Part shown: positions 1 through 64,000 of the stretch, piece after piece | Layout of the letters: the number at the start of each line of letters is the position of its first letter | Numbering within the stretch: the first letter of the stretch is position 1 | DNA from: a virus | Taxonomy: Duplodnaviria; Caudoviricetes | Strand: one strand, 5' to 3' | IMG/VR virus record: IMGVR_UViG_3300027769_000026 | Coordinates: 17,367 to 81,366 of that record | DNA: 64,000 nt | Program-made: the position numbers and the translations under genes | The notes under the pieces: model-generated | What the model saw: only the letters and a program-made list of their open reading frames with translations | Told to the model about the DNA's origin: nothing | Databases searched by the model: none

Positions 1-451
1 GTGCGCTTGTACACACATATACGTTGGCTCCCCAACGAACCAGATCATTTACTTTGTAAACGGTAGGCGCATGCGAGTAAGTACCTTTCCAGTCAAATCC
101 TCGTGTGTATACTGTCCATTTTGCCTGATCTGATTCAAGCAGTGACTGGGACACATGATTGGTATTACAAATGTAAATTATTCCACCATAGGTCACGATG
201 TCGTTTTCGTTGTAGTCTTCTGTTGCAGTCCAGGCACCGCGAAAATCAGTGCCATCTACCATGAGCTCCCAGCGACCAAGGCCTTCGTCGTCATAGAATC
301 CCTGACCTAAATCAGAGTCTGAAGTGTGTCCTGCTGTGCAAACGTATACTCGTCCGCCATATTTGACTACATCGTCCTTGACGTAAGGGTGACTATTTGT
401 CCAGTCACCGCGCCAAACGAACTTCAATCTACCTAGCTTAAATTCTGCCAT
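1..451 (-). CDS. Virion fibre protein with CBM5/12-like repeats (5' part; runs off the window, absent from the ORF track)
   Basis: My translation from ATG at 451: MAEFKLGRLKFVWRGDW...; three units of W..Y...D.V.(Y/W)GG.VY.C...H (e.g. YVKDDVVKYGGRVYVCTAGH, YKVNDLVRWGANVYVCTSA); TAAATA box at 473-478. Confidence 0.75.
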   Translation of the reverse strand, partial: MAEFKLGRLKFVWRGDWTNSHPYVKDDVVKYGGRVYVCTAGHTSDSDLGQGFYDDEGLGRWELMVDGTDFRGAWTATEDYNENDIVTYGGIIYICNTNHVSQSLLESDQAKWTVYTRGFDWKGTYSHAPTVYKVNDLVRWGANVYVCTSA

Positions 452-478
452 ATGCTTGTCCTCGCCTTGAGTTATTTA

Positions 479-829
479 TCAGACATCTTCTGGATAAGAA
501 CGGTTACCGTATTTTAACACCAGTTCGCCGTCTTCGTTTAGATAGTACGCCAACATTCTTTCATCCCAACGATATTGTTCGTAGTTGATATTGGCGTATG
601 TAAGCTCGTGGTCCAGACCACGCCCTTCAAAAAAATCTATTCCTGCTTCAAAACCTTCCCAGTTATCGGTTGCTTCACCTGGGTTGTTTATAGTCAAAGT
701 ATCAGATCCACTGCGACTGTCAAATCTAGCTAGATACAGTGTTCCAGTTTCGTCACGCCTGAGCCCATAGAAAAAGCGATTGAGTCTTATGGCTTCACTA
801 TCTGGGCTTTGTCCAATATATTTGCTCAT
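479..829 (-). CDS. Hypothetical virion structural protein
   Basis: Clean 116-aa ORF overlapping its upstream neighbour (TAATG) within the fibre cluster. Confidence 0.7.
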   Translation of the reverse strand: MSKYIGQSPDSEAIRLNRFFYGLRRDETGTLYLARFDSRSGSDTLTINNPGEATDNWEGFEAGIDFFEGRGLDHELTYANINYEQYRWDERMLAYYLNEDGELVLKYGNRSYPEDV

Positions 830-1167
830 TATGGTGTAATCTCACTATAACTAACCAGCACGTCGGCGCTGTCATCTGTATCTGCTACCACGATCAAACT
901 CTGCTGATAGTACATGTTAAACTTCTGATCTCCGCCGCATGCTACCAACGAGCATCCGGGCAAAATTTCAATGTCCTTGAACAGCCAAACGGCCACACTT
1001 GAATCATCATCTAGTACTTTTGCACTCACATGTATTGCATCTTCTGTAACATTGGCAATGTTGAAACCTAGTATTACTGCATATTTAGTCACAGTTGTGG
1101 ACAGCAAAACCGTTTCGGTTGTACCGCAGCCTGGACTAATCACGTTTCTAAGGTCTGTACTTGCCAT
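829..1167 (-). CDS. Small beta-sandwich virion protein (paralog of 7275-7601)
   Basis: 112 aa, alternating beta pattern; GFNIAN...V...IEILPG.SL resembles GLYVSN...V...VPIAPNSTL in 7275-7601. Confidence 0.7.
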   Translation of the reverse strand: MASTDLRNVISPGCGTTETVLLSTTVTKYAVILGFNIANVTEDAIHVSAKVLDDDSSVAVWLFKDIEILPGCSLVACGGDQKFNMYYQQSLIVVADTDDSADVLVSYSEITP

Positions 1168-1173
1168 GTCGTT

Positions 1174-1926
1174 TTATCCGTAAATCATTGCCGCGCTCAG
1201 TATCTCCAACGGATCAGCTGATCCACCGCCGCCACCGCCAGATGAAGAAAGCACTATAGTATTCTGTGCTGGAATAGTGTTAATACTCATTCCAGATCCT
1301 GCTACAATTTTGAAACTTGATCCGGCTGTGTCTGCTACAACTGGATCTTTTCCGGGTACTTCGATGTAGCCAAAAAATGGGTTTACGTTGATTGCGCCAG
1401 AAACCACATCATAATAAATTCCATCGCCGGATTGCAATGCTGATCGGGCTCTTGCGTCTGTGTAAAATAAATTTGTTGTTCCTTCAACTATCTCGTCTGA
1501 GCTAGGAAAAATCATGGACAAGTTTACACGATTGTTTGCATCATCGTACACTGCTGTGATATGATCGTGAACACCAGTTGTCAAGAGCGAAGCAGCGGCA
1601 TCTTGTACTTGATCTATTGAAATTCCAGTATAGCTCAATATTCCAGTTAGTGCATCATACGATAAATCACCTGTTACAACCAGTGCTGTCCTGGCGGTGG
1701 TAACAATGGCCGCAGAGCTCAGACCTAAAATACCTGTAGCTGAATCGTAAGAAAGTAGACCGCCTGTTACTCCTAAGGCAGTCCTGGCGCGACCTTCGGT
1801 GAAGTAGCGATGTAACGCACCTTCTTCGATGTCGTCTGTGGTTAATGCGTCTATTTGATCCAGGACATATTGCTGATCAGCAATATCAACATCCAGCATC
1901 CGACGCGGAACACGTGTCAAGCTCAT
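1174..1926 (-). CDS. Tail-fibre-like virion protein
   Basis: Two TD(D/E)I.EG..N.(Y/F)T..RAR motifs, LSYDS.TG repeats, poly-Gly linker and C-terminal hydrophobic helix LEILSAAMIYG. Confidence 0.75.
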   Translation of the reverse strand: MSLTRVPRRMLDVDIADQQYVLDQIDALTTDDIEEGALHRYFTEGRARTALGVTGGLLSYDSATGILGLSSAAIVTTARTALVVTGDLSYDALTGILSYTGISIDQVQDAAASLLTTGVHDHITAVYDDANNRVNLSMIFPSSDEIVEGTTNLFYTDARARSALQSGDGIYYDVVSGAINVNPFFGYIEVPGKDPVVADTAGSSFKIVAGSGMSINTIPAQNTIVLSSSGGGGGGSADPLEILSAAMIYG

Positions 1927-1965
1927 GATAAGTTATTTATCAATAGCAGAGCATTGGAGTTTGGA

Positions 1966-2451
1966 TCATTTTGAACTAGGTTTTTCAGGCCAAACCACCT
2001 TATCTATGCTTGTGTTATCGGTGATGTCGCGCAGGGCTTGACGATAGTTGTCCCATTCAGCAGCCCATTCTGCTGAGCGACTTGCTCGTACCGACGGTAA
2101 TTCTGTCCAATCAGACTCGGATAAAAATTGATCTCGTTCCCTGCGAAGTTGTATCCAGGCTTGCTCAGCAGATTCACTGAGCTCTTCAGCGGTAAAATCC
2201 ACAACTGTAAATGTTTCAAGGACCTGTGTTTCTTCAACTACGTACTGTGTTACCAGATATTGTGTGGATCTGTTGTGTGACGGAATACTATTTGTCACTA
2301 CTGGATACCACCCAAGCTCTAGCAATGTTTCTGCTGGAAAAAGATCTAGACGTGAAACATTTTCCCAGTTTTCTGGCAACGCCCTAGGACCTTCTACTAT
2401 TGTTTTGTTTTTTACAAGTGCATATATCATGTTAGTTGTACTTATTGACAT
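1966..2451 (-). CDS. Tail fibre assembly chaperone-like protein (Phage_tail_APC-type C-terminus)
   Basis: C-terminal W.QLR.ERD..L.ESDWT...W..YRQALRDIT......WP.KP signature. Confidence 0.8.
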   Translation of the reverse strand: MSISTTNMIYALVKNKTIVEGPRALPENWENVSRLDLFPAETLLELGWYPVVTNSIPSHNRSTQYLVTQYVVEETQVLETFTVVDFTAEELSESAEQAWIQLRRERDQFLSESDWTELPSVRASRSAEWAAEWDNYRQALRDITDNTSIDKVVWPEKPSSK

Positions 2452-3955
2452 AATCTGTTGACTCCGCAGTCACTGTGGTTGAAATTGCTGTTGCTGTTGC
2501 ACCTGTGTCGGTCATTGTTGCAAAATGAGTGCTGGTTGTTCCGGCGTAGGAGAATGATGTTATTGTGGTAGGTGTTACATTTACTGTTTTTATAGCTCGT
2601 CGATTGGCAGCAAAAGTTCCAACAACTCCACCATCAGTTAATAATTTTCCGTCTCTATCAAATTTAAGTTGCAGTGTTTGCCACTGTGCATTGTTGTCTA
2701 CAGTTAGTCCTGAAAAGGTAACATCACAGACTGCGTTAACATACAGCAGATTTCGGTTGATTCCAATTGCATAACCGTCGCTAATGCCAATGGTGGCACC
2801 AGTATCTTGACGTATAATATCTATAGCCTTGAGCCAGCGCCAATCAGAGTCCCCCCACGAAATTTTTCCAACAATGCATCTTGAATCTACTGCGGTGTAA
2901 CCTGTGATTGTTCTTGTACCATAAACAATATAAATGTTGCTGTCATTGTCAACCACAATAGACTCTGGACCTAGATTCAAATTTGTAGTAGTTGTTGTAG
3001 TAACCATACCAGCATAGGTAGGACGATTAACATGAATATAATTCATGCTTGATCCATCCTGTGGTACTCTGACGATGATAGTTTGTGATGTGGTAGCACG
3101 ATTGGCAGCAATAAACACAGTGCCGTTTTGATCCACCGACATAGCAGGTCCGCTGACATTGGTATTGAACGTTCCTAGTCCAGCTGTGACTTTGCCCCAA
3201 ACTTTGGAAAAATCTGTCTTGGAAAATTTAGTTACTGAAATTTGATTTCCAATGTAGGTTCCTACGTACAAATAACTTCCAAACTGCTCCAGTGCTAAAA
3301 TTGGGTTTTGATTTCCGTAATTGGTAGCGGCACCATTGCCTGATGTTTTACTCATGAGCAAAGCGCCAGTATTACCGTCTATTTTGTGCAGACCCATGTA
3401 GCTGGTACTTGTGGTTCCTGACTGCACATCTGACACAAAATAAATTGAATTGTCTGAGGAATCGTATACTGCAAAGGGTGCTTGTCTGCCGCCGGTTGAT
3501 CCTCTAAGCAACGCACCATATCTGAATTGCCAAATACGAGTGTGAGTTGACATGTTGAATTTTGCTATGATTGGATAGCTGTAGCCTTGTGCATTTTGCA
3601 GATTGCTTATGGCCATTATATAGTAGTACGTGTTGGTGCTGTCTGGAAACACACTGACCACCGACCAAGGTTTTTCAATAGCACCCTGACCTAGTGTGTT
3701 GTACCTAGACCAAGATAAACTGCCAGTAGAATCTAGCTTTACCCAACGAGACATGTATCCAGAAGTTGCTATCGCATCTCCAATGGACAAATATTGGCTG
3801 TCTGCAGAATCAAATCTAGGACGAAATCTAATGATCCTGCCATCAGCAGTTGTGGACAAATTGGCAGTCACACGCTCATAGCTCAGAGCTTTGTATACCG
3901 GCGCAATGTAATTTGATTGTTCAGCAATCAGTGCTAGTACGGAAGGCTTTGTCAT
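2432..3955 (-). CDS. Putative beta-propeller receptor-binding / fibre-tip protein
   Basis: 507 aa, S/T/G/Y-rich beta repeats (..D...N.Y......K....G...W.K); lies between the long fibre and the chaperone gene and overlaps both. Confidence 0.55.
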   Translation of the reverse strand: MTKPSVLALIAEQSNYIAPVYKALSYERVTANLSTTADGRIIRFRPRFDSADSQYLSIGDAIATSGYMSRWVKLDSTGSLSWSRYNTLGQGAIEKPWSVVSVFPDSTNTYYYIMAISNLQNAQGYSYPIIAKFNMSTHTRIWQFRYGALLRGSTGGRQAPFAVYDSSDNSIYFVSDVQSGTTSTSYMGLHKIDGNTGALLMSKTSGNGAATNYGNQNPILALEQFGSYLYVGTYIGNQISVTKFSKTDFSKVWGKVTAGLGTFNTNVSGPAMSVDQNGTVFIAANRATTSQTIIVRVPQDGSSMNYIHVNRPTYAGMVTTTTTTNLNLGPESIVVDNDSNIYIVYGTRTITGYTAVDSRCIVGKISWGDSDWRWLKAIDIIRQDTGATIGISDGYAIGINRNLLYVNAVCDVTFSGLTVDNNAQWQTLQLKFDRDGKLLTDGGVVGTFAANRRAIKTVNVTPTTITSFSYAGTTSTHFATMTDTGATATAISTTVTAESTDYVNKYN

Positions 3956-6900
3956 CTGCTGTCCTGTTGTATCATTGCGCCGCGCCAGATTGTGCCGCCA
4001 TCTCTAGAAATAAACACCAGCAGGTCAACTCCGCTCACAGTAAACGTAGGAGGAGATCCTCCAGGCCACTTCACTGTGGCAGGCCATATGATTCCAAATG
4101 CGCCAGGATTTGTCAATTCGATCATGATCACATTGACTGGCGTAGTAGTGTCTACTGTAAAGAAGAATGTGGTTGCACCTGCGATTGTTGCACTAAAGTG
4201 GGCTGCCGAACTGGCATCCAAGATGACATTACCTGTCACACTGCCTTTTGCTGAAGTTGGAAATGGTTGATTACCTGGTTTCCAATTTGTGCCGTTCCAA
4301 TACAGTACGTTGTTGGCAGTGGGCGCAGTTGTTACAGTATCAACGTCGTTCAGTTTGTTGATACTGTCGCTTGACGTTACCACAGCGGAGTCAACGGCTA
4401 TGGCGCCAGTTGTGCTGTTATAGCTAATGCCTGTACTGCCACTAAACAATCCTCGCACAGTGGCGTTATCAAGTGAAAATACACCAGTAAGACTACTGTA
4501 AGACACACCTGCTGTGCCACTGACCAATGCTCGACCAGATGTGGTAAAATCAGATACCTGGCTAGCAGTGATTGAAATATTTGCTTCTGACGCCGCGGTT
4601 AATCTTCCTTTAGAATCCACTGTGAAAGAAACTGTTTTTGCTGTGGTGGTTCCGTATGCCGCGGCTGTTACTGTGGTGTTTGCAAGAGTTGTTGCTATTG
4701 AAACAATACCAGAAGAACTGGTTGCAGTACCGGTTGTATCTCCTGTCAGCGTTACTGTTTTAGCATAGTCCTGGTTGTCACCAACTGTGGCACGACCATA
4801 TACATCCACTGTAATGTTGTTGTATGTGCCTGCTACCACGCCCGACGTGTTCATGTCGATAGTTGATTGGCCAGACACCGCATTGAAAGATTGTGTCAAT
4901 CTAGCAGAAACGCCGCCTGCTGGTAATATGCTTATTACTCCGCTGTTGCTGATTGTTTGGACGCCGCTAAGAAACGACGAGACCGAGATACCTGCACCAG
5001 AACTAACATAAAGCAAGCCAGTGTTGCTGATTGTGGCAGCTCCGGAGGCTTTGATCACTTGCATGCCTGTACCGGCTATAACGTCTAATATGCCTGAGTT
5101 TGAAATAGTTTGTGTACCTGATGATACCGATCCTACTGTTATACCTGTACCGGCTGTTACTGAAGTCAATGCTGAACTGCTTACAGTGACGTTTCCGCTT
5201 AGGTCTGTGGACACACTGACTGAACCAGTTCCAACAACTGTTCTAATTCCAGTGTTGGTAATTGTCAGTGTGCTGGTACCAGGTGTTGCTCCGTTGACGA
5301 TTGCCAGGCTAATTGCTGATCCTGCAATGAACGTAAACGAGTCCGTGTTTGATTTTGCAGTGGCGCTGGTTGCACCCACTGTGAGCGATTTGAAAATAAA
5401 TTGACTGCTGCCGCGATCACTATTAGTATATGCACCAGTGGCCGTGTCATAGGTTAAACCAGTTCCGGCAGAAAGTGATGCTCTGGCTCGTGCTTCAGTA
5501 AAGAATCTTGCTGTTGATATTTCTTCTAGGTCGGTTGTTTTAAGAATTTTGCCTGATATGTTGCCGGTTCCTGTTGTATAACCAAGATAGCCGCTGTTGT
5601 TAAACAAGGCAGTGCCACCACCAATTCGTAACTGGCCGCCAATCCAAAGATCATTCCAGCGGAAACTTGTATTACCCAAGTCGTGAATATTATTTGTGAC
5701 AGGTAAAATATCTGTGTTAACTGATGTGATTCTATCATTAAATCTTGCTAGAGTAAAATACTTGTTTGTAAGACCCTCAGGCAGTCCATCAGTATTGGTC
5801 AACACTGTACCACCGGTACTGCCACCCGAAACAAATCCATTGCTTATGTAGGCTGTAAATCCCGTGGTATCAAGCGGTATTGTTAATGTAGGATCAGTAA
5901 ACAGTCTAACCTGGGTGCTGTTAATGACATCTAAAAAGTATGTATTGCCATTGAGCTCAACCATGCCGATCACATCGGTGATGGTCACTTCGTCGCCGTC
6001 TACAAATCCATGCGGGGTAATTGTTGTTAGTATTCCTGGATTGGCCTGTGATACGTTGGTAATTACTTCACTGTGGCTTCCTGTACCAATCACAACTCTT
6101 ATTTCATACTGCCCCGACGAAGGATTCCTATAGACATCGCAACCAATGTGATTTCCATGTACCCATACGGATTCAATTCCATCTTGTGCTCGTTGATTTG
6201 TAAACCATTTGTTAACAGGAGATGCGTCTTCGGCTAGTTCATCTGTTGTGTGATTTGATATGTCTGATACTTGACCCGTGACATCGCCAGTAACATCTCC
6301 TACAAATGTATCAGCATACATGTTGTTTGTTGCTGTAATGTCTATAAATGTTGGGCTTGCGTTTGTGTCTATACGTTGGTTAGCAAGATCCAGATAGGAA
6401 GGAAGATTTATTCCAATAATACCTGTTAGTGAATCATATGTGATCAGCCCGGCGCCGCTCAATGCTGTACGCACACGAGGTATGGTAAAATAAAGATTGT
6501 CACCTTCTGGCAAGGCTGTTGTGTCAGTTGGTATCTGTCCCAGGATGCTGGTCTCAACCCATTGTTTGTTGGCCAACTGTCTTCCTAAAACAGGATTATC
6601 TATGCGAACATCTCTATCACCAAAATCAATACTAAGCCCAAATGCATCTTCATTTAATGAACCTGGAGTAACTTCTGTGATAGAAATCTTTCCAAAGTCA
6701 AGACCATAAAAGTCGGCACCAACGGTAGGAGGCGTTCCTACAAAAGTAATCTGGCCGCCTGTGTTGATTGTATAATCAATGAGCGGTCGTCTAAAGGTGC
6801 CATCGACGTAGATCAGCGTGTAGTATTCATTGTATGGGTTAGCAGCGACCCCGCCGTGTCGTAACTGAAAAGGTCCGACCGTTCCGTCAAATATCAAATC

Positions 6901-7218
6901 ATCAAATGGTTCTGCAGGATTGACCACATCGCCCGGAGAAGCTGACCCACTACCAGATCCTCCACCAAGGTGCATGTGCACCACTGTGATTATGGAATCG
7001 TCTGGGGGTGCTTCTGTGAACTCAAGATTTAGATTGCCGTCAAGATTGTATGCCGACACTGCCGGCTGAGTTACGCCGTCAATCACAACCAAAATGCTAC
7101 GAGGATTTACCGGACGGGGTTGACTCAGCGTGAAAGTTATCGTGGTGCCGTCACCTACGAATGTATCTACTGTGAAAGGAGCAAATCCAACAAAGGGATT
7201 GTTGCCAATGTACGCCAT
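3952..7218 (-). CDS. Long mosaic tail fibre protein
   Basis: 1088 aa; N-terminal MAYIGN...F.GDG....FTL module, four TD.L.EG.N.YFT..R motifs, ITNVSQANPG...HGF.DGD.VTI module, many AG.GI.V shaft repeats, C-terminal I.WP..VKWP.G..P..T..G.D...F...DGG..W.G domain. Confidence 0.85.
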   Translation of the reverse strand: MAYIGNNPFVGFAPFTVDTFVGDGTTITFTLSQPRPVNPRSILVVIDGVTQPAVSAYNLDGNLNLEFTEAPPDDSIITVVHMHLGGGSGSGSASPGDVVNPAEPFDDLIFDGTVGPFQLRHGGVAANPYNEYYTLIYVDGTFRRPLIDYTINTGGQITFVGTPPTVGADFYGLDFGKISITEVTPGSLNEDAFGLSIDFGDRDVRIDNPVLGRQLANKQWVETSILGQIPTDTTALPEGDNLYFTIPRVRTALSGAGLITYDSLTGIIGINLPSYLDLANQRIDTNASPTFIDITATNNMYADTFVGDVTGDVTGQVSDISNHTTDELAEDASPVNKWFTNQRAQDGIESVWVHGNHIGCDVYRNPSSGQYEIRVVIGTGSHSEVITNVSQANPGILTTITPHGFVDGDEVTITDVIGMVELNGNTYFLDVINSTQVRLFTDPTLTIPLDTTGFTAYISNGFVSGGSTGGTVLTNTDGLPEGLTNKYFTLARFNDRITSVNTDILPVTNNIHDLGNTSFRWNDLWIGGQLRIGGGTALFNNSGYLGYTTGTGNISGKILKTTDLEEISTARFFTEARARASLSAGTGLTYDTATGAYTNSDRGSSQFIFKSLTVGATSATAKSNTDSFTFIAGSAISLAIVNGATPGTSTLTITNTGIRTVVGTGSVSVSTDLSGNVTVSSSALTSVTAGTGITVGSVSSGTQTISNSGILDVIAGTGMQVIKASGAATISNTGLLYVSSGAGISVSSFLSGVQTISNSGVISILPAGGVSARLTQSFNAVSGQSTIDMNTSGVVAGTYNNITVDVYGRATVGDNQDYAKTVTLTGDTTGTATSSSGIVSIATTLANTTVTAAAYGTTTAKTVSFTVDSKGRLTAASEANISITASQVSDFTTSGRALVSGTAGVSYSSLTGVFSLDNATVRGLFSGSTGISYNSTTGAIAVDSAVVTSSDSINKLNDVDTVTTAPTANNVLYWNGTNWKPGNQPFPTSAKGSVTGNVILDASSAAHFSATIAGATTFFFTVDTTTPVNVIMIELTNPGAFGIIWPATVKWPGGSPPTFTVSGVDLLVFISRDGGTIWRGAMIQQDSR

Positions 7219-7274
7219 TTAGAGCCCGCCTATACTTTTATCCAGATATTTATCTGGGTGTGAGACCAGCGGCC

Positions 7275-7601
7275 TCAAGAGATCAACAATATCGATGCAA
7301 AAGCATTGCAATAGATATTTGATGAGAACGCTCGCAACTCGTCGTTGGGTTCTAAATTTATTGGTTTTTCTAGTACCAGCGTGGAATTTGGTGCAATCGG
7401 AACTTTGTGTAAAATTTCTCTGCTGGTTCCAGCACTGGAATCATAGACTTTTAGTGTGACAACTGTGCCGGTTAAATCACTAGTGTTTGATACATAAAGC
7501 CCGTGCACAATGGCACTACGTAATCCTGCGGCATCGGCAGTAAAAACTGTGGCTTCTGTTGTGGTCAGCGCGGCATTTGCGTTTACAAATTGACTAGGCA
7601 T
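7275..7601 (-). CDS. Small beta-sandwich virion protein
   Basis: 108 aa; similar to 829-1167; follows a gene ending in AIAYAIALGG. Confidence 0.7.
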   Translation of the reverse strand: MPSQFVNANAALTTTEATVFTADAAGLRSAIVHGLYVSNTSDLTGTVVTLKVYDSSAGTSREILHKVPIAPNSTLVLEKPINLEPNDELRAFSSNIYCNAFASILLIS

Positions 7602-7604
7602 TTA

Positions 7605-7877
7605 TCAACCTCCTAATGCGATTGCATAAGCAATGGCATCGCCTTCGCTGACATAGACTTCGCCAGACACAATCGTACTAGGACTAACCCAGGCTGTACC
7701 GTTCCAAAATTCCACCTGATTTGTTGTGGTATTCCATCGTTGCGCACCTTGCTCGGGTGCGGACGGACGTTGGCTTTGTGTACCAACCGGCATGACTAAA
7801 CTGCCCGTTTGGTCTATCTTGATAGTCTTGCTTTCGCTAGATATCTTATTCTGTTGATGGTCTAGATTGATTGCCAT
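7605..7877 (-). CDS. Short fibre/adaptor virion protein
   Basis: MPVGT.SQRP...G..RWNTT...VE motif shared with 12848-13330; C-terminal GDAIAYAIALGG; SD GGAG and TAAATA box upstream. Confidence 0.75.
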   Translation of the reverse strand: MAINLDHQQNKISSESKTIKIDQTGSLVMPVGTQSQRPSAPEQGAQRWNTTTNQVEFWNGTAWVSPSTIVSGEVYVSEGDAIAYAIALGG

Positions 7878-8118
7878 TGTTGTCTCCTGAACTACCAGTA
7901 TTTACCGGTTCATCAGCTTCAGAGACCCAATGGTTTAATGGACAAGACATGTTTTTGAGTTTGGTTTTGAAAGGCATGTAACAGCCACATTCTTTACACA
8001 TGCTTGTGATTGAAATGTAGCGATCACAAGACTTGCAAATCTGTGTGCGACGAATGGCTTCTATTTCTGAAGCCAGTTTCACATTCCAAAATTTAGCAAA
8101 TCTTTCCTGTTTGTCCAT
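7846..8118 (-). CDS. Small Cys-rich putative Zn-binding protein (DUF6171-like); start reassigned to MDKQ at 8118
   Basis: R..ICKSC......CKECGCYM..KTK....SCPL.HW pattern; promoter-like TGCTATAAT 6 nt upstream of ATG 8118. Confidence 0.7.
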   Translation of the reverse strand: MDKQERFAKFWNVKLASEIEAIRRTQICKSCDRYISITSMCKECGCYMPFKTKLKNMSCPLNHWVSEADEPVNTGSSGDNNGNQSRPSTE

Positions 8119-8124
8119 GACACT

Positions 8125-8153
8125 ATTATAGCATCCTGCGCAACTCATTACAA
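8125..8153 (-). promoter_or_regulatory. Host sigma70-type promoter for the Cys-rich gene
   Basis: Minus strand TTGTAA (8153-8148), 17-nt spacer, TATAAT (8130-8125) with extended -10 TG. Confidence 0.65.
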
Positions 8154-9680
8154 GCCTATTTTTGCACCATTTGTTGGAACTAGATTGTTTGTAGTAAATG
8201 GGTTAGCTGAGTTGTATGGCCAGTTTAACACTCGTTGCAATCCACCTTGAAGATGTCGCTGATTGGTATAACCTGCTGTGCCTTCAGTCATGGTTTCTTT
8301 GTCTGACAATTCCAGTAACCAATCTTTAATTTGCTGATGACTGTAGTTTGGTCTCATGCCTGCCATAAGACATGCCACACCGGCTGTGATTGGCGTTGCC
8401 ATTGACGTACCGCTCAACTTGTTTAGGTAGTAGCTGGCATTACGAGAATCTGTAACAGCATTGGTATAGTAAGACGAGTTGGAATAAGCACCCATCGTCA
8501 TTGCGCCAGCGGCATAGATGCTGACTCCAGGTCCTGTTTCTGAGAATGTTGTTTTTTGTTCGGTACTTGTTTGATCTAAAGCGCCAACACATATCATGCT
8601 ACTGCCACCACTAATTGGACCTGTAGGACTTGATCCTCTGTGATAGTAATCTCCATTGACTGTGTTATCCCAATCCAATCCACCCGGGGAATCAATCTTG
8701 TGATAGTAATTGCCTGCGGCGCCTAACATGATTACACCTGCATCAATGCAATCTGAAACGTCTGCATCCAATGCAGTTATACGAACGCCATATAAACTAT
8801 TAACTTGGCCGTATGTTGAATCTCTTCCGGTATGTGTATAAGTTGTTCCACGATAAACAGTGGTACATGAACTTGGATAGCTGCCGCGCCAGCCCCAGCT
8901 GTTTGTACACACTGTTGGTCGCTTGTTTCCGGCTGCTACTTTTGCCAAATGGAATGCCTTGACAATGTCAAAACAGATTGTGTCTGATATTGCACCAAGG
9001 CCGCTGCCGCCAAAGATTCTAATGCTATAAAGTGCCGCACCTTTAGCCATGCCATTGTGACTACCGGCTGCTAAACTGGCGCAATTGGATCCGTGTCCGT
9101 CGCTGTCGCCGATGTATCCACCAATTGATCCGCCGGTAGGAGTACCAGGTACACCTAGACTGGCCCAGTTGAAATCAACAAGTCTAGTAGGACCTGTGCC
9201 ATCATATGTTGTGCTCCATTCAGGATGTCCTCCAATGATGCCAGAATCAATCAAGATCAAATCAACGCCCGAGCCATCCTGGTTGTAGGTATAATCAGCA
9301 GTAACTTGATCACCAACATACCCTGCATTTAATTGAGAATGTCTGTACAATCCCCAGTTACGCATGGTATTGTTGATTGTTATAGAATCTCTATGAAAGT
9401 TCTGAGCTGGTTGTATTTTGTGCAAGACTTTTTCGTAGCCTAGTTCTTGCGGAGGTCTTGCAACATCCAACACACGAGGATCATTGCGTAGAGCAAATGC
9501 TTCAGTATCAGTTAGTGCATAGTGTGTGTTGCGATCACTGAATGGTCTTTCATCAATGACAGTAACAGATCGTGCTGGAATAGTATCAACAGCCGCGGAG
9601 GCATCTGTCATCTGTGTTATAAAATCAGTTGCATCATTCTTGTCACGCAATGTGACTATGTATTCGCGTTCAGTTGACAT
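8148..9680 (-). CDS. Subtilisin-family (S8) serine peptidase with N-terminal propeptide
   Basis: Catalytic triad motifs LILIDSGI (D), DGHGSNCAS (H) and SGTSMATP (S); oxyanion AAGN; N-terminal EYIVTL...DP.V..V prodomain-like region. Confidence 0.92.
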   Translation of the reverse strand: MSTEREYIVTLRDKNDATDFITQMTDASAAVDTIPARSVTVIDERPFSDRNTHYALTDTEAFALRNDPRVLDVARPPQELGYEKVLHKIQPAQNFHRDSITINNTMRNWGLYRHSQLNAGYVGDQVTADYTYNQDGSGVDLILIDSGIIGGHPEWSTTYDGTGPTRLVDFNWASLGVPGTPTGGSIGGYIGDSDGHGSNCASLAAGSHNGMAKGAALYSIRIFGGSGLGAISDTICFDIVKAFHLAKVAAGNKRPTVCTNSWGWRGSYPSSCTTVYRGTTYTHTGRDSTYGQVNSLYGVRITALDADVSDCIDAGVIMLGAAGNYYHKIDSPGGLDWDNTVNGDYYHRGSSPTGPISGGSSMICVGALDQTSTEQKTTFSETGPGVSIYAAGAMTMGAYSNSSYYTNAVTDSRNASYYLNKLSGTSMATPITAGVACLMAGMRPNYSHQQIKDWLLELSDKETMTEGTAGYTNQRHLQGGLQRVLNWPYNSANPFTTNNLVPTNGAKIGL

Positions 9681-9686
9681 ACTTTA

Positions 9687-11138
9687 TCACCAAGCACCAG
9701 TTGATGTCCAGGCACTCTTCACCCAGATGTTGGAAGTTCCGTCATAATCTGCTGTGCAATAGAATATAGAAGTGCCATTCATTGCAACATCGCCGGCTTT
9801 GTTGCCAGCTGCACCAACTGATGTAGTGGGCACAACTCCTACCACACGGAACACAGTTGATCCAAATGTCACTGATCCTGCAACCGTGATGCCATTGCCT
9901 GTTATGACCAATGAGTCCGCCATTGCGCCTGCATTTCGAACGCTGAAATTCAGTGTGGTATCTTCAGAAGCTGATGTGATGTCGGTTACTTTACTGAAGA
10001 CAGATGCCGCAAGAAAATTTGCACTTGCAGTAACCGATTGTCTGAAACTGATGCTGACTCCAACATTGCCGTTGGCAGGAGCTGATCGATAAGCTGTTAG
10101 ATCAACTGATGCAGGTACGGTAGAGCCGAATGAAGACATATTGCTTATTGCACGCAAAATTCGATCTTGAAGACCTGTTTCAATCTCAAATGTTTTTGCT
10201 GTTGGTGTTGGTCCATAAGCCTCGCCAACGCGGAATGTTCCATCAACGATGGCAGAGCCACCTGGGCTGCCTGGGCTCAGTGTCACGTCTGACAGAGAAA
10301 TAAGATTCAGTATGCCGCCTGCACCTACATCAAGTGCACCCAAAGCCTGTATAGCATTTGTTCCAGCGCCTTGCATGTTGATAACAGCATCTTCGGCTAT
10401 TTCCAAACTGCCGTCCAATTTGAATGTGAAGGTCTTTGGAGTAACTCCGCTGGCATTGGTGATGATTTCAAGATCAGTATCGGATGTAAAATTAGGCGTG
10501 CCTGTGCCGCCGGACACAAAATTGTCAGCTGCCACTGTTCCTGTCACAGTCAATGTTGTTGTTGCACTGTCCCATTCAATGCCAGCCACATCATCAACAG
10601 CAGTACCTGTAGCTGAATAATAGGCCAACTTCTTTGCAACACCAGAATTCACTGTGCCTGAGCCAGCGCCGCCTGCTGCCTCAATGGTAACTGTGTTGGC
10701 ATCGGTTCTGGTCAGTGTAATATTTGTACCAGCGGCTAGTTTGACATCATCAGTTGAAGAATCAGACCCAGTTAATCTAAGATTAACTCCACCAGTTGCT
10801 GTTTCTGCACTGATACCATATGTTGCTCCGCTACCAGTTGAAGCAATGGTAATTGTATTGGCATCTGTTCTGGTTAAAGAAACATTGGAGCCAGCAGCCA
10901 ACTTGACATCGTCTGTAGTTGAATTAGATCCAGTTAATCTAAGATTAACGCCACCTGTTGTTGTTTCTGCACTGATACTGTAGGTTGCACCAGGGGTCAA
11001 TTCATGCCCACCCACAGTGGTACCATCATGCACAATAAGAGTGTGCTTGGTAGTATCTACTGTGACCTCTCTTGCAAGACCCGTGAAAGAGGCATTTTGT
11101 AGTGTGGTGCCACCTCGTAATTGAAGTTGTGTGGGCAT
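9687..11138 (-). CDS. Tail fibre protein with Mtd-N-like N-terminal domain and internal duplication
   Basis: MPTQLQLRGGT..QN..FTG..REVTVDT.K.TL.VHDG.T.GG N-terminus; two 54-aa repeats. Confidence 0.8.
   Translation of the reverse strand: MPTQLQLRGGTTLQNASFTGLAREVTVDTTKHTLIVHDGTTVGGHELTPGATYSISAETTTGGVNLRLTGSNSTTDDVKLAAGSNVSLTRTDANTITIASTGSGATYGISAETATGGVNLRLTGSDSSTDDVKLAAGTNITLTRTDANTVTIEAAGGAGSGTVNSGVAKKLAYYSATGTAVDDVAGIEWDSATTTLTVTGTVAADNFVSGGTGTPNFTSDTDLEIITNASGVTPKTFTFKLDGSLEIAEDAVINMQGAGTNAIQALGALDVGAGGILNLISLSDVTLSPGSPGGSAIVDGTFRVGEAYGPTPTAKTFEIETGLQDRILRAISNMSSFGSTVPASVDLTAYRSAPANGNVGVSISFRQSVTASANFLAASVFSKVTDITSASEDTTLNFSVRNAGAMADSLVITGNGITVAGSVTFGSTVFRVVGVVPTTSVGAAGNKAGDVAMNGTSIFYCTADYDGTSNIWVKSAWTSTGAW
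10665..10988. repeat. Tandem 162-bp (54-aa) duplication in the fibre gene
   Basis: ATYSISAETTTGGVNLRLTGSNSTTDDVKLAAG... vs ATYGISAETATGGVNLRLTGSDSSTDDVKLAAG...; the ATY codons lie 162 nt apart. Confidence 0.9.
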
Positions 11139-11163
11139 GTTTTATTTCTCCAAGTTGTTCATA

Positions 11164-12786
11164 TTATGCTACAGAAACACAACGCCATTTGCTGGTTGCC
11201 ACGTTCCAAATAAATCCTACATCGCTACGGGTAGTTGTCATACCAGTTGGCAATGTAACAGCTGAGCTTTCAAACGATGTTCCCCATGCAATAGTTGGAG
11301 TTCCAGCTGAAGCAGTGAAAGAGATCCATAGTTTCTGTCCATTTACAGGAGTTCCAGTGAGGCCGGATGTCATTGACGTTATGTTTGCTGCCTGACCTGT
11401 TATCACGACTGTATCAACACTGTCAGTGTTGATGGCAGGTGTTGCGCTGTCAGAGGCAAGTGCTAACACACGTGATTGTATCCACTTGTTAGTCAGTGTT
11501 TGAGTATCTGACGTTCCGACAATGTTGCCTGTTGGAGATGTCTTAGATGTGCCCCATGCTGAGCCGGTTGACACAGCAATACCAGCACCTGGATAAACAG
11601 TAGGACCGTCTGCACCTCGTGCTCCAGTAGCAGTAATTGTCCAGCTGGCAAATGTACCAGTACCACCAATCAATGTTACATTGATTGTGAGAGATGTGGT
11701 TGTATAGGCTGTAATGTTGCCTTCCATATAATTGGTTGCGGTTGCACCAAAAGCACGAACGTACTGCCCTACTGCAAAAGCGTTGGTGCCTTGTGCTTGG
11801 TTAACTGTGAATGTTTTTGTTCCTGTGGCAATCGCAAGAGAAGTAGTTGATGTTAGTCCAAAATAACCGCGGCCTGTTCCTGTTGCACCAGTTGCACCTA
11901 TTTGACCTGCAATGGATATTTTCCAAGAAGTCAATGTACCTGTTCCATTGGTATCATCTACAGATATTGTCATTGTAGTGGCTGCGAATGCAGTGATTGT
12001 TCCTTCCATAAATGTGGAAGGTGTCACTGTTGATACCACACGCACTCTGCTGCCAATAACAAATGCTGAGTTGGCAGCAGAAAGATTGGTTGTAAATGTT
12101 TTTGTTCCTGTGCCGACGGCTACAGAAGATGTTGATGAAAGTACATACCCAATACCAGCAGCACCAGCTATTGTGGCCCAGGACAGGTTTCCAGCGCCAT
12201 CGGTGATCAATGCTTGTCCGGCTGAGCCGCCAGTTATTCTGACCTTGCTTGGTGCACCCAATACTACTTTTCCTGCAGGAGCAATGGTTAAATCTGTACC
12301 TGAAAAGTTTGCTATAGTGTTGACATTTAACTGTCCAGCTTTTGTTATCTTAACACGATCGGCTAGGCTTGTACCGTTATGTGTGGCAAAAATCCATTCG
12401 GTTGGCATGCTTGTAGAGCTAGGTGTACCATCGACAACCGCTTTAAGTGTTGCTCCTATAACCGGTGTTGTACCGCCCCAGCCGGTGGCGGCAATATTTG
12501 CCAGCTCGTCATTGTCCAGTGGCACTGTCTTGGCTGCTGATGTACCTCTTCCTCTTACAAAATTGAAAGAGTCAGTTGGGGCGCCTGCATGGAATTGCTG
12601 GAAACTCATACCAGAATATCCAAAACCGCCAGTGTATGCGCTTTTAGTAATAAGAAGTCCGGGGAATGTAACTATATCATTTGTAGCATCGTAAAACACT
12701 GGAGCCGCCATGGGCGACAGATCAGTGCCAGTTACCGCATAATATGGAATTCTTCCTGCATTCCCAGAACCAATTGTATTTGCCAT
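11164..12786 (-). CDS. Tail fibre protein
   Basis: 540 aa, G/A/T-rich; two TSTTS.A(V/I)(G/A)TGTKTFT...MEG.ITA...T..TI.V....GTGT..SW.I repeats; DTQTLTNK motif; C-terminal W...F..S...LP.......D.GFIWN....KW.CV domain. Confidence 0.8.
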   Translation of the reverse strand: MANTIGSGNAGRIPYYAVTGTDLSPMAAPVFYDATNDIVTFPGLLITKSAYTGGFGYSGMSFQQFHAGAPTDSFNFVRGRGTSAAKTVPLDNDELANIAATGWGGTTPVIGATLKAVVDGTPSSTSMPTEWIFATHNGTSLADRVKITKAGQLNVNTIANFSGTDLTIAPAGKVVLGAPSKVRITGGSAGQALITDGAGNLSWATIAGAAGIGYVLSSTSSVAVGTGTKTFTTNLSAANSAFVIGSRVRVVSTVTPSTFMEGTITAFAATTMTISVDDTNGTGTLTSWKISIAGQIGATGATGTGRGYFGLTSTTSLAIATGTKTFTVNQAQGTNAFAVGQYVRAFGATATNYMEGNITAYTTTSLTINVTLIGGTGTFASWTITATGARGADGPTVYPGAGIAVSTGSAWGTSKTSPTGNIVGTSDTQTLTNKWIQSRVLALASDSATPAINTDSVDTVVITGQAANITSMTSGLTGTPVNGQKLWISFTASAGTPTIAWGTSFESSAVTLPTGMTTTRSDVGFIWNVATSKWRCVSVA

Positions 12787-12847
12787 GTTATTACTCCTAA
12801 TTTAGATGGTGTCTTTTCAAAGACATCTCGTTGAACTATTTACCATT

Positions 12848-13330
12848 TCAAACAACAAACCCTAGATCAACATTGGTAAGAGCGCCGCTTTCACCAAGAT
12901 CCAGATTTGTCATTTCAATCTGAGCACCAAAGGCATCCACTGACCCAGTGCTGGTTATGCTTCCTAAGTTTCCAGATGATAATACTGCAATAGGATCAAG
13001 TGTTTGTGCGGCGCCAACTGGTACCCATTCAACCCCGGTATCATAATAAATCTTGTTTTCTGTAGTATCAATCCAAATCCTTCCAGCATTTCCTGCTGGC
13101 GGTCTCGTTGATAAAATTCCAGCTGAAATTGATTCCACGCCAGTGCCACGCAGTAACGTGAACCAATCAGTGTTGCCTTTTCTTACTTCAAGTTCGCCCA
13201 CAGTGGTGTTGAAACGTATGGTTCCTGGTAGTGCATTTGCAGGACGCTGAGACTCTGTTCCTCGAGGTAACTGTACACCGTTGGTACTGTCAATGATAAG
13301 TCTGTCGTCTGGGCTAATTTTAGTTGGCAT
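12848..13330 (-). CDS. Short fibre/decoration-type virion protein
   Basis: LPRGTESQRP...GTIRFNTT..ELE and RP.AG..GRIWIDTT....YYD.G..W motifs; directly after the capsid gene, with its own TAAATA box and SD. Confidence 0.7.
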   Translation of the reverse strand: MPTKISPDDRLIIDSTNGVQLPRGTESQRPANALPGTIRFNTTVGELEVRKGNTDWFTLLRGTGVESISAGILSTRPPAGNAGRIWIDTTENKIYYDTGVEWVPVGAAQTLDPIAVLSSGNLGSITSTGSVDAFGAQIEMTNLDLGESGALTNVDLGFVV

Positions 13331-13368
13331 GATTAAGATCTCCAGTAGTATTTACCGTTTGAGAGGAC

Positions 13369-13400
13369 AAAAAAATACCGGGTATTTCTACCCGGTATTT
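13369..13400 (-). terminator. Rho-independent terminator after the major capsid gene
   Basis: Minus strand AAATACCGGGTA-GAAA-TACCCGGTATTT followed by a U-tract. Confidence 0.9.
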
Positions 13401-13423
13401 GCATTGCTTTAAGGCAACTTGGA

Positions 13424-14602
13424 TTAAGCAAAAACCAATCCAGCAACTGCAATCTTGTTCAGATAGTCAGCGGCGTTACCGAAGCTTGATGAAGTGTTGG
13501 TCAATTCCACATATCCGTAACGTGTCATGAAGCTGACAGTTGGTTCGAATGTGTTTGGATCAAGCACAACACCTGAGCTCATCAATGGAATGTATGGGCA
13601 ATAGAAACTTGCGGCATCCATTTCATTTGGTCCTTTGTAACCAACCAATACTGGTGTAGTGTCAGTAGCATAGCTATCAACATAAACACGTACTGAGTTG
13701 TTCAAAGTACCAACAAACTTGGTGTTTGTAGGAGCTTCAAATGTACCTTCTGTGGTACGAGCAAAAGCAGAAGTAGTAGCAGACTGAAGAACTGTCAAAG
13801 CTGTTGGGCTTACAACAATCCAGTTACCTGCGCCACGACGTGTGCGCTGAGCGATCTGGTTGGCAGCACGGTTGATCATGATTGCCAATACAGCATGGCG
13901 ATCACCAACGTAGTTAGGAGTACCAGTAAAGGCAGTACCTGTAGTTGGAGTCATGTCAAATGTGTCGCTTGTACCAGCCAATGAACGCAAGCTGCCTAGC
14001 AACTCTTGGTCAATTTCAGCTGTGATTTCTTGTGCCAAAGCAGCCATGATTTCTGCTTCAACGTCTAGACCGTGCATGCTCTGTGCATCCTGAGCAGCCT
14101 CAAAAGTCCAGCGAGCTTGTAGCTTGCGTGACTTGGCTTCAACAGTTTGCTTCAAGATCTGGATGTTTAGCTTCTTACCACCGTCGCCTTCGAGTGTGCT
14201 AGTAGCGGCTGCGGCAGGAGTGCTTGTTGACAAGTTACCTGAGTAAGCCTTAGCAATGTCGAATGGACCAAGTGCTTCGTCACCAGCAGTACGGCCAGCG
14301 GCTGATTCTGCATAGCGAACACGCATTGTGTGGATCTGGCCTACTGGACCAGTCATTGGTTGAACGCCAAGAATTTCGTTAGCGATCACTGTTGGCATAA
14401 CACGACGGATTACTGGAAGAATAACCTTGTTCAACACAGCTACGTTGCCGGCTGTGGTTGAAGTGGCTGCACTTTCAGTCATATACTTACGTGTATTTTC
14501 TAATACGGTCTCCATAACTGTCTTACGGTTACCTGAGAGTCCTTCAACGAGAGCCTCTTTAGCGGCTGACCAGTTACGGGACTCGAAAAGTTTATCGGAC
14601 AT
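13424..14602 (-). CDS. gp23: Major capsid protein (T4 gp23 family); start reassigned to MSDKLFES
   Basis: GVQPMTGPVGQI..MR..Y, KSRKL.A.WT.EAAQD...HGLD.E.E....LA.EI..EID, FYCPYIPL, F.TRYG motifs; SD AGGAG before 14602. Confidence 0.97.
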   Translation of the reverse strand: MSDKLFESRNWSAAKEALVEGLSGNRKTVMETVLENTRKYMTESAATSTTAGNVAVLNKVILPVIRRVMPTVIANEILGVQPMTGPVGQIHTMRVRYAESAAGRTAGDEALGPFDIAKAYSGNLSTSTPAAAATSTLEGDGGKKLNIQILKQTVEAKSRKLQARWTFEAAQDAQSMHGLDVEAEIMAALAQEITAEIDQELLGSLRSLAGTSDTFDMTPTTGTAFTGTPNYVGDRHAVLAIMINRAANQIAQRTRRGAGNWIVVSPTALTVLQSATTSAFARTTEGTFEAPTNTKFVGTLNNSVRVYVDSYATDTTPVLVGYKGPNEMDAASFYCPYIPLMSSGVVLDPNTFEPTVSFMTRYGYVELTNTSSSFGNAADYLNKIAVAGLVFA

Positions 14603-14618
14603 TGTAATTCTCCTGTTA

Positions 14619-15722
14619 TTACTTTGCGATTCCGGCAAGTTTCTTAAGACTGATTATCGAACCATCATCAATGGCAGATTCAGAAGTCTTATCACCTGTG
14701 GCAGCACTAGTGTTCTGCTCTTGGCGACTTTCGATAAGCGGCTTTTTACCGGGACTGCGGCCACTCTCGTTTAGAACTGACGGAAGATATTTCTGGTATG
14801 ACTCACGAAGCTTTTCAGTAGAAACTGTGCCTAGTAGGTCTTCCATGATACCACGCTTGTCTTTCGACAAAGGCGCCATCAACTCTTGCATAACGCGATC
14901 GCGCTTCAACGTATCTTCTGCGATACGAGCTTTGCGTTCAGCGTCAGCTATTGCTTGTTGCTTGCTCTCAACAATCTGTTCCTTTTCAGCAACAGTTCCT
15001 TCAAGAGCAATGATCTTGTCACTCAGCTTCTTGAGCTCAGTAGCATCTGCAAAGTGCGATGCCATAAACTCAGCGGCGTATGCTTCCATGATCTTACGAC
15101 CGAAAGCATTCTTGCGAGCTTCGGTAATGTCTTGCTTCAATTGGCCTATTTCTGCACGGAGTGCTTCGCCAATAAAGGCATTGGCTTTTTCAGCAGCCTG
15201 AGAAACGAATTTCTGCTTGGCTTCCTTGATTGCCTGCTTGCCTTCTGAAATTAATTGAACTCTGGTGTCGATGAGCTTTTGCTCTTCTTCACGCAGTTCA
15301 TTCAGTTCCTTGGTCAACTTGCGAAGTGTGAATTCTTCCAACTTCTTAATGCTGGTTTTATTCGTTTCGCGGTCTTCTCTCAGTTCGTTGATTTCCTTAG
15401 CCATTGTTTCGTTTACAAAGCGGTTTAGTAGCTCAGCATGCTCAGCTACTTTCTTTTTGTATTCGATACGAGCTTGTACCATTGCATCGCGATCTTGCTT
15501 GAGCTCGCCGAGCTCTTTCTGCAAGTTTTCGCTGATGAAAAGGTCCAATGCTTCGACCATGACCGATTTGTCATGCTCGTAACGCTGGGAGAATTCCTCA
15601 CGGAGTTCTGCTAATGCTTCAGTCTTGTTTTCCTTGACTTTTGCATCCCAGGCTTCTGCTAGCTTGGATTTTACTTCCTCTGAGAGTACCTCGGATCCGA
15701 AAAGTTCTGTAAAGTTTGCCAT
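14619..15722 (-). CDS. gp22: Prohead core scaffold protein (gp22-like)
   Basis: 367-aa E/K-rich coiled coil between the protease and capsid genes; C-terminal ..LKKLAGI. Confidence 0.85.
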   Translation of the reverse strand: MANFTELFGSEVLSEEVKSKLAEAWDAKVKENKTEALAELREEFSQRYEHDKSVMVEALDLFISENLQKELGELKQDRDAMVQARIEYKKKVAEHAELLNRFVNETMAKEINELREDRETNKTSIKKLEEFTLRKLTKELNELREEEQKLIDTRVQLISEGKQAIKEAKQKFVSQAAEKANAFIGEALRAEIGQLKQDITEARKNAFGRKIMEAYAAEFMASHFADATELKKLSDKIIALEGTVAEKEQIVESKQQAIADAERKARIAEDTLKRDRVMQELMAPLSKDKRGIMEDLLGTVSTEKLRESYQKYLPSVLNESGRSPGKKPLIESRQEQNTSAATGDKTSESAIDDGSIISLKKLAGIAK

Positions 15723-15734
15723 CTCTTAGTCTCC

Positions 15735-16361
15735 TTATTTCAGGCTACTGATGAACTTTAGAACCTCTTCGTTGAGGAACTTCTGTGCACGTCTGTCATG
15801 ATTCACTGCGCTGGCAACATCCATCAATGCCGCACGTCGCTTATGCATCATGGCCCTTTCATAGATTGCTGTGGGATAAGCATCTGGTGCACTGGGTTGT
15901 GCAACAATGTCTACTGTGACAATATCAAAGTCTTTGACGTTTCCGTCTTCATTGACATTACCACTGCCTCTGCTAGAAACTCCTAGCTTGACACCACTTT
16001 CCATCAGGGTCTTGATGATATTACCCATTGGAGTAGGTAATACCTTGAGCTTGCCGTAACCATTGGGACCGTCCATCCACATTGATTCGATCATGTGGCT
16101 TACACGGTCTATGTTTACGGTTAAATCTTCTGGGTGATCTGCCTCACCCAATACGCTGTAACCAGAGTCTAATCTCTGCTTGACGCTATCAACTGCTTTA
16201 GCAATCTCACTCACAGGATACACACGCTGGTTCTGGTTCTTCACGCCACCTTGTATAAAGATGCCGCTCATGATCAAAGACTTACCGCCAGTAGGATTGT
16301 CTTTTGCTTCAACAACCATACCAGCTTGATCAAATGTAATTGCTTCTACCAACGGTAACAT
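15735..16361 (-). CDS. gp21: Prohead protease (T4 gp21 family)
   Basis: GIFIQG..KN.N.RVYP, GE.DHP, GVKLGVSSRG.G, VDIV..PSAP.AY motifs. Confidence 0.95.
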   Translation of the reverse strand: MLPLVEAITFDQAGMVVEAKDNPTGGKSLIMSGIFIQGGVKNQNQRVYPVSEIAKAVDSVKQRLDSGYSVLGEADHPEDLTVNIDRVSHMIESMWMDGPNGYGKLKVLPTPMGNIIKTLMESGVKLGVSSRGSGNVNEDGNVKDFDIVTVDIVAQPSAPDAYPTAIYERAMMHKRRAALMDVASAVNHDRRAQKFLNEEVLKFISSLK

Positions 16362-16366
16362 GTGTA

Positions 16367-17110
16367 TTATGCTCCGGAAATTGGGCTTTTAACATTAACA
16401 CCTGAAGCCTGTGCTGTTACTGGCTTTGGTGCTGGTTTTACGTTTGGCTCAGTGGTTGAGTTTAGGCTCTTAGGAGCAGCAACTTTACCACCAGTTTCAT
16501 TGCCTTGTCCAAACTTAACAGCGGCAGCGCCATTGTCTGATACTTTAGGACCCGAACTTACTGGGCTGGACTTGTTGTCAGCTTTGTCGCCATTGTCTGG
16601 TGTTGCAACCTTGGACATTTCAACTGCTTCGCCTAGTGATTCTTCAGGCATGTCAGCAGGCATGTCAGCAGGCATGTCAGCATTGGCTTCTTCGCTGTCG
16701 CCTTCACCATTTACTAACTTGTCAAATTCTGCTTTCAATGCTGAAATAGCATCTTCAACGTCCATCATAGCATCTTGAACGCTTGACTTATCATCAGCAG
16801 GTTCTTCAGCTGGGGCATCACCTTCAGGTGCTACTTCAGCGGCAGCGGCTTCTGGATCAATGTCTTCAGCTTCTTCTTCAGAAAACATTTCTTCATTTTC
16901 AATTTCAGCTTCGTCTGCAATAACTTCTTCTTCAAAATCAGCAACAGGATCGCCGCCAATTTCTTCTTCAATCTGCTCGTCAGATTGAATCATGCTTTCA
17001 TATATGCCGCGACCCTTCTCTACGAAGTAACTGTGCAACAAATCGCCTGCGGCTTCTTGATCGTGATTGAGCAAGTGCTCCAGGACTTTTTCTAGTGTTT
17101 TATGTGACAT
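16367..17110 (-). CDS. Highly acidic prohead core protein (gp67/gp68-position analog)
   Basis: 247 aa, very E/D-rich, located between the portal and protease genes; contains (ADMP)3. Confidence 0.65.
   Translation of the reverse strand: MSHKTLEKVLEHLLNHDQEAAGDLLHSYFVEKGRGIYESMIQSDEQIEEEIGGDPVADFEEEVIADEAEIENEEMFSEEEAEDIDPEAAAAEVAPEGDAPAEEPADDKSSVQDAMMDVEDAISALKAEFDKLVNGEGDSEEANADMPADMPADMPEESLGEAVEMSKVATPDNGDKADNKSSPVSSGPKVSDNGAAAVKFGQGNETGGKVAAPKSLNSTTEPNVKPAPKPVTAQASGVNVKSPISGA
16645..16682. repeat. 3x 12-bp perfect tandem repeat (CAGGCATGTCAG)
   Basis: Seen directly; encodes ADMP repeats. Confidence 0.9.
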
Positions 17111-17238
17111 TTCTAAGCTCTCCTTTGGCCAAAGACAGGTATGTCCGTGCTTTTATTTACGGACGCCATGTGTTATATAGTATCAAATGGTGAAAAAAGC
17201 GGAGTTTTTCTATTTGGTCTCAGCGATAAGTATCGCCT

Positions 17239-17451
17239 TCAACCGCCTGCTCTAGCGTAAATTTCCGCATAATGTTTGCGCTCTTCTGCTTGTTGTTGTT
17301 TTCTAAGCTCGCGCATGGACCTTAATTTGTTAAGGTGTTCCAGTGTTAACCGTGTTCTACGTGTGTCTTTTTTAGTCATAGGATTGTTATATCCTATTTC
17401 TAGACTTTGTGGATCCTGTTCTGCAGGTTCCTTAAATTCTCTTAATTTCAT
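17239..17451 (-). CDS. Small basic head-module protein
   Basis: 70 aa, overlapping the portal stop; LTLEHLNKLRSMRELR helix. Confidence 0.7.
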   Translation of the reverse strand: MKLREFKEPAEQDPQSLEIGYNNPMTKKDTRRTRLTLEHLNKLRSMRELRKQQQAEERKHYAEIYARAGG

Positions 17452-19184
17452 ATTCCTGCGCCTCCAGGTGGTGGTTCTTCCCCGGGTGCGGCACCTGCTG
17501 CCGGGGCTGGTTCTATACCAGTTGGGTTTTCTTCTGCTGCGCCTAAATTGGCTTCAAGTTCTTTGGTTTCCAATGGCGTTAAATTAGGCTGTCTGATGCC
17601 AACACTAGCAAGATCTGTATTGGTAGTATCAGTATCGAGAGATGCACCAGCGGCACCGGCTGGATTTTCTTCCTTCCATAACCGCTCATTTTCTTTTATT
17701 TCGTCTTTGGTCAAGCCCAAGTACTTCTCAAGCACAAAACGCCTAGATAGATATGAAGTTTCAGCCACTTGTGAGAATGCCTGCAAACGATTGCTGTTGA
17801 GTTCAATGTCTCTGTATTCACTAAAACTCTGTGGCTCCATGAATCGTAAATCAAACACGCCGCTATCAATCTCTACACCTTTCCACTTCAAAAACATTTT
17901 GAATTCGTGATCTAGAGTAGTACACAGCAAGTTTTGTATACGCTGACAATACTTGTTGAATCGATATTCTTGTATGTACGCTGTGCCTACTTTGCCATCG
18001 TTGTACACAGCAGTACCGTCATCTGGACCTGTTGGCAAATAGCTTGAAGGTATGCGAAGGGCTCGCATCAATTTGTTTGTGAAGAATTTTAGGTCGTCAA
18101 TCTGTCCTAGATTGTCGCCACCCGGCAGCACTTCAACCTTAGAGCCTCGGCCTTCCGAAGTCTGAGCAAAAAAGTAATCTTCAAGCATGCTCAACGGATT
18201 ATAGCTGGAATCCATTACTGTTGCTCCGCCGCCAGTGCGTGTGGGAATACGACGCTGATGGATTTCATTTTTAACACGTTCAACAAAGCTCATGGCCATA
18301 TGGCTGGGCATGTTGCCTACATCGATGTAGAACACTCTGCGCTCAGGCGCACGTTGCACACGATAGATAATGATAGCATCTTCAAGCAATTCTTTCTGCT
18401 TGTAGATCTTGAAGATTGGCTCTAGTATGCTTGTGCCAAATGGCCAGTTGGCGTCCATGCCTTCGCCTAGACTCAACTGCATGATATGGCTTGCGTCTAC
18501 TGCAAATTCTTTATCGCTGATATTGGTTCCGTTGGGCGCACCTTGACGGAAGTTCTGCAACACAGGCGCTGCCTTACTCATGCCTACCATGGTAGTAAAT
18601 GCTGTTTGATGTTCTACTGGATTGGTTGCAGTTTTGTCAATCATGTTCAGCGCAAGATTACGCATCACATACTGTTCTGTTTCACGACCTTTGGAATCAT
18701 TGATGATGATCTTGACCATGTCGGCTGGGTTGATCCACAGCAACTCATAGGTTTCAGGATCTCGAACAAAGAACTGATCGCCGTACTTCAATGTGCTACG
18801 GACCACACGCCAAATGCGCTTGTCCCAGTCATTGATGTTGCACCACTGATTCAGGCTTTTTTCTAGTACCTGTTGTTCGGCTTCAGTTGGATCTTGTTTG
18901 TAGAACAATTCAAAAGGAACACCGCTGTTTGTGTCAAATTGCGTACAGAATTCTGCAACAGTATCCAAGGCAGCATTGATTTCACTGTCTTGATCCATTT
19001 GATCGTATTGTGAATAACGATCTGTTCTATTTGGTTGCCCGGTATAGACTTCAGCAAGATAGGAATTCCATTTACTGGATTGTACTCCACGACCTTGCTG
19101 TCTTGGATCCTGGGGATTTACCGACATCATCTGGTTGTTAGATGCTGTGGGATCCCAAATTTTGAAATGTTTGCGCCAACTCAT
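17448..19184 (-). CDS. gp20: Portal protein (T4 gp20 family)
   Basis: LEDAIIIYRVQRAPERRVFYIDVGNMP, EDYFF....GRG.KVE.LPGG.NLGQIDD..FF..KL.RALRIP.S motifs. Confidence 0.97.
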   Translation of the reverse strand: MSWRKHFKIWDPTASNNQMMSVNPQDPRQQGRGVQSSKWNSYLAEVYTGQPNRTDRYSQYDQMDQDSEINAALDTVAEFCTQFDTNSGVPFELFYKQDPTEAEQQVLEKSLNQWCNINDWDKRIWRVVRSTLKYGDQFFVRDPETYELLWINPADMVKIIINDSKGRETEQYVMRNLALNMIDKTATNPVEHQTAFTTMVGMSKAAPVLQNFRQGAPNGTNISDKEFAVDASHIMQLSLGEGMDANWPFGTSILEPIFKIYKQKELLEDAIIIYRVQRAPERRVFYIDVGNMPSHMAMSFVERVKNEIHQRRIPTRTGGGATVMDSSYNPLSMLEDYFFAQTSEGRGSKVEVLPGGDNLGQIDDLKFFTNKLMRALRIPSSYLPTGPDDGTAVYNDGKVGTAYIQEYRFNKYCQRIQNLLCTTLDHEFKMFLKWKGVEIDSGVFDLRFMEPQSFSEYRDIELNSNRLQAFSQVAETSYLSRRFVLEKYLGLTKDEIKENERLWKEENPAGAAGASLDTDTTNTDLASVGIRQPNLTPLETKELEANLGAAEENPTGIEPAPAAGAAPGEEPPPGGAGI

Positions 19185-19206
19185 GAAGTTATTTACCTTG
19201 GTATAG

Positions 19207-22200
19207 TTAGGTCTTGTTATTGAGGTTTTCTAGCACATCAACAGTGCGTCTTGAATCTCCTGCCACCTGATCCTGGCGACCCAATATTGCTGTTAGTATC
19301 TGATTGGTTTGAGCTTGCTGTTCTGCCAGCGTTCTGATATCCGATTGTGTTTGTTCTGCTCTGGTCGCTTGTGCAGTTTGGGCAGAACTTTGCTGTGACC
19401 CATCGCTTGCCGTGGCCACAGTGCCTAGTGCACCCGCAGTCACTGACCCAATGCCAGTGGAACTATTCGGTGTTTGCACGTTTCCTCTAGTGGAACCAGC
19501 ACGTCGACGATTTGCTTCGGCTTGCATCCGTGCTTCTTCACGTGCTTCATTTTGTACCCCAATATCGTCTGGAAAACTTGATCTGGACATCAATGCATTG
19601 TAAATTTCTCTTTCGTCTGTGCTGGTTTCTGTAATGTCGTTGTCAGTGTTGGTACTTGTACCAGCACTTCTGCTTCTAGCGGCATTTTCCGGAGGACGAT
19701 TCAATGCACCTGTAGCGGCAACAGCACCCACAGCACCAGGCGTAACTGAACTTACAGCACCTTGAGATTTTTGTCTATTATATTGCTCCATTAACCAAGC
19801 AGGGTAGTTTCTTGCATTGCGAGGATCCATTTGCAAAGCCATATCTAATGCTGCCATTTGATCTGATGTTAACGCTTTGCCTTCTTCAACTACTTTACCT
19901 GCGACTCTTAATTCATTTCTTCGTTCAGTCATTGTTCCAGGCTGTGCTCCACCGGGTGCAGGTGTTGGCTGTATCGCATTGAGCTCTCGGTTGATGCCTC
20001 TGTTGCTTGCACCAAAAAATTGTCTTGATATCCATCCGCCTGCAGATTCAGCAGCCCCGCCTAGGAACTTATCAGCGATCATTGAACCGCCAATGGCACC
20101 AGCAATACCAACTGGTGCTGATGCAACACCTAATCCAGCAATGCCTCCTGCAAGACCGCCAACTGCACCGCCAGCGCCAGCAACTGCACCTCGTGTGAGA
20201 GATCCACCCCTAGATTCAGCAATTTTGTCATCAAGTTCTCTAAGTGCTTTCTCAGCATCTCCTCTTGATAGTTCTCCTTTGGTGTATTTGTCAATGACCT
20301 GCCTGCGCATGTTTTGCAGGTCACTAACCGATGTAAATTCGTTTAGCACTACACCAAAGAGAGAACCAATAATGCCGCCACCTCTGACTTGTCTTGCTCC
20401 GGCTTTGACTGCACTAGCAACTCCAGACATGTTAGATGCAGTACCAGCCGCAGGATTAGGCGCAGGAGATGCACCTGGTGCAGGTGTTCCTGGTGGGGGT
20501 GTTACTGCGCCCGGCACTGTTGCTGGTGCAGGAGATGTTGGCACTTGTAATGGTCTGCCATCTGGACCTAAAATTGTACTAGGTCTAGTTGCTCCAGGTG
20601 TACCTGTTGGAGGTGTACCTGTTGGAGGTGTACCTGTTGGAGGTGTACCTGTTGGAGGTGTACTTGGTCTATTTGCGGCCGCGCCTGCCGCGCCAGTGGC
20701 AGCAGTTCCTGGTGCTCCTCCTGGAGAAGGAGTTGGGTTTGGTCCAGTTGGTGGAACAGTTGGTCCAGGTCCAGGACCCCTACCACCAAATATGCCGCCT
20801 GCGCCTCCTGCGCCTCCGCGCATTGCTCCGCCTATGCCTCGCAAGGCCAGGAATGGCGCTAGCAACGCTAATGCGGCAACCATGCCATAGATTAGATTTT
20901 TTGTAGTGTTTGATAATCCAAGGAATTTATCTACTGTGGCATTGATTGCATTTTGCAAGCTGGTAAATGCTGGCATCAGTGGCTCAACTGCTCGCAATAG
21001 ATCTCCTTGCACTTGTTGTAGTTTTCTCTGCGATTCAATGTATGCGCCTGCGGCATCGGCGCCTGCGCCAGTTGGCGCATTGCCCAGTTGTGCAACTTGA
21101 TCTGGAGTGCGTGTGGCGGCGGCTCTTCTGATAAAATCAATAAGGCCTCTAGCATCAGCATCACCTGTGGCAGCCATGACTGCAAGAGGAGATCCTTTAA
21201 GATTTTGTAATGCTGTGGCGGCAGCTGGTTGTAGCATTGCTGCCTGTTTTGCAGGATCAGTCTCGTTACGATATTCTTCAGACTGCATGATCCTACCAAG
21301 GTCTGAAGAAAGTGTTTGTAGTTTTGCAAAGGCACCACCTATCACAGTGGGGTCAAATCCACCTAATGCGGCATATTCCAGTTCATTTGTTATCTGGCCT
21401 GCAAACTGCCCGCCAATGGCCGCAAGTGTTTTTCCAAATGTTTCAAGCTCTTGAGCCGCTTTTCGTTCTCCTGCAGCCAACATGCGCTGTTGTGCGGCTC
21501 GGAACATATCGTTGCGGTACAGTTGATCAAATGCGCTGTTTAGTTCATCAACAGACTTGCCTGTTGTTTGTGCTAATCTATACAGCTCTCTTGCCTGATC
21601 TTCAGCCATGCGCTGTGCAGTTCTTTGCGCTTCAGCACCTGTTAATCCTGCTTGACCTACCATCATAACAGAACGGCTATACGATGCCATTAGCTGTTCA
21701 ATGTTCTGCCCGTAAAAGTTGGCTTTCTTAGCACTGTCTAAATATTGTTTTGCACCATCAGCAAATCGTTGTCCTGAATTTCTAATGTTTTCATCAAGCA
21801 TGCCAGCCATGTTGCCAGCATCCGCAACGGCTTTGTTGAATTGTTCCAGTGTCAGGCCAGCTGTCTTTGCTGAAATAGCAAAGCTGAGTGCTGTTGTGGC
21901 CAGTCCACCTAGACCAGATCCAAATGCTTTGATTGTTGTCTGTGCACCTTGCTGCCATACTTCATATAACCTTACGGCCGCAGCCGCGGCCAATCCCAAC
22001 GAAGCTGAAAATGCAGTTACCAACGGTGCAAGTGGCCCAAGTATGGACATCAGTCTACCAGCAACACCAGCAAACATGCCTTCAAGCATGCCCATTACAC
22101 CACCTTTTACATCTCCGCCTATTATGCGTTTGATGTTTTCGGCACTTTGGTTTTTGCCGCCGGTATTTCTACGATATATGTCTTCGTATTTTTCTCCCGG

Positions 22201-23133
22201 GCGCAGCCTATATTGTGTGTCTTTTGACTTGATACCTTTGTCTAGGTCCTTGAATGCTTTGCTTAACTTGTCAGCATCGTCTCCGGCTGCATTGACTGCT
22301 TGTCTGAATTCTTCCAAAGGTTTTTTGGCGGCAGCACCAAATGTGGCTCGTATGTCCTGTGCAATGATTTTTGCGGCGGCTTGGCGTTGTTCAGGCGTGA
22401 GCTTGCGGAGATCTTCCCTTACACTTTTGATAGATTCGCTTGCTCTTCTGGTTGCCGGATCTAGCTTTTCGTCGTTTTTGTTGGCTCTTACCCTGTCAGC
22501 AAAGCTGTATCTTCTTGCTCTGCCCAGCGTTTTTTCTAGATCTTCGGTTTGATTTGCGTTGTATCTGGCACGGCGATTTGCGTTTTGTGACGCTGATGCA
22601 GTGCTGGCATTGCCTCTGATTCCGCTGGAAGTGTTACGATTGATAGAACTTAGCAGTGCATTGGCACGTGCTTGTTGCTGTGATAAAGACTTGAAACCTG
22701 ACTCCATGGCACGAGTTAGTGTGCGATTTCCTAAGGAAATAGATGCAGGACTCATGCCGGATGAAACAGCAACTCTGTTCCTGGCAGATGTGTTTTTTGT
22801 TTCTAATTTACGTATAGCTGAAACTACTGCGCTCTGTCCCTTGGCTATGTTATTGAGTCCAACGCTTAGAGATTTTATTGCTGATGCATTTGTTTGCTGT
22901 GCTTTGACTGACTTGTCCAGGCGTCCAATAACTGCTTTTTGATTGCTCAGATCTTTTGTGGCTGTGCTCTGTTGCTTGGACAGCAGATCATTTGTCTTTT
23001 TAACAGCAGACAACAAGGCAGCATTCCTGGTGCCCATGACACTTGAAAGGCTGTTGATAGATTCTTCCGTGGCCCATTTTGGCCAAGCGGCAATCTTGCT
23101 AGCGAGTTGATCCGGATCCGGTGGTAATGCCAT
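19207..23133 (-). CDS. Tape-measure-like protein
   Basis: 1308 aa, A/G/Q-rich helical composition, hydrophobic segments (e.g. LIYGMVAALALLAPFLALRG); divergent from the gp26-like gene. Confidence 0.75.
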   Translation of the reverse strand: MALPPDPDQLASKIAAWPKWATEESINSLSSVMGTRNAALLSAVKKTNDLLSKQQSTATKDLSNQKAVIGRLDKSVKAQQTNASAIKSLSVGLNNIAKGQSAVVSAIRKLETKNTSARNRVAVSSGMSPASISLGNRTLTRAMESGFKSLSQQQARANALLSSINRNTSSGIRGNASTASASQNANRRARYNANQTEDLEKTLGRARRYSFADRVRANKNDEKLDPATRRASESIKSVREDLRKLTPEQRQAAAKIIAQDIRATFGAAAKKPLEEFRQAVNAAGDDADKLSKAFKDLDKGIKSKDTQYRLRPGEKYEDIYRRNTGGKNQSAENIKRIIGGDVKGGVMGMLEGMFAGVAGRLMSILGPLAPLVTAFSASLGLAAAAAVRLYEVWQQGAQTTIKAFGSGLGGLATTALSFAISAKTAGLTLEQFNKAVADAGNMAGMLDENIRNSGQRFADGAKQYLDSAKKANFYGQNIEQLMASYSRSVMMVGQAGLTGAEAQRTAQRMAEDQARELYRLAQTTGKSVDELNSAFDQLYRNDMFRAAQQRMLAAGERKAAQELETFGKTLAAIGGQFAGQITNELEYAALGGFDPTVIGGAFAKLQTLSSDLGRIMQSEEYRNETDPAKQAAMLQPAAATALQNLKGSPLAVMAATGDADARGLIDFIRRAAATRTPDQVAQLGNAPTGAGADAAGAYIESQRKLQQVQGDLLRAVEPLMPAFTSLQNAINATVDKFLGLSNTTKNLIYGMVAALALLAPFLALRGIGGAMRGGAGGAGGIFGGRGPGPGPTVPPTGPNPTPSPGGAPGTAATGAAGAAANRPSTPPTGTPPTGTPPTGTPPTGTPGATRPSTILGPDGRPLQVPTSPAPATVPGAVTPPPGTPAPGASPAPNPAAGTASNMSGVASAVKAGARQVRGGGIIGSLFGVVLNEFTSVSDLQNMRRQVIDKYTKGELSRGDAEKALRELDDKIAESRGGSLTRGAVAGAGGAVGGLAGGIAGLGVASAPVGIAGAIGGSMIADKFLGGAAESAGGWISRQFFGASNRGINRELNAIQPTPAPGGAQPGTMTERRNELRVAGKVVEEGKALTSDQMAALDMALQMDPRNARNYPAWLMEQYNRQKSQGAVSSVTPGAVGAVAATGALNRPPENAARSRSAGTSTNTDNDITETSTDEREIYNALMSRSSFPDDIGVQNEAREEARMQAEANRRRAGSTRGNVQTPNSSTGIGSVTAGALGTVATASDGSQQSSAQTAQATRAEQTQSDIRTLAEQQAQTNQILTAILGRQDQVAGDSRRTVDVLENLNNKT
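20596..20667. repeat. 4x perfect 15-bp tandem repeat AGGTGTACCTGTTGG plus a partial copy (PTGTP repeats)
   Basis: Seen directly at 20596, 20611, 20626, 20641. Confidence 0.95.
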
Positions 23134-23157
23134 GTAGAGTCATCCAATGTTGTCTGT

Positions 23158-23222
23158 TATTTACCGAAAAGAAAAAGTGGTATTTGAACGAGCAAATACC
23201 CCCATTATAACCCAGCTAAATA
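23158..23222. promoter_or_regulatory. Divergent late promoters (TAAATA) for the tape-measure and gp26-like genes, with a central hairpin
   Basis: TATTTA at 23158-63 (minus), TAAATA at 23217-22 (plus), GGTATTTG-AACGAG-CAAATACC at 23179-23200. Confidence 0.65.
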
Positions 23223-23244
23223 AAAGCAATCGGAGGATCAACAC

Positions 23245-24093
23245 ATGACACAAGCTAACAATCCGTTAGGACAGTATTTTAGAAAGCCAGGACTCAATGT
23301 GGCATTGCCCAGCGGAGGAAAGTTCTACAAGACACCGCCCAAGATAACTGTTGACGGTGAGATTGCGGTATATCCAATGACTGCAAAAGACGAACTGCTG
23401 GTAAAAAATGCAGACTCTTTGCTGAACGGAGATGCTATTGTTCAATTGATCAAGAGCTGTGTGCCTGACATTGCGGACCCACAAGAAATGCCCAATCCAG
23501 ACGTGGATGCTGTACTGCTGGCCATACGCAAAGCCACATATGGTGAAAAGATGGAAATAACTGCCAGTTGTCCATGCAACGAATGGTCAGGCACTTACTC
23601 CATTGGAGTGGACAATCTTTTGATGAGGATCAAAGGCATTGACCCTGTGAATGAAGTTGAATTGTCAAACGAACTGCTGGTAAGATTGGCTCCCAGCACC
23701 TTGGCTGACCAAAATCGACTGGGCATGATACAGTTTGAAAACGTGCGCAAGCTACAAACTGTGATGGATTCCGAAGACGAAGAACTTAAACTGCGTGTAA
23801 GCAACGAAGTAACTGGTCGCAACATTGAGCTGGCACAAGAAATCATATCAAAGGTCATCATAGCAGTGATCACACCAGATGGTAATGAAATCAATGATCG
23901 CAAGTTCATCAGTGAGTGGTTGGGTCAGCTGGAAACCACAGAGTTCAAGAAAATCGAAGACAAGATCAGACTGATCAATCAAAGTGGCGCAGAAACAAAG
24001 GTTGAAGTTGGCTGTGGCAAAGAAGGATGTGATCGCAAGTTTGAAATTGAATTCACACTGGACCCAGTAAGTTTTTTCGCACAAGGCTCCTGA
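23245..24093 (+). CDS. gp26: Baseplate hub / tail assembly chaperone (T4 gp26-like)
   Basis: NPL..YFRKP...V.LPSGGKFY, V.PMTAKDE....N.D.LLNG.A....IKSCVP, D.DA.L.AIR.ATYG, two Cys pairs (CPC; C....C); SD GGAGG. Confidence 0.8.
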   Translation: MTQANNPLGQYFRKPGLNVALPSGGKFYKTPPKITVDGEIAVYPMTAKDELLVKNADSLLNGDAIVQLIKSCVPDIADPQEMPNPDVDAVLLAIRKATYGEKMEITASCPCNEWSGTYSIGVDNLLMRIKGIDPVNEVELSNELLVRLAPSTLADQNRLGMIQFENVRKLQTVMDSEDEELKLRVSNEVTGRNIELAQEIISKVIIAVITPDGNEINDRKFISEWLGQLETTEFKKIEDKIRLINQSGAETKVEVGCGKEGCDRKFEIEFTLDPVSFFAQGS

Positions 24094-24114
24094 GCACCAC
24101 CGACAATGCTCAGG
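24072..24114 (+). promoter_or_regulatory. Candidate -1 programmed ribosomal frameshift signal (slippery heptamer plus stimulatory hairpin)
   Basis: T_TTT_TTC at 24072-78 in the gp26 frame; CCTGAGCA/TGCTCAGG stem at 24089-96/24107-14; the -1 frame is open into ORF 24114-24323. Confidence 0.75.
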
Positions 24115-24323
24115 TGATGAAGTACGTTGACGAATATCGCACTGAAGCCAGGAGCCTGATAAAAGATGTACAACAACTAGCAGTGTACAGTGGGCTCAGT
24201 TACAACGAAGTGATCAACATGAGCCTGGAAGAAAGACAAGTCCTGTCAGAAGTCATCAAAGACAAACTAGACCTAGACATGAAGCTAGCTGGTATCAAGA
24301 CCAAAAAAGAAACATACATGTAA
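24114..24323 (+). CDS. gp51-like C-terminal chaperone segment (probably translated as a frameshift extension of gp26)
   Basis: GLSYNEVINMSLEERQ.L motif of the lambda T / gp51-like type; no properly spaced SD before GTG/ATG. Confidence 0.7.
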   Translation: MMKYVDEYRTEARSLIKDVQQLAVYSGLSYNEVINMSLEERQVLSEVIKDKLDLDMKLAGIKTKKETYM

Positions 24324-24903
24324 GTCAGAGCTTGCCTTATATTTCAAGTATCCTCTAACACTTGGCTGCTGTCGCAGCCTTCATTTCACATTCACATCGC
24401 TATCGCTCGTGATATGTTCATGAATCATTTTTATTTTTTAGATTCTAAGATTTATTTTGTTTACTAGTGAAACAAGATGATATTTTCTCTGAGGTTCCAG
24501 CCACACTTCGCCCTGTTAAGGGCAAAGTGAAAAGCTGGACTAAGGACTTTCTCCAGAGTACCATACCACATCTATCAGAAACAACCCAGAGGGCAAAGGC
24601 GGTCATGCTGTACCTTTTTACGTCTATCTTCTTTAATGACGCTGACTAATCCAAGACACCCGATAGAATCGTCTTGGGATCATGCAAGTTATAATTGTCA
24701 ATAGAGCTTGCTCATTTTGGTCTTACCATTCTCACACCAAGCCAGTTTCATACCGTTTGACTCGCGTCCTGTAAAGGATAGTGGTGCTGAGTCTGTGCTA
24801 CCGCGCACAATTTCCGTCCCTGCGATACGTGTGTCCAGGTCTAGGGCAACTAGTTATGCGGCCGTTGCGCAGCCTATCGGTAGTGTTGAGCCTGTGGGGA
24901 GTT
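24324..24903. ncRNA. Candidate large structured non-coding RNA (about 580 nt; minus strand favoured by transcription context)
   Basis: No credible ORF; many nested helices: 24364-79; 24487-96/24583-91 enclosing 24496-24539; 24651-77; 24684-24711; 24717-40; 24759-63/24789-93 enclosing 24767-78; 24794-24809 with its loop complementary to 24878-83. Confidence 0.6.
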
Positions 24904-25422
24904 TTAAGGGATAGAAAGGGTTTTAACTGCGTCTTTGTTCAATTGCCAAAAGTCGTCAAAGCCTGTAAATGCCCATGGTCCGTGTGTTACGCTGTCGTAA
25001 CGGACATGCCTATGTGTTGTAAATGTAGGGAAGTGCTTGTACTCAAACGCAATGAAGCTGCCTTTTCTGTTGAACTTCATGATAACAATGTTAAGGTCAT
25101 TGTCATCGGCAGCCTCAATGGTCTGGTCTATCCAGTTGTCTAAGAGTGTTATCTTACCTGACGCGAAAAGCTGGTGGAACGGAAACTCGGCATAGCTTTT
25201 GCATTCTATGTTGAGATGCTTCCAGTCACTTGGGGGAGTGATGTCGCCCTTCATTGAGCGTATCTGCCCTTCGTGCAAGAATTCTTTGCGAACAGCATTT
25301 TTGCCACCCACGTATGCACCGCTGGATGGAACACGTATGAACGATGCTCCATACAGTTCGGACAAGAAATTTGCGACATCTCTTTCCCAGGACTTACCTT
25401 TGTTTTTGCTTTTCGACGCCAT
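24904..25422 (-). CDS. Holliday junction resolvase-like PD-(D/E)XK nuclease (Hjc type)
   Basis: K.KG..WER.V...L, GDI, IECK motifs. Confidence 0.85.
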   Translation of the reverse strand: MASKSKNKGKSWERDVANFLSELYGASFIRVPSSGAYVGGKNAVRKEFLHEGQIRSMKGDITPPSDWKHLNIECKSYAEFPFHQLFASGKITLLDNWIDQTIEAADDNDLNIVIMKFNRKGSFIAFEYKHFPTFTTHRHVRYDSVTHGPWAFTGFDDFWQLNKDAVKTLSIP

Positions 25423-25454
25423 GTGTACTTTGATTTATGCCATGAACCTGTTTA

Positions 25455-25661
25455 TCAGGCCTTCTTATCGGTCATAGCAGTTTTCTCTACCATGATTTCC
25501 TTGCGGCGCTCACCAGCTGCCTTGCGGATGTCGCCTAGCGCCTTACGTGCGCGACTTGCAGCCGCCTTGACGCCCTTGCCAGTGAACTTAGCGTTCTCGT
25601 CGAGATACGTTTGAAATGCTTCTGCAATAATGTCGTGATTGCTTTTTGTTTGTTCGGTCAT
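25455..25661 (-). CDS. Histone H1-like nucleoid protein (Hc1 family-like)
   Basis: F..Y..EN.KF..KGVKAAA.RARKAL..I.K....RRKEI; SD GGAGG spacing favours ATG 25661. Confidence 0.75.
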   Translation of the reverse strand: MTEQTKSNHDIIAEAFQTYLDENAKFTGKGVKAAASRARKALGDIRKAAGERRKEIMVEKTAMTDKKA

Positions 25662-25663
25662 TT

Positions 25664-27439
25664 TCATGCCTCCACCATATCCACATCCGTCGAGAACGTG
25701 GTAAATCCGTTTTCTTTGACAACCTGCAAACTGTTGTTCACACGTGTTATCAATTCATCTCTATGAGATATCAAGAAAACATTCTTCTTTGATTCTCTGC
25801 TGAACTTCTTGAGCACGGCCAGTGCGGCGTCTACGCCAACTGGATCCATACCTGAATCTACAAGCTCGTCGATGAACAGCAAATTACAAGGAAAATTCAA
25901 ACTCTCAAACACGTCTCTGAAACTCCAACTCAATCCAAGAATGAGTCGGTTACGTTCTCCTCGGCTGAGGTTATCAAAGTCAAATTCTTGTCCTAGCATC
26001 TTGATACCAACAGTAAGGTCGCTTTGGAAATTGACCTCATGTGGCAACTGTAGCAATGTAAGATAGTGATTCAACCTGTGATTCAAATAGCTCAAGTTCT
26101 GCTCAATAATGCGACGTCGCACAAATGAGTCCTTGTTAGTAAGCAATTTATACAAGAACTCTTGGTGTTCAAGTTTCTTGTTAAGAACGTTGATTGGGTT
26201 CCAGTCAACTTCTGCTAGTGCTTTGTTGCGCAATGTTTCAATCTGATCCTGATATGGATCCGTGTCCGCATCACGCTGTACCAATTGCGATTTTAGGTTT
26301 TCCAAGCTACTTTTGTGGTTCACAGCATCATTTATGTCGGTGTACCGAACATGTGGTGCTGTGCCCAAAACACCAGATTCTTCAATCTTTGTTTTGGCCT
26401 CCTGCTCCAGCGCATGTTCACGCTCTAGATCATCTGCCACGCTCATCATTGCAGATTCCAGCTCGGAGATCATGGATGTTTGTTGGTCATCATGCAAGCC
26501 CTGTCCGCAAGCATGACACTTGTGATCTTTTGCTTTATCGCATGCGCCAGTTAACTCTACCAACTGCCCGCTCAGACGCTTTACTGCGGCCTGTGCATTT
26601 GCCAAGTCCTTGGTGTAACGCTTGATCTTTTGCTCTTTTTCTTTCCATGCAGTCAGTGCTGAATGGTTTGCAAGTTCTTGGTCAATGTCAATGGTTTCAA
26701 GTTCGTTGATCGAAGCAACCAGCTTAACCATGTCTTCATCTTTTTTCTTGACCCAGATGCGACTGCGACGTTCAATGTCCTCAATTGATGCTTGGATCTT
26801 GGCATTGGTTTCTTGCAGTGCCCTGATTCGGAATTCTTCTTCTTTGATGCCATCTCTAGTGTGGCGCATGGCTTCTTTGAGTAGCTCTGCTTTTTCACTC
26901 AGCAGTGTGATACCAAGAAGCTCTTCAATGATCTCTTTTTGATCATTGTTCTTCATGCTAAGGAAAGGTTCGTTGTAGGTGTTCAGCGCCAGGATGTGTT
27001 TGAACATTTCGTGGCTCATGCCCAGGATGCGCTCTACTGCTTCCTGGGTAAGTTTGTTTTCGCCCTGTCCTTCGTTTGTGCCTGCTTCGTTTACTTCGTC
27101 ATCGTCAACTGCGAAACGAAATATGTTGGGCTTGCGTCCACGTTCAATGCGATAGGTGTGGCCATTCTTTTCAAACTCCACAGTGACCAGCATGTTCTTG
27201 TCGTTGGTCTTGTTGATAAGATTGTCTTTGCGGATGTTGCTGAGCGCATTGCCATATAGCGCATAGCTGAGTGCATTGACGATTGTGGTCTTGCCCACAC
27301 CGTTACGTGCGCCTTCACCACCCATGTCCATGTTAAGGCCAATGACTAGGGTGAGGCCATGCTGGTCTAGATTTACCGCTTGGGTAACATTACCAACAGA
27401 CAGGAAGTTCTTTACTGTGAGATTTTTAATTGTCAGCAT
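25664..27439 (-). CDS. gp46: Recombination endonuclease ATPase subunit (gp46/SbcC/Rad50)
   Basis: Walker A NGVGKTT, Zn-hook CHAC, signature LSRGE, Walker B LLFIDE, D-loop DSGMD, H-loop ISH. Confidence 0.95.
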   Translation of the reverse strand: MLTIKNLTVKNFLSVGNVTQAVNLDQHGLTLVIGLNMDMGGEGARNGVGKTTIVNALSYALYGNALSNIRKDNLINKTNDKNMLVTVEFEKNGHTYRIERGRKPNIFRFAVDDDEVNEAGTNEGQGENKLTQEAVERILGMSHEMFKHILALNTYNEPFLSMKNNDQKEIIEELLGITLLSEKAELLKEAMRHTRDGIKEEEFRIRALQETNAKIQASIEDIERRSRIWVKKKDEDMVKLVASINELETIDIDQELANHSALTAWKEKEQKIKRYTKDLANAQAAVKRLSGQLVELTGACDKAKDHKCHACGQGLHDDQQTSMISELESAMMSVADDLEREHALEQEAKTKIEESGVLGTAPHVRYTDINDAVNHKSSLENLKSQLVQRDADTDPYQDQIETLRNKALAEVDWNPINVLNKKLEHQEFLYKLLTNKDSFVRRRIIEQNLSYLNHRLNHYLTLLQLPHEVNFQSDLTVGIKMLGQEFDFDNLSRGERNRLILGLSWSFRDVFESLNFPCNLLFIDELVDSGMDPVGVDAALAVLKKFSRESKKNVFLISHRDELITRVNNSLQVVKENGFTTFSTDVDMVEA

Positions 27440-27452
27440 TGATTGTCCTGCA

Positions 27453-28475
27453 TTATACTGTAAGACCGTTGTAGATGTCAACCAACATCTTCTTGTCGAT
27501 CACATCCGAGTCAATGGCATTTAATTGCGTCATGACGATTTGATCAACGCTTTCAAATTTCACATCCTCAGCAGTCCATTCTTTGGCATGCTCTTCTTTC
27601 TTTGCAGGAATCAGTGTAAGATCTCTGCAACCGTATTCTTCCATGAATGTTTTCTTAAGGAACTGTGCTTCTTCGTAGCTGATATCAATGTCAATGCTGA
27701 TACGAGCAAAGGTGTTTTTGTCAAGCACCTTGGCCGGATCATCAACTACATTTCCTAGTGTAAGAATGCGAAACTTGGGTGCATCTGGCCAGCTCTTGTA
27801 CTCTGGCTTGCCACCCCAGTCCAGCAACATCATGCCGCGCTCATCATCCCAAGCATCAGCAAAGTTGTGCGGGAATGGATTGCCCATGTACACAACATTG
27901 CCTTTTTGCTGACGCTTGTGGAAATGTCCAGAGAACACAAGTTCTTGGTTTGGAAAATGTCCTGCATTGAGTCCGCCGTGATCAGGCATTTCAACCATGG
28001 CATTCATCTTGAAGCTGGGCAACTCAAAATGTCCAAAAACATATCGGCTGTCCAGCTTCTTCATGTTGGTCCATTCTTCTCCAACCAACCACGGAACAAT
28101 GGCAACGTCTCCTTCGATTATTGTTTCATTGACCATGGTGATGTTGGGCAAGTATTTGCCAAATGGCAAGCTGTGGATCTCGCGCTTTTCTCTATAGAAC
28201 AAGTCATGATTGCCAGTGATAAAGAACACACGATCAAAACTCTTGCTGAGATACTCAAGGTTACTCACTGTGTAGTTCAGTGTACTCACATTGACTGTTG
28301 ATCTATTGTTGTGCCAGTCACCAAGAAAAATACAAGTCTCAGCACCGGCTGCTTGTGCTTCCTTTACAAACCATTTGACAAACGCTTCGCAGTCGTCGTT
28401 GTGTGTGCGACTGTTACTGCGCATACCAAAGTGAATGTCCGTGAAGCAAGCTGCCTTCTTGAATAATTGACCCAT
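27453..28475 (-). CDS. gp47: Recombination endonuclease nuclease subunit (gp47/SbcD/Mre11)
   Basis: Metallophosphoesterase motifs DIH, GDW, GNHD, GHF, GHFH. Confidence 0.95.
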   Translation of the reverse strand: MGQLFKKAACFTDIHFGMRSNSRTHNDDCEAFVKWFVKEAQAAGAETCIFLGDWHNNRSTVNVSTLNYTVSNLEYLSKSFDRVFFITGNHDLFYREKREIHSLPFGKYLPNITMVNETIIEGDVAIVPWLVGEEWTNMKKLDSRYVFGHFELPSFKMNAMVEMPDHGGLNAGHFPNQELVFSGHFHKRQQKGNVVYMGNPFPHNFADAWDDERGMMLLDWGGKPEYKSWPDAPKFRILTLGNVVDDPAKVLDKNTFARISIDIDISYEEAQFLKKTFMEEYGCRDLTLIPAKKEEHAKEWTAEDVKFESVDQIVMTQLNAIDSDVIDKKMLVDIYNGLTV

Positions 28476-28485
28476 TGTGTTCCTG

Positions 28486-28677
28486 TTAGTGAAGTGTTTC
28501 TAGTGTCTTTAGACACCGCGAGATTTCATCCTTGATATACAGTTTCTTCTTTTTCAGTTCATGCGCATGTGGAGTATCGTTTAGATGTTGTTTTTCTAAC
28601 ACAAGCAACTCGTTTTCTAGTTTCTTGTGTGCATCTTTAAGATGCTTAATATGATGCTTCAAACTTTCTTGATGCAA
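28486..28677 (-). CDS. DUF465/YdcH-like small coiled-coil protein
   Basis: L...H..LE..L..LE........ELKKKKL.IKDEI pattern. Confidence 0.75.
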   Translation of the reverse strand: MHQESLKHHIKHLKDAHKKLENELLVLEKQHLNDTPHAHELKKKKLYIKDEISRCLKTLETLH

Positions 28678-28691
28678 GATATACTCCTTTA

Positions 28692-29108
28692 TTAAAGATC
28701 GCCTTCTTTGCGATGTTCGCTGCCAGCAACATTGAACACATCGCCGTAACGTGCTTCTAGCTTGGCAATGTTTTCGTAAATCACTTCGTCTGGATTAAGG
28801 CCCAGTGCACGACATGCATTGACCCAGTACCACATAATGTCGCCCAGTTCGCGCTTGAGGTGATGCACAACATCGTGCGTAAAAGGTTTGCCTTGGAAGA
28901 AAATCTTCTTGGCAATTTCTTGGAACTCTCCGCCTTCGCTACCAATTCCCATAGCCGCGGTAAGAAACAGCGGAACATTGAGATCTGGCGCACCTTCGGC
29001 AGAAGTCTGTTCTTCTAGTTCTCTACAACGACCAATAAAGTCATGTAGGTTATTGCTTTGTGGGCTAGTGATGCGCTCAACAAAGTCCTTGTAGTGTTGC
29101 ATGTCCAT
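28692..29108 (-). CDS. MazG-like nucleotide pyrophosphohydrolase
   Basis: G..SE.GE..E..KK....G......LKRELGDIMWY.......LG......ENI.KL..RY. Confidence 0.88.
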   Translation of the reverse strand: MDMQHYKDFVERITSPQSNNLHDFIGRCRELEEQTSAEGAPDLNVPLFLTAAMGIGSEGGEFQEIAKKIFFQGKPFTHDVVHHLKRELGDIMWYWVNACRALGLNPDEVIYENIAKLEARYGDVFNVAGSEHRKEGDL

Positions 29109-29109
29109 A

Positions 29110-30018
29110 TTATACTTCTTCCTCATCTTTTGCACCTTCGCTCAAGGCAGCATTGCGCTCTCTTGTGGCTACTTGTTGTGCTTGATATTCCAACTGACGT
29201 GACCAGCTTGGCATCTGTCCTGCATCTTGCAAGAGATCGTCTCTGATATTTTGATTTTTCTTTTCCATGTTGAGCACACGGGTAAAGCTGTTGGTAATTG
29301 CCGCGGTGTAGTAAGCAAATGGGTTGGAACTTTTGCTTTCATCAAATTGCAATCCAATTTGGCTGAGCTGTAGCAGGGCCTGACCTCTCATTTCTTCTAC
29401 GTATGTATACCCGCGCCAGTTTGACCTCATGCTGTATCGTTCGCACAGCTTGATATACATCCTGGCAAGATTATCAACCACTTTGCCATGACCAACGCTG
29501 AACTGTCCTTTTTTGAGATCGCCTTTCCAGTGACTTCGAGCAACCTCAATCCATTCGTCCTCAATCTTGATCCAGTGTTTGAATGGCGGAAAATTTACTT
29601 TAGAGTGCAGGTCAGCTGTGATCTTGGGCTTGTTTTTCCTACCAGGTTCAACAGGAATATGATCAAAGCTGGATGTGCGTATCACCAGTTCTTCTACGGG
29701 TATTTTCTTGGCGTCAGGCAAAAACTGATCCAGTTTTGGCTTTAGCCCTTTTTGCCCAGTTTCGCGCCATTCTCGATCTGCTATTTCCAGTGCTTGCGCC
29801 GCTTGCCTATTGGCACGATTCTCTCTCGCTGTGGTGATTGCTCCCTTAGGAAAAGCCACATTTTTGCGATTATGGAACTTGGCAAGATCATCAATAATCA
29901 AATCATAGTAATAGTACTCTGGACTTTTTACCCAGCAATAAGTCATCTTGCTGTGGTGGATTTCTTTCAACAGATCTTTGTTTGATAGATATATTGTTTT
30001 TGTGGGTGAAGTTGTCAT
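29110..30018 (-). CDS. gp55: Late sigma factor (T4 gp55 family) with a large N-terminal insertion
   Basis: YLSNKDLL.EI N-terminus; NWRGYTY.EEM...A..QL....LQFD..KS.NPFAYYT....NSF...L..EK. Confidence 0.88.
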   Translation of the reverse strand: MTTSPTKTIYLSNKDLLKEIHHSKMTYCWVKSPEYYYYDLIIDDLAKFHNRKNVAFPKGAITTARENRANRQAAQALEIADREWRETGQKGLKPKLDQFLPDAKKIPVEELVIRTSSFDHIPVEPGRKNKPKITADLHSKVNFPPFKHWIKIEDEWIEVARSHWKGDLKKGQFSVGHGKVVDNLARMYIKLCERYSMRSNWRGYTYVEEMRGQALLQLSQIGLQFDESKSSNPFAYYTAAITNSFTRVLNMEKKNQNIRDDLLQDAGQMPSWSRQLEYQAQQVATRERNAALSEGAKDEEEV

Positions 30019-30025
30019 GTATAAC

Positions 30026-30054
30026 AGTATACTTTTTTAGTTAGTGGATGTCAA
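30026..30054 (-). promoter_or_regulatory. Consensus sigma70 promoter driving the gp55-gp46 operon
   Basis: AGAGG-TTGACA (30054-49), 17 nt, TATACT (30031-26); ATG 7 nt downstream. Confidence 0.85.
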
Positions 30055-30100
30055 CCTCTTTAAGATACCAAATGCAATAAAGCTGGGTTTTTCAAAGCAC

Positions 30101-30106
30101 TAAATA
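30101..30106 (+). promoter_or_regulatory. Late promoter box TAAATA for the baseplate operon
   Basis: 7 nt before ATG 30114, no SD. Confidence 0.65.
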
Positions 30107-30113
30107 GTTTATC

Positions 30114-30830
30114 ATGCCTATTACCACCGCCAGACTCGCAATGCGAGCAGATCCAAATACAGTGCTAGGAGCCGAAGCCGCTAACAGTCCTCTGCTGGGA
30201 TTTTTACGAACCGCAGGTCCGCGAGAAAACGGCACAAACGCTGTTTCTCAAACGATCGAAGGAGTGACCGACTGGGTAAGAGGTAGACTGGGTGGCAATG
30301 CTGCCGGCGGCGGAAACAGTCTGGTATTAAATTTTCCGTATACTCCTGTGATACGAACAGGAACAGAAGCAATGTATACAGAAATGGAATTAACGCATAC
30401 CAATTATCAGCCGCATGCTTTCAATCGTTCTCAAATTCAAAATATCAGCATCCAGGCCAAATTTACATCACAAACAGATCTATGGGCTAAACACAGTTTG
30501 GCAGTGATCCATTTCTTGCGCACAATAACCAAGATGCGATATGGCGCAGGCGACCCATTGAGGGGTGCACCACCACCCGTGCTTAGTTTCACAGCATACG
30601 GAAGATACATGTTTGAAAATGTACCAGTGGTGGTCAAAAGCTTCAATATCACACTACCAGATGACGTGGATTACGCAGAGTTGAATGTGGCCGGACAGTA
30701 TCATGCTGTACCCACATTGTTCACCGTTGACATTGAGCTAATGGTTCAACGTGCAGTTGGTCCAATCAAAGATGAATTTACTCTGGGTAAATTTGCAGGT
30801 GGACAGTTAGCTGAAAAAGGATACATCTAA
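30114..30830 (+). CDS. Baseplate/tail-tube initiator (gp48/gp54-like)
   Basis: FPYTP.I......Y......HTNY....F..S....ISI...FT, GAPPPVL.F.AYG..MF..VPVV...F...LP.DVDY. Confidence 0.75.
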   Translation: MPITTARLAMRADPNTVLGAEAANSPLLGFLRTAGPRENGTNAVSQTIEGVTDWVRGRLGGNAAGGGNSLVLNFPYTPVIRTGTEAMYTEMELTHTNYQPHAFNRSQIQNISIQAKFTSQTDLWAKHSLAVIHFLRTITKMRYGAGDPLRGAPPPVLSFTAYGRYMFENVPVVVKSFNITLPDDVDYAELNVAGQYHAVPTLFTVDIELMVQRAVGPIKDEFTLGKFAGGQLAEKGYI

Positions 30831-31126
30831 TGGCAGTTGTATATGATTCACGTAGCTTTTACGCCAAGACAAACATGAAGTCAAGCTATCTTGACTATAC
30901 CAATGCACCAGCAATCGTTTTAGACAGCGAGCAATCGCAGTTGATCATTGATCGCAAGTATCACAATCGACCAGACAAGTTGTCATATGATCTTTATCAA
31001 AGTGCAAAGTACTGGTGGGTGTTTGCTGTGTGCAATAGAGATGTGCTAGAAGATCCAATTTGGGACTTTGTTGCTGGGTTGCAGATATTGGTTCCTAGCC
31101 CACAATCAGTTCAAAGGATTGCCTAA
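30830..31126 (+). CDS. LysM-like baseplate wedge protein (gp53 / tail X-like)
   Basis: Y..RPDKLSYDLY....YWWVFA..N...L.DP..DF..G..I.VP. Confidence 0.8.
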   Translation: MAVVYDSRSFYAKTNMKSSYLDYTNAPAIVLDSEQSQLIIDRKYHNRPDKLSYDLYQSAKYWWVFAVCNRDVLEDPIWDFVAGLQILVPSPQSVQRIA

Positions 31127-33108
31127 TGCCAGTAACAACACAGAGACTTTTTCCAAAGTTAACCTTTGACCAAAACACGCTGAACAAATACACCAGTGTT
31201 GATTATCGACTGCGTCTAACAGCAATGAAGGATGCAGAATCAGCATTTTCATATGATCCCAGTAGAGGAATCACACTGGCAGAATCAGCGACCACCAGCA
31301 GATTTATTTTTTCAGATCTGGAATTCAAACAAAATTATTCACTGACACCCAATGCTCGGTCTAGCTTTATTGTGAACGGAACCATGACAATCATTGATCC
31401 AAGTGGGTTCAAGTTCATGGATGCCATGGTAGATTCCGCATCTACACTTGGCGTAAAAAACGGTATCATCAACGCAAGATATCTACTGGAAATCGAATTC
31501 GTAGGTCACAAGGATGACGGATCGGTTGTGATTGAACCAGACCGAGGTGTTTATGTTGTTGCCATAATGAAAGCCGAAGTTCGACTGACAGAAAAAGGCG
31601 GCGAATTCAAATTACAATTCTCCGGCACCGATGGCGATGCATTACGACATGTGAACGTTACTTTACAGACAACAAAAACCATCCAGCATGCCGGGCATTT
31701 CAAAGACTTCATAAAAGAACTTGAAACCATGCTGAATGAGGAAGAAGCCAAAAAAGTAGGAAAAGGCGATCAGGAGTTTCCAAACAAATGGAAATTTATA
31801 CTAGAACCCTATATTGAATCTAGTCCGCATTTCAAATTTGCCAGTCAGTCTGCCAACCAGCAATATAGAGATCGAACACAACGTCCAATGGATGGCAGCA
31901 ACGGGCAACTAAATGCCACACGCGAGGGCTCAACGATATTGCAAGTGATTGACAATGCCATGGCAGACACAGATGCCATGCGACTAGGGCTAAACCAAGA
32001 CGGCACAGTGAGCGATCCATTGCGAGTTGTTGATCAAGGCACAGCATCTGCAGATCTAAAAAAGATCAAGCAGATGTATAGAATTGACAGTCACGTACAG
32101 CTACAAGACAAGTGGGACAGCATAACCAACGATTATGTGAGAGAATTTTACTACTATATTTTCTTGACAGACGCAGATACCAATGCTTTCTTCTATGGTC
32201 CAGTGAATCAAATACCTCCTGCAGAATATCAAGAAATTGTAAAACTTAGACTGGAAAATGCAGCCTATATAAATCATCTTAGAAGAAAATATGACTATTA
32301 CTATACAGGATTGAACAGCGAAATATTAAAGTTTGATCTCAAAGCTGAATTTGTCATGTTTGTTGCTGAACATTTACATAGGCAATATTCGCCGGGATCA
32401 GGTACTGCGCCAGGTCCAGGCGCAACTGGTCGCCCAGGTCAAGCACCTCGTCCAACAAACGCACTACCGGTCAATCCAAATGCACCAACCAATGCCGCCG
32501 GCAGGAAGTTGGTATATGCGGAAGATGCTCCAGGATTGAAGCAACAGTCAACAGGTGGAAGATTGAACTCGTCAGCAGACAGCGGCATGGCAGGAGGTCA
32601 AGTAGTTTTCCCTCATATTTTCAGTTATGACAACAGCAACGTGGATCAAGGCACAGCGTCACAAGATCCGTCAGCAGACGAACGTCGTCGCATGAAATTC
32701 CAACACGTGTATGATGCTATGTCGTACACTGGCCCAGATTTCTTGCGCCTACAAATGACCATACGCGGAGATCCCTATTGGTTTGGATCAGCCAAGCCCA
32801 TATATGCACAGCTTGGTTTGTCCAATGCTGCCGGTAACCCAACAGAAAGAATATCTCGTGCAAACTTTTTCCTTGGTGCACAACGCATATATGTAGAAGT
32901 TCATTCAGCGGATCTGGCTGCACAAGACGATGCTGGCCTCACGCCAACCAACAGAGCAATGTCGGGCGTGTATTATATCATGGAATGCAAAAATAGATTT
33001 GTTGGTGGTCGATTTGAGCAAGAACTCAGTTGCACAAGAGATCTGCATGTGTTTGGCAAAGCAATGATAGATGCCATACAAAGCGCCACAACAAACCCAA
33101 TCAGATAA
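31126..33108 (+). CDS. Baseplate hub protein (gp27-like)
   Basis: N.L..Y.S..Y..RL N-terminus; C-terminal L.MTIRGDPYW...SGVY.I......F.GG.F.Q.L; located between gp53-like and gp5. Confidence 0.7.
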   Translation: MPVTTQRLFPKLTFDQNTLNKYTSVDYRLRLTAMKDAESAFSYDPSRGITLAESATTSRFIFSDLEFKQNYSLTPNARSSFIVNGTMTIIDPSGFKFMDAMVDSASTLGVKNGIINARYLLEIEFVGHKDDGSVVIEPDRGVYVVAIMKAEVRLTEKGGEFKLQFSGTDGDALRHVNVTLQTTKTIQHAGHFKDFIKELETMLNEEEAKKVGKGDQEFPNKWKFILEPYIESSPHFKFASQSANQQYRDRTQRPMDGSNGQLNATREGSTILQVIDNAMADTDAMRLGLNQDGTVSDPLRVVDQGTASADLKKIKQMYRIDSHVQLQDKWDSITNDYVREFYYYIFLTDADTNAFFYGPVNQIPPAEYQEIVKLRLENAAYINHLRRKYDYYYTGLNSEILKFDLKAEFVMFVAEHLHRQYSPGSGTAPGPGATGRPGQAPRPTNALPVNPNAPTNAAGRKLVYAEDAPGLKQQSTGGRLNSSADSGMAGGQVVFPHIFSYDNSNVDQGTASQDPSADERRRMKFQHVYDAMSYTGPDFLRLQMTIRGDPYWFGSAKPIYAQLGLSNAAGNPTERISRANFFLGAQRIYVEVHSADLAAQDDAGLTPTNRAMSGVYYIMECKNRFVGGRFEQELSCTRDLHVFGKAMIDAIQSATTNPIR

Positions 33109-33122
33109 TATAGGAAGCACAC

Positions 33123-35618
33123 ATGGCAAGACCAAATAACACATCAGATAGAGGAACAGTAGCACCAGCGTTCCGCGATGGCAACAGCGGACAGAACAAC
33201 AATGCATTTGGTTTTTACACAGCCAAAGTAATGAACAACATTGATGCTCTTAAATTAAATCGTGTGCAAATACACGTTCCGGCATTTGGTGGTCTTGAAA
33301 CAGATTCAAAAAGTTGGCTAACAGCTCGTCCAATGTCACCGCACGGTGGAGTCACACCCAACACTGGTAACCAAACAGATTTTGAAAAAGTGCAGAAAGC
33401 ATATGGTACATTTACGCCTGCACCAGACATAGGAAGCACAGTCACAGTTGCATTTCTAGATGGCAATGTCAACCAACCTGTCATCGTTGGATCCTTGTTT
33501 CAGGACAACCTTATACATTCATTGCCGGGCATTGGCACAGGAAAATACAAAGACAAGAATGGAAACATAGTTGAAGGTCCTGTAACAGAACACAATCATT
33601 CTACCCAGACTGATGTACCAACAGAAAGAGTGCGGCACAGGACACTTGATGATGCAATCAAAAAGCAAGGACTAGACCGAGATCCTTACCGCGGTCCGTC
33701 TACCAGTTCAAGTCAGCGCGAAAGCCCAAGTCGTGTGCATGGTATGTTAACACGAGGTCAGCAACAGTTTGTCATGGACGATGGAGACGCCGACGGCAAT
33801 AATCGTTTAATACGTCTGCGTACACGTAATGGCGCACAGCTATTGTTGAGCGACAGTTGCGGCTTTGTCTATATCATCAGCAAGGATGGAAACAGTTGGT
33901 TAGAACTTGCAAATGATGGCTCGGTTAGCATATATGGCGCCGACAGTATAAACATTCATTCAGGTAAAGATCTCAATCTGGTTGCACAAGGTGCAGTCAA
34001 TATTGAAGGCAATGATGTCAACATCAAAAGCAGGACCGCAGACATACGCATGGAATCAAAAATGGATTTTCATGCCACATCGCACGGCAGCATGTATCAC
34101 TACAGTGAGAAAAATGCTGACTTGCTGGTCAAGGGCAACTATAAAGAAACAGCACAAAAAATCGACATGAATGGTCCCAAAGCAGAAGAAGCTAAACAGC
34201 CACCCCTGCATGATCTTTCGGTGAACACTGGTTTTCGACAGAGCATTGCCAGCGCCGCGCCTGAAGCTGAACCATGGGGCGGACATGCTGGTTGTGGCGA
34301 CGGGACAAACAAAAACCCAAGTCTTGATTCAGATCAAACTTCAGCGTCGGGAATTCCAGACACAGCTGGTCAACAGGTTGGAAACAACACAGCCAGCGCA
34401 TTGCCTCCTGGTCAACAAACCACCCTGCCGGGCAGTATGTCAGGTTTACCTGGTGTATCTGCAATTGGCGGACAGGCACAAAGCGGCAGCTTGGGCAGTG
34501 TACTTGGTTCGGCAGCACAGCTACCAACTGGCATTGACACACAGGGCGTGCTTGGTGTGCTAGGCGGTGCAACTGCAAATGTACTGGGTGTGCCAAGCAC
34601 AGGGTTCTTGGGAAATCCCAAGGCACAGGCACAGGCAAATCCAGATAGATATGGTGAATATCCAAGTCCTCCTATTTCTAGAGCCAAACCACCCAGCGGT
34701 GGCGGATTTTTACGCGACGGTAGTGGCAATGTGGTCAAAGATGGCCAAGGAAATCCAGTGCGTACTGGCGGCAGTACCGAGGGCGGTACAAGCGAATCAA
34801 CCACACAGCCATCCGCTGGTGGCAACAAAACTGAGTCAGTGCCACCTAGGCCGTCGGACGACAAGAGCTGTGAAAAAGGCCCGTCTACTCCGGCCACTTC
34901 GCTGGATGAATATGGTTGCTTGATGATCTGTTGTTTTGAGTTATACAGGGGCACACCATATAAAGATGGCACTCAAGGATATGCATCCATTGGATATGGT
35001 CGTTTGATGTCTGAGAAATCTGAACCTTTTGTTGCAAAAGGACACGACGAAGGTCAGGGCGGCATCACCGAAGCAGAAGCATGGGCAGGACTACAGCGTT
35101 ACAAGAGCACATACGAAGCAGGTGTAAATCGTCTAAGCGGCGGCCGACCAATACCACAAAATGTGTTCAATGGTATATGCAGTTTCTTGTATCAGAACGG
35201 ACAAAATCGTACTACTGCGAATGGACAAGATCTTAAACAGTTGATATCTGCAGGCAATTGGGCCAAAGTAGCACAAGCAATCCAAGGACACGGCGGTGAC
35301 CGCCATAGAAGAGCACTAGAAGCACAGCTGATCGTGAACGGCTGTTATCCATTCCAGATTGTTAGCAAAGGTTCTGCCAGAATACGAGAAGAGAAAACAC
35401 TCGAAGGAATTCGAGCACTTGGCGGAGCATTGAAGTCTCCAGGCGGCGTAAACGGCAATCGAGGATATAATTTTGCCACACACGGTAATAGTCCACGTGC
35501 AACGCCAAACCAAATCACACAAAACCAAGCAAGTCGTTTGTTGAGAATCTATGCTGGAGATACTCGTCCAGCTGTAGCGGATGCCGCTAAACGATTGCTC
35601 GGGCAGGGCGGCGGTTGA
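33123..35618 (+). CDS. gp5: Central spike gp5/VgrG-like protein with C-terminal GH24-like lysozyme
   Basis: OB-fold (RVQIHVP...W...P.IGS.V.V.F.DG...PV..G), beta-helix (IRLRT..G.Q.LL.D....YI), EPW..H, low-complexity linker, FE...PYKD....SIGYG...QN.F....SF.Y..G muramidase motifs. Confidence 0.85.
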   Translation: MARPNNTSDRGTVAPAFRDGNSGQNNNAFGFYTAKVMNNIDALKLNRVQIHVPAFGGLETDSKSWLTARPMSPHGGVTPNTGNQTDFEKVQKAYGTFTPAPDIGSTVTVAFLDGNVNQPVIVGSLFQDNLIHSLPGIGTGKYKDKNGNIVEGPVTEHNHSTQTDVPTERVRHRTLDDAIKKQGLDRDPYRGPSTSSSQRESPSRVHGMLTRGQQQFVMDDGDADGNNRLIRLRTRNGAQLLLSDSCGFVYIISKDGNSWLELANDGSVSIYGADSINIHSGKDLNLVAQGAVNIEGNDVNIKSRTADIRMESKMDFHATSHGSMYHYSEKNADLLVKGNYKETAQKIDMNGPKAEEAKQPPLHDLSVNTGFRQSIASAAPEAEPWGGHAGCGDGTNKNPSLDSDQTSASGIPDTAGQQVGNNTASALPPGQQTTLPGSMSGLPGVSAIGGQAQSGSLGSVLGSAAQLPTGIDTQGVLGVLGGATANVLGVPSTGFLGNPKAQAQANPDRYGEYPSPPISRAKPPSGGGFLRDGSGNVVKDGQGNPVRTGGSTEGGTSESTTQPSAGGNKTESVPPRPSDDKSCEKGPSTPATSLDEYGCLMICCFELYRGTPYKDGTQGYASIGYGRLMSEKSEPFVAKGHDEGQGGITEAEAWAGLQRYKSTYEAGVNRLSGGRPIPQNVFNGICSFLYQNGQNRTTANGQDLKQLISAGNWAKVAQAIQGHGGDRHRRALEAQLIVNGCYPFQIVSKGSARIREEKTLEGIRALGGALKSPGGVNGNRGYNFATHGNSPRATPNQITQNQASRLLRIYAGDTRPAVADAAKRLLGQGGG

Positions 35619-35993
35619 TCAGATACTGTGAGGATCAGGTAGTTCATGTGAATGCTGTAAACGCAATATGAACTCCTGCTCTCGTGTTAAGAACAGCGCA
35701 ATACGTACACGGCGGTCGAGAGTGAATGGATCACGATGTGAGGCTATCATTACCTCTACAACATCCTCGCTTCTAATAAATTCTCCAATCCAAGACGAGT
35801 GAATGCCATGTGATATAACTTCATGTGGTTCATCCATATCCATTGCTATAATAGTCAGCACATGCACGAACCTCCCTTGGAAGGGAGGAATTGAGTGCTC
35901 ACGGATCTTTAATTTTAGTGGTACATCTCTTTCAAAATTCCACCACTTGCTGGTATTGTTGTATGCCAAATTAGATCTTTTCTCCTGCTTCAA
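35619..35993 (-). CDS. Hypothetical protein downstream of the ligase (start uncertain, possibly TTG near 35969)
   Basis: Fills the gap between ligase and gp5 in ligase orientation; AGGAG upstream. Confidence 0.5.
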   Translation of the reverse strand: MKQEKRSNLAYNNTSKWWNFERDVPLKLKIREHSIPPFQGRFVHVLTIIAMDMDEPHEVISHGIHSSWIGEFIRSEDVVEVMIASHRDPFTLDRRVRIALFLTREQEFILRLQHSHELPDPHSI

Positions 35994-37278
35994 AACCGCG
36001 GAAGCCCTTGAACCGTGGAAAGCGCAGGCTGTAAGAACCGTCTTGATTTTGAGTCACTGCATCGGCACGTACCTCTACTAAATGACCCAGTACCTTAGTA
36101 CGATCAGTCCAGACAGCGTCACGTAGGTCATCGCTAAATCCGCTACCACAATTAGTTTTGATTGTTTTCCCATCGTCTTCACCTTCTAGCACCAGTGCTC
36201 CAAGTCGTCCTACGTTCTTGCCGGTACCTTCTTCTATATCTATCACCTTGAGGCTGACTTCGATAAAAGGCTTTTGCTTGAGCCATGCCACACTGCGTTT
36301 GCATTCGTAGTGAGCCGCAGGATCCTTGATCATGATTCCTTCGTATCCGTCGGCAATGGCCTTGACATTGATCTCACGAAAACGTGCAACGCCTTCCTTG
36401 CTGGACAAATTGACATGTTCATATCCCAGTGTACGAACATTGGCCATTGCAAATGCATCAATGAAACCCTTCAGCATGTTGCTACGATTTAACTGAGCTA
36501 CTTCACTTTTTCCTGCTTGGAAATCAGTCAAAGGCAACCAATCAAACAAGTATAGAACAGCATCCTGTGCATTGACATCGCTTTTGCGATGTACCTGCCG
36601 CATGAGGTCCTGGAATGAGCTAGACATGACCTCTCCGTCAAACACAGTGGGTTCACTGAGTGAACCAGCAATGCTGGCAAATTGTGCCTTGATATGCGGA
36701 AAGTTAACCAGCTCTTTGCCGTTGCGGCTGTACTGATCAACGCGACCATCTGGGTAAACCACAGTGAGCACACGCACTCCGTCCAGCTTGACTTCAATCA
36801 GCTTGTTGCCGGTTACCTTGCTTTCGTGGTTGGCACCGTCATGTGCCAGCTGGCATTCAAACAGCGGAATAGAAAACTTAGGAAACTTCTTGGCGGTCAC
36901 ACGATTGATGGTACCTTCAGTGGCACCACAGCGCATGTCCTTGAGCAGGATGCGTCGATACCAGCCGTTCCATTCTGCCACCGTGGCACGAGCCATTGCC
37001 GCTTCCAGTGCGTCCCTTGCGGCATTGCCTGTCAGCTCACGCTGGCCCAGTTTACGTGCAAGCTCACAAAAATCTGCAAACGTAAAGGTGCCGGTTTGAT
37101 TGGGAGTGAGTTTTTCAGGTACCTGCTTGACACCAAATGTGATCATTGGGTCATATGCCATACGGAAGCCATCAAACAGTTCTGTATTACCAGCTTCGGC
37201 TTCACGAAGCACAATGGCTTCTTTTGCCAACTTTGAGCTGGTAAGTGACAGCTCGTCAATGATTTTGTAGCAAGGCAT
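35971..37278 (-). CDS. lig: ATP-dependent DNA ligase (start reassigned to MPCYK)
   Basis: Motif I EVKLDGVR, III FDGE, IIIa FD.L, IV EGIMIK, V W.K.K, VI SLRFPRF; SD AGAGGA. Confidence 0.95.
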   Translation of the reverse strand: MPCYKIIDELSLTSSKLAKEAIVLREAEAGNTELFDGFRMAYDPMITFGVKQVPEKLTPNQTGTFTFADFCELARKLGQRELTGNAARDALEAAMARATVAEWNGWYRRILLKDMRCGATEGTINRVTAKKFPKFSIPLFECQLAHDGANHESKVTGNKLIEVKLDGVRVLTVVYPDGRVDQYSRNGKELVNFPHIKAQFASIAGSLSEPTVFDGEVMSSSFQDLMRQVHRKSDVNAQDAVLYLFDWLPLTDFQAGKSEVAQLNRSNMLKGFIDAFAMANVRTLGYEHVNLSSKEGVARFREINVKAIADGYEGIMIKDPAAHYECKRSVAWLKQKPFIEVSLKVIDIEEGTGKNVGRLGALVLEGEDDGKTIKTNCGSGFSDDLRDAVWTDRTKVLGHLVEVRADAVTQNQDGSYSLRFPRFKGFRGFEAGEKI

Positions 37279-37308
37279 ATTGGATCCTCTGTGTGTTAAC
37301 GTACCATT

Positions 37309-37341
37309 ATTATAGCACATTTTGAGTCCTTGTCAACCTCT
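37309..37341 (-). promoter_or_regulatory. Sigma70 promoter for the ligase
   Basis: AGAGG-TTGACA (37336-31), 16 nt, TG.TATAAT (37314-09); shares the 11-mer AGAGGTTGACA with the gp55 promoter. Confidence 0.85.
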
Positions 37342-37387
37342 AAAATGTCGTATAAAAACAACAACTTAGTGGTGCTGTAAAAGCATC

Positions 37388-37395
37388 TATAAATA
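37388..37395 (+). promoter_or_regulatory. T4-consensus late promoter TATAAATA
   Basis: Exact match, followed by hairpin GGACA-CGAAT-TGTCC and SD AGGAG. Confidence 0.75.
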
Positions 37396-37432
37396 CAAAC
37401 GGACACGAATTGTCCAATTTAGGAGAAATAAC

Positions 37433-37750
37433 ATGGCATACGTCATAAAGAGAGTAACGACTCGCGCAAACGCAAATCGTCCTTTCGCACTTGGATCTCC
37501 GCGCCTTCGCGCAAATCCAGAGTTTCAGAAGTTTTTTGAACTTCGCAAAAATGCGCCAGGCTTCCTGGGCATGACTCGCACACTAAGCGACGATAAACTG
37601 ACAGTCACAACCGAAACACGTTGGGAAAGCCAGGCAGCAGCCAAAGCCTTCAGAAACAAGTATCCTCGTTTGTTTCGTAAAGTAATGGGCATGATGGGAC
37701 AATATAATCGCAACAACACAATGCGATCAAGGTCGACAGTAGTGGCATAA
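37433..37750 (+). CDS. Small basic protein with an ABM-like (dimeric alpha-beta barrel) pattern
   Basis: PGFLG......D.......RWES..A...F pattern; R/K-rich; strong SD. Confidence 0.6.
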   Translation: MAYVIKRVTTRANANRPFALGSPRLRANPEFQKFFELRKNAPGFLGMTRTLSDDKLTVTTETRWESQAAAKAFRNKYPRLFRKVMGMMGQYNRNNTMRSRSTVVA

Positions 37751-37794
37751 TAAGCTATACTCTTTAGATAGCTTATCTAAAGTAGGGTAATATT

Positions 37795-38331
37795 TTGAGT
37801 GACACACTTTTGCTAAATCAAGATGGGCGGCCGCTGAGAATGTTGCCCCCATCTACCTTAAACTGGCAAGATGCCGTCAAGGCTCTTTGGCTGGACAAAG
37901 TAGTTGTGATCAAAAATCACGACGACTGGTTCGTGCGAAGCCAAAAATTGGTTCTACCAGTGCCCAGCATTGTAATGACCAAAGATTATGTGCTACCTCA
38001 ACTGGGCGTAAACTTCAACCGTAAAATGGTGTATCTTCGGGACGAGTATACCTGCCAGTACTGCGGATCAGAATTCAACGTAGATGACCTAACACTGGAT
38101 CATGTGATTCCTAAAAGTCTTGGCGGCAAGCTGGATTGGGACAACGTGGTCACAGCATGTACTTCATGCAACTTCATGAAAGGTGCAGATCTGGTCATGC
38201 CGCGCAAAACACCAGCACAACCCAACTACTGGGAAATGGCCCGAAAAGCACGTGCTCACGTGAAATTCACCATGCGTGATCCTGCATGGGCTGAATACAT
38301 CGGCGTGGAGTACAACGACAAGGCCGCATAG
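37795..38331 (+). CDS. HNH endonuclease
   Basis: RD.YTCQYCG......TLDHVIPKS.GG...WDNVVTAC..CN..KG; TTG start. Confidence 0.9.
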   Translation: MSDTLLLNQDGRPLRMLPPSTLNWQDAVKALWLDKVVVIKNHDDWFVRSQKLVLPVPSIVMTKDYVLPQLGVNFNRKMVYLRDEYTCQYCGSEFNVDDLTLDHVIPKSLGGKLDWDNVVTACTSCNFMKGADLVMPRKTPAQPNYWEMARKARAHVKFTMRDPAWAEYIGVEYNDKAA

Positions 38332-38382
38332 GACTCATTTCTCTTCTGCAGATAATTAACAGTATAAGCAGAGGAGCATGTC

Positions 38383-38622
38383 ATGATAAACATGGAAATT
38401 GAGTACGAAGATTGTGCATTGGTATTGAAGCCAGGCGGCGGGATTGAAGTATACTGCCCGCCAGAAGCTTCCACACAAGCAAACGTAAAAATGCTACGTT
38501 CTATACTGATTGCCTTGGTACAATCAGTATCGGATTCTGCTGATATCCCAAAATTGCTTGAAGAAATTGAGCAGAACATCCAGATAGGCGTAGATACCAC
38601 GCAGAGGCGTATTTTGCATTAA
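38383..38622 (+). CDS. Hypothetical protein
   Basis: 79 aa, SD GAGGAG 6 nt upstream. Confidence 0.65.
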   Translation: MINMEIEYEDCALVLKPGGGIEVYCPPEASTQANVKMLRSILIALVQSVSDSADIPKLLEEIEQNIQIGVDTTQRRILH

Positions 38623-38675
38623 CAGCTCGGTTTTTGTCGCCAATAAATAGGTAGTGAAGGAAACAAACTACCAAC

Positions 38676-39056
38676 ATGGCAACATTCAAGGGTTATTCTA
38701 GTCTAGCAGGCGAATTCAGTGAACCTGCTCTTTTTGACAAAGAGCTGGCACGTCGTGACCTGCTGAATCATTTTTACACACGTCGTGGTGAACGCCTTAT
38801 GTCTCCTTTGTATGGCAGTGTCATTTGGGACATACTGTTTGAGCCCATGACAGAAGAACAACAAGAAATTATTTTTAGCGATGCACAACGAATCGTCGGA
38901 CAAGATCCGCGCTGGAAACTCAAAGAAGCCAGCATTCGAAGTGACACTGTTGGACAAACCATATACCTAGACATGCTTCTAACTTATGTTCCTAGCACGT
39001 CCGAAGAAACGCTTACTGTAGCGTTTGAAACAAATACCAGAGGAAATAATCCATGA
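38676..39056 (+). CDS. gp25: Baseplate wedge protein (gp25/GPW family)
   Basis: D.EL..RDLLNHF.TR.GERLM.P.YG....LFEP......DPR. Confidence 0.9.
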   Translation: MATFKGYSSLAGEFSEPALFDKELARRDLLNHFYTRRGERLMSPLYGSVIWDILFEPMTEEQQEIIFSDAQRIVGQDPRWKLKEASIRSDTVGQTIYLDMLLTYVPSTSEETLTVAFETNTRGNNP

Positions 39057-42000
39057 GCGATGCAATCAGACAAAGTAAACTCTTTGCCGCAGAAAACTGG
39101 AAAGTTGTTGCGCAGAGTTTCCGCAATGCTGAATTTAAGAGTTACGATTTTGATACCCTCAGAACAGCAATGTTGGATATTATCAAACGCAACTATCCAG
39201 AAGATTTCAATGACTATATTCAGAGTTCTGAATTTGTTGCGCTCATTGACTTAATTGCATTCGTGGGACAGAACCTTAGTTTTCGTAATGACCTGAACAG
39301 CCGAGAAGCATTCCTTGACACAGCAGAACGCCGCGACAGTATTCTCAAGCTGGCCCGTCAGCTGAGTTATCAGCCAAGGCGAAGCCGCAATGCAGTTGGC
39401 TATCTAAAAATCAAAAGTGCAAGCACCAGTGAAACAATACTGGACAGCTTGGGCAATGATCTTTCTCGCCAGACTGTTTACTGGACAGCCACCACAGACA
39501 CTGATGCATACGAAAAATTTGTTCTTGTGATGAATACTGCATTGAATCCTGCCACACAGTTTGGTAGCCCTGAAGTTGTGTTTACATCTACAGGTGGACA
39601 GATTGCACAATATGGATTCTCTTCTACTTTCAGTGACTTTCCTTTGATAAGTTTCAATACCAATGTTGGCGGAAAGTCAACGGAATTTGAGTTGCTGTGT
39701 GCTAGATTGCTAGACAATGGTGGCATTGAAGAAAATACACCAAGCATTGGAGGTCCTTTCAATGTAATTTACAAAAATGATGGCTTGGGTAATCTTTCAC
39801 CTAACACGGGTTTCTTCATGTTGGTTAAACAGGGAACACTGTCGAGATATGATTACATCATTGATTCCCCGCTGATCAATCGAGTGATTGATATTCCGGC
39901 AACCAATGTTACCGAAAATGATATTTGGGTGCAAAGCATCAACGAGGCAGGAGAAGTTCTTGCACAATGGCAACGTGTACCGTCTACCAATGGCAGCAAT
40001 TTGTACATCAATGATCTTGGCAATGAAGAGCGCAACATCTACGAAGTATTGACAGGCAACAACGATGCTATCAGCATCAAGTTTGCTGATGGAAATTTTG
40101 GTAATATCCCAATAGGATTGATACGTGTGATTGTTCGCACTGGCAATGGCCTATCATATACCATTAAACCATCTGCAATGAAAGCATTGACGTTTGCTAT
40201 TCCATACACCAGCAAATCAAATCAACAACATACTCTTACGATCACATGTGATCTTGATTATGCTGTAACCAATGCAGAAACAGCAGACAGCATTGAAGAT
40301 GTCAGAACAAAAGCGCCGGCATATTATTATGCACAGGACCGCATGATAACTGGCCAAGACTATGCCAGTTATCCAATGACAGTTAGTCCAGGCATTCTGA
40401 AGATCAAGAGTATCAATCGCGTACACAGCGGTATGAGTAGATACATCCAGGACAAGGATCCTACTGGTACATACAACGATGTTGATATTTTTGGAACTGA
40501 TGGCTTTGTCTATAGAGAAGATATTTCTATTAGACATGAGTTTCCTTATCCAAGCGGAAGCAAACGTGTGATTGACATCATTGGCGATGTTGAATCCATG
40601 CTGTCAGATCAAGACTTGGTTAATTTTTACTACAAGAACTATCCAAATATTTCTTTTGCCAACAAGCCAGCATATTTCAATAGAGTTGGTAGAGGCACAA
40701 ACTACTGTCATGGATTCTTTACCAATAGCTTTGGGCTTGACCTTGATGCAATTATCAGAATTGGTGGCGCATCTGCAGATGCTGTATACAAGCAGGTACG
40801 CCAAGGTGCAGTAGCATTGGTAGAAGACAGCTCAGACCCTATTAACGGATTGCGTTGGGTTCCAATTGGTAGAATTTACGGCAACGGCCTTGGCGTACAA
40901 GATGAGTATGGTATCAGCACAGGACTAAAGCCCAACGGTGAAGGTGTTGTTATATTGAACAAGGTAATTGCTGACGGCTCAAGAATTGTGAGATTGATAC
41001 CTGCGCATGTTAAAACATTTACAACAGCATTTAGAGAAACTCTTAAATCGTTGCTGGGAAATTTCCAAACATTTGGTATTGCCTACGACTACACAAATTA
41101 CTCTTACAAGATCATCAATGCCGACAACATCAATCAGGGAAATTTTAGTTTAGCAAATGCAGGAAATACCTCAGGACTAGGACTGGATTCTAGTTGGTTG
41201 ATGTATATCACTTATGAAGGAGATCGTTTCGTAGTAAGACAACGTGCCACATCTGTTATTGCAGGTAGCGACAGAAAAGTTCGTTTCTACAACGAAAACT
41301 TTGTAAATTCATTGAGTGCGTCCAGAACCGACAACAGTAACGATACCATCAAGTACATAAACAACAAACAACCAAATGATCCAACGCAATATCTAGCAGA
41401 TGAGCAGTTACTCAGACTGAGCAGGTATTATCGTTATGAAGATGGCTATACAGATCCCACAAAAGTGCAATGCACAGTGGCCGACGTTGACACGGATTTC
41501 TTGCCAGAAAATCCATATGCGTTTGAAGATCTTGTGGGCAATCGTACCATCAGCCTGGGCTGGCGAGAAGAAGGTGGCCTGCGTTTTGAAATGCCAGTCA
41601 ATCCAGCAACAACTCCAGTAAACAGAGTAGTTTCAGGAAGATCATCACTGAGATTCCACTGGCATCATGTGGCATCACGTAAACAAATAATTGATCCATC
41701 GCCTACCAACATAATAGACACGTATGTGTTGTTACAAGGTTACTATGATCAGTATCGCGAGTGGATCAATTCTGGTGGATCACCTACACAGGAACCAGAG
41801 AAACCAACCAGCGACGACCTGATACAAAGATTCCTGTCCTTGAACACACACAAAAGTGTAAGTGATGAAATCATTTACCATCCAGGCAAATTTTTGAATT
41901 TATTTGGTAGTCTGGCCGACAGTAGATATCGCGCCACACTCAAAGTGGTAAAAATGACAGGTGCCAGGATCAGTGACAACGAAATCAAGAGTCGTATACT

Positions 42001-42265
42001 CAAGGCCATGGATGAGTATTTCAATCCCAGTAACTGGGAATTTGGCGAAACTTTTTACTATACTGAATTGGCAGCGTTCATACATAAACAGTTGAGTGGC
42101 AATGTTGCCAGTGTGGTGATTGTACCAACAGTTGAAGCCGCAAGATTTGGTAACCTATTCCAGATAGTACCTAACGAAGATGAAATTTTCTATCATGTGG
42201 CCACAGCAGAGAACATAGAAATTATTTCATCGATCACAGAAACAAATATCAGGGTCAACAATTAA
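39053..42265 (+). CDS. gp6: Baseplate wedge protein (gp6-like)
   Basis: YDFD.LR......NYPE.FND...SSE.......A......FR.DLN.RE.FL.TA.R..S..LA..L.Y.P, Q.RMIT..DY. Confidence 0.88.
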   Translation: MSDAIRQSKLFAAENWKVVAQSFRNAEFKSYDFDTLRTAMLDIIKRNYPEDFNDYIQSSEFVALIDLIAFVGQNLSFRNDLNSREAFLDTAERRDSILKLARQLSYQPRRSRNAVGYLKIKSASTSETILDSLGNDLSRQTVYWTATTDTDAYEKFVLVMNTALNPATQFGSPEVVFTSTGGQIAQYGFSSTFSDFPLISFNTNVGGKSTEFELLCARLLDNGGIEENTPSIGGPFNVIYKNDGLGNLSPNTGFFMLVKQGTLSRYDYIIDSPLINRVIDIPATNVTENDIWVQSINEAGEVLAQWQRVPSTNGSNLYINDLGNEERNIYEVLTGNNDAISIKFADGNFGNIPIGLIRVIVRTGNGLSYTIKPSAMKALTFAIPYTSKSNQQHTLTITCDLDYAVTNAETADSIEDVRTKAPAYYYAQDRMITGQDYASYPMTVSPGILKIKSINRVHSGMSRYIQDKDPTGTYNDVDIFGTDGFVYREDISIRHEFPYPSGSKRVIDIIGDVESMLSDQDLVNFYYKNYPNISFANKPAYFNRVGRGTNYCHGFFTNSFGLDLDAIIRIGGASADAVYKQVRQGAVALVEDSSDPINGLRWVPIGRIYGNGLGVQDEYGISTGLKPNGEGVVILNKVIADGSRIVRLIPAHVKTFTTAFRETLKSLLGNFQTFGIAYDYTNYSYKIINADNINQGNFSLANAGNTSGLGLDSSWLMYITYEGDRFVVRQRATSVIAGSDRKVRFYNENFVNSLSASRTDNSNDTIKYINNKQPNDPTQYLADEQLLRLSRYYRYEDGYTDPTKVQCTVADVDTDFLPENPYAFEDLVGNRTISLGWREEGGLRFEMPVNPATTPVNRVVSGRSSLRFHWHHVASRKQIIDPSPTNIIDTYVLLQGYYDQYREWINSGGSPTQEPEKPTSDDLIQRFLSLNTHKSVSDEIIYHPGKFLNLFGSLADSRYRATLKVVKMTGARISDNEIKSRILKAMDEYFNPSNWEFGETFYYTELAAFIHKQLSGNVASVVIVPTVEAARFGNLFQIVPNEDEIFYHVATAENIEIISSITETNIRVNN

Positions 42266-42266
42266 G

Positions 42267-45200
42267 ATGGCTAGCAAAAACAAAAAGACAACAACGTCTT
42301 ATCAAACTTATCCTGGCAACAAGCCAGCGGCATTTGTACCTACGTCTAGCCTACTGCCAGGTGTACACAGGACCACACGCAACAACAAATACATTGATGC
42401 GTTATTGGGAGAGTTAACCAGCAAAGGCACATTGGAATCATTTGATGGTTATATCGGTAGTGCCAATGGAAAACTGCGTCGTAAGCAAGACATTTATCTA
42501 GCCAACGACAATCGTTATTGCATGGGTGTCAGTGCAGATTCATTGGTTGGCGATATAGTTGACATTCGAGAAGAGCTAACTGTTCGTGAAAATATTCCAT
42601 TAAAGGATGCAAAACAACTCACAGGAAAATCCTATGGATTTGATCCGCATATTGATCCTGACAAATTTATAAACTACCAGAATTACTACTGGCTTCCTTT
42701 TGATCTTCCAACCATTGCCCTAGAAGCAGGGTTGGATGAAAACGGTGATCCAGCAACAGTAAACATTGGTACAAACATTATTGGTCAAGCATATTATGTG
42801 ACACATACTCAGGCCAATGGCCGCAGATTAACATTGCGCAATGGCATGAAGGTGTATTTCATACAACGCGAACTTGGAGTATGGGAAGAATCAGATTCTT
42901 ATCTGACCATTCCATCAGACAGCCTGGATCCAAAGTACTATATTGTATCAGGTGTTGGGTCTTCTATTAGATTTTTGCCTTTTGACTTGTATGCAAATCC
43001 TTTGAGTTTGATTTCTGTCTTGGCACCATTGCCATGGGATAACAAGAACTGGGATCGTAATCGCTGGGACACAGACGTACTGACCCCAGGCGGTAAGCAG
43101 TATGTGACTATTGCATCAGGTAGTTCTAACTACAATGTATGGAGCCGTACAAATCGTTGGACACATGAACAAACTGCCCTTGAAACTGCGCGATTCCTGG
43201 ACATTGCTGATGGCGACATATTAAAAATTGAAGATCGAGCCGCAAGACCCATTATTGAATTTTATTCAAATATAGACTTGTGGAATCACGGAAATCTTGG
43301 AAAAAATCACGTTACTTTGTTGACCAATAGCGTGAGCTCGCTGAATGATATCAACGGAATTGTGAATCCGGTTATCGATGACGTTTCATTGCCCGAAGGT
43401 GCAAGAATAATATTTGTTGGCGGCGACCCGGCAATTAAAAACAAGACATTTGTTGCAACAGGGGTTGATGTTGGTGTTGTATTTGTGCCAGCGTCAGATT
43501 CTAATCCAACAGCAGGTCAATCAGTGCTGATATTAGATGGCCCACACCTTGGACAGACCTACTGGTACAATGGCACAGACTGGATCAAGGCACAACAGCT
43601 TTCAGCAAGAGGTCAGGCACCGCTGTTTAGGTTGTTTGACGGCGAAGGCATACCAATTGAAAATTACGATGTTGCCGCATTTAGTGGTAGTCAAATTTTT
43701 GGTTATAGTTCTGGGCCAACATATGACAGAGAATTAAATCTTTCGATTGCATATGACAGCAGTTATAAAAATAGCCTAAGCACCAATATTGGTGCAATTT
43801 CTTTCACCAATTACATTTCTACAACATATCAGCGATCAGATGGTATCACTGTCAACCAGTTGAAAGATATTACATCTTTCAACTACTTTAGAGAATGGAA
43901 CATTGACAATGTTCTGGTCAATCCAATATGGACATACAGTTCAGGCTGGAAACCAATCAGCGAATGTTTTTCAGTCAAAAAAGAATATTCGTTTAACGTA
44001 CAACAAGATGGAGATTTTTCTCTAGTAGGTTCGCAGTGGGTGCATGATCCTTCCTATGCGTGGAATATATCAATGCCTCCTATACAGGGCCTGGACGAAC
44101 ACAAGGACTTTTTGATTGAAGAAGTTTCTTCTGCTATGCCAGCAAGAGAATGGCACGATTCGCTGATTTTTTCCAAGATCAAAGACGGAAAGATCTACAA
44201 TTATACTGGCCGTAGATTGCAAATTGCAAACCAAAGAGGCATAGTATTCATTGACACATTTGATGTTGAAGTTGATCTTCCAGCCAGTTTGTTTGATGTC
44301 AAAACAACATATTTGCCAACAGACTGCCGTCCAGGAGATTACATCATTAAATGGAAAATAGGTGAACAAAATTGGACTGTGGCCAAGGTCATTGGCCGTC
44401 GACGCGATGACATACGCCGCCCTTCTGTTTTGGTTAACGGACAACTCAAAGATACCAGCGAATGGAGAATCATCTACGCCGGAGGCCCAGATGAATATAC
44501 CACACCTGTGTTAGGACTACGAGTGTTGGGACTAAAAGACAAAGATACAGTTGATATTGTGGTCAACGGAAGCATGATAACTTCTGTTAACAGAAATGCA
44601 GATATTTCAAATCTAAGCAATAACCCCTACAATGAAATTGTTTCACGCGGAGCATACGGACAATTCTTTGATCACTTTCGTTCTGCGATAGCTAAGAATA
44701 TCATGCCTCGTTTTCTTGATGACACATATCATCAAGGTACGCAACATCCTAGATTTGATCAAGTTGAAGGATATAATAGTTCATTTGGTGACAACGACTG
44801 GGCGTTTACTATGCCTACAAGATCGCCAGGCAACAACATACTGTTACACGACTCTCCTGCCAATAGGTACTTCTGGACCATGCGCTCAGCCGAAACTGGC
44901 TCAGTATTTCCGCTCATGGAAGATGCACGTAAAGCCTACAGCAACTTCAAATTGAAATTCCTGCAGAAAATTGAAAGACTGTATCTAGATCAGGACATTT
45001 CAGACGTACAGGCTGCGGTTGATAAAGCACTTTCAGATATATTTGTTGGTCGTAACGAATCGTTTAGATACGCACACAGCCATATGGTCATGTGGGGCAC
45101 GCCAGACGCAGAAAAAATCTACACCTTTGCGGATTCAACTGCGCAGTTAGAGATTGACGGCGACGATGCTGATCCAACTTTTACTGAAACCATTGACGGC

Positions 45201-48200
45201 GAAGACGCAGACCCTACACCGCCAGTTATTTTACTCGATGGTGGATTAGCTGCCTCTTTTGTTGATTATGAATGTGAAATTCCAAGCATCGCAGAACTTG
45301 GGGAAATATCAACGGATCATGTGTATGTGTACTACAAGAATTATAATGACACCGCTTGGCGCATACTGACATACACAAAAGATTATGACATTGATCAAAC
45401 AGCAAGGACTGTGCATATTTCTGCTGAGTTTGATACTCCATGCCAGTTTAAGATTTGTGTATTCAAGAAAACACGTGTAAGTTATGTTCCACCCACACCA
45501 GCCAAACTAGGCATCACACCTTGGTATCATCCGGAGTACTATACAGATACAACATACCAGGGTGCAGACGTATTGTTCATACAAGGTCATGACGGCAGTT
45601 TGACGCCTGCTTGGGGAGACTTCCGCGATGACATGTTGTTGGAATTTGAACGCCGAGTTGCCAGCAGTATTGGCAAAGATCGAGGCAATCGTGCTGAACT
45701 GTTGTTTACAAAACACTGGCCAAGAAAGATGCGACAGACTTGGTATAATCGTGTTGAACTTAACAATTATCTTGAGGATGCATGGCTAACATGGTCCAAT
45801 GAAAACAACATTGTTGAAACACCCAATTTGAGCCATGTTATCAATCGCCCGCTAACATACAACTATTCTGCATTTGAAGCGGCAGACGGCAACACTTATG
45901 GCAGCTGGAGAGACATATACCGACATGTGTATGGTACCGATCGTCCAGATACGCACCCTTGGGAAATGCTTGGCTTTGCTCGCAAACCTTCCAACTGGGA
46001 TTCTATGTACAGCTGGACTGACCTTGTAAAACGTAACAATTTGATACAAGCACTCACCATTGGCAACAGAAGCAACGAGCCATTTCCGGCTGTGGATACC
46101 AGTAGTTTTATCAAACATGATGTTGAATATTTGTCTGGACCAGATGCACCATTCTTGCCTGTGGACGAAAGCGGCCTTCTTCGTAATCCACTGACGGCAG
46201 GTTGGTACGATGCCACTACTGTAAACGCCAGTGAAGATACGATCAATGACTGGACATTTGGTAACATTGGTACACAAGAACTAGCATGGCGTAGAAGCAG
46301 TGAGTTTGTGTTCTCTTGTGCAAACTGGCTATTATTGGCCGGTGGCCCAGAGTATTTAGAATCAGTTTGGGAAGGACCTAAATTGGTTGTCAGCTCATTG
46401 GACAATGCTATCAATGTTGACAGAACAAAACTAAAAATAGTTCCTTGGGCCACGGCAAATCAACACAGAGAAACCGGATCAGATGTTGTGCCGGGGTATG
46501 GTATGTTGATCAATGAACTGGCAGCCAGCTTGAGTCCACAAAAATTAGCAGATGTTATCAATGAAACACGCAACATCAAAACTAGATTGCAATGGACTGC
46601 CAACGGTTTCCTAGAATCCAACAGCTTGGATTTTGTGGCTGATATTTTGATCGAACAAGAAAAAGGCAATCGAATTCCACAAGAAGACTATGCTATAAGT
46701 TTGAAAACAACAAGTCCAAGTCTTGTTCTAACTTACAGCGGCGTCAAGGTAATTGTTGACAGCACTGGCGGGTACAAAATACAAGGGTTTGATAACATAT
46801 CGACATTTTTCCCTTACTACTCGGTAAAAATTGCCGGCCCAAGCATACCAGTTGAAGTGGGCTCCATTACCTACAAAAAGTATACCACGTTTGAAACCAC
46901 GATATCATATCTTGATTATGGCACTGTTTTAATGACACGACAAGAAGTCATCAACTTCTTGTTAGGCTACGGTCGATATCTGGAATCTCAAGGCTGGAAG
47001 TTTGAAGACACTGCTCCTACACAGGACGACATCTTGGATTGGAGTTACAGTGCACGTGAGTTTGTTACCTGGAGCCAGACACGCTGGCAGGAAAACACCC
47101 AGATTTCGCTAAGTCCAGCCGCGCAAAATCTTGTGCTGTCGCATGACACACGATTCTTTGGTCGACTGGATACGACGTTTTTAAGTAGAACATATTTGTT
47201 GGACGACAACGGCCGCCGTATTGACTTCAAGGATACCGAAGTAGTTAGAGAACAAGAGCAAACAACCATCAAGAGTCGTCCAGGTATTGGCATATACTTT
47301 GTACGTTGCGGTCTTGAAGAATATACACATACCGTTGTGTTCAAGGACGTGACAATATTCAATGATCAGATCAATGATTACTTGTTTGGTCTCTCTATAA
47401 GACGCCTACGTGCACAAGGCAAGCGCACAAGTAACTGGGATGGCCGTCCATTGGGATTTGGTTATCTGGTGCGCGAATCAACTGTTGAACAAAACCTAGA
47501 TACCATATCTAGAGAACTCGGCGACGATTATATCACCATTGAAAACCGCAGTTCAAATCCTTGGATACGTAACCTTAAGAAAAATCAGTTGGGTATATCA
47601 AGACCCGATGATACATTGTTGGCAGCTGGTTTTAGCAAAGATACTGCGGATCAGTTCCAAGCAGGTAGTTTGCGTAGAAAAGGCACATCCAACATCATTG
47701 AGAAGTTTACCAAAGGAGTACTGGGCGATCAAACAAGTTCCGATCTTGCAGTGGCACCAGGCATCACAGTTAGAGAAAACTGGATGTTCCGCATGGGCGA
47801 GGACATTGGCAATGTTGGAACCAAGTCTGTTTGGGAAATAAAAATACCGTCAGAAACCAGAGAAACATTGTTGGATCAAGTGACCTTGCGAGTGATTCCT
47901 CCCTTTGTTGAAAACACCTACTATGAAGGAACCACAGACAGGGCCGCCGACAACATTATCGACCTGCTGGGTCCAAAGGATCAACGCTGGGTAAAATATC
48001 CAAGAAATTTTGAGTTACCGCTGAGAACCAAGTCAGTACAGGTAACAGATTTGCCACAGGCAGGCATCGCTGATCGAATTGAAACCGACTACAAGTTCAT
48101 GGATATTGAGCAGTTGTATGACATAGACATAGCAGATGACATACTAGGGGAGATGTCAGCAGTCAACACATGGTCAACAAAGTTGCCGTACGACGAAGGT

Positions 48201-51200
48201 GATCTTGTTAGATACAAGGGTCAGCTCTACCGCGCAAATTATTCACAGTTGGCACAGAGTCTGTTCGACCCCGACGCATGGACTGCCATCGAAGAACTGC
48301 GTCTTCCTAGCATTTGGCTGGCAAACAAAACTCCAGAGTCCAATGATGTAAGAGATTGGACTGTGTTGCAAACCATGGACAGGGGACTAGCCATAAGAGA
48401 GTTGTGTGCTGGTACATTTGAAGATCCTTATCATCCTTTGGTTGAAATGGAAACAGGTGTCAAACACAATGTTTCTGTCAACGATTGGGTGTTGATATTG
48501 AGCACAGAAAGATCAGGACTCAATGGGTACTACAAAGTATCTTCTATTAGAGATACAGAATCTTTCTTTATTGAACTAAAATTCAACCCATTTGATTTTG
48601 TTGTTCCAGAATTTCCACCTGGCAACACTTCAGCAGGCGGAAAATTGTTTGTTGTCAAACATACACATTTCTACACCGTAGAAGAAATGAATGCCAGCAT
48701 ACTTGATTCCTCGTATGAGTGGAACAATGGCATGATGGCCTATGTTGACGATCGTATCAATCAACCGCTGGTATATTCCTATAGAGGAAACTATTCATTG
48801 TTTAGGAACAATGGATTTTATGACAATCGCGGATTGGCATTTTATGATCTGCAGGATGACAATTTCTTGCATCAATGGGAAGCCAACAACGAAGAAAACA
48901 TGCCGTGGCTGTTTGCAATAGGAGTGTTGCTGGCCGCAATTAAACAATTGGATGCTGGTACATTGGAATTAACCGATCCCTGTGCTGTTAGTTTAGCGGC
49001 ACTAGGAGCACCAGGGCCCAATGTGTTGCCCAACACAGTGGCATCAATCACAGTGCAAGATGCATTGAATGGAATTATTTTCAGACAGTTCAATGATTGT
49101 GCATGGGTACTGGCTGAAAAAATGTACACATCAGTCACTGCCGCTGCTGCTGCCATCAACACTATTTTTGTTGAGGATTGCATAGCATTTGTTGCCGCAG
49201 TCGAACCAACCACATTGGGATCTGGTACCACGACGGATTTGGCCAGGATAGCAAAAACTATTTGGTCCTACGTTGACTATCAGTATTTGTTTGCACAACA
49301 GATTTGGTTCTTCCGGGGCAGGATATATGCTAATAACAACGTGTTGATAGACTACAACGGCGCTGGACTAATAGCATTACAAAACCCAGTTGAAGATTCC
49401 AATGGTGACTTCCTGCTTGATGAATTTCACATGATTGGAATTAAATCTTACGCTTCTAGAGAATTGATGATGGTGTCAATGGGATATTCATCAAGAACAA
49501 AGAGAGATTCAGACGCTATTGCATTGTTGGATACTGTGGAATCATTTGGTAGCGGATCAGGAACATTTAATCAAATTCCCTTCGTGTTTGATCGAGCACT
49601 GGGCGACATTGTTGACCACAGCAGAATCACCAAGGTTGAAATTGTTGACTACGAAAACAACCGTGTACTGGCCACGTTAAATCCATATGATCCAGCCGCT
49701 GGCATATTGCCAGCCTATGTTGAATCTTTTATTGATTGGAAACAACATGACGATCCTGCTAGTTATACTGCATCAGACCTTGACGATCAAGAAGGATACA
49801 GTGTGCGCCCAAGATTTGCATGGTTTGATGAGCATCAAGGACAAGTATGGTGGGATCTAAGTGCAGTACGCTACTATGACTACTACCAAGGCAGTGTGAG
49901 AGAAAAAGCATTTCAATGGGGCAAACAGTTCCCCGGTAGCACAGTACAAATCTATGAATGGGTCAAGAGTGTGGTTCCGCCGGTGCAGTGGGTTGAATCA
50001 GCACGTACAGGTTTCTTGGTTGATTTTGAATCAGTGACTGGAACTCCTTATAATAAAATAGTAAACGGAGAACCTAAATATTTCTGGAGTGAGCGAGAAG
50101 AAAAAGACAAGAATGGTGTAATACGCACATTCTACTATTTCTGGGTGGCTGGCATGGATCGTACATACAGCTCAAAAACAAGCATCCAGTCAGTGTCGTC
50201 TAAGTCACCAGGAAGTTCGTCGGCACAGGTATACACTCGCGCCACTGCTGGCATTCCGTCAACAGTAAACAAATTTAATGTGACACAGATTGCATCAGTT
50301 GTTGGCAATCCCAGAGTCAGCGGAGCCATGTGGTTTGCTGGATTGCAAAAAAATGCAATATTGTTAAGTGGTGTTGGTAAACTGCTTGGACAAAAGGGAG
50401 CAGTACTGCGAATCGAAGTGGACAACGACACAGATGCGCACGACCAATGGCTGTTGATGAAAGAAAATGACATTACATCAACTGTGTCTGATTGGTTGCA
50501 TATCAGAATGAGAGACAGTATCATTGGGTCAGACCAAACAGAAACAATATACAGTGTTAGCGAATACCAAGAAGGTGTAGCCTACGCACGTGGATCTGTG
50601 GTGAGAAAAAACAACAACTACTATCGTGCATTTAGAGATTTCCTAGGCACAGATGTTGCATTTGGTGACAGTAGTCCTGTTTCTTTTGTGTCGCAGCCAT
50701 GGCAACGAATTTGGGATTTCCGCCAAATTGAAGTCAACAAGATAAGCGAAATACAAGGAAAGAGTGTTCCGGATTACAATCGTCACAAGTATGATCGCTA
50801 TGGCAATGAAATACGGCCAACACAGCAAAGCTGGTTGAATGATCGCATTGAAGCCATTCGTATATTTGTAAATGCAGCCAATAGAGAGTTAGCCAAAGTC
50901 AATGTGACCTCTATCATTGGATGGGATGATCGATTGAATAAAATTATTCCCACAAACGATCCCACTTTCTCATATGATGTTTCTCTCTACTGGGACTATG
51001 TGGACTTTGTTGATTCGACATTTGATCCGGCTCGTGTTCCTGTGGCAACTCTTACATCTGGAACCGAACTCTACAACTATGTTGCTTCACCAGGTGACTA
51101 TGTAAAAGTACTAACAGGCGATGAAGAAATTGTCAACATCTGGGAAAAGATTGCCGACGGATGGAATATAGTATTTCAGCAAAACGGAACAATACAGCTG

Positions 51201-52490
51201 AGTAAGAGGCTGTTTGATTTGGCCAAGCAACAGGATCTCTGGGACGCTGTTCCTTGGGATAGCCTGCGTTGGGATCAGTACCCATTTGTAGAACTTTTTG
51301 AGATCATTACAGCTCTTAGAGAAGATGTGTTTGTTGATTCTTTCCAGGTGCATTACAATGTTGTGTTCTTTGCGCTGGTCAAAGAAGTGTTGAGACAAAA
51401 TCCAACATGCCATTGGATCAGAAAGTCCAGCTATATCGATGTTGAGCGTGTCAGTATTGATGCATTGAGTGCAACTCCATACTTCCGCAAAGAATATCTG
51501 CGCAATGATGACGGTGTATTAACTGACTTCATCAACGAGGTTAAACCATATCATACAAAGATATTGAACCAAACTGAAGTGGATCAGATCAAAGACAATG
51601 CAAATATAACATTTGAAGATCTGCACACAGGAAAAATTGTCATGCGTTATGGTCGTCACGGTGATCAAACATGGCAGGGGTATTATATTGATGGCCATCC
51701 ATTTAATCACCTACAAGAGGGATGGGATCGCAATCCTTGGGAATTTGATTTCACCGTTGAAGGACTATTGCCTGCTACTGGTGAACGTGTGAGTCGCATG
51801 AAGCAGTATTTGTGGGACATGGAGCAGCCAGGATACGAAGCTTTGATAGACACAATTATTGCCGGACATAGTTTTGGTGTACAACCTGAAGCACTACAGG
51901 CAATCGTGGATGGCAATGCTTTCTATCAACCCGAATGGGATCGTTGGCCAGAAGAAATGGTAGCACTGAGCCCAGGCGAAAGCATAGAAATACGTGTGAT
52001 CAACAATGCCAGTGGCAGGATCGTAAACAGCAACACAGTGGCATGGAGATATCATATGGATATCTTAGGCGGAACCACAGTTTACAGATACAACAGCGCA
52101 GCCGAAACAACGGTGGCAGCATCAGTGGATGAAACTGCCACAGAAATACAGCTAGCAGATGCTTCTGTGCTAACACGCCCAGATCCAGTTAATGGCAAGC
52201 CAGGAGTTGTGTGGATGGCCAGAGAACGCATTGAATTCTGGGAAATTGATGGAAACACCATCAAGCGTCTGGTGCGTGGCACACTCGGTACACCGGTACT
52301 AGCACAGACGGTGGGACGTAAAGCATATGATGGTGGACAGCAAAATCAAGTGCCAACTCCGAGTGAGCTAAAAAACTGGCATGATGTGCTGTATCCACAG
52401 TGGAACGAAGAAACCCTGACTTTGTTGAATAGCACCACAAGAGAAGCTCTGTTTTTGAAAGCAGGCCGTGGCTATTTTGTTCCAGCATAA
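42267..52490 (+). CDS. Giant (3407 aa) baseplate wedge / virion structural protein (gp7-position)
   Basis: Uninterrupted ORF after gp6; KF.NY.NYYWLP near the N-terminus, FINEVKPYHTKI near the C-terminus, W-D rich motifs, CBM-like inserts. Confidence 0.8.
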   Translation: MASKNKKTTTSYQTYPGNKPAAFVPTSSLLPGVHRTTRNNKYIDALLGELTSKGTLESFDGYIGSANGKLRRKQDIYLANDNRYCMGVSADSLVGDIVDIREELTVRENIPLKDAKQLTGKSYGFDPHIDPDKFINYQNYYWLPFDLPTIALEAGLDENGDPATVNIGTNIIGQAYYVTHTQANGRRLTLRNGMKVYFIQRELGVWEESDSYLTIPSDSLDPKYYIVSGVGSSIRFLPFDLYANPLSLISVLAPLPWDNKNWDRNRWDTDVLTPGGKQYVTIASGSSNYNVWSRTNRWTHEQTALETARFLDIADGDILKIEDRAARPIIEFYSNIDLWNHGNLGKNHVTLLTNSVSSLNDINGIVNPVIDDVSLPEGARIIFVGGDPAIKNKTFVATGVDVGVVFVPASDSNPTAGQSVLILDGPHLGQTYWYNGTDWIKAQQLSARGQAPLFRLFDGEGIPIENYDVAAFSGSQIFGYSSGPTYDRELNLSIAYDSSYKNSLSTNIGAISFTNYISTTYQRSDGITVNQLKDITSFNYFREWNIDNVLVNPIWTYSSGWKPISECFSVKKEYSFNVQQDGDFSLVGSQWVHDPSYAWNISMPPIQGLDEHKDFLIEEVSSAMPAREWHDSLIFSKIKDGKIYNYTGRRLQIANQRGIVFIDTFDVEVDLPASLFDVKTTYLPTDCRPGDYIIKWKIGEQNWTVAKVIGRRRDDIRRPSVLVNGQLKDTSEWRIIYAGGPDEYTTPVLGLRVLGLKDKDTVDIVVNGSMITSVNRNADISNLSNNPYNEIVSRGAYGQFFDHFRSAIAKNIMPRFLDDTYHQGTQHPRFDQVEGYNSSFGDNDWAFTMPTRSPGNNILLHDSPANRYFWTMRSAETGSVFPLMEDARKAYSNFKLKFLQKIERLYLDQDISDVQAAVDKALSDIFVGRNESFRYAHSHMVMWGTPDAEKIYTFADSTAQLEIDGDDADPTFTETIDGEDADPTPPVILLDGGLAASFVDYECEIPSIAELGEISTDHVYVYYKNYNDTAWRILTYTKDYDIDQTARTVHISAEFDTPCQFKICVFKKTRVSYVPPTPAKLGITPWYHPEYYTDTTYQGADVLFIQGHDGSLTPAWGDFRDDMLLEFERRVASSIGKDRGNRAELLFTKHWPRKMRQTWYNRVELNNYLEDAWLTWSNENNIVETPNLSHVINRPLTYNYSAFEAADGNTYGSWRDIYRHVYGTDRPDTHPWEMLGFARKPSNWDSMYSWTDLVKRNNLIQALTIGNRSNEPFPAVDTSSFIKHDVEYLSGPDAPFLPVDESGLLRNPLTAGWYDATTVNASEDTINDWTFGNIGTQELAWRRSSEFVFSCANWLLLAGGPEYLESVWEGPKLVVSSLDNAINVDRTKLKIVPWATANQHRETGSDVVPGYGMLINELAASLSPQKLADVINETRNIKTRLQWTANGFLESNSLDFVADILIEQEKGNRIPQEDYAISLKTTSPSLVLTYSGVKVIVDSTGGYKIQGFDNISTFFPYYSVKIAGPSIPVEVGSITYKKYTTFETTISYLDYGTVLMTRQEVINFLLGYGRYLESQGWKFEDTAPTQDDILDWSYSAREFVTWSQTRWQENTQISLSPAAQNLVLSHDTRFFGRLDTTFLSRTYLLDDNGRRIDFKDTEVVREQEQTTIKSRPGIGIYFVRCGLEEYTHTVVFKDVTIFNDQINDYLFGLSIRRLRAQGKRTSNWDGRPLGFGYLVRESTVEQNLDTISRELGDDYITIENRSSNPWIRNLKKNQLGISRPDDTLLAAGFSKDTADQFQAGSLRRKGTSNIIEKFTKGVLGDQTSSDLAVAPGITVRENWMFRMGEDIGNVGTKSVWEIKIPSETRETLLDQVTLRVIPPFVENTYYEGTTDRAADNIIDLLGPKDQRWVKYPRNFELPLRTKSVQVTDLPQAGIADRIETDYKFMDIEQLYDIDIADDILGEMSAVNTWSTKLPYDEGDLVRYKGQLYRANYSQLAQSLFDPDAWTAIEELRLPSIWLANKTPESNDVRDWTVLQTMDRGLAIRELCAGTFEDPYHPLVEMETGVKHNVSVNDWVLILSTERSGLNGYYKVSSIRDTESFFIELKFNPFDFVVPEFPPGNTSAGGKLFVVKHTHFYTVEEMNASILDSSYEWNNGMMAYVDDRINQPLVYSYRGNYSLFRNNGFYDNRGLAFYDLQDDNFLHQWEANNEENMPWLFAIGVLLAAIKQLDAGTLELTDPCAVSLAALGAPGPNVLPNTVASITVQDALNGIIFRQFNDCAWVLAEKMYTSVTAAAAAINTIFVEDCIAFVAAVEPTTLGSGTTTDLARIAKTIWSYVDYQYLFAQQIWFFRGRIYANNNVLIDYNGAGLIALQNPVEDSNGDFLLDEFHMIGIKSYASRELMMVSMGYSSRTKRDSDAIALLDTVESFGSGSGTFNQIPFVFDRALGDIVDHSRITKVEIVDYENNRVLATLNPYDPAAGILPAYVESFIDWKQHDDPASYTASDLDDQEGYSVRPRFAWFDEHQGQVWWDLSAVRYYDYYQGSVREKAFQWGKQFPGSTVQIYEWVKSVVPPVQWVESARTGFLVDFESVTGTPYNKIVNGEPKYFWSEREEKDKNGVIRTFYYFWVAGMDRTYSSKTSIQSVSSKSPGSSSAQVYTRATAGIPSTVNKFNVTQIASVVGNPRVSGAMWFAGLQKNAILLSGVGKLLGQKGAVLRIEVDNDTDAHDQWLLMKENDITSTVSDWLHIRMRDSIIGSDQTETIYSVSEYQEGVAYARGSVVRKNNNYYRAFRDFLGTDVAFGDSSPVSFVSQPWQRIWDFRQIEVNKISEIQGKSVPDYNRHKYDRYGNEIRPTQQSWLNDRIEAIRIFVNAANRELAKVNVTSIIGWDDRLNKIIPTNDPTFSYDVSLYWDYVDFVDSTFDPARVPVATLTSGTELYNYVASPGDYVKVLTGDEEIVNIWEKIADGWNIVFQQNGTIQLSKRLFDLAKQQDLWDAVPWDSLRWDQYPFVELFEIITALREDVFVDSFQVHYNVVFFALVKEVLRQNPTCHWIRKSSYIDVERVSIDALSATPYFRKEYLRNDDGVLTDFINEVKPYHTKILNQTEVDQIKDNANITFEDLHTGKIVMRYGRHGDQTWQGYYIDGHPFNHLQEGWDRNPWEFDFTVEGLLPATGERVSRMKQYLWDMEQPGYEALIDTIIAGHSFGVQPEALQAIVDGNAFYQPEWDRWPEEMVALSPGESIEIRVINNASGRIVNSNTVAWRYHMDILGGTTVYRYNSAAETTVAASVDETATEIQLADASVLTRPDPVNGKPGVVWMARERIEFWEIDGNTIKRLVRGTLGTPVLAQTVGRKAYDGGQQNQVPTPSELKNWHDVLYPQWNEETLTLLNSTTREALFLKAGRGYFVPA

Positions 52491-52544
52491 AAATGATTAA
52501 GTACAACGGTAATCAACACATAAATATGAGATAGAGGATTTAGC

Positions 52545-53183
52545 ATGATAAAAGACACATTAGATGCACTTATTGAAGGTCATATCAAGATCTGGGATCC
52601 AGAATCTGGTGAGATCTTTGTCAACAAGCGCAATGCCGTTAACTTTGAAAACATTTCTATTGCTATCGCTAACCTGCTGGCTGGTAATTTTACGCAGGGT
52701 TTTTACGTAAGTGAAATGCATTTTGGTAACGGCGGAACGGTGATTGACAGTACTGGTGCAGTGAGCTATCGCCCGCCCAACGTAAACGGGCAAGCAGAAC
52801 AGCTCTATAATGCTACATTTTTCAAAGTAGTTGATGAAGATGATTTGATCAACAACACCGATCCTAATCTAAACAAAACCGGCGTAACACATATAAATGG
52901 GCTGAATTACACTGACTTGGTGGTAACCTGCACAATAGACTACGACGAACCAATTGCAGAAGACACTACATTTAATCTAGCCGGTACATCACAAGATGTG
53001 CAAGATACTGCTACAAATATGGAAGGTTCTTTTGTTTTTGACGAACTAGGACTAAAAATAAAAAGCACAACAGGTACACTAGGCTCAGGGCTTTTACTTA
53101 CTCATGTGATTTTTCACCCTGTGCAAAAGAGTGCTAACCGCTTGTTGCAAGTTATATACACCTTGCGTATACGTGCAGGTTGA
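52545..53183 (+). CDS. Conserved baseplate/virion structural protein
   Basis: EGH.KI.D..SGE..V.KRNA..FEN.S; TH.IFHPVQKS.NR..Q..YT.RI; TAAATA box and SD GAGGA. Confidence 0.7.
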   Translation: MIKDTLDALIEGHIKIWDPESGEIFVNKRNAVNFENISIAIANLLAGNFTQGFYVSEMHFGNGGTVIDSTGAVSYRPPNVNGQAEQLYNATFFKVVDEDDLINNTDPNLNKTGVTHINGLNYTDLVVTCTIDYDEPIAEDTTFNLAGTSQDVQDTATNMEGSFVFDELGLKIKSTTGTLGSGLLLTHVIFHPVQKSANRLLQVIYTLRIRAG

Positions 53184-53210
53184 TTAAATAAGAGAACGAG
53201 GAAATAACAT

Positions 53211-54239
53211 ATGGCTTACGACATAAACAAAAGCGATGGCACTCTACTAGTAACTATTCCAGACGGAGATCTAGACACTAGTACGTCTATCAAGCTACTA
53301 GGTAAGAATTTTGCCGGCTACGGTGAAATTGTTGCTGAAGACTTGGTGCACATGCTGGAAAATTTTAGCTCTGCATCAGCACCCGGAAATCCAATTGCTG
53401 GACAGCTATGGTTTAATCCATCAACCAATAGAATTTCTGTTTACGATTCTCAAGGTAACTGGAAAGAATTGGCCCAACTGGTTGCACAACTCACCCAGCC
53501 GACTGGAAATACACGTAGAGTTGGTGATTTTTGGTATCAAACTGATATCAAGCAACTGTGGATCTGGGACGGTCAGAAACATCAGCCAGTAGGATTTCCA
53601 AGCGGCGCTACAACAATTAAATTTGTACGCATCAAAGATATAGATTCCATACTGCATGATGCTATCAAGGTGATCATGAGCAGCGAATTGATGGCTATCT
53701 TTTCAGGCGAAGGACCATATACTCCTCATCCAGATGAAAAGTTAGAAGACGGTGTTGGCCTGTTGACTAGCGAATTTCCACAAATTGGAAAAGGTCTACA
53801 ACTAACAAATCGCTCAGGCTTCAAATTCCGTGGTATTGCTGTTGAAGCAGAGTTTGCTGACTTGGCAGAAATGTATCGCAGTGATAAAAATTACATGGCA
53901 GGCACACTGATCAAGATTGGCGGAGAGTCAGAAGTAACAGTAGTAAGCACAGACGCTGATGCTGATGTGTTTGGTGTTGTATCTACTAATCCAGCACTTT
54001 TGATTGGTAGCAGGATTGGTCATGACGAAACCAGAGTACCTGTTGCACTAAAAGGTCGTGTACCTGTGCGTGTGATTGGTGAAGTTAAAAAAGGTGACAA
54101 GCTGGTATCTAGCGAACTTGCAGGCGTTGCACGTTCAATGAAAAAAGGTGATGATCCGTATGCTGTATTTGGTAGAGCATTAGGAAACAAAGAATCATCT
54201 GGAGAAGGTACGGTTGAAGCAACTATTGGAGTTAGGTAA
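53211..54239 (+). CDS. Baseplate-attached short fibre with C-terminal autocleaving chaperone-like domain (Peptidase_G2/IMC-like)
   Basis: N-terminal MAY.I.K.DG...G.GKN..GYG....E.L..MLENF....P.NPI.GQLW; C-terminal ADLAE.Y.....GT....G...V.GVVST.PA...VAL.GRVPV.V.G....GD.L. Confidence 0.7.
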   Translation: MAYDINKSDGTLLVTIPDGDLDTSTSIKLLGKNFAGYGEIVAEDLVHMLENFSSASAPGNPIAGQLWFNPSTNRISVYDSQGNWKELAQLVAQLTQPTGNTRRVGDFWYQTDIKQLWIWDGQKHQPVGFPSGATTIKFVRIKDIDSILHDAIKVIMSSELMAIFSGEGPYTPHPDEKLEDGVGLLTSEFPQIGKGLQLTNRSGFKFRGIAVEAEFADLAEMYRSDKNYMAGTLIKIGGESEVTVVSTDADADVFGVVSTNPALLIGSRIGHDETRVPVALKGRVPVRVIGEVKKGDKLVSSELAGVARSMKKGDDPYAVFGRALGNKESSGEGTVEATIGVR

Positions 54240-54241
54240 TT

Positions 54242-55264
54242 ATGGCGCTAAAAGGCGACAAAATCCTAGCTCAGTTACACGATGACGCTAGGCTAAAAGT
54301 AGACAAGGTTTACGCGGACCTTTTTCGCAATCAAGGTCCCAGCACGAGCCCGGCTGTACAAAATAATCTACGATATGGCTGGGGTGGCGGCAACACAACA
54401 AACAAAGACGTGGGTGACAAAATCACCGCAGGATCTTTCAACCAGTTAATTGATCGTCTAAACATTGCTGTAGAAAACACAGGATTAGCCAATGTTGAAT
54501 TAGATAGGCAGTTGCCTGCTAATCAAAAGATCCTCACAGCATACTATAATGCTATCAATGATTATGCCAGCAATGTGCTCACGGTTCCAAACACATTAAG
54601 CCCAGCACGTGCGTCTATACAGCAGTTAGGTGCGGCAGAAAGAACTGCTAACTGGCGTAATCAAGTCGTGTTGACATTTGATTCTGTTTTTCCTAGTTAC
54701 GATGAAGCTAGACACTTTTTCAATTCAGGTTCTACTATACGTATGGACTTTGAAATGGCAGGAAACGGCGCCGGCCAAGGCTATAGAGACTGGCAATACA
54801 TGTTCTACAGGGCCGGTATTGTATCATATGGCGTCAACGGGTTGAGTATCACTGGTGTTGCACACTACACCAATGGCAATGTTCCGTTTGTACAATTAAC
54901 CAGCGACTCTTATCAGCTGGTTGGAACAATACAAACAGGCGGATGCTATGGCGGCTATGGCGGCTATGGCGGATACGGGTGTTACGGTGGCTATGGCGGA
55001 TACGGTGGCTATGGCGGATACGGTGGCTACGGCGACCCACTTTACATACGCATATACAGCAAGCTAGTTGGAACCCAGAAAAATATAGTACGATTTCGTG
55101 CTGTGTTGGATAACACAAGCAATGCAGTTGGTGAAAAAGTTGTAAATGGAACCACCCAATGCTTTATCAGCAGACGCAAGCCAGTTGATAATTCGCGACC
55201 AAGCACTACACTGATTATCCCAGAGCCAGACCTTAACTTGATTGGTGAATTTGTAGGAACATGA
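54242..55264 (+). CDS. Virion structural protein with a (GGY)n Gly/Tyr/Cys tract
   Basis: 340 aa; F..YD.AR.FFNSG..IR; 32-aa GGY tract. Confidence 0.75.
   Translation: MALKGDKILAQLHDDARLKVDKVYADLFRNQGPSTSPAVQNNLRYGWGGGNTTNKDVGDKITAGSFNQLIDRLNIAVENTGLANVELDRQLPANQKILTAYYNAINDYASNVLTVPNTLSPARASIQQLGAAERTANWRNQVVLTFDSVFPSYDEARHFFNSGSTIRMDFEMAGNGAGQGYRDWQYMFYRAGIVSYGVNGLSITGVAHYTNGNVPFVQLTSDSYQLVGTIQTGGCYGGYGGYGGYGCYGGYGGYGGYGGYGGYGDPLYIRIYSKLVGTQKNIVRFRAVLDNTSNAVGEKVVNGTTQCFISRRKPVDNSRPSTTLIIPEPDLNLIGEFVGT
54938..55033 (+). repeat. Gly-Gly-Tyr repeat tract (32 aa: 10 Tyr, 2 Cys)
   Basis: GGCYGGYGGYGGYGCYGGYGGYGGYGGYGGYG, encoded with mixed synonymous codons. Confidence 0.95.
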
Positions 55265-55324
55265 TACTCACACGGTGATTACGTAGCGATAAATAACTGC
55301 GTATATAAATCATCGTGAGGACAC

Positions 55325-55735
55325 ATGGACCAAAGACTCAAAGAAGCCATTGAGTATAGCAACTACCGGCTAACACTCTCTACACATAAGAAAAACATAC
55401 GCCTGCGAGCTGAAGCAATACAGCTTGTGAGCGACAGCGGCGGCATGTTCCGTTCATCAGAACAGCTGATACTCTGGTTGGATTATCTTATTAGAAACGG
55501 AACAGAGCAATACGTTCTCAACGATTCCAACGATCAACCTATACTTGTCAAAGATATTCCAGCACTACACAAGAAGCTAGCAGATAGCCATGCCAAAGCA
55601 ATGAATTTGCTACATGCTGAAAACGAAAAAATCAAACGTGCTCGAACTATTGAAAAAGTAGTAGACATTCCACAAGAAGTAGAAAAAACAGAGACAATCA
55701 ATGACCAATCAGAATCCTCAAGCACAGACGCATGA
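55325..55735 (+). CDS. Hypothetical protein, first gene of the late modification operon
   Basis: 136 aa; TAAATA at 55290-95, SD GAGGA. Confidence 0.75.
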   Translation: MDQRLKEAIEYSNYRLTLSTHKKNIRLRAEAIQLVSDSGGMFRSSEQLILWLDYLIRNGTEQYVLNDSNDQPILVKDIPALHKKLADSHAKAMNLLHAENEKIKRARTIEKVVDIPQEVEKTETINDQSESSSTDA

Positions 55736-56612
55736 GGATACTGGTATCCTCATGTTTGCCTACAACAATGAGCAAATAGACTACATACGTTTGGCTTTAT
55801 TGGCAGCATTGAGTGCAAAGAAGCACATGGTGAATAACCAGGTGGCACTGATGACCGATAAAGGCACGCTGGATTGGATGCAACAGAGTCTGCCGCGTGA
55901 TCTTGTCTTGCGAGCATTTGATCACATCATTGTAGAAGATGTTGCGCACGAAAAGAATATTCGTACTCACTACGATAGTCCTTGGAATCAATTTCAAGCA
56001 CAATTCTCCAATACCAATAAGCATTCGGTGTTCCACAAAACCCCGTTCAAGAGAAGTCTGCTGATAGATGTTGACTACATCATTGGTAACAACAACCTTG
56101 ACCATATTTTTGGAACTGACGCTAGCGTTGCAATGTTTGGCGAAGCAATGGATTTGCGAGGACTTCCTCCGCATCATTATGAACAGCACTTACATCCGCT
56201 TGGTATCAAGATGTGGTGGAGCACAGCAGTATATTGGCAACAAGATGACCACGCACAATTATTCTTTGATCTGTGGGAACATGTGAAAGAGAACTATGAA
56301 TTCTACAAGTTCACCTACAAGTTTCCTGGTGCGTTATTCCGCACAGACTATGCTGTAAGTATTGCTTGTCATTTACTTGCTGGGCAAACAGGCGAGGAAT
56401 GGGCCACACGTATTTCCAATCAGCCAATGCGTTACATGGATGGCAAGGATGATCTTTCAGCCGCTGATAAAAACGGATGGTTGTTCTTGAGCAATGACCG
56501 TCACGAGAATTGGAAAAACCTTGCTGTGAGAATACAAGATGAAAATGTTCACTTCATGAACAAGCGAGGATTATTAAGACATTGGGAAAAGGCCATGGAG
56601 TCGGTATGTTGA
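55701..56612 (+). CDS. GT-A fold glycosyltransferase-like protein (GT8-like)
   Basis: GILMFAYN, FDHIIV, TPF.RSLLIDVDY (DxD), FRTDYA.SIA. Confidence 0.7.
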   Translation: MTNQNPQAQTHEDTGILMFAYNNEQIDYIRLALLAALSAKKHMVNNQVALMTDKGTLDWMQQSLPRDLVLRAFDHIIVEDVAHEKNIRTHYDSPWNQFQAQFSNTNKHSVFHKTPFKRSLLIDVDYIIGNNNLDHIFGTDASVAMFGEAMDLRGLPPHHYEQHLHPLGIKMWWSTAVYWQQDDHAQLFFDLWEHVKENYEFYKFTYKFPGALFRTDYAVSIACHLLAGQTGEEWATRISNQPMRYMDGKDDLSAADKNGWLFLSNDRHENWKNLAVRIQDENVHFMNKRGLLRHWEKAMESVC

Positions 56613-57433
56613 ACATTGCCTTTGTTATCAGTGGGGAAGAAATTAAACAGCGGTATCGAGCAGTTGAAGCCAACACACGACTGTTGCGTTTGTTAAATGA
56701 TCAGTGTGTTATTAACCTGGTACTAGGTGGATCAGCAAAAGAACTTGGCGTCAACATAAAATTGTTTGATCACATATATGAAGCCAAGCCGGATGAACAA
56801 GACAATCATGTTAGCTTTCTGGCCAAAACATTACCATTGATACAAGGCAACAATCTACTGTACCTTGATGAAAATCTTTTCTCTTTCAGTCCCATGCATG
56901 TGGCGCTGATTCGAAACATGACATCTGGCGTTTATGTTTCTAAACAAGTTTTGGATTTTAGAGGAAACATCATTGATCCAGCAACAACATGGACTGCACA
57001 GCAGTTGATGTCAAGGCACGGTTGGCCGATTGTTAGTACCAAATGTATATTTCTCAACAAAGATCAAAAATCAAAATCTTTTTTCAGAGCACTAGAGCAG
57101 TATTCTTTAGCCTGGACCAGCATTGGTGAAAATATCAGCGACGGCGCGATGAAAGAACTAACGCTAGACAACGTGATTAGTTTTGTTTGTCAAACCAATG
57201 ACGACGAATGTGTTCGTGCCAGTGCGTTGGACTATCGTGATTTTGGCAAAAGAGATTTTGCAAGAGACAACAACTGGGTGCACAAGGACTGGCATGATTG
57301 GTTAGATGTATGGTGGGTATCAAAAGGCATACCACATCTGCGCATTGAAAATTTCAGGCAACAAGGGCTAGTTTACCTGTCGGGCAATTACATAGAAAAG
57401 GTAGAAGCATGGCTAGAAAAAATAAGTCCGTAA
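56606..57433 (+). CDS. Degenerate GT-A-like protein
   Basis: FDHIY..., LLYLDEN at the DxD position; SD GGAG before ATG 56606. Confidence 0.5.
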   Translation: MLNIAFVISGEEIKQRYRAVEANTRLLRLLNDQCVINLVLGGSAKELGVNIKLFDHIYEAKPDEQDNHVSFLAKTLPLIQGNNLLYLDENLFSFSPMHVALIRNMTSGVYVSKQVLDFRGNIIDPATTWTAQQLMSRHGWPIVSTKCIFLNKDQKSKSFFRALEQYSLAWTSIGENISDGAMKELTLDNVISFVCQTNDDECVRASALDYRDFGKRDFARDNNWVHKDWHDWLDVWWVSKGIPHLRIENFRQQGLVYLSGNYIEKVEAWLEKISP

Positions 57434-58422
57434 ACGAGGACATAGATATTTCTTTTCTATTTCAACCGCGGCGCCAAGTTGAACAGTTCAGTGTGTGGTA
57501 CGACAGTGTCACCGGCAAGATAACAGGAATTGCTCCGCACTTGTCCAGCGACACTGGCAATTTCATTGTGTCTGAATCTGCTGTGTGCATTGAACTTCTA
57601 AGCGGTGAGGTTGCGCTCAAGGAATACCTAGTTGGATATGATCCAGAACAAGAAACCAAGCGCCTTATGCACATTACCGAATGGGGTAACCTGCTAGGTG
57701 AAAAGCACGAACTTCAAACCATTGACTTTGTAACAGAACACGACATCTCCAGCCAGTTTGCAATCAGCTTTTATAAGAATCAAAAGAAATGCGAGTTGAT
57801 AGTGAATCACGATGCCTTTATCAACATGTTTCGCAGAGGCAACGAAGATCAGATTGCACACAGCCAGCGACAACAGATTAACTTTTTTGTTAGAGACAAA
57901 AACACAGGCTACTTGTTGGCCAAGCATTTATTTGAGTTTGATATTACAAATGACAAAATCATGGAAGAAGAAGCCGAGTGGTTGTCAGACTATAATCTAG
58001 ATGAAATAGAAGTCATAAGCCACAAAAATTTCTGCACCTACTCATGGACCTGGCAAGAAAATCAAATTGATCGCGTGGTACGTGTAAATCGCACTCGTGT
58101 AATTCCTGCGTCAAGATCCGAAGACTATGCGCATCTCAACTTTCGCATGCAAGATCAAGTGCTAATATGTGACAGCACCATAAGTGATCCTGCCAACTAC
58201 AACATACAATCAAACATAAAAATTTGGATCACCCAACGCGAGCACCCAGATGCATTGGTTGGAAACATTGATATTCCAATCAATATGATTGCAAATAAAA
58301 AGTCTTTCAGGATTGATACCGGTCATCTAAAAGGATTAGACTTTGATAATCTTGACTTTTTGTCAAATAACCAGTATATTACAATATACATGAAGGATTC
58401 TGAGTATGCCAACACCTATTAA
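57409..58422 (+). CDS. Hypothetical protein (acidic, beta-rich) in the modification operon
   Basis: 337-aa ORF overlapping both neighbours. Confidence 0.7.
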   Translation: MARKNKSVNEDIDISFLFQPRRQVEQFSVWYDSVTGKITGIAPHLSSDTGNFIVSESAVCIELLSGEVALKEYLVGYDPEQETKRLMHITEWGNLLGEKHELQTIDFVTEHDISSQFAISFYKNQKKCELIVNHDAFINMFRRGNEDQIAHSQRQQINFFVRDKNTGYLLAKHLFEFDITNDKIMEEEAEWLSDYNLDEIEVISHKNFCTYSWTWQENQIDRVVRVNRTRVIPASRSEDYAHLNFRMQDQVLICDSTISDPANYNIQSNIKIWITQREHPDALVGNIDIPINMIANKKSFRIDTGHLKGLDFDNLDFLSNNQYITIYMKDSEYANTY

Positions 58423-59383
58423 CGAATTTGACATTGTGTTTATCAGCTATGACGAACCTAATGCTGATGCCAACTACGCAGACCTATTGACCAAGGCCCC
58501 CTGGGCCAAGCGCAGTCATGGTGTCAAAGGCAGTGATGCATGCCACAAGGCCGCAGCCGCACTGAGTGAAACCGATCGCTTTGTCACAGTGGATGCAGAC
58601 AATGTGGTCTGGGATGACTTTTTCAATATCGAACTAGACATGAGCAGGGTTGGTCCGACTGATGTGATCAGTTGGGCTGGTAAGAATGCAGTCAATGGTC
58701 TTATCTATGGCAATGGCGGAATTAAACTTTGGCCAAAGAGTGTGGTCATGAGCATGAAAACACACGAAGCTGCCGAAGCCGCTAGTGCACAAGTGGACTT
58801 TTGTTGGGACATACACTATCATCAAATGAACAATGTGTACTGCTGGACCTACAACAATGGCAGCGCATATCAGGCCTTCCGTGCGGGTTTTCGAGAAGGT
58901 GTAAAAATGTGCCTGGCTGGCGGAATACCGGTGAGCTCAGGTGAACTAAGACAGCGTGTGCATCCAAAGAATCTACGCAGGCTACTAGTATGGCAAAGCG
59001 TGGGGGCCGATGCTGAAAATGGTCTGTGGGCCATGTACGGTGCCCGACTTGGTACCATGCGTACCTTGTTTGACCGGTCATTCAATTACGTTGACGTTCG
59101 AGACTTTGATTGGCATGACAAACATTGGACTGAAGTAGTACAACCCATGTTTGATGCTGACAGCAGAGACATGTGTAAAGCAACAGGATGGACATACAAT
59201 AACGAATTATTGCGTAGCGAAATTCGCAAGCTGGGTACCGAACTGCGCACCAAGGCCAATCTGTCCATTGCTGAACTTGACGAAAATGGATCAAGGTTCT
59301 TCAAGGAAAGCTATATCAATCCCAATAGGCTTGGTCCAATGATCAAGGAAGATCAAGTGATCCAGGGTGTGGACGGTTTCTAA
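58406..59383 (+). CDS. GT-A fold glycosyltransferase-like protein
   Basis: FDIVFISYDEPNAD.N, RSHGVKG...CH..AA, FVTVDADN (DxD), YGNGG.KLWP, AFRAGFREG.K. Confidence 0.7.
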   Translation: MPTPINEFDIVFISYDEPNADANYADLLTKAPWAKRSHGVKGSDACHKAAAALSETDRFVTVDADNVVWDDFFNIELDMSRVGPTDVISWAGKNAVNGLIYGNGGIKLWPKSVVMSMKTHEAAEAASAQVDFCWDIHYHQMNNVYCWTYNNGSAYQAFRAGFREGVKMCLAGGIPVSSGELRQRVHPKNLRRLLVWQSVGADAENGLWAMYGARLGTMRTLFDRSFNYVDVRDFDWHDKHWTEVVQPMFDADSRDMCKATGWTYNNELLRSEIRKLGTELRTKANLSIAELDENGSRFFKESYINPNRLGPMIKEDQVIQGVDGF

Positions 59384-60069
59384 TGTATGATGTATTCTTC
59401 ATCAGCTACGATGAACCCAATGCCGATGAGAATTGGCAACGTCTACTGAAATTTGCACCTGCCGCAAGAAGAATACATGGAATTACAGGTATACTGCAAG
59501 CACATCAAGTGGCAGCAACACAAAGCTCGACCAGTTCTTTCTTTGTGGTAGATGGTGATGCTTGGATTCATGACGATTGGAATTTTACCGCTGAGTGGTT
59601 TGACGATGTGTATTTTCCTTATCCTTACAGTAACAAAACAGTCGCTGACTGTGTGTTTGTTTGGAGTAGCGTCAATCCCTACAACGGATTAAGGTACGGC
59701 AACGGCGGTCTCAAGCTATTGCCCAAACAGTTGACTTTGGCTCACCTAGGTTCTGTGGATGTGACCACAGGTGTATCTTCTTGTATCATGCCTCTTGATT
59801 GGGTAGCATGTGAAAACAGATTTGCTACCAGTAACTGGACCGCATGGAGAGGTGCCTTTAGAGAATGTGCAAAGCTATCGCATGGCAGTGTCACAATATC
59901 GGAAGAAAAACTAAACACCTGGACCACAACTGCTACAGGCGAATACAGCAAGGCAATACTTGCAGGCGCCAATGCAGGAAAAGAATACGGACTAAGCAAT
60001 AGTCCGATTGAAATGATCAATGATTATGCATGGCTACGAGAACGATATGAACAAACATTTCAGCAATGA
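59383..60069 (+). CDS. GT-A fold glycosyltransferase-like protein, paralog of 58406-59383
   Basis: YDVFFISYDEPNADEN, RIHG..GI..AH, FVVDGD, YGNGGLKL.P, AWRGAFREC.K. Confidence 0.7.
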   Translation: MYDVFFISYDEPNADENWQRLLKFAPAARRIHGITGILQAHQVAATQSSTSSFFVVDGDAWIHDDWNFTAEWFDDVYFPYPYSNKTVADCVFVWSSVNPYNGLRYGNGGLKLLPKQLTLAHLGSVDVTTGVSSCIMPLDWVACENRFATSNWTAWRGAFRECAKLSHGSVTISEEKLNTWTTTATGEYSKAILAGANAGKEYGLSNSPIEMINDYAWLRERYEQTFQQ

Positions 60070-60685
60070 AAGCATACTGTGGATTGCTGATACACTTAGG
60101 CAATTTCCAGATAAAACACAGCGCATACTAGATTGCTTCTGGCGCGGTCAGATTGAAAGCAAGTCCTGGCTGGTTGATCAGCTCAATGATCTATTGCTTA
60201 AAGGCCCAGATCCACAAGTGATACATATCTTTGGCGGATGGTATGGCTCTCTCGCTGTGATGCTGTTTGATTCAGCTACATTTCCCATCAAGTTCATACG
60301 TAGCATTGACATTGATCCAGCGTGTGAGCCCATAGCAGATCACATGAACAAGTATCATGAGATGAATCAGTGGAGATTCAAAGCATTTACTTCCAGCATG
60401 GACGAATGGCAGTATGATCATGCTCCTAGCATGGTTATCAACACCAGCTGTGAACATGTTGATCAAGATACATACGATACATGGTTTGATCGTGTTCCTG
60501 CAGGAACACTGGTTGTATTACAAGGAAATGATTTCTTTTCATGTGAAGAACACATCAGATGCAGTAAAAATTTAGAAGAGTTTGAACAACAATCAAGACT
60601 CAGTGACATACTGTATGCAGGTGCTTACAAAACAGATGCCGGGAGTGGCTACACAAGATTCATGTTGATAGGAAAAAAACAATGA
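60047..60685 (+). CDS. Class I SAM-dependent methyltransferase-like protein
   Basis: IFGGWYG (motif I), SIDIDP (motif II), VINTSCEH. Confidence 0.75.
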   Translation: MNKHFSNESILWIADTLRQFPDKTQRILDCFWRGQIESKSWLVDQLNDLLLKGPDPQVIHIFGGWYGSLAVMLFDSATFPIKFIRSIDIDPACEPIADHMNKYHEMNQWRFKAFTSSMDEWQYDHAPSMVINTSCEHVDQDTYDTWFDRVPAGTLVVLQGNDFFSCEEHIRCSKNLEEFEQQSRLSDILYAGAYKTDAGSGYTRFMLIGKKQ

Positions 60686-61230
60686 GAAAAATATTGATAC
60701 TAGGGCATGGCGGCATATTAGGCAAAGCTATATTTGAAAAAATGAAAGCAGATGGACATCAAGTATCGGGACTCAGTCGCACAGATGGAAATTTTGACAT
60801 GGAGCAGGCCAATGCCAGAGAGCGTGTGGTAAATGCTCTAGATCAGTACGACACAGTGATGATCGTGGCAAATGCTGGATTCGCCAACGTGGAAATGCTA
60901 TATCGAATTTGGTCAAAATGGCGAGGCAGGAAAGACAAAACCATAGTGGTACTGGGAAGCCATATCACTGAAATGTACAGAAACTTTTCTAATCTATATC
61001 AAATACACAAAATTGCACTGGATGCAGGAGTCAAACAGTTACAGGCAAGCTCGCCTTACCCCAACATTATGCTGTTGCGTCCTGGCTGGGTAGAAGGAAC
61101 TGCAATGGGTGCAAATGTCGAAGCTGCCAAAATGTCTCCGGCCAGTGTTGCTGAAGTAATAGCGTGGACATTGAATGAAACCAACAGAGATTTTAGGATA
61201 ACCAATGTCTTATTTGAGCCTAAAAAATGA
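60682..61230 (+). CDS. Short-chain dehydrogenase/reductase-like protein
   Basis: ILILGHGGILG Rossmann motif, NAG, YQIHK (YxxxK), LRPGWV. Confidence 0.8.
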   Translation: MRKILILGHGGILGKAIFEKMKADGHQVSGLSRTDGNFDMEQANARERVVNALDQYDTVMIVANAGFANVEMLYRIWSKWRGRKDKTIVVLGSHITEMYRNFSNLYQIHKIALDAGVKQLQASSPYPNIMLLRPGWVEGTAMGANVEAAKMSPASVAEVIAWTLNETNRDFRITNVLFEPKK

Positions 61231-61732
61231 CGCTATATTTTTGTTTCGTCCACTAGATCAAACTGTGGACCTTGAAAGGCTTCGTGCTGAAACATGGAGC
61301 CTGCTGGCCGATGTTCCATTTGATGAGCGCAATCAAGTGTGCATACAAACAGGCGGTGTTGATGATTGGTACAATGGAGCAGGCGCCATGCCCGGTGGCG
61401 AAGACCTTTCAAAATTTGATGAGATGCACCCAAAGTTGAAAGGCACCTGGTGGGAATCATTTATAAAGGGCCTGCCATACAAAGTTAGTAGAACTCGCAT
61501 TGCGAGGCTGACTCCTCGTAAATGTTACAGTGTACATCATGATTTCCATCGCACACTGCATGTTGCCATACACACCAATCCAAAATCTTACTTTCTTTTT
61601 GTGAATGAACAAAGGCTAGTTCATATAGCAGACGACAGTCATATTTGGTATGTGGATACCAAACGAGTACATACTGCATTCAACGGCGGAGATGAATCAA
61701 GACTGCACCTAATGATGCGTGTGGATGACTAA
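61205..61732 (+). CDS. 2OG-Fe(II) oxygenase (Asp/Asn beta-hydroxylase-like)
   Basis: R.R...L.P..CYSVHHD (HxD), LH.AI.TN, DT...HTA.N....RLHL. Confidence 0.85.
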   Translation: MSYLSLKNDAIFLFRPLDQTVDLERLRAETWSLLADVPFDERNQVCIQTGGVDDWYNGAGAMPGGEDLSKFDEMHPKLKGTWWESFIKGLPYKVSRTRIARLTPRKCYSVHHDFHRTLHVAIHTNPKSYFLFVNEQRLVHIADDSHIWYVDTKRVHTAFNGGDESRLHLMMRVDD

Positions 61733-61760
61733 GTCATTATGTACCAACATAAATAGCTGT

Positions 61761-62378
61761 ATGAAAATAGTTACTGCATCAAGTGATACAATCGATCCGG
61801 CACTTTATAATTTGCTGGTTCGATTTGTTCAACAGATCATTGTCGACAATCCAAAAATTCCAGCAAGCAAGAACATGGGTCTTGATTCTGAAGCCGGCTT
61901 GCTTTGGAACATTGAAAATAAGAAACGCTGGACCAGCGACCGCGGCGAAATAGCCATGCTGATCAATGATCAAGACGAAGTGGTGGGTGTAAGCTGTGTG
62001 GAAAAGACCGATCAGGAATTGCTTTCTGTTGGTGGCATACGTACTTGGGTACTAAAACCCTACAGAGGTAAAAACGTAGTATCCAACATGCTGTTGGGAT
62101 CTAACCTAGAGTGGTCAGCACAGCATGACATGGCAGGCATGATGCTCACCTTCAACGACTACAACAAGTGGATCTATGATGGCATCAAGCGCAAGGTTTC
62201 TGGTAGTGCACCTGGGCTTGACAAAATCTGGAGCAACTGGTGGGATGATTGCATCGTTATCGCTCGCCCAATTAAAGTTCGATATGTTAATCAATGGTGT
62301 GTTATTAAACCAACAGGCAGACAATCCGCTGAAATACTCAAAGCAATCACGGAGGGGTTAGATGCTATCTCAGAATAA
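61761..62378 (+). CDS. GNAT-like acyltransferase
   Basis: VVGVS, R.WV..PYRGK motif-A-like, LTFNDYN; TAAATA 5 nt before ATG 61761. Confidence 0.55.
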   Translation: MKIVTASSDTIDPALYNLLVRFVQQIIVDNPKIPASKNMGLDSEAGLLWNIENKKRWTSDRGEIAMLINDQDEVVGVSCVEKTDQELLSVGGIRTWVLKPYRGKNVVSNMLLGSNLEWSAQHDMAGMMLTFNDYNKWIYDGIKRKVSGSAPGLDKIWSNWWDDCIVIARPIKVRYVNQWCVIKPTGRQSAEILKAITEGLDAISE

Positions 62379-63348
62379 TCTTTATGAGAAATTTGAATTT
62401 ACCGAAAACAATCATATCAAGTATTGGTATGACGATGACCCAGACAATATGTTCAGACAAGACGACTGGCAAACCACAGTGGGCACCGTGGGACACTGCC
62501 AACGTCCTCGATTGACCTTTCGCGGTGAACTCATACGCACGACTAAAATTATTTCTCGCAAGCACAAAGAACCAATGGCAGTTTTTTTCTCTGGTGGCTT
62601 AGACAGTGAAATTGCATTGCAAGCCTGGATGGAAAGCCGAGTACCTTTTAGACCCGTGATTGTTAGATTCAAAAATGAACTAAACATAGCAGACGTTTCT
62701 CAGGCCACGGAGTTTTGTAACACAGCAGGGCTTGACCCAATTTACATTGACTTTGATCCAGTGCGCTTTTACGAAAGCGGGGACTGGCAACGTGTGTCAA
62801 AAGAGTATCAGAGCTATACATTTTATCAGCAGGTGTTGTGCAAGATAGCTGAAGATTTTGCCAATCCAATGATTACCATAGACGAAGTAGAAATTGAAAA
62901 AACACCAGACATGGATCACTTGCTGAAAACAGGTGAACATCGCATGCATTGGGTATTCTTAAAGAAAGAAGATCAAGATGGTGTGTGGCGCAGGTTTGTT
63001 GCAAAGACTGGCATACCGGCTTATAACAACTTCTATACTTATAATCCTGAGACCATGCTTTCTTTCCTGGAAGGCTATGTTGTAAACAAACTAATAACAG
63101 ATCAGATGCCAGGTAAGCTAGGATGGACATCTAGCAAAAATGAAATTTATGGAACCTTGACCAGATATCCTTTTAAGCCAAGACCAAAACGTACTGGTGT
63201 AGAAAAGTTATTTCATATTTGGACAGATGTGGAGCATCGATGTGCGAACCTGTTATTTGCTACTGAACCCAGGATATATGAGTTTGGTGTGCAGGATTTG
63301 ATAAAAAACATGAAACAAGGCAAGGTGAGCGTATGCAAGACAATATGA
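62362..63348 (+). CDS. PP-loop (adenine nucleotide alpha-hydrolase) ATPase
   Basis: AVFFSGGLDSEI PP-loop; C-terminal SSKNEIY...RPK.TG.EK. Confidence 0.75.
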   Translation: MLSQNNLYEKFEFTENNHIKYWYDDDPDNMFRQDDWQTTVGTVGHCQRPRLTFRGELIRTTKIISRKHKEPMAVFFSGGLDSEIALQAWMESRVPFRPVIVRFKNELNIADVSQATEFCNTAGLDPIYIDFDPVRFYESGDWQRVSKEYQSYTFYQQVLCKIAEDFANPMITIDEVEIEKTPDMDHLLKTGEHRMHWVFLKKEDQDGVWRRFVAKTGIPAYNNFYTYNPETMLSFLEGYVVNKLITDQMPGKLGWTSSKNEIYGTLTRYPFKPRPKRTGVEKLFHIWTDVEHRCANLLFATEPRIYEFGVQDLIKNMKQGKVSVCKTI

Positions 63349-63914
63349 AATGGCTAGACATGTCTAGTCTGGACGAGATCCAGACATTAGCACAACAAAC
63401 TTATGCGAATCCTAAAGACACATACCCTGTTGCATTACAGCCAGACTCGCGTATGTTTGAACTGTTCCTGGTTCCAGAAAGCATAGGCGGACACGAATGG
63501 CGCAAGACGCTGGGAGTATATGACGCAGACGGAAATTTGATCATGGTGGCTGGTATTCGTCGCATGCAGTACCAACCTGTATGGTTGCTAAGTTTTGTAT
63601 TGAGCAATCAAAAGAACATGGCCATGGTTCGTACTTTTCGAGACATGATCATGGCACTGTGCGACTATCACGAAAGCATTGGCATCAACGAATGGTATGT
63701 TTCCAGCCCTGGTGGCCGAGAAGAAAGCTACCGCAAAATTATGCGATTTTTGCGCGAGAGATATATAACATGGGTAGAGACAACTATTCCGGCAGGCACA
63801 CGCAGTCCTTGGCCGGTTTACCATAGTATGCTAGGATATGCTATACACAATTTTGACGTTAATCTGCGGAGGTATGTAAAACGTAGAGAACGAATGGAGC
63901 CAGACGAAGAATGA
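63333..63914 (+). CDS. Hypothetical protein, possibly GNAT-like
   Basis: LGVYD.DG.LI..AG...P.W.L; overlaps both neighbours. Confidence 0.55.
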   Translation: MQDNMKWLDMSSLDEIQTLAQQTYANPKDTYPVALQPDSRMFELFLVPESIGGHEWRKTLGVYDADGNLIMVAGIRRMQYQPVWLLSFVLSNQKNMAMVRTFRDMIMALCDYHESIGINEWYVSSPGGREESYRKIMRFLRERYITWVETTIPAGTRSPWPVYHSMLGYAIHNFDVNLRRYVKRRERMEPDEE

Positions 63915-64000
63915 CAAAAATAAAACAGTTCATAGATGATAACATCGCAACATATAAAGCAACCAACCAGGTTCCTTATATTTTTGCTGTACTAATTCCT
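63911..64000 (+). CDS. 5' end of the next gene (runs off the window)
   Basis: ATGA overlap with the previous stop; MTKIKQFIDDNIATYKATNQVPYIFAVLIP is open to the window edge. Confidence 0.6.
   Translation, partial: MTKIKQFIDDNIATYKATNQVPYIFAVLIP

Follow-up and report, generated by a model that had tools for sequence, protein, structure and literature searches.

Does the gp26-like gene of an uncultured giant T4-like phage, together with the small open reading frame (ORF) that follows it, represent two separate genes, or a single gene that is read in two frames? The question arises from a window of 64,000 nucleotides, the whole stretch of viral DNA analysed here (IMG/VR record IMGVR_UViG_3300027769_000026, positions 17,367 to 81,366), in which an earlier note had proposed a programmed -1 frameshift fusing the gp26-like ORF to the downstream frame. 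Our analysis supports this proposal with an invariant heptamer, a frame switch, the lack of an independent start in most lineages, a downstream stem and the existence of natural in-frame fusions. We conclude that the gp26-like gene is very probably a recoding gene, predicted from its sequence to make a short and a long form by -1 frameshifting. No report of a frameshift in homologs of genes 26 and 51 was found in the openly accessible literature or in database records, and the PA5oct omics paper makes no mention of such a frameshift.

The gp26-like gene and its slippery heptamer

The first ORF matches PF12322 (T4_baseplate), the gp26/gp51 family, with 66.7 bits against a curated cut-off of 24.5 (E=3e-18, profile positions 9-211 of 219), and phrog_150 with an E-value of 1e-23. 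T4 gp26 and gp51 both match the same two profiles. The protein also contains a four-cysteine middle domain. The 3' end of the ORF reads GTA AGT TTT TTC GCA CAA GGC TCC TGA, the TGA occupying positions 24091-93. The sequence confirms what had been read there, namely a T_TTT_TTC in X_XXY_YYZ phase four sense codons ahead of the stop and a -1 frame open into the downstream ORF; no stop interrupts this frame between 24051 and 24323, and it reads FFRTRLLSTTDNAQVMKYVDEY. The two products, announced as 282 and about 359 aa, were computed at 282 and 359 aa. The 0-frame protein would terminate in ...DPVSFFAQGS, and the predicted trans-frame tryptic peptide ends in ...FEIEFTLDPVSFFR. The coordinates of these features are collected in Table 1.

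Table 1. Features of the gp26-like locus, in window coordinates
Feature	Position	Strand	Description
Probable tail tape measure protein, 1308 aa	19207..23133	-	Divergent neighbour of the gp26-like gene
gp26-like gene	23245..24093	+	Encodes the 282-aa short form in the 0 frame; PF12322 / phrog_150 'baseplate hub'
Slippery heptamer T_TTT_TTC	24072..24078	+	In phase, AGT TTT TTC (24070-78)
-1 frame extension (CGC ... TAA)	24078..24323	+	'Mini-gp51' type C-domain; 81 residues after FF, giving the predicted 359-aa long form
Predicted stimulatory RNA structure	24084..24158	+	9-bp outer stem (24084-92/24150-58) around an inner hairpin; 5-nt spacer
Local 8-bp hairpin	24089..24114	+	CCTGAGCA (24089-96) pairs with TGCTCAGG (24107-14); 10-nt loop; 10 nt after the heptamer

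The second ORF had been said to start within a stem and to lack a spaced SD motif, and this description proved accurate. Its only start candidates are GTG 24114 and ATG 24117, in or at the local stem, and the sole SD-like motif, AGGTG, lies 2 nt from the ATG. In the window and in its 84%-identical relative L004, this ATG stands in the -1 frame, 15 codons past the heptamer, and separate initiation there may give an extra 68-aa product.

Conservation of the site, the frame switch and the downstream structure

The comparison set comprised 124 loci, 100 of them unique, with 71 representatives (lineages) below 80% identity. Sequence comparison within this set shows that the site is conserved, that the reading frame switches there, that independent starts are lacking in most lineages and that a structure follows downstream. 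The six T's of the heptamer are invariant in 71/71 lineages, and the seventh position is C (68) or T (3), an outcome in agreement with the conservation of TTTTTTC that the earlier note had suggested checking in related phages. Because it is conserved at the nucleotide level in 71 divergent lineages, the site is far beyond chance. The codon ahead of the heptamer T's takes 10 forms (N, S, D, H, T, R, A, Y, V, S), every one of them T-ending, against a T-ending share of 66% for NNY codons elsewhere in the same ORFs. The second Phe is encoded by TTC in 68/71 lineages, a codon that accounts for only 29% of Phe codons elsewhere. Past the TTC, 19 different codons are found in the 0 frame, and in the -1 frame 67/71 lineages have CGN (Arg), with its four synonyms used about equally. 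Low-information positions correspond to the 0-frame wobble upstream of the heptamer and to the -1-frame wobble downstream, the switch occurring exactly at the heptamer.

The heptamer is in phase in every relative examined. An in-phase T_TTT_TTY is present in RaK2, 121Q, GAP32, PA5oct, XacN1, SCTP-2, the cyanophages S-CAM3 and MED4-213, Melnitz, phiN3, a KVP40-like Vibrio phage and Aeromonas Aswh_1, and the site is common to T4-like phages of cyanobacteria, Vibrio, Aeromonas and Sinorhizobium. Searched as DNA against cultured phages, the locus gave no match; as protein, the relatives are only 27-38% identical.

On the side of RNA structure, the perfect 8-bp stem with a 10-nt loop described 10 nt downstream of the heptamer is present, but the best 87-nt fold adopts instead a 9-bp long-range stem between AGGCUCCUG (24084-92) and CAGGAGCCU (24150-58), with an MFE of -27.3 kcal/mol and z=-3.1; the same downstream region is unremarkable at 75 nt folded (z=-0.56). 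The local hairpin alone reaches -11.1 kcal/mol and competes with the long-range stem. The 70 nt past the heptamer fold at -15.6 kcal/mol versus -9.2 in upstream coding windows (71 lineages), and are the more stable of the two in 91.5% of these lineages (Wilcoxon p=1e-12). Pairing increases from a fraction of 0.3 over nt 1-6 to about 0.75 over nt 7-16, placing the family-wide stem onset about 6 nt downstream, a spacing that is canonical for ribosomal -1 stimulators. The conservation of the hairpin had also been put forward for checking: a stem onset is common to the family, and the long-range stem is kept in L004, with a G.U pair.

These observations bear on the possibility that the polymerase, and not the ribosome, slips at the site, adding an extra U on the T run so that some mRNAs encode the fusion. 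Polymerase slippage on A/T runs yields such fusions in some bacterial and IS genes, and the site is indeed a homopolymer run, extended to T7 in RAS14, XacN1, Melnitz and phiN3 and to T9 in RsoM2USA. A polymerase nevertheless needs about 8-9 or more identical bases to slip efficiently, and 68/71 lineages have exactly T6 and then C, strictly in X_XXY_YYZ phase. The stem about 6 nt downstream has the geometry of a ribosomal -1 stimulator and plays no part in polymerase slippage. Transcriptional slippage is an unlikely explanation of the locus.

Two separate genes would be expected to leave a different trace at the junction, whether the small ORF were initiated at GTG 24114 or ATG 24117 or by termination-reinitiation coupling, with a heptamer that merely codes for a conserved Phe-Phe. 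Within 6 codons of the heptamer, an ATG is found in 10/71 lineages and any ATG, GTG or TTG in 20/71; the other 51 have none, and an SD-like motif occurs in one lineage only. The first ATGs are scattered from +3 to +58 codons, the starts assigned to the small ORF by gene callers fall at scattered profile positions, and a -1-frame stop directly precedes the heptamer in eight lineages. Some phages do have the classic coupling layout, an ATG at or overlapping the stop (ATGA or TAATG), as in Atu_ph07, Phosso, BF17/121Q, L007 and XbC2. The window ATG 24117 is kept in L004, and every GenBank record annotates two genes or just one. The -1 peptide FFRxRIL is however conserved from the heptamer on, upstream of any start and colinear with the in-frame fusions. 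T4 gp26 also ends in ..EFFELL, so that FF is conserved as protein, but T4 encodes it as TTC TTT and the protein therefore does not need TTT TTC. The T before the first TTT and the choice of TTC are conserved at the nucleotide level despite amino-acid changes. Taken with the rest, this makes a pair of independently initiated genes very unlikely.

A decaying or mis-assembled fusion gene devoid of recoding function, resulting from a homopolymer sequencing error or pseudogenization, is hardly credible: homopolymer runs are error-prone and a minority of contigs are in-frame, but the same -1 layout recurs in 124 independent loci, including finished cultured-phage genomes from different sequencing platforms, and the in-frame versions have one Phe at the junction, not T5 or T7, and always a second paralog.

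Under programmed -1 frameshifting, most ribosomes would stop at the TGA and release the short form. A fraction of them would stall at the downstream stem while tRNA-Phe occupies UUU and UUC, move back by one base on U_UUU_UUC and read on in the -1 frame, giving a long form made of the same body and an 81-residue helical C-domain. T4 gp26 would be the counterpart of the short member of this nested pair, and gp51 that of the long one. The common body would hold the tape measure or hub, and the extension carried by the rarer long form would recruit it to the growing hub or tube. It is in these terms that we infer the slippage itself, the slippage rate and the chaperone role, its fixed-ratio function included.

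In-frame long forms and the relation of the extension to gp51

At least 597 IMG/VR stretches match. The best 80 of these loci divide into 73 of the clean frameshift type, a further one (L137) in which the heptamer is likewise present, and 6 that are in-frame. An HMM of the extension domain gathers 460 representatives, in-frame fusions among them. These natural fusions measure 319-357 aa, and their junction ..LDxxxxFRxKIL.. is colinear with the trans-frame ..DPVSFFRTRLL.., in which the frame changes after FF. The genomic contexts of the in-frame fusions were obtained by an alignment scan, a single-sequence scan with the in-frame homolog P0038 having found nothing. A second, short PF12322 paralog adjoins the in-frame long form in 5/5 contigs. 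Complete genomes contain one PF12322 gene in the frameshift-type phages Atu_ph07, BF17 and Phosso, versus two in T4. Compared at the sequence level, these phages display an either/or pattern of frameshift versus gene duplication.

T4 gp51 is a gp26 paralog with about 48 extra C-terminal residues, and the label 'gp51-like' given to the extension by the earlier note is well founded for one part of the family and less so for the other. Extensions of the cyanophage/KVP40 type are homologous to the gp51 tail: hhalign gives a probability of 96% and E=5e-9 against the gp51 family, in an alignment that starts at the junction F and covers gp51 200-244, and the cyanophage-type extension matches phrog_150 positions 231-281, continuing from the end of the match of the first ORF. 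The jumbo-type extension of the window, a divergent 'WYMRG-type' version of mini-gp51, is connected more weakly, through the cyanophage-type extensions (hhalign E=2e-4, probability 47%), and has no direct match to phrog_634 or phrog_150 at E<=1. Its profile aligns with the gp51 alignment at the colinear place with P=0.04, too weak a value alone, and with the single T4 gp51 too weakly to be used alone. An in-silico fusion profile is colinear with gp51 across the junction, but with a probability of 15% that is again too weak alone, and the alignment of in-frame long forms with gp51 joined only the N-terminal parts. Together with its position, these weak profile comparisons suggest a tenuous link between the window extension and gp51.

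The mini-ORFs annotated 'Baseplate hub assembly catalyst gp51' in cyanophages, phiN3, Vibrio D486 and Melnitz (phrog_634) lie at the same spot, in the -1 frame directly after a gp26-like gene ending in an in-phase T_TTT_TTY, and share homology with the C-terminus of T4 gp51. They differ in being annotated as free-standing, with 37-55 aa and internal Met starts, and no record joins them to gp26.

A possible chaperone-like fold and the comparison with known systems

The N-terminal 110 aa of the window protein were modelled (pLDDT 85) and used in a structure search over 48,161 chains. Only 27 chains reached Z>=2, the first three being YqbN 3klu (Z 5.9), HK97 2ob9 (5.7) and Rbstp2171 3fgx (5.6), all of them tail assembly chaperones (PMC9603447), and the next match following at Z 3.5. 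The three alignments extend over 86-90 residues with an rmsd of 4.5-7.9 A and a Z below the caution level of 8; the top two Foldseek matches are the same chaperones, but with E about 1. An independent model of the long form, for which the natural in-frame homolog P0038 was taken as a proxy of the window fusion protein, also matched the same three chaperones. A Foldseek search of this full model against the PDB found nothing (best E 0.2), and a profile search with the N-domain in PDB sequences and Pfam found no chaperone family. With modest Z and high rmsd, the model suggests that the N-domain folds like tail assembly chaperones. The C-domain alone matches generic helix-loop-helix structures only, and its fold is therefore uninformative on function.

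The gp26-like gene is divergent from the 1308-aa gene next to it, as had been noted, and the same layout with the tape measure is found in BF17, RaK2, PA5oct and T4. Language-model neighbours and the annotation of relatives indicate that the 1308-aa protein is probably the tape measure: among named ESM-Atlas clusters, those of tape measure / PhageMin_Tail lie closest to it (score 0.93), the annotation of the syntenic RaK2 gene records a similarity to a tape measure protein, and the PA5oct counterpart is a structural protein detected by MS. Searches of Pfam and PHROG gave no match, and BLAST against T4 gp29 gave a marginal one (E=0.005) in low-complexity sequence. From the chaperone-like fold suggested for the N-domain and the adjacent probable tape-measure gene, we infer that the pair would work like lambda G/GT.

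Going further, the gp26/gp51 family could be the tail assembly chaperone that has long been missing from the T4 superfamily as a whole, which takes in both the giant RaK2/Atu_ph07-type phages and the cyanophages. Its ancestral route to two forms would be a -1 frameshift on U_UUU_UUC, replaced by duplication into short and long paralogs in T4 and its closest relatives and, independently, in some uncultured lineages. We lean towards this broader scenario, with clearly less assurance than for the recoding of the window gene. The G/GT recoding rule would then also apply to the one major group of long-tailed phages that is supposed to lack it, and the need of T4 for both gp26 and gp51 would be explained. 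In T4, the best-studied phage, few tail genes are still without a clear role, and 26 and 51 are two of them. Most relatives seem to produce this pair as nested products from a single gene with the recoding device of tail assembly chaperones, and the common body would fold like these proteins; a testable model follows, in which the excess short form takes charge of the tape measure or hub and the rare long form is responsible for docking. Recoding at this locus would also correct the annotation in hundreds of phage genomes, including cyanophages with a free-standing 37-55-aa 'gp51', and the catalogue of recoding signals in bacterial viruses would gain a U_UUU_UUC site that is strongly conserved and whose stem spacing is defined. 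Finally, the family would offer a natural experiment on when gene duplication replaces frameshifting.

Of the known systems, the closest in mechanism is lambda gpG/gpGT, part of the conserved -1 frameshift of tail assembly chaperone genes reportedly described by Xu, Hendrix and Duda in 2004. The window gene shares with it a predicted -1 slip on an X_XXY_YYZ site a few codons ahead of the stop, giving a C-terminally extended minor form, and a position next to the tape-measure gene, a probable one in the window. The solved chaperones HK97 2OB9, YqbN 3KLU and Rbstp2171 3FGX are the three best structural matches of its N-domain. The window protein differs from G/GT-type chaperones by the lack of detectable sequence similarity, by about twice their length and by its extra four-cysteine middle domain. 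The G/GT analogy drawn in the earlier note gains support from the suggested chaperone-like fold and the probable tape-measure neighbour but does not extend to orientation: the lambda chaperone gene lies directly upstream of the tape-measure gene on the same strand, whereas the window gene is on the opposite strand.

Phage P2 is said to offer a second parallel with the E / E+E' tail chaperone frameshift on a slippery TTTTTTG (reportedly Christie et al. 2002). In both contractile-tailed phages, a small tail-assembly gene has close to its end a U6-type heptamer for a -1 shift, predicted in the case of the window. P2 reportedly differs in having an unrelated protein family, a heptamer ending in G where that of the window ends in C, and genes co-oriented with the tape-measure gene and lying upstream of it.

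T4 gp26 (208 aa) and gp51 (249 aa) are listed as 'hub assembly chaperones' (Leiman et al. 2010, PMC3004832, Table 2); gp51 is reported to be required yet absent from the particle, and gp26 is treated in some of the T4 literature as a hub component, not a chaperone (PMC3004832). T4 gene 26 also has an annotated internal in-frame product, 26'. In T4 the two forms are encoded by two divergently transcribed paralogous genes, without a slippery site (GAG TTC TTT GAG) or a -1 extension, when both are predicted from one gene in the window. As divergent neighbours, genes 26 and 51 could never be fused, and the link to T4 that had been drawn for the pair is therefore one of paralogy within PF12322 and not of synteny. 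Both arrangements adjoin hub and tape-measure genes, and both would have a short and a long form differing by a C-terminal tail of about 50 aa: T4 gp26 ends in ..FFELL where gp51 runs on as ..VFKLLVNPDEI.. and the window trans-frame protein as ..FFRTRLL...

Slippery heptamer and downstream structure

The record IMGVR_UViG_3300027769_000026, 81 kb long, is a fragment from an uncultured virus; among cultured phages, giant ones of the Atu_ph07, Phosso, 121Q, RaK2, GAP32 and PA5oct kind are closest to it (27-38% protein identity). Its gp26-like gene matches PF12322 with 66.7 bits against a cut-off of 24.5. The 3' end of this gene reads GTA AGT TTT TTC GCA CAA GGC TCC TGA, and the in-phase heptamer and open -1 frame that the earlier note had described, with products of 282 and about 359 aa, are borne out by the reading frames. 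The product of a slip would have 359 aa, with the predicted trans-frame junction ...DPVSFF-RTRLLSTTDNAQVMK.... Directly after the extension's stop lie about 570 nt without genes (24334-24903).

Features of the locus (window coordinates)
Feature	Position	Strand	Remarks
gp26-like ORF	23245-24093	+	282 aa; PF12322 'T4_baseplate' E=3e-18; phrog_150 'baseplate hub'
Slippery heptamer T_TTT_TTC	24072-78	+	X_XXY_YYZ in phase; 4 sense codons upstream of stop
-1 frame	open 24051 to TAA 24321-23	+	predicted extension of gp26-like protein
8-bp hairpin	24089-96/24107-14	+	present
9-bp stem	24084-92/24150-58	+	predicted MFE structure, 87 nt folded; begins 5 nt after heptamer
1308-aa divergent neighbour	19207-23133	-	probable tail tape measure

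The layout is shared by 124 loci from IMG/VR and cultured phages, 100 of them unique, which yielded 71 representatives with less than 80% identity in the extension. The six T's of the heptamer are invariant in 71/71 lineages, the seventh base being C in 68 and T in three. The codon preceding TTT takes ten forms encoding ten different residues, all T-ending, against 66% of NNY codons elsewhere in the same ORFs. TTC encodes the second Phe in 68/71, against a share of 29% among other Phe codons. The C-terminus of T4 gp26 (..EFFELL) is encoded GAG TTC TTT GAG, and the protein sequence therefore does not dictate TTT TTC. Judged by these codon choices, the heptamer is kept at the nucleotide level, beyond Phe-Phe.

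The 8-bp hairpin of the earlier note exists, but the MFE structure over 87 nt (-27.3 kcal/mol, z=-3.1) uses the 9-bp stem instead, and an 84%-identical relative (L004) retains that stem with a single G.U pair. In the 71 lineages the mean folding energy of the 70 nt that follow the heptamer is -15.6 kcal/mol, versus -9.2 for coding windows of the same genes; the downstream region is the stabler of the two in 91.5% of these lineages (Wilcoxon p=1e-12). About 0.3 of the bases are paired at nt 1-6, and about 0.75 at nt 7-16. In most cases the RxRIL-coding AGG(C/A)TC.. forms the 5' arm, with a partner whose distance varies by lineage. The predicted structure lies at the canonical distance of a frameshift stimulator.

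Transcriptional slippage on the T run could also join the frames, yet it is improbable as the general explanation: a run of T6 is short, and the phase of the heptamer and the spacing of the stem point to the ribosome. It could contribute in lineages with variant runs, namely RAS14, XacN1, phiN3 and Melnitz, where the site is T_TTT_TTT, and RsoM2USA, with a run of T9. In Melnitz a 0-frame stop directly follows the heptamer (TTT TTT TAA).

Frame switch and start codons

In the 71 lineages the 0-frame codon that follows TTC has 19 forms (A, V, E, G, D and others). The -1 codon overlapping it is CGN (Arg) in 67 of the 71, with the four synonyms used roughly equally. Information is lowest at 0-frame wobble positions upstream of the heptamer and at -1-frame wobble positions downstream; this constraint places the change of coding frame at the heptamer. 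Conservation of the -1 peptide, FFRx(R/K)(I/L)L..., sets in at residue 1.

Separate initiation or coupling of the second ORF would need no slip, and start codons do occur within six codons of the heptamer (ATG in 10/71 lineages, any ATG, GTG or TTG in 20/71). An SD-like motif near the junction is present in 1/71, the first ATG of the -1 frame is scattered from +3 to +58 codons, and eight lineages have a -1-frame stop immediately 5' of the heptamer. With starts so few and scattered, and with such stops, independent initiation cannot explain the conserved first 15-38 residues, and we consider separate initiation or coupling very improbable. Short proteins among the 460 representative proteins matched by an extension HMM begin at scattered profile positions, as expected of starts guessed by gene callers. 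An artefact is barely conceivable.

Annotation of these genes is uneven: no gene is called on the conserved -1 extension in RaK2, PA5oct and RsoM2USA, and the gp26-like gene is misnamed 'Lead, cadmium, zinc and mercury transporting ATPase' in Yersinia phage fHe-Yen9-03 and, erroneously, 'portal protein' in WPEC5.

Proposed recoding, and duplication

About one-seventh of the best extension-HMM matches are proteins of 319-351 aa in which gp26-like body and extension share one frame, with a single Phe at a junction (..LDxxxxFRxKIL..) colinear with the predicted trans-frame junction. Among the best 80 of at least 597 matching IMG/VR stretches, 73 are clean frameshift-type loci, all with TTTTTTC, and six are in-frame; in the remaining one (L137) the heptamer is present and the upstream frame interrupted. 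All five examined contigs with an in-frame long form have an adjoining second PF12322 paralog without the C-domain, and the complete frameshift-type genomes of Atu_ph07, BF17 and Phosso have one PF12322 gene each (T4 has two). Either recoding or duplication therefore gives every genome both a short and a long form. Like the site, the frame switch and the structure, this either/or pattern emerges from sequence comparison, and no other evidence argues as strongly for both products being made and required.

Contigs L160-L164 (behind loci L075, L077-L079 and L081) carry tandem short and long paralogs and no frameshift; their order varies (short-long or long-short), and one contig has both in a single 678-aa open frame. 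This suggests that recoding was replaced by duplication repeatedly and independently.

gp26/gp51 and the tail assembly chaperones

T4 gene 26 is a minus-strand gene with gene 25 after it, divergent from 51-27-28-29; genes 26 and 51 were therefore never fusable in that phage. Their products are paralogs (PF12322 at 8.8e-64 and 3.9e-52) that both match phrog_150, gp51 being about 48 residues longer and also matching phrog_634 'baseplate hub assembly catalyst'. For gene 26 the T4 record lists an in-frame internal product, 26' (95 aa; L042:7803-8090); T4 therefore makes nested products from this gene too, by a device other than frameshifting.

An in-phase T_TTT_TTY with a 60-70-aa -1 extension is also found in other T4-superfamily phages: cyanophages S-CAM3 and MED4-213, Methylophilales phage Melnitz, Sinorhizobium phiN3, Stenotrophomonas BUCT608, a KVP40-like Vibrio phage and Aeromonas Aswh_1 (family Straboviridae). 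A 37-55-aa 'gp51' covering part of the extension is annotated in several of these records. From the junction Phe, these extensions align with residues 200-244 of T4-type gp51 (hhalign probability 96%, E=5e-9), and they match phrog_150 positions 231-281, resuming where the first ORF's match stops. The label 'gp51-like' of the earlier note is thus well supported for the family; for the window's own ('WYMRG') extension, which had no direct family match and is linked moderately, though colinearly, to the T4-superfamily extensions (E=2e-4, probability 47%), it is plausible.

The AlphaFold model of an in-frame long form (pLDDT 91, pTM 0.87) found nothing in the PDB with Foldseek; a full structural scan matched its first ~90 residues to YqbN, the HK97 tail assembly chaperone and Rbstp2171 (Z 4.2-4.7), which are the solved tail assembly chaperones (PMC9603447). 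A model of the window protein's first 110 residues (pLDDT 85) gave 27 of 48,161 chains at Z>=2, headed by the same three (Z 5.9, 5.7 and 5.6; 86-90 residues aligned), with the next match at Z 3.5; the top two Foldseek matches, neither significant, also belong to these three. Because Z is modest and rmsd high, a chaperone fold of the N-domain is no more than likely. Four Cys are invariant in the alignment of in-frame long forms (CxxC ... CxxC; C95, C98, C251 and C254 of homolog P0038), with CPC and CGKEGC at the corresponding places of the window protein, which suggests that the middle domain of gp26/gp51 family proteins binds zinc.

The gp26-like gene is, as the earlier note stated, divergent from what is probably the tape-measure gene. 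No Pfam or PHROG family was found for this 1308-aa neighbour; among named language-model clusters, tape-measure families lie nearest to it (0.93), the annotation of its RaK2 counterpart is tape-measure-like and its PA5oct counterpart was detected in virions. Long hydrophobic stretches rich in Gly and Ala lie around its residues 976-1034, and at ~1.5 A per residue a tape measure of this length would give a tail of some 200 nm.

Ribosomes on the gp26-like ORF would meet the stem some 5-6 nt past U_UUU_UUC; a minority would re-pair both tRNA-Phe one base back, read CGC as Arg and add the helical C-domain, the others stopping four codons further on to give the short form. Actual slippage, its rate, the binding partners and the absence of the products from virions we infer. 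By analogy with lambda G/GT, P2 E/E+E' and T4 genetics, an abundant short and a rare long form may act jointly in hub and tape-measure assembly. The two frames are joined in none of the 29 GenBank/RefSeq records examined, and full-text searches of the open literature found no report of a frameshift in this family. As a kind of system, the -1 frameshift of tail chaperones is well known; what appears to be new is such a frameshift in the gp26/gp51 family of T4-like and giant phages, together with its alternative by duplication.

What the first reader, a model, noticed from the sequence alone, without database searches (positions are those of the whole stretch)
24324..24903. Candidate undescribed large structured RNA (about 580 nt) with nested helices and a possible pseudoknot
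Seen: the only long non-coding gap in 64 kb, packed with complementary segments. GGCTGC-TGTC-GCAGCC (24364-79). CTCTG(A)GGTT/AACCCAGAG (24487-96/24583-91) encloses a three-tier arm CCAGC..CACTT.GCCCT-GTTA-AGGGC.AAGTG..GCTGG (24497-24538). CCAAGAC/GTCTTGG (24651-77). GCAAG/CTTGC (24684-24711). TTGGT/ACCAA (24717-40). GACTC/GAGTC (24759-63/24789-93) encloses TCCT-GTAA-AGGA. TGTGC/GCACA (24794-24809) has a loop that, with one stem base, forms CTACCG matching CGGTAG (24878-83). This is far more structure than a terminator needs. Inference: a functional ncRNA (ribozyme-like, scaffold or guide RNA) transcribed with the gp55-gp47-gp46-resolvase operon. The alternative is a structured replication/packaging origin; an AT-rich tract lies at 24420-24470. 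Wobble pairs are split between strands, so orientation is not settled.
Basis: partly seen in the sequence, partly recalled or inferred. Interest (0 to 1): 0.85.

Follow-up and report, generated by a model that had tools for sequence, protein, structure and literature searches.

The report
Full-length Polynucleobacter-1 twin-box phage RNA
The gene-free gap behind a small nuclease gene of this uncultured freshwater T4-like phage encodes a real non-coding RNA of about 410 bases with three pseudoknots. Only its first third is catalogued (the orphan Rfam motif Polynucleobacter-1), and its uncatalogued tail shows the same short word twice, for a partner that is still unknown.

Summary
Window 24888-24478, minus strand, is a conserved, heavily base-paired RNA.

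- **Known part:** its 5' 141 nt (24873-24733) are a full-length, high-scoring match to Rfam RF01718, Polynucleobacter-1 (86.9 bits against a cut-off of 37). That part is not new.
- **Uncatalogued part:** the family continues about 15 nt upstream and about 255 nt downstream of the Rfam model.
- **Structure:** on 66 non-redundant homologues (42 viral, 24 bacterial), 13 helices including three pseudoknots are 97.6% paired, against 33-45% in slid controls. 43 of 63 pairs show compensatory changes.
three long-range helices and one outer stem tier are not conserved. The hairpin at 24364-79 is a terminator-like site of the converging gene.
- **Twin boxes:** the 3' domain carries two single-stranded boxes (here GAGAAA, 24553-48 and 24489-84). 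They are nearly always identical within one RNA and differ between lineages. No complementary partner was found.
- **Distribution:** the RNA sits at one syntenic site in T4-like phage contigs. It also sits on islands of freshwater Burkholderiales, beside DUF6641 and a 190-aa tyrosine recombinase.
- **Function:** unknown.

This scan has found the same RNA class before on other DNA.

The parts
24478..24888 (-). Conserved structured RNA, about 410 nt (full-length Polynucleobacter-1-type RNA). The 5' end lies between 24903 and 24888. The 3' end is near 24478, perhaps as far as about 24448.
   Evidence: Conservation profile and alignments. An nhmmer profile of the whole RNA finds full-length homologues in 133 loci. 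Covariation is shown. One RNA-library contig spans 24448-24797, a weak hint for the 3' end.
24733..24873 (-). The part already catalogued: Rfam RF01718 Polynucleobacter-1, model positions 1-141 of 141.
   Evidence: cmscan gives 86.9 bits against a gathering score of 37, E 5e-19.
24878..24883 (-). Pseudoknot PK1, 5' strand CUACCG. It lies upstream of the Rfam model and pairs with CGGUAG at 24798-24803 in the loop of P4.
   Evidence: 66 of 66 sequences are paired at all six positions. The middle pair is U-A, C-G or G-C. Single compensated changes occur in L159, L167 and L092.
24793..24810 (-). Hairpin P4 (24810-06 with 24797-93). Its loop carries the 3' strand of PK1 (24803-24798).
   Evidence: 99% paired, with 3 pairs changed on both sides. 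It is part of the Rfam consensus.
24846..24868 (-). Hairpin P2 (GCAAC/GUUGC).
   Evidence: 100% paired, and all 5 pairs show compensatory changes.
24731..24791 (-). Multi-helix junction of the 5' domain: P5 (24791-89 with 24733-31, and 24786-82 with 24739-35) encloses P6 (24778-75 with 24770-67) and P7 (24762-59 with 24743-40).
   Evidence: Rfam consensus. P5 is 94-99% paired and P7 99% paired, with 4 of 4 pairs covarying in P7. P6 is 87% paired.
24684..24711 (-). Hairpin P8 (GCAAG/CUUGC), the first helix of the uncatalogued 3' domain.
   Evidence: 100% paired, with 3 of 5 pairs covarying.
24651..24677 (-). Hairpin P9 (CCAAGAC/GUCUUGG). Its loop (24668-64) forms pseudoknot PK2 with 24575-24571.
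   Evidence: P9 is predicted with the PK2 strand in its loop in 63 of 66 single-sequence folds. In PK2 all 5 pairs covary, with up to four pair types each, and 89% of cells are paired.
24580..24640 (-). Core of the 3' domain. P10 (24624-21 with 24583-80) encloses P11 (24617-14 with 24598-95) and P12 (24594-91 with 24587-84). Pseudoknot PK3 joins 24640-36 to the P11 loop at 24606-02. The core includes the nearly invariant GUAAAAGGUACAGC..ACCGCC.
   Evidence: P10 is 98% paired, PK3 100%, P11 95.5% and P12 96%, with compensatory changes in each.
24548..24553 (-). Twin box 1 (GAGAAA, within GGAGAAAG at 24554-47).
   Evidence: The two same-sense boxes co-vary across 66 sequences. No intramolecular partner was found.
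24506..24527 (-). Hairpin P14 (CUUUGCCC-UUAACA-GGGCGAAG), lying between the two boxes.
   Evidence: 98% paired, with 3 pairs covarying.
24484..24489 (-). Twin box 2 (GAGAAA, within CAGAGAAAA), near the 3' end of the conserved RNA.
   Evidence: the boxes are also present in the variant class with another 5' domain.
24364..24379 (+). Not part of the RNA: a terminator-like hairpin of the converging + strand gene 24114-24323.
   Evidence: Terminator scan. The hairpin lies outside the conserved region.
24904..25422 (-). Upstream neighbour: a 172-aa PD-(D/E)XK nuclease (Pfam PDDEXK_15; PHROG 'RusA-like resolvase'). Most relatives have a 142-aa GIY-YIG (SegE-type) nuclease at the same place.

Best explanation
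**Shown.** The gap encodes the full-length form of the orphan Polynucleobacter-1 RNA. It is a minus-strand, non-coding RNA of about 410 nt built from two domains.
- The 5' domain is the Rfam motif plus a previously unmodelled pseudoknot, PK1.
- The 3' domain is absent from Rfam. It is a compact core held by two more pseudoknots (PK2, PK3), followed by two single-stranded boxes on either side of hairpin P14.
- The 3' domain is the more widespread part. A second class of phage RNAs keeps it, boxes included, behind a different 5' domain.

**Inferred.**
- In this phage the RNA is made as the tail of the gp55-gp47-gp46-nuclease transcript and probably processed out.
- It then acts in trans as a folded scaffold.
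- The scaffold presents two copies of one short, fast-evolving, purine-rich word to two copies of the same partner. That partner is most likely a complementary nucleic acid, less likely a dimeric protein.
- It would therefore work as a bivalent decoy, sponge or adaptor rather than as a cis element of the neighbouring gene.
- The RNA also occurs on islands of freshwater Burkholderiales. This suggests that it acts on something common to phage and host cell, possibly within a phage-island conflict.
For: **Identity**
- Rfam hit of 86.9 bits over the whole model.

**Extension beyond the Rfam model**
- Conservation runs from 24888 to 24478.
- A whole-RNA profile finds 61 of 63 genome loci and more than 100 viral loci that were picked with a pattern from the 3' domain only.

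**Structure**
- 63 pairs are 97.6% paired against 33-45% when slid. 43 pairs change on both sides. The covariation score is 0.565 against 0.06-0.11.
- Strand-specific G-U pairs occur throughout.

**Non-coding**
- No codon periodicity and no frame conservation. Two ORFs inside it, scanned against PHROGs, hit no family.

**Boxes**
- The same-sense boxes co-vary: AGCGAAAG, AUCAAAAG, CCAAAAG, GUGUCAAGU, GGUCAAGU, AGGAUAAU against AGGUUAAU, UGGCAU, and GAGAAA here.
- They also occur in the class with another 5' domain, as UGGUAAAG x2 and AGAUAGA x2.
- No complementary segment exists inside the RNA.

**Autonomy from the neighbouring gene**
- The spacer between the upstream stop codon and the RNA varies from 3 to 208 nt.
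- The upstream gene is either GIY-YIG or PD-(D/E)XK.
- In bacteria the RNA has its own conserved TAAATA box upstream in 24 of 24. Most of the 23 copies read also have a GC-rich hairpin followed by U, terminator-like, about 90-170 nt beyond the 3' strand of P14. The upstream DUF6641 gene there is divergent.

**Presence in RNA libraries**
- 24 lake or freshwater metatranscriptome runs hold part of the stretch.
- Their contigs cover 24448-24797 and join 24600-25700.
Against: - No experiment and no raw stranded reads are available. RNA-library contigs cover the flanking genes at similar depth, so a discrete, processed RNA is not shown.
- No partner for the boxes was found. There is no complementary or extra copy within 2.5 kb, nor in the 8-kb bacterial loci.
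- The boxes are short (6 nt shared in this window) and are not strictly identical in every sequence (L161).
- Concerted evolution of two duplicated structural modules could mimic 'two binding sites'.
- The many invariant unpaired nucleotides would fit a ribozyme just as well.
Confidence: 0.4

Rival explanations
1. It is a ribozyme or the catalytic RNA core of an RNP. The pseudoknotted core would form an active site, and the boxes would be substrate-binding or processing sites.
For: More than 50 invariant positions, many of them unpaired, at 51% mean column identity. Three pseudoknots are present. The size and complexity are typical of large ribozymes.
Against: No Rfam ribozyme or intron family matches even at E up to 10. 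No cleavage or ligation junction was seen in RNA-library contigs, since no joints were reported. The resemblance of CAGAGACUAA...UUAGUAUAG to group I R/S elements comes from memory only and no model supports it.
Confidence: 0.15
2. It is a cis-acting 3' UTR element of the nuclease / gp46-gp47 operon, acting as an mRNA stabiliser, processing site or regulator with no life of its own.
For: It starts at most 16 nt after the nuclease stop codon on the same strand, with no promoter-like site in between. RNA-library contigs join it to the nuclease gene. Weinberg et al. 2010 noted that most examples lie downstream of one gene family.
Against: In bacteria it stands alone, with a conserved promoter-like box, usually a terminator-like hairpin, and a divergent upstream gene. 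In phages the upstream gene family differs and the spacer varies. Of 496 deposited phage records with the same GIY-YIG gene, the four loci read have no RNA beside the gene, and blastn with three RNA queries found none in the collection. About 410 nt with three pseudoknots is far more than such a role needs.
Confidence: 0.1
3. It is a guide RNA. The variable boxes would programme a neighbouring small nuclease (in phages) or the 190-aa tyrosine recombinase that lacks an N-terminal DNA-binding domain (on islands) towards a short DNA word.
For: It is adjacent to small nucleases (142-172 aa) in phages and to a catalytic-domain-only tyrosine recombinase on islands. The boxes vary fast between lineages and are single-stranded. 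Their length of 6-9 nt resembles a recombinase overlap region (established knowledge of tyrosine recombinases).
Against: The proposed protein partners are unrelated to each other (GIY-YIG, PD-(D/E)XK, tyrosine recombinase). The GIY-YIG gene is a core gene of hundreds of T4-like phages, and no RNA was found in them. The PD-(D/E)XK gene is annotated as a resolvase type in jumbo phages, so an in-situ swap of a resolvase explains the neighbourhood. No box or its complement occurs at flanks or tRNA genes. The recombinase is separated from the RNA by a variable cargo slot.
Confidence: 0.05
4. It is a DNA-level element, such as a replication or packaging origin with iteron-like direct repeats, or a recombination site, rather than an RNA.
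For: Direct repeats that are identical within an element and differ between elements behave like iterons. An AT-rich tract follows at 24420-24470.
Against: The covariation preserves G-U pairs on one strand only, and these would be A-C mismatches on the other. A curated RNA covariance model matches the 5' part. The AT-rich tract and everything 3' of about 24478 are not conserved. No variant lacking the segment between the boxes was seen.
Confidence: 0.05

Closest known systems
Polynucleobacter-1 RNA motif (Rfam RF01718; Weinberg et al. 2010, Genome Biol 11:R31, PMC2864571)
   Same: Window 24873-24733 matches the whole 141-position model at 86.9 bits. The helices are the same (P2-P7). The habitat is the same (fresh water, Burkholderiales). 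The position downstream of a small phage-type gene is the same. The function is unknown in both.
   Different: - The Rfam model covers only about a third of the RNA.
- It misses the 5' strand of pseudoknot PK1 (24883-78), the whole 3' domain (P8-P14, PK2, PK3) and the twin boxes.
- The 2010 supplement noted a variable 'tail', and said the motif was not seen in any sequenced purified phage.
- Here the RNA sits in a T4-like phage contig and in more than 100 related viral contigs.
Large ornate phage- or prophage-borne RNAs of unknown function (GOLLD, ROOL; Rfam families)
   Same: These are also large, intricately folded non-coding RNAs carried by phages and mobile elements, with no known function and many conserved unpaired nucleotides.
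   Different: No Rfam large-RNA family matches the window or the 16 related loci searched. This RNA is smaller (about 410-520 nt). It has the twin boxes. In phages it sits at one fixed syntenic site, between the recombination-nuclease genes and the baseplate genes.
Bridge RNA / seekRNA of IS110-IS1111 elements
   Same: It is a structured non-coding RNA next to a recombinase on bacterial mobile elements, with short variable single-stranded segments.
   Different: - The island recombinase is a tyrosine recombinase, not a DEDD/IS110 enzyme.
- The two variable segments are identical to each other, rather than reading two different DNA partners.
- No match of the boxes to flanking DNA was found.
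- The phage copies have no recombinase nearby, and the 81-kb fragment has none at all.
Sponge or decoy RNAs that display repeated identical motifs on a folded scaffold (CsrB/RsmZ type; established knowledge)
   Same: The same short single-stranded word is presented more than once by a structured RNA that acts in trans.
   Different: There are only two copies. The word is not the GGA motif except in one lineage (AGGAUAAU). The scaffold is far more conserved and knotted than in known sponges. No partner is known.

Membership tests
Rfam RF01718 Polynucleobacter-1 RNA | Score at or above the curated gathering threshold (37 bits) with the family covariance model | tested here: met
   86.9 bits, E 4e-17 in the whole window and 5e-19 in the region. 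The same result came from the whole virus record.
Rfam RF01718 Polynucleobacter-1 RNA | Full-length match with all consensus helices formed | tested here: met
   Model positions 1-141 of 141 match without truncation. The helices are 94-100% paired, with compensatory changes across 66 homologues.
Rfam RF01718 Polynucleobacter-1 RNA | Context described by the authors: downstream of GOS11034-family genes (possible homology to PSSM2_218), fresh water or Burkholderiales | tested here: inconclusive
   The habitat and taxa fit. Most phage relatives have a 142-aa GIY-YIG gene upstream that is common in cyanophages. I did not test whether that gene is GOS11034 or PSSM2_218. This window has a PD-(D/E)XK gene at that place instead.
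Group I intron | Match to the group I intron covariance model, with P3-P9 core | tested here: not met
   No hit at E up to 10 in 24200-25000 with permissive filters.
Group I intron | Interrupts a gene, with exons on both sides on the same strand | tested here: not met
   The next genes downstream are on the opposite strand. The bacterial copies stand between a divergent gene and a terminator-like hairpin.
GOLLD / ROOL and other large RNAs in Rfam | Match to the family covariance models | tested here: not met
   Only RF01718 is reported in the window, and only RF01718 and one tRNA in 16 related loci.
IS110-type bridge RNA / seekRNA | Encoded beside an IS110 (DEDD) recombinase | tested here: not met
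   The neighbours are PD-(D/E)XK or GIY-YIG nucleases in phages and a Phage_integrase-family tyrosine recombinase on islands.
IS110-type bridge RNA / seekRNA | Variable loop segments complementary to the DNA flanking the element | tested here: not met
   No complement or extra copy of the box occurs at a consistent place within 2.5 kb, and no copy lies beside a tRNA gene in the 8-kb bacterial loci. True island ends were not mapped.
DNA-level repeat element (iterons, attC-like sites) | Conservation explained at DNA level, with no strand-specific RNA pairing | tested here: not met
   G-U pairs are frequent on the minus strand only, and the helices show compensatory changes.

The most novel reading that the evidence does not exclude
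The twin boxes may be a programmable specificity element in a conflict between T4-like phages and small islands of their Burkholderiales hosts.

**Supporting observations**
- All 24 island copies of the RNA carry the box TAAATA upstream.
- In this phage TAAATA lies within 60 nt upstream of ORF starts 15 times, against 0.5 expected. It therefore looks like the phage's late-type promoter core.

**Proposed reading**
- An island copy could be switched on by the infecting phage's own late transcription.
- It would then compete with, or redirect, whatever the phage RNA binds through its boxes.
- This would be a new kind of RNA-based decoy or adaptor shared by a virus and its parasite or defence island.
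Probability: 0.08. Interest if true: 0.85.

Novelty: new variant of a known kind. Interest (0 to 1): 0.6.

Why it matters
Polynucleobacter-1 has been an orphan 141-nt motif since 2010. The 2010 paper is the only one in the searched library that names it. Three points follow from this work.

- **It is a much larger RNA.** The motif is the head of a 410-520-nt RNA with three pseudoknots, which places it among the few large, complex bacterial or phage RNAs with no known job.
- **The conserved part is the uncatalogued tail.** The 3' domain is the part kept across the two classes of phage RNA, so Rfam searches miss one whole class.
- **It now has testable handles:**
  - two identical, fast-evolving boxes;
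  - a fixed site in T4-like phages of abundant lake bacteria;
  - carriage on islands of cultured Polynucleobacter and Limnohabitans strains, where genetics and RNA biochemistry are possible.

If the boxes turn out to read a nucleic acid, this would be a new RNA-based recognition device shared by phages and mobile islands.

Tried and rejected
**Searches for the RNA in deposited phages**
- blastn of the window RNA, of a distant phage homologue and of the alternative-5'-domain class against 50,697 deposited phage records found no RNA match. Only the end of the GIY-YIG gene of Methylophilales phage Melnitz matched.
- I read the loci of four cultured phages that carry the GIY-YIG gene (Melnitz, Variovorax V45v66, Acidovorax ACP17, Synechococcus S-SRM01). 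nhmmer with the whole-RNA profile and with the 3'-domain profile found nothing at E up to 10.

**Searches for a partner of the boxes**
- No column of the alignment is consistently complementary to the boxes.
- No reverse complement occurs at a consistent place within 2.5 kb.
- No further copy lies near tRNA genes or elsewhere in the 8-kb bacterial loci.
- AGCGAAA-like words in the bacterial 3' hairpin do not co-vary with the boxes.

**Partner genes in this phage**
- The 81-kb fragment holds no DUF6641 and no Phage_integrase gene. The record is only about 23% complete, so this proves little.

**Expression**
- Only assembled contigs of RNA libraries were available.
- They cover the RNA and the flanking genes alike and stop at 24448, 24600 and 24654.
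- They give no strand, no ends and no relative level.
- Stretches without cover are not interpreted.

**Promoters**
- The sigma-70 scan gives no site placed to drive the RNA.
- TATAAATA is not enriched in the window: 1 found against 1.5 expected.
- No TAAATA lies between 24890 and 30100 on the minus strand.

**Other readings dropped**
- Group I intron: this was a lead from memory (R/S-like words) and no model supports it.
- Coding reading of the short ORFs: rejected.
- A 5'-3' closing helix (CAC/GUG): its columns overlap PK1 and never vary informatively, so it was dropped.
- P3, P6, P9, P13 and a terminal hairpin could not be scored by columns, because MAFFT misaligns these variable hairpins. 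P9 was checked by single-sequence folds instead.
Full report
**What is at the coordinates.**
- The stretch 24324-24903 lies between two convergent genes.
  - On the + strand, a T4_baseplate-family gene (23245-24093) and a 69-aa ORF (24114-24323).
  - On the - strand, a 172-aa nuclease gene (24904-25422).
- Upstream of the nuclease gene on the - strand lie an Hc1-like 70-aa gene, gp46/gp47-type SbcC/SbcD genes, a MazG gene and a gp55-type late sigma factor gene.
- The window is part of an 81-kb fragment of an uncultured T4-like phage from IMG/VR, estimated 23% complete.
- No tRNA gene is present.

**Identity of the 5' part.**
- Infernal against Rfam 15 finds one family in the 64-kb window: RF01718, Polynucleobacter-1.
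  - The hit is on the minus strand at 24873-24733, covering model positions 1-141 of 141.
  - It scores 86.9 bits against a gathering score of 37.
- The family was defined by Weinberg et al. 2010 from 16 sequences, with no function assigned.
  - Their supplement says most examples lie downstream of one gene family with possible homology to a cyanophage gene.
  - It says no example was seen in a sequenced purified phage.
  - It also says the '3' half is not always detected'.
- That paper is the only one in the searched library that names the motif.

**The RNA is much longer than the Rfam model.**
- A pattern taken from the motif fetched 67 viral loci.
  - Aligned to the window, conservation runs from about 24888 to about 24478.
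  - Blocks far outside the model reach 78-86% identity, while the flanking genes are less alike.
- A second pattern, taken only from the 3' part, found more than 117 viral loci and 63 loci in bacterial genomes.
  - A profile of the whole RNA confirmed 61 of the 63 bacterial loci.
  - Most of the confirmed loci matched over nearly the full profile length.
  - Of eleven bacterial copies tested with Rfam, all begin with RF01718.
- The bacteria are almost all freshwater Burkholderiales (Polynucleobacter, Limnohabitans, Comamonadaceae, Dechloromonas). Several genomes hold two copies.

**Structure.**
- I aligned 66 sequences that are under 92% identical to each other: 42 viral and 24 bacterial.
- An all-against-all scan for stacked, covarying columns and pair-by-pair counts gave 13 well-aligned helices.
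- The formal count gave the following.
  - 97.6% of 4133 cells form standard pairs, against 33-45% when the partner is slid by 1-3 columns.
  - 43 of 63 pairs change on both sides.
  - The covariation score is 0.565, against 0.06-0.11 in the slid controls and 0.205 in shuffles.
  - 0 of 500 shuffles reach the observed score.
- Three of the helices are pseudoknots.
  - PK1 joins the 5' tail (24883-78, CUACCG) to the loop of P4 (24803-798, CGGUAG). It is paired in 66 of 66 sequences at all six positions. The middle pair is U-A, C-G or G-C, and rare changes elsewhere are all compensated.
  - PK2 joins the loop of P9 (24668-64) to 24575-71.
  - PK3 joins 24640-36 to the loop of P11 (24606-02).
- Frequent G-U pairs fix the strand as minus.
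- The short ORFs inside the region are not genes.

- Kept across the family: P4 with PK1, P6, P8, P9 and the two inner tiers of the 24506-24527 arm (P14).
- Not kept:
  - The long-range stem 24591-83/24496-87. Its five outer pairs are 25% paired and its four inner pairs 67%.
  - The outer tier CCAGC/GCUGG (25% paired).
  - UUGGU/ACCAA (61% paired).
  - GACUC/GAGUC (50% paired).
  - The long-range stem, UUGGU/ACCAA and GACUC/GAGUC also clash with helices that covary.
- The GC hairpin at 24364-79 is a + strand terminator-like site of the converging gene.
- The sequence 3' of about 24478, including the AT-rich tract, is not conserved.

**Twin boxes.**
- In the 3' domain, two same-sense segments on either side of P14 co-vary as direct repeats.
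  - Here they are GAGAAA at 24553-48 and 24489-84.
  - Elsewhere they are AGCGAAAG, AUCAAAAG, CCAAAAG, GCAAAAU, GUGUCAAGU, GGUCAAGU, AGACAAG, UGGCAU and others.
  - AGGAUAAU occurs in one lineage and AGGUUAAU in a close relative, changed in both copies.
- A short block just upstream of each box co-varies in the same way (UGUG in both, or UACG in both).
- I found no complementary segment inside the RNA.
- I found none at a consistent place in 2.5 kb of flank, and no extra copies beside tRNA genes in the bacterial loci.
- A second class of phage RNAs has a different 5' domain that Rfam does not recognise, but the same 3' domain with twin boxes. The 3' domain is therefore the more widely kept part.

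**Context in phages.**
- The RNA always sits between the gp47-gp46-Hc1-like-nuclease block and a convergent small gene plus baseplate gene.
- The nuclease directly upstream is a 142-aa GIY-YIG (SegE-type) protein in most loci. It is a 172-aa PD-(D/E)XK protein in this window and a few others.
- The GIY-YIG gene occurs in 496 deposited T4-like phage records: cyanophages, Melnitz, phiM12 and others.
- In the four such records read, no RNA lies next to that gene. blastn with three RNA queries found none in the whole collection.
- The PD-(D/E)XK gene resembles genes annotated as resolvases in jumbo phages.
- I therefore read the nuclease as the phage's junction-resolving enzyme, swapped in situ. 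I read its adjacency to the RNA as synteny rather than partnership.

**Context in bacteria.**
- The order is as follows.
  - A divergent DUF6641 gene.
  - The RNA.
  - In most of the 23 copies read, a hairpin and then a GC-rich terminator-like hairpin followed by U, about 90-170 nt beyond the 3' strand of P14.
  - A variable stretch that sometimes holds extra genes.
  - A 188-195-aa tyrosine recombinase consisting of the catalytic domain only.
- All 24 bacterial copies have a TAAATA box 19 or about 50 nt upstream of PK1.
- In this phage, 15 of the 21 TAAATA words lie within 60 nt upstream of an ORF start on the coding strand, against 0.5 expected.
- TAAATA is therefore very likely the phage's promoter core of the T4 late type. 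That the islands use the same box is a lead, not a result.

**Expression.**
- Twenty-four lake or freshwater metatranscriptome runs hold part of the stretch.
- Contigs of four of these runs were laid on 23600-25700.
  - They cover 24448-24797.
  - They join 24600-25700 across the nuclease gene.
  - They also cover neighbouring genes at similar depth.
- This shows presence in RNA libraries and is compatible with co-transcription. It shows no ends, strand or abundance.

**What it most likely is and does.**
- Shown: a real, minus-strand, non-coding RNA of about 410 nt with two domains and three pseudoknots. Its first third is Polynucleobacter-1.
- Inferred, with about 40% confidence for the whole reading: it is released from the operon transcript and works in trans as a scaffold. 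The scaffold shows two copies of one short word to two copies of one partner.
- Rivals:
  - a ribozyme (0.15);
  - a pure 3' UTR element (0.10);
  - a guide for the neighbouring nuclease or recombinase (0.05);
  - a DNA-level origin or site (0.05).

**Relation to earlier notes of this scan.**
- After I had found the extension, the pseudoknots and the co-varying direct repeats, the scan's notebook showed the same RNA class reported several times on other DNA.
  - It appears there as an 'extended Polynucleobacter-1 twin-box RNA' in phages.
  - It also appears as a large RNA beside DUF6641 and a miniature recombinase on islands.
- My results agree with those notes.
- Bold functional readings in two of those notes were later rated at 2-3%.
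- The finding is thus a further member, in a lineage with a PD-(D/E)XK neighbour, of an RNA class that is absent from Rfam beyond its first 141 nt.

**Verdict.** The feature is real. It is partly known (Rfam RF01718) and partly uncatalogued (PK1, the 3' domain and the twin boxes). Its function is unknown. Novelty: new variant of a known kind. Interest: 0.6.

Noticed in passing
window, 21 sites (for example 23217 +, 23163 -, 52521 +, 53185 +, 55290 +, 13354 -, 7904 -): The hexamer TAAATA occurs 21 times on both strands. Fifteen of these lie within 60 nt upstream of an ORF start on the coding strand, against 0.5 expected. It is very likely this phage's late-type promoter core. The full T4 word TATAAATA is not enriched (1 found against 1.5 expected).
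   Followed up: partly
L077, L086, L087, L102, L129 and 19 other bacterial loci, 19 or about 42-53 nt upstream of the RNA: All 24 bacterial island copies of the RNA carry a conserved TAAATA(A) box (TATAAATA in L087, L102 and L092). This is the same word as the phage's promoter box and a poor sigma-70 -10 element. It suggests that the island RNA might be driven by phage late transcription.
   Followed up: partly
window 24904-25422 (-), compared with L056:4461-4886, L027:1700-2131 and others: Two unrelated small nucleases occupy the same slot directly upstream of the RNA in related phages: PD-(D/E)XK (PDDEXK_15, 172 aa) here, and GIY-YIG (SegE-type, 142 aa) in most others. This looks like in-situ replacement of a resolvase-type enzyme.
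   Followed up: partly
L133, L138, L140-L143, L146, L148, L149, L151, L155, L157, L158, L166, L170, L174, L176-L180, L189-L191, L194, L197: A second class of phage RNAs has the same 3' domain and twin boxes (for example UGGUAAAG x2 and AGAUAGA x2). Its 5' domain of about 170 nt is different, and neither Rfam nor the whole-RNA profile recognises it.
   Followed up: partly
L003/L065 (+564..828 from the RNA start), L019 (+481..853), L012/L067 (+526..808), L060 (+487..826), L034 (+539..800): Some phage relatives have an extra ORF of 86-123 aa on the RNA's strand, between the 3' end of the RNA and the converging gene. This is a variable slot just behind the RNA, as on the bacterial islands.
   Followed up: no
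L077, L086, L129, L109, L108 and others, from about 60 nt beyond the 3' strand of P14: Most bacterial copies continue past the last box. They have an A-rich linker, a hairpin with the loop GAGCGnnAGCGAA, and a GC-rich hairpin followed by U (terminator-like). The bacterial RNA is therefore probably about 500 nt or more.
   Followed up: partly
window 25455-25667 (-): A 70-aa gene with a Pfam Hc1 (histone H1-like) match (E 6e-9) lies between gp46 and the nuclease gene. It is conserved at this place in most related phage contigs.
   Followed up: no
window 42267-52490 (+): A single open reading frame of 3407 aa. It was not examined.
   Followed up: no
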